DNA of 32,000 bases from Candidatus Babelota bacterium. Its GTDB lineage: Bacteria; Babelota; Babeliae; Babelales; Vermiphilaceae. The translations under genes were made by a program, and so were the position numbers. The DNA lies in contig JBDHVY010000001.1 in NCBI GenBank assembly GCA_039809905.1, positions 690,001 to 722,000 of the forward strand. Reading direction: 5' to 3'. Positions 1-32,000 of this stretch are shown piece by piece (position 1 is the stretch's first letter; each line of letters begins with the position of its first letter). Under the pieces are notes generated by a model. The model worked only from the letters and a program-made list of their open reading frames with translations. It had not been told where the DNA came from and did no database searches.

Positions 1-6982: not shown

Positions 6983-7291
6983 TTATTTTTTGGTAAAATT
7001 ATGAATTTTATCAAAAGCATTAAAAATGGAATAAGATCCTGCCAAGATAGCTATCGAAGCTGGAGTCTTAAGGAAATAGCGTGCTATGCGCGGATGGTAT
7101 TGTGCAGCATTACGACCTTTTAAATAAAGAGAGACTCCACTACCAGTAAATATTATACCCCAAGGTAACTCTGGATCTTTTGCAACAGGATTGATTTCGT
7201 TAAGTTTATTGATAATAGGATTGCTATCTGATGCTAGCAAACTTGCTGCCGACAAAAAAATAGCAAATAGTAACACTTTTGAAGCTTTCAT
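6983..7291 (-). CDS. Small secreted or membrane protein, first gene of the array transcription unit
   Basis: Signal peptide MKASKVLLFAIFLSAASLLA. AGAGG RBS. Lies 15 nt upstream of P6. The region upstream (7292-7380) looks like a divergent fourth copy of the cassette promoter (TTGACC-17 nt-TAACTT). Confidence 0.6.
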   Translation of the reverse strand: MKASKVLLFAIFLSAASLLASDSNPIINKLNEINPVAKDPELPWGIIFTGSGVSLYLKGRNAAQYHPRIARYFLKTPASIAILAGSYSIFNAFDKIHNFTKK

Positions 7292-7463
7292 TGTATTAAC
7301 CTCTTATTATTAAACAATATAATATTATTAATAAAGTTACCAAATGAAATTAAATTGGTCAAATGGGCTATAAACAGGGTGTTTTGACGCAAAAAAGGGC
7401 GATTTTTAGCGCAATTATCGCCATTGCTCTAAATTGGGCACCCATTTTACAGGAATAAAGGTA

Positions 7464-7493
7464 CAAAAAAAGGGTGATTCTTATGAATTACCC
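7464..7493 (-). terminator. Hairpin plus T-tract terminator (minus-strand sense)
   Basis: Minus strand reads GGGTAATTC-ataa-GAATCACCC followed by TTTTTTT. Confidence 0.5.
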
Positions 7494-7497
7494 TAAA

Positions 7498-7640
7498 AGT
7501 GAAATGCGCTTAATCCTTCAATAAGTTCCGGCTTCGCTCCTCTTACGCCAAGGCTACAAAGGGCACGCAAGGCTTCGTCGGACACATCAGAATGAGCGTA
7601 AAAATGCTATTAGGTAGATATTATCAGAGTTTTTTATATG
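7498..7640 (-). ncRNA. Candidate small RNA or structured element of unknown class in a GC-rich island
   Basis: About 140 nt bracketed by two minus-strand terminators. By hand count 7521-7590 is 39/70 G+C, against a background near 33%. A possible extended -10 (cTGaTAATAT) lies at about 7612-7621 on the minus strand. No ORF. Strand and boundaries are uncertain. Confidence 0.2.
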
Positions 7641-7674
7641 AAAAAAGGGGTGATTTGTATAAATCACCCCTTTT
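7641..7674 (-). terminator. Rho-independent terminator of rpsF-rpsR
   Basis: GGGGTGATTT-gtat-AAATCACCCC. On the minus strand it is followed by TTTTTT. Confidence 0.75.
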
Positions 7675-7719
7675 ACATTTTTTAACGCCTATTCTCGTAG
7701 TGTTAACGAAGAGAATGGC

Positions 7720-8007
7720 CTAAAATGCTGGCCCTGAGTATGGTAATAATGCCATAACACGAGACTTTCTGATTTCTTGAGAAATAGAACGCTGGTGGCG
7801 TGCACATGCACCAGAAATTCGAGAAGGTAAAATTTTACCGCGTTCAGTCAAAAAGCCCTTCAGGAAGGTAGCATTTTTGTAATCTATTCCGTACACTTGC
7901 TCTTTATCAGAACAGAAACGACACATTTTTGAACGGTTACCATTGCCACGGCGTGAACGTTTTTTAACCAAACGTGCGCTGATTTTTAATTTAATTTTTT
8001 TTGTCAT
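7720..8007 (-). CDS. rpsR: 30S ribosomal protein S18
   Basis: CRFC...IDYKN...[24 protein letters not shown]...I...R.MALLPY, the S18 signature. Confidence 0.9.
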
Positions 8008-8036
8008 GATTTAAGTCCTTATTATTTCAATATGAT

Positions 8037-8471
8037 TTAGTCTTCGTCGATATCGTCTCTATCATCAGCAGCAAAGAATCCTGGCATTTTGTTATCTTTA
8101 GCAAAATTATCAGTTTCGCGTGCTGGAGCTTCTTCTAGAGAGCGAGGTCGTTGATATGTAAGAGGATTTTTTGGATCAAGCACAGAAATCATATCACGCA
8201 TAATAACATTGTTTAATTTAACTTTAAGCAATGTTTTTAAATCATTAACGGTTGTTGTGCCTTGTGGAAGTTCAAAGCGTGCAAGGAAAAAAACACCGTA
8301 ATCATTTTTATTGATTTCGTATGCTAAACGATATTTTCCCCAACGTTCGAAAGAAATAATAGAACCTGTTCCTGCTTTGATAGTTTTATCAAGCTGGGTT
8401 TCAAGGTGTTTTGCTTCGTCACCGGTAATTTCCGGCACGGTTAGCAATAATGCCTCGTATTGTCTCAACAT
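8037..8471 (-). CDS. rpsF: 30S ribosomal protein S6 (acidic C-terminal tail)
   Basis: MLRQYEALLLT.P...WGKYRLAYEINK..YGVFF. C-terminal DDRDDIDED. Lies directly upstream of rpsR. Confidence 0.9.
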   Translation of the reverse strand: MLRQYEALLLTVPEITGDEAKHLETQLDKTIKAGTGSIISFERWGKYRLAYEINKNDYGVFFLARFELPQGTTTVNDLKTLLKVKLNNVIMRDMISVLDPKNPLTYQRPRSLEEAPARETDNFAKDNKMPGFFAADDRDDIDED

Positions 8472-8521
8472 GTGTGAACCTTTGTAATAATGGAAGTTAA
8501 ATTATAACTATAAAGCTAATA

Positions 8522-8555
8522 CCCCAATTTCGCAGAGCCTGCAATTGGGGACCCC
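8522..8555 (-). promoter_or_regulatory. GGGGTCCCCA stem-loop motif (copy B) in the rpsF leader
   Basis: Minus strand reads GGGGTCCCCAATT-N13-AATTGGGG, ending 50 nt before the rpsF ATG. Confidence 0.45.
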
Positions 8556-8718
8556 GGTGAAGATGAACAACATTGGGAGTAAATTGCTTTATTGAGCTTG
8601 GTTTACCAAACCCTCTATACATGAGAATAGCAGAAACCCTGTAAAATACTAGATTTAAGCCCTAAGTTTTTGTAAATAAAAACCGGGGAACAATTATAAA
8701 TATAGCTTTGGATAGGGC

Positions 8719-9177
8719 TTATTTTTCAGATTGTTCGAGCTTTTCTTTCAGCTGCTTTTTGTGTTCTTCAAAATTTTTTGCAAGCTGTTCTATGTTAGCC
8801 ACTATCCAATCTGACCCTTGATAAAGAGAAGCTATAACAGGTTTGTTTTCATTATGTTTTCTAAAATCTTTGGAAAATTGCTTCAAGCCAGCTGCTGCAG
8901 GAGTTGAATATGGTTCCAGACCAGCAATAATATCATCACGTTTTTCATAAGCAATAACGGCAGTACCTATAGCTACTAAGACTGGAGCTCCTAGCAAAGC
9001 AGAGGTAGCACCGACTACTATAAGTCCTTCTGGAGTACACAATGGTTTTACGGTAGAGGCATATTTTTCATATAAACTATTGGGTTCTTGTTGTTGTGTA
9101 TTTTGATCTTCAGTATAAGTAATGGACGGAGATATTGTTAGAAAGGCAAGGATAAGAATTTTTTTTGAAATAGCCAT
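8719..9177 (-). CDS. Hypothetical secreted or membrane protein
   Basis: Start moved to MAISKKILILAFLTISPS, because the tracked start is a GTG. Central hydrophobic segment GLIVVGATSALLGAPVLVAIGTAVIAY. Confidence 0.55.
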   Translation of the reverse strand: MAISKKILILAFLTISPSITYTEDQNTQQQEPNSLYEKYASTVKPLCTPEGLIVVGATSALLGAPVLVAIGTAVIAYEKRDDIIAGLEPYSTPAAAGLKQFSKDFRKHNENKPVIASLYQGSDWIVANIEQLAKNFEEHKKQLKEKLEQSEK

Positions 9178-9264
9178 GTAGTCTTTTCCCACAGTAATAA
9201 TATATGTATGTATAAAAAACGTTATATATTACAAAAATAACAATTGTGTTCAGTCTGTCAAGAT

Positions 9265-9303
9265 AAAAAAATGAGCTTAGATTATTTCTAAGCTCATTTT
9301 TTT
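9265..9303 (-). terminator. Terminator downstream of the LexA/CI-like gene
   Basis: aaaaaaATGAGCTTAG-attattt-CTAAGCTCATtttttt. Confidence 0.7.
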
Positions 9304-9394
9304 AAATCTTTTTTAGCCCAATCTTTATGTTATTCTTGTTGGGTACCCATTGAAGGATACTGAAAATGGGTTAAATAAGCCTGTCGTAAATTAT

Positions 9395-10072
9395 TTATGC
9401 AAATTTTTGGCTGCGTTGGATAACACGACCAATTATTCTGAAATGATCTTTACCGCGAACAAGCGCTATAGGAGGTTGTTTGTGGTTAACAGATTCAAGA
9501 ACAATAAAGTCTTCAGTGTAAGTAACTTGCATAATTGCTTTAGTTGGCGTATCGTTACCAAATTCTACAGCAGCAATATCACCTGAGCGTGTCCATATTT
9601 CAGGAGAAACGATCAAATAATCACCTTTAATAAATGTTGGTGCCATTGCGTTGTTTTCAACACAAAGAGCAAACATTGCATTATCAGCTGAATTAAATAC
9701 TGGAACAAATATATCTTTGTAGCCAGTTGTGACTTGCATTAATTGGTTATTATAAGGAGATGGATTTGAAGGAACTTCTCCAACAACAGGAACAACTTTA
9801 ACTTGTAATTCAAGGTCTGATTGTTCTGGCATGCTGACATTTTTATCAATGTCATCAGTGCGTTGACGGTGTTCAGCAAAAAGATCAATTGGGCTAATTT
9901 CAAACGCTTGAGATAATTTTCTTAATGAATCTTCATTCCAGCGGCGTGTACCGTTTTTAATATGGGTAAGATAACTTTCAGACATCCCGGTTTTTTCAGC
10001 GAGGATCTTAGTTGTCCAACCTTTTTCTCTTAAAAGTTCTTTTACTCGTAATTGAGTAGATATTGAAATCAT
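9395..10072 (-). CDS. HTH-XRE / S24 (LexA, lambda CI-like) transcriptional repressor, predicted non-cleavable
   Basis: Start moved to MISISTQLRV (AGGAG RBS 8 nt upstream). HTH: LREKGWTTKILAEKTGMSESYLTHIKNG. The C-terminal domain aligns by eye with lambda CI: FALCVENNAMAPTF..GDYLIVSPE...GDIAAVEF....IGRVIQ. The Ser of the G-x-S-M motif is Ala here. Confidence 0.8.
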   Translation of the reverse strand: MISISTQLRVKELLREKGWTTKILAEKTGMSESYLTHIKNGTRRWNEDSLRKLSQAFEISPIDLFAEHRQRTDDIDKNVSMPEQSDLELQVKVVPVVGEVPSNPSPYNNQLMQVTTGYKDIFVPVFNSADNAMFALCVENNAMAPTFIKGDYLIVSPEIWTRSGDIAAVEFGNDTPTKAIMQVTYTEDFIVLESVNHKQPPIALVRGKDHFRIIGRVIQRSQKFA

Positions 10073-10164
10073 CTTTATATCTCCTTGCAATGTGGTTATA
10101 CTTATGGTAACAATTGAGACGACAGTATTATTTCTAATTGTACTCATCTTGGCGACTTTGTCAA

Positions 10165-10911
10165 ATGGAAATGAAAATAATGGTCATAGTGCGACAAACA
10201 GGCAATATTAAAAAAAATTCATTCGAGTATGATGCATGGCAAAACAATGCACTGGTAGTAGGTATTGATGAAGTTGGGCGAGGTTGCTTAGCTGGTCCGG
10301 TGGTTGCGGCGGCGGTTATTCTTCCTATTAATAAAGCTAATCGAATTCTCAAAGATTCAAAAGTGATGACATTATCAGAGCGCAATACTGCCTCCAGATG
10401 GATCAAAAAGCATTGTCATTATGGTATTGGCGTTGTTCATCATCGAATAATTGATCAACATAATATTTGGCGAGCAACCTTGATTGCTATGAAAAAGGCG
10501 TTACTGCATGTGCTTGAAGGCGTGCATACACGACCATCAGTAATCATTACTGATGCTATGCCATTAAATCTTTCTGATACACATTTTCATGACATTCCCG
10601 TTTATTATTTCCCTAAGGGAGAATCTAAATCTCATTCTATTGCGGCAGCTTCAATTATTGCTAAAGTTACCAGAGATGCCATGATGGAGTTATACGATGT
10701 GGCAATTCCAGGCTATGGATTAAAAGAAAATAAAGGGTATGGTACGCCTAAACACAAAAAAGTGGTCAAAGAACAGCATTATTCATTTATTCACCGTGTG
10801 CATTTTGTAGAGACGATTTTAAAAAATGATGAAAAAAAAGAAGAACAGTTGTCTTTATATATAGGTGAGGTTGGTAATGATAAAGGAGAGACCTTTTGCA
10901 GAAGTAATTGA
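10165..10911 (+). CDS. rnhB: Ribonuclease HII
   Basis: VGIDEVGRGCLAGPVVAAAV, KDSK.L....R, SIAAASIIAKV.RD. The start is uncertain (10138, 10165, 10171 or 10180). The 3' end overlaps the next gene. Confidence 0.85.
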   Translation: MEMKIMVIVRQTGNIKKNSFEYDAWQNNALVVGIDEVGRGCLAGPVVAAAVILPINKANRILKDSKVMTLSERNTASRWIKKHCHYGIGVVHHRIIDQHNIWRATLIAMKKALLHVLEGVHTRPSVIITDAMPLNLSDTHFHDIPVYYFPKGESKSHSIAAASIIAKVTRDAMMELYDVAIPGYGLKENKGYGTPKHKKVVKEQHYSFIHRVHFVETILKNDEKKEEQLSLYIGEVGNDKGETFCRSN

Positions 10912-11476
10912 AAGTTCATTAACAGGTTGGGTAGCCCAAAGTTGGTCATGGGATACATTTCCAGAATTTGGTTCTTTTGTTGCAATAGAAAGCAAAAAAA
11001 GAACTTTGTTTGGGATTGTGCATCAAGTACAAACTGGGTCCATGGATTCTGTGCGGTACCCATTTCCCTATCAAAAAACAGAAGAAGAGCTTTTAAAAGA
11101 GCAGCCACAGATATTTGAATTTCTTAAAACAACTTTTTCTTGTATTGCGATTGGATACCAAGAAAAGAAATCTATTTCATATCTTATTGCTCCAGAGCCA
11201 CCTAAAATTCATTCTTTCATTACTCACCCTGATGAATCAACAAGTAAGATTTTTTTTGCAAGCACCAGATATCTGCATCTTCTTTTTACCCATTCATCGA
11301 ATATTTTTAATGTTGATGAATTATTATTAGCTTTGCTCAAGCAACACAAGGATCTGAATATTTTAACTCTGGAAAAAATTAATGTATTTATGCAAACATA
11401 TTCATTGCTTATCGGTAATGATTATCGTCGTGTTAAATTATTTTTACAGCGTGTTGAGCATATGATGCATGGATGA
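10877..11476 (+). CDS. Hypothetical protein (N-terminus faintly resembles a small beta-barrel of the HAS-barrel type)
   Basis: ATG at 10877 preceded by GGTGAGG; the tracked start is a GTG. No motif I can name with confidence. Confidence 0.5.
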   Translation: MIKERPFAEVIESSLTGWVAQSWSWDTFPEFGSFVAIESKKRTLFGIVHQVQTGSMDSVRYPFPYQKTEEELLKEQPQIFEFLKTTFSCIAIGYQEKKSISYLIAPEPPKIHSFITHPDESTSKIFFASTRYLHLLFTHSSNIFNVDELLLALLKQHKDLNILTLEKINVFMQTYSLLIGNDYRRVKLFLQRVEHMMHG

Positions 11477-11479
11477 ATA

Positions 11480-12388
11480 ATGAAAAACTATTTTTTGGAG
11501 ATAGTTGTTATAATCTGTACGTTTTCGACGATAGTATGCCAAGAACCTTGGCATATTATTGGATATGAAAATCGTGGCGAATTTGAAAAAAGAATTGTTT
11601 TTTTAGAAGATAATACGCATAAAAAATTTGTGCTTAAATGCTATGATGATAATCAACAAGAAGAAGCGATTAGTGAAAGCATAGGATCATTTATTGGTGG
11701 TAGCATTGGTGTTCCGGTGCATACGACATCTATCATGATGTCCGGACCTCTTTTGGCTGAAATAAGTAATGGTACATCGTTGGCAACATTGCATGAATGC
11801 GTACCCGGGCGACAATTGGGAAAATGGTTTGAAGTGGTAGAGCATGATATTGTTTTAAAAGGTGGAGTATTATCCGAAAGACATTTAAATAGCTTAGCAA
11901 TCAATGATGATTTATGTGATATTGTTGCTCTTGATATATTTTTAAATAATAAGGATAGGCATCACGAAAACTGTTTTTTTGATGAAAGTACATCGCGCTA
12001 TTATGGAATAGACATGGGAGATATTTTTCTTGAGGTGCAAAAAATTCCCAACATTGAAAAAGATATATCTCCTCAACAAATCAAGATGTTTTTGATACTT
12101 ATTTTTGAAAAAAAAATAGTTGCTTTAAATACGTATTGTTTTTTACAAACTATCGATGCCAAGAATCTTTCATCTCAGCAGAAAAAAGCGTTACAGCGTC
12201 TTTCAGATACTCTGGAGCATCTTGTTGCTGCTTATTCTATAGATTCTTTGTTTAATTTGTGGATGTCTAAATCTCAGGAAATTGATTATGTTTACACCAA
12301 GTATAAACAATTCTACCTCAGGTTTGTTCTTGCCTTTAATATGTATTGGGTACAGCGGGTAATAAATCAAATACATATAATTTTTTAA
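11480..12388 (+). CDS. PI3K/PI4K-like (atypical) kinase-fold protein with N-terminal signal or TM segment
   Basis: N-terminus NYFLEIVVIICTFSTIVC. FVLKCY (ATP-binding Lys candidate), LHECVPG (hinge-like), NKDRHHENCFF (catalytic-loop DRHxxN), then YGIDMGD 10 residues later (DFG-equivalent). The ATG lies 4 nt after the upstream stop. Confidence 0.6.
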   Translation: MKNYFLEIVVIICTFSTIVCQEPWHIIGYENRGEFEKRIVFLEDNTHKKFVLKCYDDNQQEEAISESIGSFIGGSIGVPVHTTSIMMSGPLLAEISNGTSLATLHECVPGRQLGKWFEVVEHDIVLKGGVLSERHLNSLAINDDLCDIVALDIFLNNKDRHHENCFFDESTSRYYGIDMGDIFLEVQKIPNIEKDISPQQIKMFLILIFEKKIVALNTYCFLQTIDAKNLSSQQKKALQRLSDTLEHLVAAYSIDSLFNLWMSKSQEIDYVYTKYKQFYLRFVLAFNMYWVQRVINQIHIIF

Positions 12389-12498
12389 CTGTTTTTAATA
12401 CCAATTCCAAATTCAAGCTTGCAATTATTTCATTTTGAATTATTATAATAATTAATCTTTATTATAAATCATTATAATTTTATCCTTAGGGGGACAAT

Positions 12499-12783
12499 AT
12501 GAATATGTCGATAACAAAAATTTCTGCTTTAGCAATAATAATGACTATTTCTACTACTGCTTTATCAATGCAACCAAGAGAAAAGCGCCAGATGAGCGCC
12601 TATAGTGATATAGAAAACGGTACATGGGTTAAAGTACCCTACAGTGAGGGATACGTTTGGATGCAACAGAACTCTACTATAGTTGTGAGTGAGCGAATTA
12701 ATGAATTGGGTCAAACTGTTGTCACTACACATTATCATATTGCTTACGAAAATTCAGAGATTAGAAAAGGCCCAAAGCAGTAG
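12499..12783 (+). CDS. Small hypothetical secreted protein
   Basis: AGGGGGA RBS. Signal-like MSITKISALAIIMTISTTALS. Confidence 0.5.
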   Translation: MNMSITKISALAIIMTISTTALSMQPREKRQMSAYSDIENGTWVKVPYSEGYVWMQQNSTIVVSERINELGQTVVTTHYHIAYENSEIRKGPKQ

Positions 12784-12821
12784 AGATGTTTGGGCTATAA
12801 AAAGCTCTTTAGAATAAAAAC

Positions 12822-12874
12822 AAAAAAATTGCTGTTTTTTGCTGATTAAAAGCCAAAAACAGCAATTTTTTTGT
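12822..12874. terminator. Long AT-rich perfect inverted repeat (19-bp arms), probable terminator
   Basis: CAAAAAAATTGCTGTTTTT-N15-AAAAACAGCAATTTTTTTG followed by a T-run. Confidence 0.55.
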
Positions 12875-12918
12875 TTTTTGATAGAATAAATATCATAATC
12901 TACTAATTCAAGGGCGTT

Positions 12919-13809
12919 ATGTTTAGTTTCATCAAAAATAAATTACAAAAAATATTCAGTTCAGTTACTTCAAAATTAGGGTCATTTTTCACTAAAACAA
13001 CAATAGATGCAGCAGCACTTAAAGAGCTTGAGATTTTGTTAATTTCTAGCGATGTGGGTGTTACAACAACACAATCTATTATTGCTCAATTAAAAAAACA
13101 GGTTGATGCTGGTGTAATGGATGGTGCGCAATTAAAAGCATCAATGCATACAATTCTTTTAGATATTCTTACTAAAAATCAACTAATTGATTCTGCTGAG
13201 CAGAAAGTATTTTTATTTGTTGGCATTAATGGAAGTGGAAAAACAACCAGTATAGGTAAACTTGCTCACCTGTATACTCAACAAGGCAAAAAGGTATTAC
13301 TTGTTGCAGCTGATACTTTTAGGGCTGCTGCTCCAGAACAATTAAAAGAGTGGGCTCGTATCTCTCAGGCAGATATTCTATGCGGTAAAGAAGGGCAAGA
13401 TCCCGCATCGCTTGTGTTTCAAGGATGTGAAAAATTTAAAAAAGAACACTATGATATTTTGATTATTGATACTGCGGGGCGATTGCAGACAAAAATAAAC
13501 TTAATGCATGAGCTTGCAAAGATAAAGCGCGCTGTTGAAAAACAACTTTCTGATTGTTCGGTTGTTACGTTGCTAACTATTGATGCAATGCTTGGCCAAA
13601 ATTCATTTGAGCAAGCAAAATTATTTAAAGAAGCAACCGATGTCACGGGTATTGTTTTAACCAAAATGGATGGTACAGGAAAAGGTGGTATTGTGTTTGC
13701 TATTGCACAGGAATTGAATATTCCGGTAGCGTTTCTTACCTTTGGTGAACAAGCGGAACAGATCAAAATATTTAACGCAGAAGAATACGTAACAGATTTG
13801 TTAGGATGA
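12919..13809 (+). CDS. ftsY: Signal recognition particle receptor FtsY (short NG-only form)
   Basis: GINGSGKTTSIGKLA, DTAGRL, TKMDGTGKGG. 296 aa. Confidence 0.9.
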   Translation: MFSFIKNKLQKIFSSVTSKLGSFFTKTTIDAAALKELEILLISSDVGVTTTQSIIAQLKKQVDAGVMDGAQLKASMHTILLDILTKNQLIDSAEQKVFLFVGINGSGKTTSIGKLAHLYTQQGKKVLLVAADTFRAAAPEQLKEWARISQADILCGKEGQDPASLVFQGCEKFKKEHYDILIIDTAGRLQTKINLMHELAKIKRAVEKQLSDCSVVTLLTIDAMLGQNSFEQAKLFKEATDVTGIVLTKMDGTGKGGIVFAIAQELNIPVAFLTFGEQAEQIKIFNAEEYVTDLLG

Positions 13810-13810
13810 C

Positions 13811-13842
13811 AAAAAACCTCAATTTCTAGATTGAGGTTTTTT
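13811..13842. terminator. Bidirectional terminator between the convergent ftsY and EEP genes
   Basis: aaaaAACCTCAAT-ttctag-ATTGAGGTTtttt. Confidence 0.75.
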
Positions 13843-13853
13843 GCATATATTGC

Positions 13854-14708
13854 CTATTCTTTCAGCGAACATGTAATACCAACAGGATTATGATCACTTG
13901 CTACAGGTTTTTTACTATCTTTTGTAAGAGGTATGCTATCTACCGTTTTGTATTGAGATATACTGAATTTGCTTTGTGGTTTAACGAAGATAAAATCACA
14001 TTCTATTAATGCTTTTGTTGATCCTTTTTCATGCGTTACAGATGGACCTTCTACTTGTTGCGCTATTGTTTTAGCGTGAGTAAATCCGTCTTCAGTCAGT
14101 ATTTTTTTTAGATCTTTATCAAATGTTGTATTAAAATCTCCCAGTAAAATTACGGGCTTATCAGCACATTTTTGCTTAATATCATCGCTAATCATTTGTG
14201 CTTGTTCAGTTCGAACCTTTTCGTATTTATGATCAAGGTGAGTGTTATAAACAAAAAATTCTTTTCCGGTTGATTTTTCTTTGAGATGAATTTTGACTGC
14301 TGTTCTTGGTAGGTAACCAGAACCGTTTGGATTAATGCCAAATGTTTGAGAATCAATCAAATCAAATTTGTTTTTGTTATAAAAAATAGGACAACGCTCA
14401 TTTTGAGCACCAAGCGTAGTAAGGCGTAGCCAAATAGATAATCCACTTATATGATTGTTTCTTTTATCACCCACGTAATTATACTGAGGTAAGATGTCTT
14501 GGATTGATTTAAGTTGATCATTTTCATCAATAACTTCTTGTAGGCAATAAATATCGGCATTAAGGTCTTGTATAAGTTGAAGAACATTAGGTTTTCGCTT
14601 ATTCCAATCGTTTTTTTTACCATGAGTTATATTGTAGCTGTAGATTTTCATCTCGGCATTTATGAGAGGAAAATTAAGAAGCAAGGTCATTACAATATAT
14701 TTTTTCAT
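13854..14708 (-). CDS. Endonuclease/exonuclease/phosphatase (EEP) family protein with signal peptide
   Basis: MKKYIVMTLLLNFPLINA. Motifs: SYNI, CLQEV, NTHLDH, LLGDFN, SDHNPV. AGGAG RBS. Confidence 0.8.
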   Translation of the reverse strand: MKKYIVMTLLLNFPLINAEMKIYSYNITHGKKNDWNKRKPNVLQLIQDLNADIYCLQEVIDENDQLKSIQDILPQYNYVGDKRNNHISGLSIWLRLTTLGAQNERCPIFYNKNKFDLIDSQTFGINPNGSGYLPRTAVKIHLKEKSTGKEFFVYNTHLDHKYEKVRTEQAQMISDDIKQKCADKPVILLGDFNTTFDKDLKKILTEDGFTHAKTIAQQVEGPSVTHEKGSTKALIECDFIFVKPQSKFSISQYKTVDSIPLTKDSKKPVASDHNPVGITCSLKE

Positions 14709-14942
14709 AAAAAAACTCCTTATAGATAATTAGGTTCTATTTATTATGAGTATGTCTTTATTAGCAATAAACAAACAAGAGATTAGATTCTATTTGAAAA
14801 ACAATAAAAAGAAAGAGATAGTTTTTTTAAGCTTTGGCACTTTGTGGATCTTGCAAAACTGTGATAAACTCTATTGTAAAAATTAATGGAATTGTTTTTT
14901 AAAAAATGCATTTTTAACAATATATTCAAAGGTATTATTGAA

Positions 14943-15584
14943 ATGATAAATGCGAAGTATCATGTTGCTGGTTTTTTCTTTGTAATGAGTTTTTTTTCGG
15001 TAAATCTGATTAGTTTTGAACCTCAGGGTGCATCTTTTATAAAAGATCGTATGAATAATAAAATTGAAGAGTATATTAACATGCCTACCCGAGAAGTTGT
15101 ATCACGAGCAGGAACGGATAGAGATATTGCAAAGATGTTTAAAGAAGAAATATTAACTGATCCAATAGATGGACAAGAAGTTACTGAAGAGTATAAAAAT
15201 AAAAAATGCATGCAACAGATGAGAATTATTTTAAGAAAAGGCGAATGTTCGCCAGAAAAATCAGAATTGCTCAAATTCAAAGAAGATAAATCTGTTGCTT
15301 TTGATCAGAAAGAAAAAGTAATTGATGCCGAATGCACACGAGCTGATTCTGATAAAATAGTGATGGGAGCTGTTACTATTGTTAGCGCACTTGCTGCGCT
15401 TGCAGTAATCAGTGTAGCTGATCAAGAGCAAGGTAGAGGAGTGGGATATCTCGGTTGTTTTGCAGTAATTGCCGGTAGTGCTGCTTGCTATAAGAATTCA
15501 CAAGAAGCAGCGCAACTAAATATTCATAAAGCTCGAATACATACAATGAAAACTGAATGGGAAAATAGTTTTAACGAGCAATAG
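14943..15584 (+). CDS. Membrane protein, paralog A of the AGTDRD / KNKKCMQQ family
   Basis: Start moved to MINAKYHVAGFFFVMSFFSV. Shares long blocks with 17804-18439: RAGTDRDIA, LTDPIDG, KNKKCMQQMRIILRKGE. Two Gly/Ala-rich C-terminal hydrophobic segments. Confidence 0.65.
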   Translation: MINAKYHVAGFFFVMSFFSVNLISFEPQGASFIKDRMNNKIEEYINMPTREVVSRAGTDRDIAKMFKEEILTDPIDGQEVTEEYKNKKCMQQMRIILRKGECSPEKSELLKFKEDKSVAFDQKEKVIDAECTRADSDKIVMGAVTIVSALAALAVISVADQEQGRGVGYLGCFAVIAGSAACYKNSQEAAQLNIHKARIHTMKTEWENSFNEQ

Positions 15585-15633
15585 CATTTTTGCCTCTTCA
15601 CGGACGTTATAAAAATATGATAGACTCCTTTGC

Positions 15634-16557
15634 ATGAATATTCTTTACGATGTTACCTATTACATTAATGATATCCAGGCAAGACTCTATCCACTTTATG
15701 GTGATAATACACTTTGCCAGCAATATGCCTGGTGGATTTTGCAGGCAATCTGCGAAAAAACCAAAACAGAGCTTATCATACAAGAATCAATTGTGCTTAC
15801 TCCTGAACAACGACAAAAAATTGATCAATGGATGAAATATTTGATCGAAGATAAAATGCCATTGCAATATGTATTGGGCTTTGTTCCTTTTGCAGATCTT
15901 GAAATTTTGGTGGAACCACCTACGCTTATTCCTCGTCCAGAAACAGAAGAGTGGTCTTTATATATTATTGAGCATTTGCTATTGCTTGATAATAAAAAAT
16001 TAAAAATATTAGATCTTGCTACTGGTTCTGGATGTGTTGCGCTTACCTTTGCACATTATTTACCGCAAGCAACGATAGTTGCTACTGATATTGCCGATTC
16101 TGCGCTTGAATTAACGGAAAAAAATAGTGAACACAATAAAATCAGAAATGTTACGACTATAAAATCCGATCTTTTTGAATCAATTCCACACGGTATGAAA
16201 TTCGATATAATTGTTTCCAATCCGCCGTATATTACCGAGGCTGAATTTACTCAACTTGATGAAACAGTAACGTGTTGGGAAGATCACGCAGCATTAGTTG
16301 CCCCTGATAATGGTCTTGCTATCATTAAAAAAATCATTGCACAAGCTCCTCTGTTTATACAAACTAATAATGAAATGAAGCAAAAAAATATTCCTCAAAT
16401 TGTTATAGAAATTGGATATACACAAGGAGATGCGGTGAGAGACATAATGCTTGCTGCTCATTATAATGATGTTCTTGTGCATAAAGATTTAGAAGGTAAA
16501 GATCGGTTTGTTACTGGAAGGGTCAATTATGTGGCCGATACCAACGCTGGATCATAA
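15634..16557 (+). CDS. prmC: Release-factor glutamine N5-methyltransferase PrmC/HemK
   Basis: LIPRPETE, LDLATGSGC, IVSNPPYI. Confidence 0.85.
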   Translation: MNILYDVTYYINDIQARLYPLYGDNTLCQQYAWWILQAICEKTKTELIIQESIVLTPEQRQKIDQWMKYLIEDKMPLQYVLGFVPFADLEILVEPPTLIPRPETEEWSLYIIEHLLLLDNKKLKILDLATGSGCVALTFAHYLPQATIVATDIADSALELTEKNSEHNKIRNVTTIKSDLFESIPHGMKFDIIVSNPPYITEAEFTQLDETVTCWEDHAALVAPDNGLAIIKKIIAQAPLFIQTNNEMKQKNIPQIVIEIGYTQGDAVRDIMLAAHYNDVLVHKDLEGKDRFVTGRVNYVADTNAGS

Positions 16558-17227
16558 TATAGTTACGATCTCATTTTCTTCAGATAATCTTGTGTGTAGT
16601 TGGATACAAAAAACGAAAACAGGAACAGCTCCATTGCAATTATGCGCATACCAACGATACCAACTTTCTCATTTCGAACTTGCCAATCTTATTCTTTTTA
16701 ATCCAACAATGATCAAAAAATATATTACTTTTTTTTTGCAAAAGCATAATCTTTACGATGCTTTTATTGTGTGCAGTTTTGATGGTCTAGCTATTGCAGA
16801 AGCATTTATTGCTATGCCAACAGCAACACCTCATCGTGCTGATTTTGGCATTCCAGTATCCAGTAATACAGCGTGGGAATATCGTTATATGTACCCAAAT
16901 GATCAGAACCAGCATGTTTTTTATGTTTATACAATGCCAAGATTTTTGGTGTTACAATATCAATTGCTTGCTATTGCTATGCAATGTAATGTTATTACAA
17001 TGACAACCAAAACGATGGCGCTTTTTTATGCATATAAGACTATTTTTGGTGCGGCATTCAGAAAAAGTCAGTTGGCTGTAGATATGATGCGACATAATAA
17101 TGCTATTGAAGATCTTATTTCTCTTGATGGATTAAGACGCATGATATCTATACCTCTTGAGATTAATATAAAAGATGAAAAACCATTTATTGCTCCAGCT
17201 GTTGGGTTATTTTGTGCTGAAAGGTAA
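16529..17227 (+). CDS. Hypothetical protein, possible truncated PilM-like (actin-like fold, N-terminal half)
   Basis: Start at MWPIP (GGAAGGG RBS); overlaps the prmC end by 29 nt. The pattern of hydrophobic blocks resembles the first half of PilM. Only about 232 aa, and I cannot see nucleotide-binding motifs. Confidence 0.35.
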   Translation: MWPIPTLDHNIVTISFSSDNLVCSWIQKTKTGTAPLQLCAYQRYQLSHFELANLILFNPTMIKKYITFFLQKHNLYDAFIVCSFDGLAIAEAFIAMPTATPHRADFGIPVSSNTAWEYRYMYPNDQNQHVFYVYTMPRFLVLQYQLLAIAMQCNVITMTTKTMALFYAYKTIFGAAFRKSQLAVDMMRHNNAIEDLISLDGLRRMISIPLEINIKDEKPFIAPAVGLFCAER

Positions 17228-17239
17228 GGTAAGTGCGGA

Positions 17240-17773
17240 ATGAAAAAAATTAATTTTATCACATCTTTATCGCCTCAAAAACAGTACGAAATTAATTGCT
17301 GGTTTTGGGTAACATTTTTTTTGAGTGTATCTGCAATAAGCATGGGAGCATATTTTTTTGTACCAAAGATAATGTGTTATGTTTCATTGCACAAACAATG
17401 CGTTGCATTGCGTGAAAGAACAAAAAATTATGCAGAAATTACAAAAAATAAAGATATCTTTAGCAAAGAATATGATGCATTACGTATGCGTGAAACTAAA
17501 ATAAATAGGTATGTTGATAAAGCAAAAAATCCTCATGATTATATTGCAACAATTGTTCATGTATGTGGTGATAACATTCATTTAGAATCAGTGCAATTTA
17601 TTAAAAAAGAATGTGAGATTATCATAGTGTGTCAGAATGTCCAGCAGGCACATCTATGCGTTAAATGCATCAACGAATCGAATAAGTTTTCTCATTGTAA
17701 AATAACTTCATTGGTGCATAATATGGAAAAAAAATTATATAAAGCTACAATTAAAGGACATATAATTTATTAA
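17240..17773 (+). CDS. Hypothetical bitopic protein, possible PilN-like
   Basis: N-terminus MKKINFITSL (compare the PilN INLLP motif), a single TM segment (WFWVTFFLSVSAISMGAYFFV), then a coiled-coil-like segment. Lies immediately after the PilM-like gene. Confidence 0.3.
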   Translation: MKKINFITSLSPQKQYEINCWFWVTFFLSVSAISMGAYFFVPKIMCYVSLHKQCVALRERTKNYAEITKNKDIFSKEYDALRMRETKINRYVDKAKNPHDYIATIVHVCGDNIHLESVQFIKKECEIIIVCQNVQQAHLCVKCINESNKFSHCKITSLVHNMEKKLYKATIKGHIIY

Positions 17774-17803
17774 AAATATTACTACAGTAAAGGTCTCTTT
17801 AAA

Positions 17804-18439
17804 ATGATACATATAAGACAAATCGCTATAAGTTTATTGATGACAATCAGTTGTTTTTCACTAGAAGTAATAGGTTCTGGTGTTTGGTATGGACATCCTA
17901 CAACAGATCGTATGAATGATAGAATAGAGCACTATCTTGCTATATCTACAAATGAAGTTGCACAACGAGCAGGAACGGATCGAGATGTTGCAATGGCATT
18001 TAAAAGAGAAATGTTGACTGACCCGGTAGATGGTGAAGAAATAAGCGAAGAACGCAAAAATAAAAAATGTATGCAACAGATAAGAATTATTTTAAAAAAA
18101 GGTGAGGATTCTGGAACAAAACTAGAATTAGTTGAATTCAAAGAAAATACGTCTATTGCGCTTGATAATAAAGAAAAAGCTCTTATTTTAACACGCGATG
18201 GATTAGCATCTCGTAAATCAATGCTCCTAAATGTGGTATTAGTTGGTGGGCTTTTAGCGATGGCAGGAGCGCGCGCGAGCAAGGATAATAAAACAGCAGG
18301 TGCGCTTACAGGTGGTTTGGGAGCTACTATGGTAGTAGGTGGTGGGATAGGTTTGTGCTTTGTAGGAGCAGAAAGTCCATTTAATACCCATATAAACCAA
18401 ATACAAACTATGAAAAATGATTGGGAAATCAGTTTTTAA
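17804..18439 (+). CDS. Membrane protein, paralog B of the AGTDRD / KNKKCMQQ family
   Basis: RAGTDRDVA, LTDPVDG, KNKKCMQQIRIILKKGE. Gly-rich C-terminal hydrophobic segments. C-terminal IQTMKNDWEISF compares with IHTMKTEWENSF in paralog A. Confidence 0.65.
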   Translation: MIHIRQIAISLLMTISCFSLEVIGSGVWYGHPTTDRMNDRIEHYLAISTNEVAQRAGTDRDVAMAFKREMLTDPVDGEEISEERKNKKCMQQIRIILKKGEDSGTKLELVEFKENTSIALDNKEKALILTRDGLASRKSMLLNVVLVGGLLAMAGARASKDNKTAGALTGGLGATMVVGGGIGLCFVGAESPFNTHINQIQTMKNDWEISF

Positions 18440-18486
18440 TACTAAATAAAAGATAAAAAATACCTGTTTTTATTAAAGGAGAGTGA

Positions 18487-18858
18487 ATGAAACTGAATAT
18501 GATGTTGGCAGCTTTGTGCTTTATTGGTGCATATGAATCTGCTATGGCAATGGATAAAAGAGATGCATATTTAAAATTTAAAGTTAATAAAGAATTACAA
18601 ATTGTAGGGCATAAAGCAAAACAGATGGAATTATTTGCAAAGCCGGAAGAGTTTACGGGAAAAATTATTACAGAGGTTATACCGTTGAGTCCTGAAGATA
18701 AAGATGCTTTGAAGAATGGTTTTCAAAATGCTTTTGTGCTTAAAAAGAAACAAAAAGTTGAATACACATTGGAAGATATGCGATATGTTGCGGCAATTCA
18801 ACGTAAAAAAGATAGTTTTTCTGTGAAAGTAAAAGAAGCATCTACGGTAAAAAGATAG
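18487..18858 (+). CDS. Small hypothetical secreted protein
   Basis: AAAGGAGAG RBS. Signal-like MMLAALCFIGAYESAMA. Confidence 0.55.
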   Translation: MKLNMMLAALCFIGAYESAMAMDKRDAYLKFKVNKELQIVGHKAKQMELFAKPEEFTGKIITEVIPLSPEDKDALKNGFQNAFVLKKKQKVEYTLEDMRYVAAIQRKKDSFSVKVKEASTVKR

Positions 18859-18884
18859 ATACTTTAATTTAATAGTTTGATATG

Positions 18885-18914
18885 AAAAGACCGAGCTTCA
18901 AGCTCGGTTTTTTA
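18885..18914 (+). terminator. Rho-independent terminator
   Basis: aaaagACCGAGCT-tca-AGCTCGGTttttt. Confidence 0.7.
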
Positions 18915-19316
18915 TGTTTATACAATCAATTTTTTATATAATAGATATAGAAATAATGGCGTTGCAAAAATCAGGCATCTATTACAAATCCATGCTCTTG
19001 TTTCTTTGTGCACAAAATGTTTGAGGATTTTTGCTGGATCAACGATCTTTCTGATAATATCATCATCATTTATTTTTATATTAGTGTATAATATAAAATA
19101 TAGCAAATATATACAATTCAAGATTTATACTGTTTTGGTCTATGAACTTAGATTGAAATGGCCATCAAAACCAGGTACTCTTTGTATTAAGCTTTTTAAA
19201 ATATGAATATTAAATACAGCTTTCTTTTTGTTGGCCTGTTTTTCAATTGTTTTCTGTATAGTATAACAAAAATCACTATGCCAGAGCGAAAAAAAGTATC
19301 TAAAACTCTCTTAATA

Positions 19317-19351
19317 GGGGATCCCCAACCGGTATATAATAAAGATTGGGG
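19317..19351 (+). promoter_or_regulatory. GGGGATCCCCA stem-loop motif (copy D) upstream of polA
   Basis: TTAATA directly followed by GGGGATCCCCAA-N17-TTGGGG, ending 22 nt before the ATG at 19374. Confidence 0.45.
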
Positions 19352-19373
19352 CTATAATGTAGATAGGTTGGTT

Positions 19374-22097
19374 ATGAAATTAGATCCAAAAAAAACGCTA
19401 TTTCTTATCGATGGTTCTTCATTTTTATATCGTGCATATTACGGTCTTAAGCCGCTGCATGCTCCCTCTGGTGTGCCTGTGCAGGCTGTTTTTAGTTTTT
19501 GTCGGACTATTAAAAAATTAATTGATGCGTATGGGCCTGAATATATTGCGCTTGTGTGGGATAGCAAGGGTAAAACCACACGACATGAAATTTTTGCTGA
19601 TTACAAAGCAACGCGCCAAGCGCCGCCAAGTGATTTATTTGAGCAGAAGGAATATATTGTTGAGTTTGCTGATTTGATTGGTATGAAGCAAGTGGTGCAA
19701 TCAGGCATTGAGGCAGATGATTTAATGTATTCCTTAGCCAAAGATTGGGTAGAACAAAATCCGGAACATGGTGTTGTTTTTGTAACGCTTGATAAAGATA
19801 TGGGACAAGCATTAACATTGGCAGAGCATGTTTATTTGCTTGATGCTTTTAAAGAGCAGCTTTTCGATCGTATGGCGATCGAAGAAAAAATGGGTTTTGT
19901 AGTTGAAAAATTACCATTTTATTTTGCATTGCTTGGAGATGCTTCTGATAATATTCCTGGAGTGCGTGGCGTTGGCAAAACAACTGCGCAAGCATTGGTA
20001 AATCAGTTTGATTCAATGGAAGATATGTACCATCAACTGCATGAAATTAAAAAAGCGGGTGTCAAAACAGCGTTGTTAACATATAAAGAAGATGCATTTT
20101 TGAGTTATAAATTATTTTTATTACATTATGAATCATTAGGATTGAGTTCTGAAGATTTATTTTTTGATGCGCACAACTGGAATAATGCACGGCCTCTTTT
20201 TGAAGAGCTTAATTTTAAATCACTGACAGCAACTGCAGGCCAAACAAAGCAAGATCGTGTTCACAATGTTCAGCAAAAAATTGAGTATTGGAAAGACCGT
20301 AATTTTATAACAGTACAAACAATTGCACAATTGAATGAATTATGCCAATATTTGCAAGCCAAAGGTTCTTTCGCTCTTGATACTGAAACAACAGGGTTGC
20401 AACCTTTGGAAGTTGATCTTGTTGGTTTATCGTTTTGTACCGATGAAGAGCATTCGTATTATATTCCTTGTGGGCATCAAACAGGTGAAATTCAATTGCC
20501 ATGCTCAACTATTATTGCTGCATTAAAACCAATTTTGGAAAATGCTCAGATCAAAAAATATTTGCATAACGCAAAATATGACATGTTAGTTCTGAGTCAT
20601 CATGGTATTGAATTACAAGGTCTTGAGCTTGATACTCTGGTTGGAGCGAACTTAATTATTAAAGAATGGCAGAGCGCGAGTTTAAAAAAATTATCGCATT
20701 CATTTTTCAATGAAGAAATGCTTACGTATGAAGATGTTGTTAAATCACATAAATATAAAGATTTTTCATACGTGCCTCTTGAATTGGCAACATTGTATGC
20801 TGCTGCAGATTCATATCAAACACTTCGCTTAGTCGATATTATCAAAGATGCTTTTGCGCAAGAAAAAAAGATATATGAGTTATATAAAAATATAGAACAT
20901 CCTTTAATTCAAATTTTATATGAAATGGAGAAAAAGGGTGTGGATCTTGATGTTCCATTACTTAATTCATTAAATGAAAAAGTCTCGGCAGATTTAGCAA
21001 TTATTGAAGCAGAAATTGCAGCTGTTGTGGGTAAAGAAACAATTAACTTAAATTCACCGCGCCAAGTTGAACATTTACTTTTTGATGTGTTGCAATTGCC
21101 GCCACAAAAAAAGAGTAAAACCGGTAAATTCTCAACTGACTATGAAGTGCTCAAAACATTGGCAGTATTACATCCTATCCCTGCACTCATCATCAAACAT
21201 CGAGAATTAACTAAATTAAAAAATACGTATATTGAAGCTTTACCAACATATGTGAATAAAGAAACACATAAAGTGCATACTACTTTTGGACAAACTACGG
21301 CAGCAACAGGGCGTTTGGCAAGTTCCAATCCTAATTTGCAAAATATTCCAGCTGATGCTGCAGGTTATGGTATTGAAGTCCGTGGAGCTTTTAAAGCAGG
21401 TGAAGATAGAGTATTTATCTCTGCAGATTATTCACAGATCGAGTTGCGGGTGCTTGCATATTTATCACAAGATGAAAATTTAATAAATGCCTTTTTACAA
21501 GGTCATGATATTCATACAGAAACAGCAGCGCGTTTATTTGATACAACAATAGTAACGAATGAACAGCGTCAGTTAGGAAAACGTATTAATTTTAGTATTT
21601 TATATGGTCTTACGCCCTATGGATTATCAAAGGATTTGAATATTTCATTCAAAGATGCAAAAAAATATATCGAACGGTATTTTGAGCAATATCCAAAAGT
21701 TGCATCATGGATGAAATCAATCATTGAATATACAACTGAACATGGATACGTAGAAACGTATTGGGGCCGTCGACGTTATATTCCTACCATTTATGAAAAA
21801 AATAGAACGCTGTATGAAGAAGCATGTCGTATAGCAGTTAATACAGTAGCACAAGGAACAGCAGCAGAGATTATGAAGTTGGGCATGATAGCAGTTAATA
21901 ATGTTTTGCGTGAGCAATTTCCTGCTAGCTTTATAGTGTTACAAATTCACGATGAACTTATTATTTCCGCGCCAGTTTCTGATGCTATTGCAGTTCAGAT
22001 AGCAGTTAAAAATGCTCTAGAGTCTGTCGTCTCCTGGAATATACCACTTGAAGTTATGACGAACAATGGATCTGATTGGAAAGAGATTACAAAATGA
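19374..22097 (+). CDS. polA: DNA polymerase I (5' nuclease, 3'-5' exonuclease and polymerase domains)
   Basis: Start moved to MKLDPKKTLFLIDGSSFLYRAYY, the typical Pol I N-terminus. ALDTETTGL (Exo I), DYSQIELRVLA (motif A), RRxAKxINFGxxYG-like QLGKRINFSILYG (motif B), QIHDELI (motif C). The tracked 19203 start would add 57 non-homologous residues spanning the regulatory motif. Confidence 0.9.
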   Translation: MKLDPKKTLFLIDGSSFLYRAYYGLKPLHAPSGVPVQAVFSFCRTIKKLIDAYGPEYIALVWDSKGKTTRHEIFADYKATRQAPPSDLFEQKEYIVEFADLIGMKQVVQSGIEADDLMYSLAKDWVEQNPEHGVVFVTLDKDMGQALTLAEHVYLLDAFKEQLFDRMAIEEKMGFVVEKLPFYFALLGDASDNIPGVRGVGKTTAQALVNQFDSMEDMYHQLHEIKKAGVKTALLTYKEDAFLSYKLFLLHYESLGLSSEDLFFDAHNWNNARPLFEELNFKSLTATAGQTKQDRVHNVQQKIEYWKDRNFITVQTIAQLNELCQYLQAKGSFALDTETTGLQPLEVDLVGLSFCTDEEHSYYIPCGHQTGEIQLPCSTIIAALKPILENAQIKKYLHNAKYDMLVLSHHGIELQGLELDTLVGANLIIKEWQSASLKKLSHSFFNEEMLTYEDVVKSHKYKDFSYVPLELATLYAAADSYQTLRLVDIIKDAFAQEKKIYELYKNIEHPLIQILYEMEKKGVDLDVPLLNSLNEKVSADLAIIEAEIAAVVGKETINLNSPRQVEHLLFDVLQLPPQKKSKTGKFSTDYEVLKTLAVLHPIPALIIKHRELTKLKNTYIEALPTYVNKETHKVHTTFGQTTAATGRLASSNPNLQNIPADAAGYGIEVRGAFKAGEDRVFISADYSQIELRVLAYLSQDENLINAFLQGHDIHTETAARLFDTTIVTNEQRQLGKRINFSILYGLTPYGLSKDLNISFKDAKKYIERYFEQYPKVASWMKSIIEYTTEHGYVETYWGRRRYIPTIYEKNRTLYEEACRIAVNTVAQGTAAEIMKLGMIAVNNVLREQFPASFIVLQIHDELIISAPVSDAIAVQIAVKNALESVVSWNIPLEVMTNNGSDWKEITK

Positions 22098-22319
22098 TGC
22101 AGAAATAGAAGACTTAAAAGCACAAGTGAAGGCAGAAGCTGAAAAAGTCAATAAAGAATCTATTGAGAAGGCAAATCTCAGAAAAGAATAAAATAATTAT
22201 GGATACGGACTTATTTTGTGTGCACTCACTTTTTTTTCATACTTTGTATATGTTCAGTATACGTATTAGTGAATAAACACAAGAGTACAATTGATTTGAT
22301 TGTGCATAGATTACGAAAT

Positions 22320-22349
22320 AAAAAAGCCTCCATGTGGAGGCTTTTTTTT
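22320..22349. terminator. Terminator (AGCCTCCA/TGGAGGCT) 17 nt downstream of the 171-aa minus-strand gene
   Basis: aaaaaaGCCTCCAtgTGGAGGCtttttttt. Confidence 0.7.
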
Positions 22350-22365
22350 ATTAACTTACTTTGTT

Positions 22366-22881
22366 TTATACTTGAGCTTCAAGTTCTTTTATTTTAGCAT
22401 CTATTCTTTGTAATAGATTGTTAAATACGATTGCCATATCCCAGCATTCTTTATTTTGAAAATCATTCATTACCAGTTCAGCAGTTTGTTCATCGTTGTA
22501 AAGCTTAAGGAAAACAGATCTTAATAATTTGTCTTGCGGGCATTCGTTGCCATTGTAATCTGGATAATTAAAGCCTGAATTGCACAATTGTTCAAGTGTT
22601 TCTATTTTTTGATTCTCTAATATATTCATAAAATAATCGATCTCAAAAGAATATGGAGCAATTGCTTTAAGAGCTAAAATTTCGTTCCATAGAATGTCTA
22701 GATTGGCAAGATACGTTTTATTTGGATCGCGTTTGCTTTCTGCTATTGTTTCTGTCAATTCATTTTGTAGTTCGATTTTTATGTTTTGTAAGTTTGCGAG
22801 CATCTCTTGTTTTGTAGGTTTTTCTGTTGTTGATGTAATTGCTGCTGATGCTAAAAGAGTAGTTAGTAATAAGTTTTTCAT
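22366..22881 (-). CDS. Hypothetical secreted helical protein
   Basis: Signal MKNLLLTTLLASAAITS. AGGAAA RBS. Ends in the coiled-coil-like KIKELEAQV. Confidence 0.6.
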   Translation of the reverse strand: MKNLLLTTLLASAAITSTTEKPTKQEMLANLQNIKIELQNELTETIAESKRDPNKTYLANLDILWNEILALKAIAPYSFEIDYFMNILENQKIETLEQLCNSGFNYPDYNGNECPQDKLLRSVFLKLYNDEQTAELVMNDFQNKECWDMAIVFNNLLQRIDAKIKELEAQV

Positions 22882-22893
22882 AATGGTTTCCTT

Positions 22894-23301
22894 TTACGAT
22901 TGTTTTTTCTGTTCTTTGATTTGGGAACATAATTCACGATAGTTTCTTTCTAGCGATGCATAATGAGAATTGCTATATAATTGAGATTTTAAATGATCCA
23001 TCTGATGAAATAGTAAATATTTTTTAATAAAATAGAGGAATGGTGAGCCTGTAGTCGGCTTCATATAATATATTTTTTTGATTTGCTCTGTGTGATTTAT
23101 CGCATTATTGATTACTCGACATTGTTTATTGCCTGTTTGGTTATTACAAAAATCTCTCAATTTAGAATTTTGAGATATATCAAGTAATAAACTCTTCATA
23201 GCCTCTACTGTATCTTGATTAAAATCTTGAGCTGGATTTGTAGAAAAACTGATAAATGGTGCAAAAATGGCGATAAAAAGCGCTAATACATTATTTTTCA
23301 T
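22894..23301 (-). CDS. Hypothetical secreted protein
   Basis: Signal MKNNVLALFIAIFAPFISFS. AGGGA RBS. Lies 12 nt upstream of the next gene. Confidence 0.6.
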   Translation of the reverse strand: MKNNVLALFIAIFAPFISFSTNPAQDFNQDTVEAMKSLLLDISQNSKLRDFCNNQTGNKQCRVINNAINHTEQIKKIYYMKPTTGSPFLYFIKKYLLFHQMDHLKSQLYSNSHYASLERNYRELCSQIKEQKKQS

Positions 23302-23341
23302 GACTTACAATCCCTGATTTAGCATTAATGTTATAGTAGTA

Positions 23342-23369
23342 AGTATAGCAATGTATTGCAAATTGTCAA
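23342..23369 (-). promoter_or_regulatory. Near-consensus sigma70 promoter with an embedded small palindrome
   Basis: Minus strand reads TTGACA-16 nt-TATACT. The spacer contains GCAAT-gt-ATTGC (23348-23359). Confidence 0.55.
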
Positions 23370-23391
23370 TATTGAAAAGGTTTAATAGAAT

Positions 23392-23937
23392 CTAATCGTT
23401 ATTTTTTCGCTGATAGGTGCCAATGAGAGTTGTTTGTTCCAAGATATGGCCATGCATAGCTTTCAAGATGTCTTCTTTTGTTGCTCCTGCAGGTGCATCA
23501 AGCATAGTGTCTAATGCGTAAAGAGTAAAATGATAATGATGAGTACCACGTGGTGGGCACGGGCCACCCCATTTTTGAGTGCCAAAATCAGTTGATCCAT
23601 AGGTGAATGGTGCTTCTGCTCGTGATGAACCTTGATTTTTATCAATATGATCGACGGTTGAAGGAATATTAAATACAACCCAATGAACCCATACTTTTGC
23701 TGGCGTGTCCGAAGTAGCTTTAGCGAAGTTGGACGCATCCGGATCATCAACGATTAATGCAAAGCTTTGTGTATTTTCCGGTGCATCTGACCACATGAGT
23801 GCCGGAGAAATGTTTGCACCATCGCAACTATATTCTGTTGGAATTGATTCATTATGAGAAAAGGCTGGGCTTATAAGTTTCATAACTGCGCTCGCTGGTA
23901 AACAATAAAAGAGAGCTATTAATAATATTTTTTTCAT
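23392..23937 (-). CDS. PEBP/YbhB-family (Raf kinase inhibitor-like) protein with signal peptide
   Basis: SP.L.W, DDPDA, WVHWVVFNIP, GGPCPP.G.HHYHFTLYALD. Signal MKKILLIALFYCLPASA. A 4-nt ATGA overlap with the upstream gene. Confidence 0.85.
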   Translation of the reverse strand: MKKILLIALFYCLPASAVMKLISPAFSHNESIPTEYSCDGANISPALMWSDAPENTQSFALIVDDPDASNFAKATSDTPAKVWVHWVVFNIPSTVDHIDKNQGSSRAEAPFTYGSTDFGTQKWGGPCPPRGTHHYHFTLYALDTMLDAPAGATKEDILKAMHGHILEQTTLIGTYQRKNND

Positions 23938-24401
23938 TCTTGAACTACCGTTTCATTTTTTAATTCATCTCTTTTTTGCGTTAATTTCTGTCCCAAAAGT
24001 AAGCAATATTGCTTTTGCGCCATTGATGAGAAAAGATTTTTCCCATAATCTTTCATAGTTACTTTTGGGAAGAAGGTTGAAAAATGGAACGTTGTTTTAA
24101 GGCTATTGAATGACATATTTCGATTCGCTATAGCTTCAAAGTGAGTATTGACGGTAGTTTGTAATTGGGTAAGTACTTCGCTACGAGCTAGTGCTCGTTC
24201 AAGTACAGGCTGTACTGATGCATAAAGCTTTGGTGATGCTATTTGAGCTCTTTTGATTTGAATTTTTGCTACATTCAATGCGCGTTTAATCGCAGATAAT
24301 TCATTGTTTATATGCTCTATCTGGCTTTCAGATGTGGACATGCCCCAGGCTGATGCCGTGGTTAGTATTATCAATAGAGAAAAGTAACTTTTTTTTAACA
24401 T
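23934..24401 (-). CDS. Hypothetical secreted helical protein
   Basis: Start moved to MLKKSYFSLLIILTTASAWG (AGGA RBS; the tracked start is a TTG). Confidence 0.6.
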   Translation of the reverse strand: MLKKSYFSLLIILTTASAWGMSTSESQIEHINNELSAIKRALNVAKIQIKRAQIASPKLYASVQPVLERALARSEVLTQLQTTVNTHFEAIANRNMSFNSLKTTFHFSTFFPKVTMKDYGKNLFSSMAQKQYCLLLGQKLTQKRDELKNETVVQE

Positions 24402-24483
24402 AATATATCCTATCAATAAAATTGTCTTTCTACTGACAGGATATATTATTTATATTCTAATAGTCAATTAATGTTGAATAATA

Positions 24484-25044
24484 TTAAACAAGCGCAGCTT
24501 GATTTTCCCGCTGTATGTTTTCAAGTTCAGCGGCGAGTTCGCTTTTTTTAACCTCTAGTTTCTCAATAAGCAGTCGAGACCCACGTGTAATAGCATATGC
24601 AACATAAAATATGTTAAATAACTGTTCAGTTTGTTCATCAAATGAAGCATTTGAGAGTTCAGTTTTTATTTTTTGCTCAAGAGGGAATGCGCTTGGATCG
24701 ATAATAATATCATCAAATGAGATGTTTTCATCAACGATTAGACGTGCTTGTTCAGTAGTGACTTGTTCGATGGTAGAACTAAATTCATCACTGAGCAGAA
24801 TGGTAGCAAGTACAACCCAACATCTGTTCTTTGTAGATTCATAGGTATCTTGCAATAATTCTTGAAAATGTTTTTCTGTGCGGTTTTTTAAAATAAGACC
24901 TACCTTTACTTCCAGCATGATGGCACTTATTTGCTGAGAGATATGCTCAAGAGAGCTTTGGATTACGATTGTGCGATCAGAAGGAATAAGTGTAGAGAAT
25001 GGTAATACCATAAAGGCTACAGAAAGACACAAATTTTTTAACAT
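24484..25044 (-). CDS. Hypothetical secreted helical protein
   Basis: Signal MLKNLCLSVAFMVLPFS. AGGA RBS. LEHISQQISAI compares with IEHINNELSAI in the 23934 gene. Confidence 0.6.
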   Translation of the reverse strand: MLKNLCLSVAFMVLPFSTLIPSDRTIVIQSSLEHISQQISAIMLEVKVGLILKNRTEKHFQELLQDTYESTKNRCWVVLATILLSDEFSSTIEQVTTEQARLIVDENISFDDIIIDPSAFPLEQKIKTELSNASFDEQTEQLFNIFYVAYAITRGSRLLIEKLEVKKSELAAELENIQRENQAALV

Positions 25045-25156
25045 AATAATCCTGGAAAAGGTAGTAATACAATGATTTTTTATTAATTAAGTGTGTCATA
25101 ACCACGCTATTTAGTCAAAAGACGGGTTTTTCCGTTTCAAGTTATTTTTCTTTATA

Positions 25157-25191
25157 GGGGGTCCCCAGCCGTGGCGTAGCATAGGCTGGGG
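25157..25191 (+). promoter_or_regulatory. GGGGGTCCCCA stem-loop motif (copy C) upstream of rpmA
   Basis: TTATAG directly followed by GGGGGTCCCCAGCC-N13-GGCTGGGG. A TTGACT-17 nt-CATTAT promoter candidate follows it. The rpmA ATG is 113 nt downstream. Confidence 0.45.
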
Positions 25192-25304
25192 CTTAGAATT
25201 TGACTTTTAATCTGTTTTAGGCCATTATTTTAATTACATAGATGATATCATTTCTGTAGATATTCAAGAAAAATAAATAGTTTCATTTTTGAAGGACATA
25301 TCCA

Positions 25305-25562
25305 ATGGCAACCAGTAAATCGGGTGGAAGTACCCAGAATAATAGAGAAAGTCATAGTAAGCGGCTAGGCTGTAAATTATTTGATGGTCACAAAGTTTTT
25401 GGTGGCGAAATTATTGTTCGTCAGCGTGGAACACATATTCATCCAGGCAAACAAGTTCTTCGTGGCGGTGATGATACTTTATTTGTGACTGCTCCAGGCG
25501 TGATTAAATATCACTTTGGTCCTAAAGGTCGTAAATACGTATCTGTTATCAGCCCTAAGTAG
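25305..25562 (+). CDS. rpmA: 50S ribosomal protein L27
   Basis: SKSGGSTQNNRESHSKRLG.K.F.G......G.IIVRQRGT..HPG..V..G.D.TLF. Confidence 0.9.
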   Translation: MATSKSGGSTQNNRESHSKRLGCKLFDGHKVFGGEIIVRQRGTHIHPGKQVLRGGDDTLFVTAPGVIKYHFGPKGRKYVSVISPK

Positions 25563-25691
25563 TAATGTTTTGAGTAAGAATGAGGCTGCCTTATTAAAAA
25601 GACTTTATCTATGGATAAAGATATTTTAATAAGTTATAAAAAAGTAGAATAAAAAAGGTTTAAAACAAATATACTGCGGAAAAGAACGAAT

Positions 25692-26579
25692 ATGCAGATG
25701 ATTAATTTTTTGAAATACCGTACTGCAACAGCTTTGTCATCGCTGTGCTTAATTATTGCATTTGGCGTGACAGCAGTTTATCGGTACCAGACTCGTGGTT
25801 CAGTATACACATATAGTGTTGATTTTACGGGTGGAACTCAGGTTTTATTTGGATTTGATCAACCAGTTGATAGTGCCTCTGTCAGGCAAATTATTGCTGA
25901 TTCGGGATTGCCAAGCGCAAACACACGTGAATTTAGTGATAATGAAGTTCTTGTGCGTGTTAAGGAATATGAAAGTGATGCTGTTGGTCTTGGCGAGCGC
26001 ATGAAAGTTGCTCTTCAGGATCAAATGCCAGATAACACGGTGCGTGTTTTACAAACGGAAAGTGTTGGGGCTGGTGTTGGAGCTGATTTACGGGGTAAAT
26101 CCACGTATGCAGTTATTATAGCATTAATTTGTATGTTGCTTTATATAGCAATGCGCTTCTGGTCGTTTGCTTTTGCAGCAGGTGCGATTTTTGCTTTAGC
26201 TCATGATGCACTTGTTATGTTGGCAATATTTTTATTTCTTGATCGTGAAATATCAATTAATTTTATTGCAGCAGTGTTAGCTGTTCTTGGGTATTCAATC
26301 AATGATACAATTGTGATTTTTGCTCAAATACGTGAATTTATGAAAAAGAGCAAAGGTCTACCACTAGAAACAATCGTGAACGAGAGCCTTAATTATACGT
26401 TGCGTAGAACTGTTCTTTTAAGTCTTTCAACAGGATTGCCAGTTATGGTAATGCTTATATTTGGTGGAGAGGCTTTGCAAGATTTTTCACTTGCTTTATT
26501 AATTGGAATAATTTTTGGAACATATTCTTCAATTTATATTGCAAGTCCTATTATGATGTTATTGCAACCAAAGCAATAA
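25692..26579 (+). CDS. secF: Protein translocase subunit SecF (stand-alone)
   Basis: Size, the six-TM pattern, SVDFTGGT near the N-terminus, and GYSINDTIVIF. Confidence 0.85.
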   Translation: MQMINFLKYRTATALSSLCLIIAFGVTAVYRYQTRGSVYTYSVDFTGGTQVLFGFDQPVDSASVRQIIADSGLPSANTREFSDNEVLVRVKEYESDAVGLGERMKVALQDQMPDNTVRVLQTESVGAGVGADLRGKSTYAVIIALICMLLYIAMRFWSFAFAAGAIFALAHDALVMLAIFLFLDREISINFIAAVLAVLGYSINDTIVIFAQIREFMKKSKGLPLETIVNESLNYTLRRTVLLSLSTGLPVMVMLIFGGEALQDFSLALLIGIIFGTYSSIYIASPIMMLLQPKQ

Positions 26580-26820
26580 GAGCAAAATTATCCCAAATTG
26601 CTGACAAGTTCTTTTGGGATTCTTATACAAGATTACATGAAAATATGATCATTTTGATTTATAAAAAGCGCCATATCATATATGTGCTTCATAATCAAAA
26701 TGATCAGCTTATGTTTATACGCTAATCTTAGCAATGTCATTTTTTTAAATCTTTTTTATACAAATTCAAGGAATAATGCATGACGAAAAACGTCATAGTA
26801 TCTTTTTATAGGAGGACTGA

Positions 26821-28440
26821 ATGAAAACTCGCGACGTAAAAACAACTGATTCTGTAGGGACAACCGAAGAAAATCAAGAAGTAACACAAAAAGTAGTACA
26901 GCCTCTGTCTCCATCACAACCGACACGCCAACGTGCTCCAAGAAATTCTCAAAAAAATGTTTCGCAGCAGCAGCCGCCAGTAGAAAACAGTAAGCCAGCT
27001 GCAGAGCCAGCGGTGGCAAGTGAACAATATTCTCCTATTGATCGAGATGCAATGCCACAAGAACGCAAAGATACGGCGTTGCCACGAGAAGAACATAATC
27101 GTCCTATGTCTGCGCATCAACAACCATATCATCAACCACATGCCGTTTCTGAAAGACCTGCATATATCAAGCGACCGCTTGAAGATTTATCATTATCAGA
27201 ATTAGTTCAATATGCTCGTCGCTATGGAATTATGGGTGCTGCAATAACCAAAAAAGATGAATTACTTAAAAAAGTTCGTTTTGCAGAAGAAAATCCTAAC
27301 TTTGAGATGGTAGTTGAAGGTGTTCTTGAAAAATTACCTGATGGATTTGGTTTTTTACGCTCTTCTCTTTATGATTATGTTTCTGGCCCGGATGATATTT
27401 ATGTTTCTCCATCTCAAATCAGAAGATTTGGTTTGCGTACGGGAGATACTATCAAGGGTGAAATCAGAAAACCAAAAGAAGGTGAAAAATATTTTGCTTT
27501 GCTGAAAGTATCACAAGTAAATTATGCAGAACCTCTTTCTATGATCGATCGATCACACTTTGATAGTTTAAGTCCTCAGCATCCTACTGAAAAATTTAAC
27601 CTTGAATTTGATCCAATGGCTCTCTCAACACGTATTTTAGATTTGTTCACTCCGGTGGGTAAAGGACAACGTGGATTGATAGTAGCACCACCTAAAGTTG
27701 GTAAAACGCTTTTACTTAAAGAAATTGCACGTGCAATTATTCAAAATCATCCAGAAGCGCACTTGATAGTATTATGCGTTGATGAGCGTCCTGAAGAGGT
27801 TGCTGATATGCGCAGAACACTTAAAGGAACAATGGCAGAAGTTATTAGTTCAACATTTGATGAATCAGCTGAGCGCCATGTTCAAGTTGCAGAAATTGTT
27901 CTAGAAAAAGCAAAGCGCTTAGTTGAATGCAATCGTGATGTTGTAGTATTGCTTGATTCGATTACTCGTCTTGCACGAGCATATAATACTGTTGCTCCTG
28001 CATCAGGTAAAGTTTTAACAGGTGGTATTGATGCTCATGCATTACAACGGCCAAAAAGATTTTTTGGTGCAGCACGCGCAACAGAAGAAGCTGGTTCATT
28101 AACTATCTTAGCAACAGCGTTAGTTGAAACTGGTTCACGAATGGATGAAGTGATCTTTGAAGAATTCAAAGGTACGGGTAATATGGAAATGAATATGACG
28201 CGTAAGCTTTCGCATCGCCGCATATTTCCAGCATTTGATCTTCTTGTTTCAGGAACACGTCGTGATGATTTACTTCTTTCTGAAGAAGAACTTAATAAAG
28301 TATGGATTTTGCAGAAGTTGCTTTCTAGCATGAATACTATAGAAGGTATGGAATTCTTGATTGATAAAATGAAGAAAACCAAAACAAATGCAGAGTTCTT
28401 TGAATCGATTAATAAACGAACTACTGAAGTACGAGAATAA
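26821..28440 (+). CDS. rho: Transcription termination factor Rho with a roughly 125-aa low-complexity N-terminal extension
   Basis: [49 protein letters not shown] (Walker A), [14 protein letters not shown]. Confidence 0.92.
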
Positions 28441-28447
28441 TTAGTAA

Positions 28448-28487
28448 GCCCCATTCTTTATTGTATGATGAATGGGGCGCTTTTTTT
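28448..28487. terminator. Bidirectional terminator between rho and the convergent 600-aa gene
   Basis: GCCCCATTC-N13-GAATGGGGC followed by TTTTTTT. Confidence 0.75.
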
Positions 28488-28500
28488 AGTATTTGTGGTT

Positions 28501-30303
28501 TCAATCAAGCTCTTGTAATTCAGCTGGTTCTACTAAATGTTCTTTTTCCATTTCTTTATACTCACTTTCATCATCATTTTCATCAACATCTGGAAAATCA
28601 AAAAATTCTTCATCTGAAGCTTCACCTTTAGGGCTTAAAGAGATAGCATTCTGTATTGCTTCAGGCAACTCTCTATATCTTTCTTGTTCTCTTTCTTTAG
28701 TCTGTTCTAATGCTTTTTTTTCTTCTAACTGTTGTTTTACTTTTGAAAATAAAGATTTACCCCAATCTATCCATGATTGTGTTTGAGCACTTTCTGGTTC
28801 ATAAATTTTTTGCCACTCTTGTTCTTCTTTATTAATTTGTTGTTGGCGAGCTTCTGCTTTTTGCAGAGCTTCTGCTTCTTTGTTTATTTTTTCTTGTTCA
28901 ATTGATATGCCTGTTTGAGAATTGTACTCTCTTTTATCGTTATTTTCATCTATCGCTACAACATTGCCTGAGGTATTGAAAAATGCTGCTTGTGTTGTAT
29001 CAGATAACGTGAGAATAGTTTTGCCAGATGACGTATCAATAAGTTGATAATAAGATTTATTTGTTGTTCTTTGTAATGAAAGCAAGCGAGATTCTTCTGT
29101 ATTAAATGTAAAAGTAATGATCTCGTTCAAGTCTTTTTTTATGTCACCAGAAGATGTATCAACTACGAGGGTTCGCATTGAAGAAGAACCCAACAATCCC
29201 CCTGACCATTCTTGTGTGGTACTTTTTTCTTCATGATTAATGATTAAAAATTTTCTTTTTGGACTGAATTGATATGAGATAACGTTTTTAATTTTTTCCA
29301 ACTCTGTTGCTGGCTTACCAGTAATAATTACTTTCATCTTGCTATAAGCATGATCATACATTGCTGTTATTAAAGGTTTGCCTTCTTGTGTTTGCTTTTC
29401 TTCAATTTGAATTGTTGGTTGTGTGCTGATAATATTTATTATTTTGCGATATAGTGAAAGACGAACATTTCTTTTTATAGATACTGTTTTTGTTGTTCCG
29501 CTATCGTAGGTTACCGAAAGTTCATCTTCTTTTGTGAAATGAATGTCTTGAATGTTTTCAAATACGGCTATCATCGTTGCAGATGCAATATCAAAAAGAT
29601 AATATCTTAAAATTTCGCGCGTCCCTTTTTGTTCTCGTAATGGAAGTCCTTCGGAGGTTGTACCGCTTTCTTTTTCGCTTGGTTTTTTAAAACCAAATAT
29701 TTCTTGAAGATATTCTACAGCGCTGCTCAATTGAGTGCTTGCCAACAATAATGTTTTTTCTTGTGGACTAAATTGTTGAGTAATAAGAGATCCTTTAAAA
29801 GATATTACTACATTTCTTGAATGTATATCATAGAGATCCGTAATAGGTGAAGTACCTATGCGTTCCGGGCCAAAAACCATACCTTTTAATACACTGCCAA
29901 AAGTATATCGTTGCAATACGATATACTTTTTATGTGGACTAAATTGATAACCAGTTGTTTTATCAAATACTTTTTGAGGAACAAATTTATCTTCCGGTTG
30001 GTTAAGGCCGCTTATATCATTTTTAAGTATAAGTTTTTTTTCACTTGCATTATAAAAAGCTATAGGAGGTCTTTCTGCTATTTCTGTTAATTTTGGTGAT
30101 AAAAAAGTACTGATCTTCGGTTTTGTTACAGAAGATGCCACGGGTTCTTTTAGTTGTGCTGTTGGATAAAAAAATTTTTTTATAGAAGCAATGTAAGGAG
30201 CAATTGTTTGCTTAAGTATACCTTGTTTTTGACTTTGCTCAGATGGTACAAGATAAGACATTATTCCTAATGAAAAACAGAATAATATAATTAACTTTTT
30301 CAT
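28501..30303 (-). CDS. Large secreted protein with PD40/WD40-like beta-propeller-type repeats and an acidic coiled-coil tail
   Basis: Signal MKKLIILFCFSLGIMSYL. Recurring blades: YQFSPHKKYIVLQ, QQFSPQEKTLLLAS, YQFSPKRKFLIINH. C-terminal part rich in E, K and Q, with DEEFFDFPDVDENDDESEY. AAGGA RBS. Confidence 0.55.
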   Translation of the reverse strand: MKKLIILFCFSLGIMSYLVPSEQSQKQGILKQTIAPYIASIKKFFYPTAQLKEPVASSVTKPKISTFLSPKLTEIAERPPIAFYNASEKKLILKNDISGLNQPEDKFVPQKVFDKTTGYQFSPHKKYIVLQRYTFGSVLKGMVFGPERIGTSPITDLYDIHSRNVVISFKGSLITQQFSPQEKTLLLASTQLSSAVEYLQEIFGFKKPSEKESGTTSEGLPLREQKGTREILRYYLFDIASATMIAVFENIQDIHFTKEDELSVTYDSGTTKTVSIKRNVRLSLYRKIINIISTQPTIQIEEKQTQEGKPLITAMYDHAYSKMKVIITGKPATELEKIKNVISYQFSPKRKFLIINHEEKSTTQEWSGGLLGSSSMRTLVVDTSSGDIKKDLNEIITFTFNTEESRLLSLQRTTNKSYYQLIDTSSGKTILTLSDTTQAAFFNTSGNVVAIDENNDKREYNSQTGISIEQEKINKEAEALQKAEARQQQINKEEQEWQKIYEPESAQTQSWIDWGKSLFSKVKQQLEEKKALEQTKEREQERYRELPEAIQNAISLSPKGEASDEEFFDFPDVDENDDESEYKEMEKEHLVEPAELQELD

Positions 30304-30342
30304 AAATACAATCCTTATAGCTGCAATTTTTCAGATTTGTAT

Positions 30343-31179
30343 TTATTGTAAAAGATGCAACGAGTTGTTTTCAACTTTTTGCGATTTATTAATAAGTTGA
30401 GGAATATATTTTATGGTAATGGGCTTGCATGGTTTGCTATAAGGTTTTTTTGTGATCTTTGGATAATTAAGACGTCGTGCTTCTTTTGTAATAAGCAAGG
30501 GCACTTTTTGCAGGCTGGCATTATATATTTCGGTTATAGTTATGTGTTGTTTTTGATTATGAGGAACATACGGGATAATTGATAAATTGATCGGAGTTGC
30601 TTTTTGTGGAATTGGTGAACACATGAAAGATTCTTCATCATCAGAATAAGATTGATAATCATCAGAATAAGAAGATTCATCAATTGAAGATTCATCAGAT
30701 AAATCTTCTGAGTTTTCTTCATTTTTTTGTAGAGTTTTTATGAAAGATTGCTTATTAATATATCTTATTTTATAACGTTCTTCAGGTTCTCCGTTTTTTG
30801 TTTTTGTATCTTGTACCTTTATTTCTGGATCTATGGCTTTTGGTATAATGGTATTTTTGCTGGTTTCGATTTTATTTTTTTTAATGAGAATAATATATGT
30901 CCATATTTTTTTGAAAAAAAAACAGATCATAGAATGCAAAGATTGTGAGCGCATTGAAAATATATCGTTATAATTTTGAGTGCTTGCAATTATTCTGCTC
31001 ATCTCAATTTTTCTTATGTGGTTAAATAATTGAGAGCATTGATGATACTTTTGTTTTGTATATGTTTGAACATGAAATAAGAATGAATGGGAGGTATTGT
31101 TTTCCTCGCCTGTGCAATAGCTAAAGAATAATAAAAAGAGTAGTGATATGTTGTTTCGATAACAATAATCTTTTTTCAT
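30343..31179 (-). CDS. Hypothetical protein with N-terminal hydrophobic segment and acidic Ser-rich region
   Basis: AGGAG RBS. ISLLFLLFFSYC. ENSEDLSDESSIDESSYSDDYQSYSDDEESF. Confidence 0.5.
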   Translation of the reverse strand: MKKDYCYRNNISLLFLLFFSYCTGEENNTSHSFLFHVQTYTKQKYHQCSQLFNHIRKIEMSRIIASTQNYNDIFSMRSQSLHSMICFFFKKIWTYIILIKKNKIETSKNTIIPKAIDPEIKVQDTKTKNGEPEERYKIRYINKQSFIKTLQKNEENSEDLSDESSIDESSYSDDYQSYSDDEESFMCSPIPQKATPINLSIIPYVPHNQKQHITITEIYNASLQKVPLLITKEARRLNYPKITKKPYSKPCKPITIKYIPQLINKSQKVENNSLHLLQ

Positions 31180-31207
31180 ATCATACTCCTTTTTGTATAG
31201 CTACTAC

Positions 31208-32000
31208 TTAATATATATCCAAAGTCAAATCTGAGTATTTACCTTGTTGTGCTTTATAATTACCCACAAAAGCAATCATTGCAGCATTATCAGTACAGAA
31301 TGCACGAGACGGATGAAAAAAAGGAATATTACGAGATTCTGTGCATGATTTTAATCGTCCAACAATATAATTATTACAAGCAACACCACCAACAAAAGCT
31401 AAGGCTTTAATATCAGGATAGTTGTGTAGAGCGAGCACTATTTTTTGTTCAAAAATATCTGCCATACATACTAATAATGAACTAGCAACTTCCTTTTGTA
31501 ATTGTATGTCATCTGGTCGCAAAAATGTTTTTGTTTCTAAATCATATCCACCGCGTCGTACTAAATCATAGAGTACAGCTGTTTTAAGTCCAGAAAAGCT
31601 AAAATCCAATGTTTTATGTTTTGATCGGGGATAATGATAAAAATCTTGGAAATTAACATCTCGCGCAAGTTTTTCAATAACTGGTCCACCGGGATAAGGC
31701 AGATTCATTAATTTTGCAATTTTATCAAAGGCTTCACCTGCTGCATCATCCTGTGTTTCACCAAGAACTTCATAATCTCCGAAATTTTTTATGAGATACA
31801 ATGATGTATGCCCACCTGATGCAGTCAAACAAAGATAAGGGAATGGAACATTATGTTCTATTCCCGTTGAAAACGCATGGCCTTCTAAGTGATTAATGCC
31901 AATTAGTTTTTTGTTTTTTGCCCATGCAAGTGATTTTGCAAAGCACACGCCCACCAATAATGATCCGGGAAGACCTGGCTTATGAGTAGCGGCAATAACA
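31208..32000 (-). CDS. tsaD: tRNA N6-adenosine threonylcarbamoyltransferase TsaD (N-terminus off the right edge)
   Basis: The ORF stays open to the window end. GINHLEGH, LTASGGHTSL, GETQDDAAGEAFDKIAKLMNLPYPGGP, GGVACN. Confidence 0.9.
   Translation of the reverse strand, partial: VIAATHKPGLPGSLLVGVCFAKSLAWAKNKKLIGINHLEGHAFSTGIEHNVPFPYLCLTASGGHTSLYLIKNFGDYEVLGETQDDAAGEAFDKIAKLMNLPYPGGPVIEKLARDVNFQDFYHYPRSKHKTLDFSFSGLKTAVLYDLVRRGGYDLETKTFLRPDDIQLQKEVASSLLVCMADIFEQKIVLALHNYPDIKALAFVGGVACNNYIVGRLKSCTESRNIPFFHPSRAFCTDNAAMIAFVGNYKAQQGKYSDLTLDIY

Follow-up and report, generated by a model that had tools for sequence, protein, structure and literature searches.

Bacteria normally rely on type III, IV or VI secretion to deliver the kinases with which they act on their hosts. 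The Pfam family PF00454 covers the eukaryotic PI3K, PI4K and PIKK proteins, together with effectors from bacteria, OpiA and LegA5 among them; phosphoinositide kinase effectors include Francisella OpiA, Legionella LegA5 and MavQ, and Rickettsia Risk1. In eukaryotes, kinase domains are also found behind signal peptides, as in the Toxoplasma ROP kinases, Fam20C, Fam20B and POMK, all of which act outside the cytosol of the producing cell. According to the general view there is no ATP in the periplasm, and kinases carrying a Sec signal are therefore unexpected in bacteria.

Helicobacter pylori CtkA (JHP0940) is a secreted pro-inflammatory Ser/Thr kinase acting on host cells. Its gene is carried by the tfs3 ICE, and the protein depends on type IV secretion together with a KRRR signal at the C-terminus (PMC5536186). 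A further related group is that of the HipA-like kinases, where the KINtaro classification merges PF20613 (HipA_2) with HipA_C as PKLF000019 (bioRxiv 10.64898/2026.09.18.752743). This preprint was the only mention of PF20613 found in the literature, and nothing on the family considered here was found in the literature on Dependentiae or Babeliales kinases, signal peptides and secreted proteins.

The gene described here belongs to the protist-associated Babeliales (Dependentiae) and was analysed within a window of 32,000 nucleotides, the whole stretch of DNA under study. Its product is read, with a probability of about 0.6 and from sequence and predicted structure, as an active kinase, exported by Sec, whose place of action is the periplasm or the host and which is not a canonical PI3K/PI4K.

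The locus and its neighbouring genes

The features of the locus are collected in Table 1. For rnhB, the gene callers place the start at ATG 10180 (243 aa, as in the calls of loci L001 and L002), the longest ORF beginning at TTG 10138. ORF199 is preceded by the Shine-Dalgarno sequence AGGTGAGG, overlaps the 3' end of rnhB (stop codon at 10909-10911) by 35 nt and is followed, after a 3-nt gap, by the ATG of the kinase gene; the overlap and the 3-nt gap had also been noted in the initial annotation. Moreover, no terminator-like site was seen between the three genes and the order rnhB–ORF199–kinase is conserved in the syntenic loci; because of this overlap or close spacing, the lack of a terminator-like site and the conserved order, the co-transcription proposed at the outset is rated plausible. 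The AT-rich spacer behind the kinase gene probably marks the 3' limit of this block, and the inverted repeat located just before ftsY looks like a bidirectional terminator.

Table 1. Features at and around the kinase gene (positions within the window)
Feature	Position	Strand	Remarks
LexA-like regulator (Xre-type HTH and S24 peptidase), divergent	9395..10147	-	Pfam
rnhB (RNase HII)	10180..10911	+	PF01351, E 2.8e-32; NCBIfam RNase HII
ORF199	10877..11476	+	ATG 10877, TGA end 11476, 199 aa
Predicted exported atypical kinase, PI3/4K–HipA_2 branch of the protein-kinase-like superfamily	11480..12388	+	302 aa, ATG start
Predicted Sec-type signal peptide, residues 1-20	11480..11539	+	heuristic reading only
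Beta-3 strand FVLKCY, residues 50-55	11627..11644	+	ATP-binding K53 at 11636-11638
Hinge signature LHECVPG, residues 104-110	11789..11809	+	family consensus ATLHxxVPG
Catalytic loop NKDRHHEN, residues 157-164	11948..11971	+	D159 at 11954-11956, N164 at 11969-11971
Metal-binding IDMG, DFG equivalent, residues 177-180	12008..12019	+	D178 at 12011-12013
AT-rich spacer	12389..12498	+	promoter-like TTGCAA-16-TATTAT (12419-12446) and strong Shine-Dalgarno; consensus matches only
94-aa signal-peptide ORF	12499..12783	+	second cargo gene of the variable slot
28-nt inverted repeat	12816..12878	.	96% complementary, 7-nt loop, flanking A and T runs
ftsY	12919..13809	+	PF00448, E 1.9e-70; right border of the variable slot

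The 199-aa product had been taken for an ORFan and, together with the kinase, for half of an accessory-looking pair. ORF199 fits neither description: a search at E<=1e-3 yields 1487 homologues, of which several are named in NCBI as Candidatus Babeliales proteins, it is 84-86% identical across the syntenic loci, and by these comparisons it is a core, highly conserved Babeliales gene. Its AF2 model (pLDDT 86) has the N-terminal parts of HerA as top Foldseek matches, and a faint match to PF09378 was also obtained; the protein is modelled as a stand-alone HerA-N-terminal-like HAS-barrel with a helical domain and without the ATPase domain. The idea that ORF199 and the kinase are functionally tied was rejected, because ORF199 persists whether the kinase is present or not.

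The accessory character proposed for the kinase, on the other hand, was borne out. The slot which it occupies, between ORF199 and ftsY, is empty in other Babeliales or holds other secreted or ankyrin proteins: it is empty in the P0266 contig, contains two unrelated signal-peptide proteins in L014, and an M48 peptidase with ankyrin proteins in L015. None of the syntenic loci has an equivalent of the 94-aa ORF that shares the slot in the window. With its syntenic counterparts the kinase shares 51-53% identity (34% in L008), compared with 78-80% for FtsY, and it evolves 2-8 times faster than its neighbours, with a dN of 0.23-0.38 against 0.03-0.18; the dN/dS ratio of roughly 0.2-0.3 is to be taken as indicative, since dS is saturated. 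From these data the gene is best described as accessory, fast-evolving cargo and not as a core gene.

The catalytic core and the fold

The 302-aa ORF and the four motifs first noticed in it (FVLKCY, LHECVPG, NKDRHHEN and IDMG) were found again at the same places, save for one distance: the metal-binding motif, initially placed 10 residues after the Asn of the catalytic loop, lies further downstream, I177 being 13 and D178 14 residues after N164. The acidic residue of alpha-C, downstream of the beta-3 strand, is E66. In an alignment of 20 homologues (48-65% identity), K53, E66, D159-R-H-x-x-N164 and D178 are invariant. Among 100 relatives (about 17-51% identity to the kinase), K53, N164 and D178 are each 99% conserved, the position of E66 is occupied by E or D in 99, and the hinge residues G110 and H105 are present in 100 and 94, respectively. 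The motifs are thus no chance pattern, being invariant in the close homologues and 99% kept across the wider set, and the encoded kinase is apparently active, as predicted from these residues.

The catalytic D159 is kept in 87% of the 100 relatives and is replaced in about 13% of the wider family (P0299, for instance, has DQS instead of DRS). SelO and SidJ are precedents of kinase folds with other activities, and a kinase fold with non-kinase chemistry or with no catalysis at all (AMPylase, glutamylase or pseudokinase scaffold) can be envisaged; for the present protein this is very unlikely, as the kinase and all 19 close homologues keep every canonical phosphotransfer residue.

The AF2 model of the kinase (pLDDT 81, pTM 0.82) shows the canonical protein-kinase-like (PKL) topology: strand 49-55 (beta-3), helix 57-75 (alpha-C) and helix 143-154 (alpha-E) are followed by the catalytic loop, two short strands and the DFG-like Asp, in the order of the protein-kinase-like superfamily (Pfam clan CL0016), that is, beta-3 Lys, alpha-C Glu, loop Asp/Asn and DFG Asp. 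The top Foldseek matches of this model were kinases throughout, and the non-kinase fold foreseen as a counter-argument did not appear among them.

The closest solved structure is CtkA (PDB 3AKK/3AKL), likewise a bacterial kinase with one domain and about 300 aa, which aligns over the full length (E 2e-6, probability 1.00, TM 0.51-0.53, about 317 columns, rmsd about 6 Å) and is followed in the PDB ranking by HipA, RioK1 and CotH, with HipT and GAK also among the matches. However, the two proteins are only 12-13% identical and have no detectable sequence-profile link, CtkA not being recovered from the PDB sequences by the family profiles A1 (E<=10) or A2 (E<=1). Furthermore, the predicted export signal of the Babeliales kinase is an N-terminal one of Sec type, its gene lies in a chromosomal housekeeping region, and its C-terminus reads ...RVINQIHIIF.

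Family placement

The two Pfam families nearest to the kinase were both matched below threshold. PF00454 (PI3_PI4_kinase) gave an E-value of 9.7e-5 and 22.8 bits (threshold 27.1) with residues 148-195 on profile positions 137-184, corresponding to the catalytic loop and the DFG part, and PF20613 (HipA_2) an E-value of 2.6e-3 and 17.5 bits (gathering threshold 27) over residues 47-186, from beta-3 through the catalytic loop. Across the 100 relatives, HipA_2 outdoes PI3_PI4_kinase in number of matches (51 at E<=1e-3 against 32) and in E-values (best 3.4e-10), and of all curated families it fits the wider kinase family best. Since two distant relatives, P0056 and P0069, recovered by the family profile at 7e-30 and 4e-19, exceed both Pfam thresholds (with 32.6 and 37.6 bits for PF00454), the placement of the kinase in the PI3/4K–HipA branch, as judged by profile comparison, is secure, which does not hold for its membership of the canonical PI3K/PI4K family.

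Several observations would suit a true phosphoinositide (PI3/PI4) kinase effector, which, after export, would phosphorylate phosphatidylinositol on host membranes and remodel the bacterial niche. The DRHxxN loop, the ID(M)G motif at PI3K-like spacing and the beta-3 Lys followed by an acidic helix are shared with PF00454, and the sub-threshold match falls exactly on the loop and the metal-binding motif; in giant relatives the kinase domain is fused to domains that act on lipids, namely LRAT and alpha/beta-hydrolase (DUF676/PGAP1-like), the top Foldseek matches in BFVD include phage proteins with the annotation 'PI3K/PI4K catalytic domain', and the gene occupies an effector-like variable slot. 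Nevertheless, this explanation is considered unlikely. The solved PI3K and PI4K structures are not the nearest folds in the PDB by Foldseek (PI3K-delta ranks 25th with a TM of 0.24, and mTOR reaches 0.25, behind the protein kinases CtkA, GAK and RioK1), and HipA_2 serves the relatives better. Moreover, the segment after D178 is variable in the family, net acidic or neutral and without a conserved basic cluster, the basic activation/specificity loop for a phosphoinositide head group thus being missing, the mature proteins are acidic (pI 4.9-6.3), and accessory domains, whether helical, C2 or membrane-targeting, are lacking. The initial view of a PI3K/PI4K-like kinase has therefore to be narrowed: kinase fold, intact core and placement in the PI3/4K–HipA branch stand, whereas the PF00454 threshold is missed, the nearest structure is CtkA and the basic loop is lacking.

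The weak HipA_2 match, the presence of HipA and HipT among the Foldseek matches and the Xre-type HTH gene two genes upstream could be taken to indicate a toxin kinase of HipA type or, alternatively, a regulatory kinase that is anchored in the membrane, faces the cytoplasm and has a bacterial target. The protein departs from HipA_2 in its predicted N-terminal export signal and its DRHxxN loop of PI3/4K type, and from HipA in being a single domain of 302 aa (HipA has 440 aa) that lacks both the HipA N-terminal domains and a toxin-antitoxin context, its neighbours being rnhB, ORF199 and ftsY. The search of the kinase for PF07804 (HipA) gave no match, and membership of the HipA toxins was rejected on the grounds that hhalign aligned family profile A2 with E. 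coli HipA at a probability of 0.7% over 27 columns, which is not significant. Likewise, the LexA-like protein is not a dedicated antitoxin, since it is 93-97% identical across the syntenic loci and is also found in loci without the kinase, and it was discarded as a HipB-like partner, being an ultra-conserved backbone gene. As, in addition, the positive n-region ahead of the hydrophobic stretch predicts that the C-terminal domain lies outside, both variants are highly improbable.

The best library E-value came from an uncharacterised kinase-like family of phages (phrog_3162, 2.7e-10, residues 46-274, nearly the whole domain); an uncharacterised family of defence candidates (PADLOC PDC-M03A) was matched at 7e-7. 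The context of the kinase is, in contrast, a bacterial chromosome and not a phage or a defence island, and tblastn against 50,697 phage genomes gave no match despite the PHROG and BFVD similarity. Sequence and profile searches of the PDB gave nothing significant, the best being the Physarum actin-fragmin kinase (AFK; PDB 1CJA, PF09192) at E 0.2, with FVxK and ALDxxxxNxDR aligned, and OspG at E 0.43. PF09192 was matched by 2 of the 100 relatives, and an Orpheovirus AFK-domain protein reached a TM of 0.42 to the kinase model; AFK is, however, a cytosolic eukaryotic protein kinase.

The family comprises 331 cluster representatives at 50% identity, with 22 close homologues only. Its members bear predicted signal peptides and, as far as the sequences indicate, fall into three or more groups of positional orthologues in these genomes. 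A contig scan of the GTDB species representatives with the close-family motifs found no relative, so that the close clade is absent from these representatives; a scan with PolA identified the lineage as Babeliales.

Predicted export signal and probable site of action

The N-terminus of the kinase, MKNYFLEIVVIICTFSTIVC/QEP, has a hydrophobic stretch after a Lys. Read heuristically, it is made up of an n-region with K2, a 12-residue h-region and I-V-C ahead of Q21, which fits the -3/-1 rule. By the same heuristic, an N-terminal K/R followed by a hydrophobic stretch is found in 18 of the 20 close and 77 of the 100 wider relatives, where AXA-type sites are frequent; the predicted cleavage sites of homologues are canonical (SYA/QQ, SQA/QQ, VYA/QQ, ANA/DV) and the L008 orthologue has a signal too, with the site VEA/K. 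The hydrophobic signal initially noticed in this one protein is thus found family-wide, and the predicted export signal is a family trait. It does not single out the kinase, since about half of the lineage-specific ORFs in the window have similar N-termini, and it could be an uncleaved anchor.

Given the predicted export signal, the kinase probably works outside the bacterial cytoplasm. In this respect it differs from the members of PF00454, which are cytosolic or delivered by type IV or VI secretion, and resembles the ROP kinases, Fam20C, Fam20B and POMK, with their signal peptides and expanded, fast-evolving families; the likeness is one of function only, these kinases being eukaryotic and from other PKL branches, and no homology is claimed.

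Paralogues 24-28% identical to the kinase carry predicted signal peptides as well. In L011, L013 and L018 they form a conserved tandem pair immediately behind the genes of an epimerase and a GT4 glycosyltransferase, and in L012 one lies within a cluster of seven GT4 genes. Together with a faint Fam20C match and the presence of CotH among the fold neighbours, this arrangement could point to an envelope kinase, an analogue of Fam20B or POMK that would phosphorylate a bacterial glycan or glycolipid (LPS-like or capsule sugar) in the periplasm with host-derived ATP. For the gene of the window such a role is improbable: none of its neighbours is a gene of glycan synthesis, the cargo that its slot contains elsewhere is effector-like, and adjacency is weak evidence in tiny, gene-dense genomes. 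Moreover, WaaP and KdkA, known as kinases of the LPS core, are cytoplasmic and have no signal peptide.

Proposed mechanism

Under the preferred reading of an exported, active kinase, the gene would be transcribed with rnhB and ORF199, as their geometry and synteny suggest, and the precursor would be exported by Sec and cut by signal peptidase I near residue 20, following the sequence rules. The acidic mature domain of about 282 aa would then bind Mg-ATP through K53, E66, N164 and D178 and transfer the phosphate with D159 as catalytic base, a chemistry that follows from the fold and the conserved residues. Action would take place outside the cytoplasm, in the periplasm, at the surface or, if the protein is secreted further, in the protist host, and the substrate may be a host protein or lipid, or an envelope glycan.

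As regards the energy source, Dependentiae carry ATP/ADP translocases (PMC10579323). Since the Babeliales are host-dependent and import host ATP, we infer that ATP must reach their periplasm, which would make the action of a kinase outside the cytoplasm feasible.

A wider proposal, more tentative than the preferred reading and on balance doubtful, is that the Babeliales (Dependentiae) have radiated Sec-exported, catalytically intact kinases of PI3/4K–HipA type that use host-supplied ATP outside the cytoplasm. Some of them would be periplasmic or surface proteins tied to glycan clusters, and others, this kinase included, fast-evolving host-directed cargo of variable genome slots. They would be a bacterial counterpart of the eukaryotic signal-peptide kinases, and the first case of extracytoplasmic phosphorylation by means of energy parasitism.

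Biological significance

The combination of predicted signal peptide and kinase domain is consistent within an uncurated kinase family, which occurs in a phylum whose members live as obligate parasites of protists and import host ATP. The locus also shows how, in very small genomes, a variable slot for cargo genes can be bordered by conserved backbone genes (ORF199 and ftsY). If active outside the cytoplasm, these kinases would offer an entry point to the way in which Dependentiae manipulate their hosts or build their envelope, as well as a new, experimentally tractable branch between the HipA-like kinases and the PI3/PI4-kinases.

Sequence motifs and predicted fold

The 302-aa product under study (hereafter, the kinase) contains all four motifs attributed to it by the initial annotation: FVLKCY (50-55, with K53), LHECVPG (104-110), NKDRHHEN (157-164, with D159 and N164) and IDMG (177-180, with D178). 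The spacing between N164 and D178, given there as 10 residues, is in fact 14, which would, if anything, be nearer to the PI3K pattern. A word-indexed search returned only 22 close homologues, all metagenomic and 48-65% identical, and an alignment of 20 of these shows K53, E62, E66, H105, V108-P-G110, D152, D159-R-H, E163-N164, D178, G180 and D181 to be invariant. The AlphaFold2 model built on this alignment (pLDDT 81, pTM 0.82) predicts a textbook kinase topology, with an N-lobe of three strands, the last bearing K53, helix alpha-C (57-75), two further strands and the hinge, followed by alpha-E (143-154), the catalytic loop, a pair of short strands, the DFG-like Asp and a confident helical C-lobe. 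The kinase fold first suggested by the motifs is thus borne out by topology, invariant catalytic residues and structural neighbours.

Searching 1.84 billion cluster representatives exhaustively with a profile extended the family to 331 relatives at E<=1e-3, most of them 300-350 aa long, and 158 at E<=1e-10. Among 100 relatives, K53, N164, D178 and an acidic residue at E66 (alpha-C) are each conserved in 99%, and G110 in 100%. A pseudokinase, or an alternative chemistry, might be sought in the lower conservation of D159 (87%); it is very improbable, the kinase and its aligned close homologues retaining every catalytic residue. The dN/dS of ~0.2-0.3 indicates purifying selection, albeit with saturated dS.

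Family placement

All curated models remain below threshold on the kinase: PF00454 (PI3_PI4_kinase) scores 22.8 bits against 27.1, spanning the catalytic loop and DFG; PF20613 (HipA_2) scores 17.5 against 27, from beta-3 to the catalytic loop; Fam20C and TIGR03843 match faintly. The top library match is phrog_3162, an uncharacterised phage family (E 2.7e-10, residues 46-274), and the PADLOC candidate PDC-M03A matches at 7e-7. Among the 100 relatives, 51 match HipA_2 (best E 3.4e-10), 32 PI3_PI4_kinase and two the actin-fragmin kinase family. Since two relatives, P0056 and P0069, score above the gathering cut-offs for PF00454 as well as PF20613, the kinase is securely homologous, if by a transitive, profile-based link, to members of the PI3/4K–HipA branch within the protein-kinase-like clan. 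Both proteins carry kinase domains duplicated in tandem and lack an N-terminal signal peptide; those of P0056 have a repeated Cys-containing motif, G(K/I)PCGKG(F/W)ISKEKEC, on either side, and the high-GC-type composition of P0069 indicates that the superfamily reaches beyond Babeliales.

In the PDB, the top Foldseek match is H. pylori CtkA (E 2e-6, TM 0.51-0.53), followed by HipA, HipT, RioK1, GAK/AAK1 and CotH, whereas PI3K-delta and mTOR reach a TM of only ~0.25. In BFVD, the neighbours include phage 'PI3K/PI4K catalytic domain' and polyvalent phage proteins (TM 0.4-0.5). Sequence-profile searches of the PDB gave no significant match, nor did hhalign between E. coli HipA and the family. Thus, of the PI3K/PI4K-like kinase initially proposed, the fold and the branch stand, but membership in PI3_PI4_kinase, as in HipA_2, is not demonstrable. 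The kinase is a member of a distinct, uncurated family between HipA_2 and the PI3/PI4-kinases, and would work as a kinase of that branch. A true phosphoinositide kinase effector, which the PF00454 match might recall, is unlikely: the stretch that follows D178 varies and is non-basic, the mature proteins are acidic, and specific indications of a phosphoinositide substrate are lacking.

Predicted export signal

The N-terminus, with K2, a hydrophobic core of 12 residues and I-V-C ahead of Q21, fits a predicted Sec/SPase I signal under classical rules, in line with the signal or anchor initially proposed. Close homologues share this architecture in 18 of 20 cases and the wider relatives in 77 of 100; canonical cleavage sites (SYA/QQ, SQA/QQ, ANA/DV) are common among homologues, and the positional orthologue in L008, one of the compared loci, reads ...GFVEA/KR. 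Cleavage, rather than anchoring, is probable. As a positive charge precedes the hydrophobic stretch, the kinase domain is predicted to lie on the outer side of the membrane; despite the HipA_2 matches, a kinase of HipA type, or one facing the cytoplasm, is therefore very improbable. Since about one in two lineage-specific ORFs of the window has a comparable N-terminus, such a signal is nothing out of the ordinary in this genome.

Gene layout and variable slot

The overlap of rnhB with ORF199 (the 199-aa ORF preceding the kinase) and the 3-nt gap between ORF199 and the kinase ATG agree with the coordinates (window G+C ~34%). The consensus terminator scan found no terminator-like site within this three-gene block. 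It also missed the inverted repeat ahead of ftsY, which is flanked by A and T runs and, its AT-rich stem notwithstanding, resembles a bidirectional intrinsic terminator.

Coordinates of features in the window and in compared loci
Feature	Coordinates	Strand	Size	Remarks
Tandem array	2906-6967	-	~145-184 aa each	six or seven paralogues
LexA-like HTH + S24 peptidase	9395-10147	-		
ORF199	10877-11476	+	199 aa	AGGTGAGG ahead of ATG
rnhB stop	10909-10911			inside ORF199, 35-nt overlap
Kinase	11480-12388	+	302 aa	
AT-rich spacer	directly 3' of kinase stop		111 nt	promoter-like site, strong Shine-Dalgarno sequence
Signal-peptide ORF	12499-12783	+	94 aa	downstream of spacer
Inverted repeat	12816-12878		28 nt, 7-nt loop	96% complementary; between 94-aa ORF and ftsY
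ftsY	after inverted repeat			
Signal-peptide EEP protein	13854-14708	-		
Paralogous ORFs	14886-15584; 17804-18439	+		41% identity
Small membrane or secreted ORFs	16508-18858			
Lineage-specific ORFs	22366-25044; 28501-31179	-		one product 600 aa
L003 rnhB and ORF199 fragments	4667-5760			
L014 LexA-like/ORF199 arrangement	3143-4606			
Tandem kinase paralogues	L011 7983-10138; L013 6897-9020; L018 4124-6269			
Single kinase paralogue	L012 7472-8452			within cluster of seven GT4 genes

ORF199, formerly regarded as an ORFan, has 1487 homologues, several assigned by NCBI to Candidatus Babeliales; relatives of the PolA protein at 74-83% identity likewise include a Candidatus Babeliales MAG, besides uncultured genomes. 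Its AF2 model (pLDDT 86) finds, in its top 50 Foldseek matches, the N-terminal HAS-barrel and helical part of HerA ATPases, consistent with a faint PF09378 match; both an ATPase domain and a signal peptide are missing. It is kept irrespective of the presence of the kinase, and even of rnhB, and is a core, slowly evolving Babeliales protein.

The order LexA-like(-)/rnhB/ORF199/kinase/ftsY/EEP(-)/prmC, EEP being an endonuclease/exonuclease/phosphatase family protein, recurs in L003-L006, L008 and L017. Identities of the window proteins to their counterparts across syntenic loci are 93-97% for LexA-like, 84-86% for ORF199, 78-80% for FtsY, 73-81% for PrmC, 65-75% for RnhB, 51-53% for the kinase (34% in L008) and 36-47% for the EEP protein; dN of the kinase is 2-8-fold that of neighbouring genes. 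The ORF199-ftsY slot, which houses the kinase in the window and in these loci, is empty (72-nt gap) on the P0266 contig, and holds two paralogous signal-peptide proteins unrelated to the kinase in L014, and an M48 peptidase with two ankyrin-repeat proteins in L015. In the window it additionally houses the 94-aa ORF, which has its own promoter-like site and Shine-Dalgarno sequence; tblastn found no counterpart in any syntenic locus, making this the true ORFan-like gene here. The slot is thus a hot spot within an otherwise rigid backbone and the kinase an accessory element; the slot's variability and the raised dN mark the kinase as fast-evolving, exported, effector-like cargo. Of the accessory-looking pair originally suggested, this holds for the kinase but not for ORF199.

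In L014, rnhB is missing and ORF199 directly follows the LexA-like gene; in L003, rnhB and ORF199 are each fragmented, by assembly-error frameshifts or as pseudogenes. For a regulator encoded by a reduced genome, the conservation of the LexA-like protein is unusually strong, FtsY being only ~80% identical across the same genomes.

Uncharacterised exported proteins apparently make up a large share of the window. The tandem array, whose members all have a signal peptide (MN(I/T)SKKL...QAY...) and are 26-57% identical pairwise, suggests local amplification of a secreted family. The EEP protein, syntenic and fast-evolving, has as PDB sequence relatives Bacteroides EEP proteins, a mannosyl-6-phosphatase (4c1r) and then nocturnin. 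It is a candidate exported phosphatase or nuclease next to the probably exported kinase. Two uncharacterised paralogous ORFs flank prmC and the run of small ORFs, one of which has a weak PilN match in a syntenic locus. Further lineage-specific ORFs with signal-peptide-like N-termini gave no Pfam match.

Substrate clues and proposed mechanism

Kinase paralogues (24-28% identity), likewise with signal peptides, form a conserved tandem pair in L011, L013 and L018, directly 3' of a cysS – epimerase – GT4 glycosyltransferase block. Class-B acid phosphatase and radA genes lie nearby, and the P0299 paralogue has DQS at the catalytic DRx position. This context suggests a link of those paralogues to envelope glycans; that the kinase itself is an envelope glycan kinase is unlikely. 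Other clues lead elsewhere. Giant relatives of 1600-2200 aa (P0136, P0146, P0159, P0157), in which the kinase-like domain is fused to LRAT-type and alpha/beta-hydrolase (DUF676/PGAP1-like) domains, suggest lipid-directed, toxin-like proteins, and CtkA, the nearest solved structure, is a host-directed protein kinase. Since the glycan, lipid and host-protein clues diverge, no single substrate is favoured.

In the proposed mechanism, the gene would be co-transcribed with rnhB and ORF199, and the product exported by Sec and cut near residue 20. The acidic mature domain (~282 aa) would bind Mg-ATP via K53, E66, N164 and D178, with D159 as catalytic base, the residues being conserved and the chemistry predicted from the fold; it would act in the periplasm, at the surface or in the host. 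Dependentiae parasitise protists. They are known for ATP/ADP translocases (PMC10579323). As ATP import proceeds across the inner membrane, host ATP would be present in the periplasm of such an energy parasite, making a kinase outside the cytoplasm feasible here in particular.

The initial observation is thus largely confirmed and its interpretation partly supported. The family to which the kinase belongs, uncurated and marked by a predicted Sec signal, falls within the PI3/4K–HipA branch and has radiated in Babeliales.
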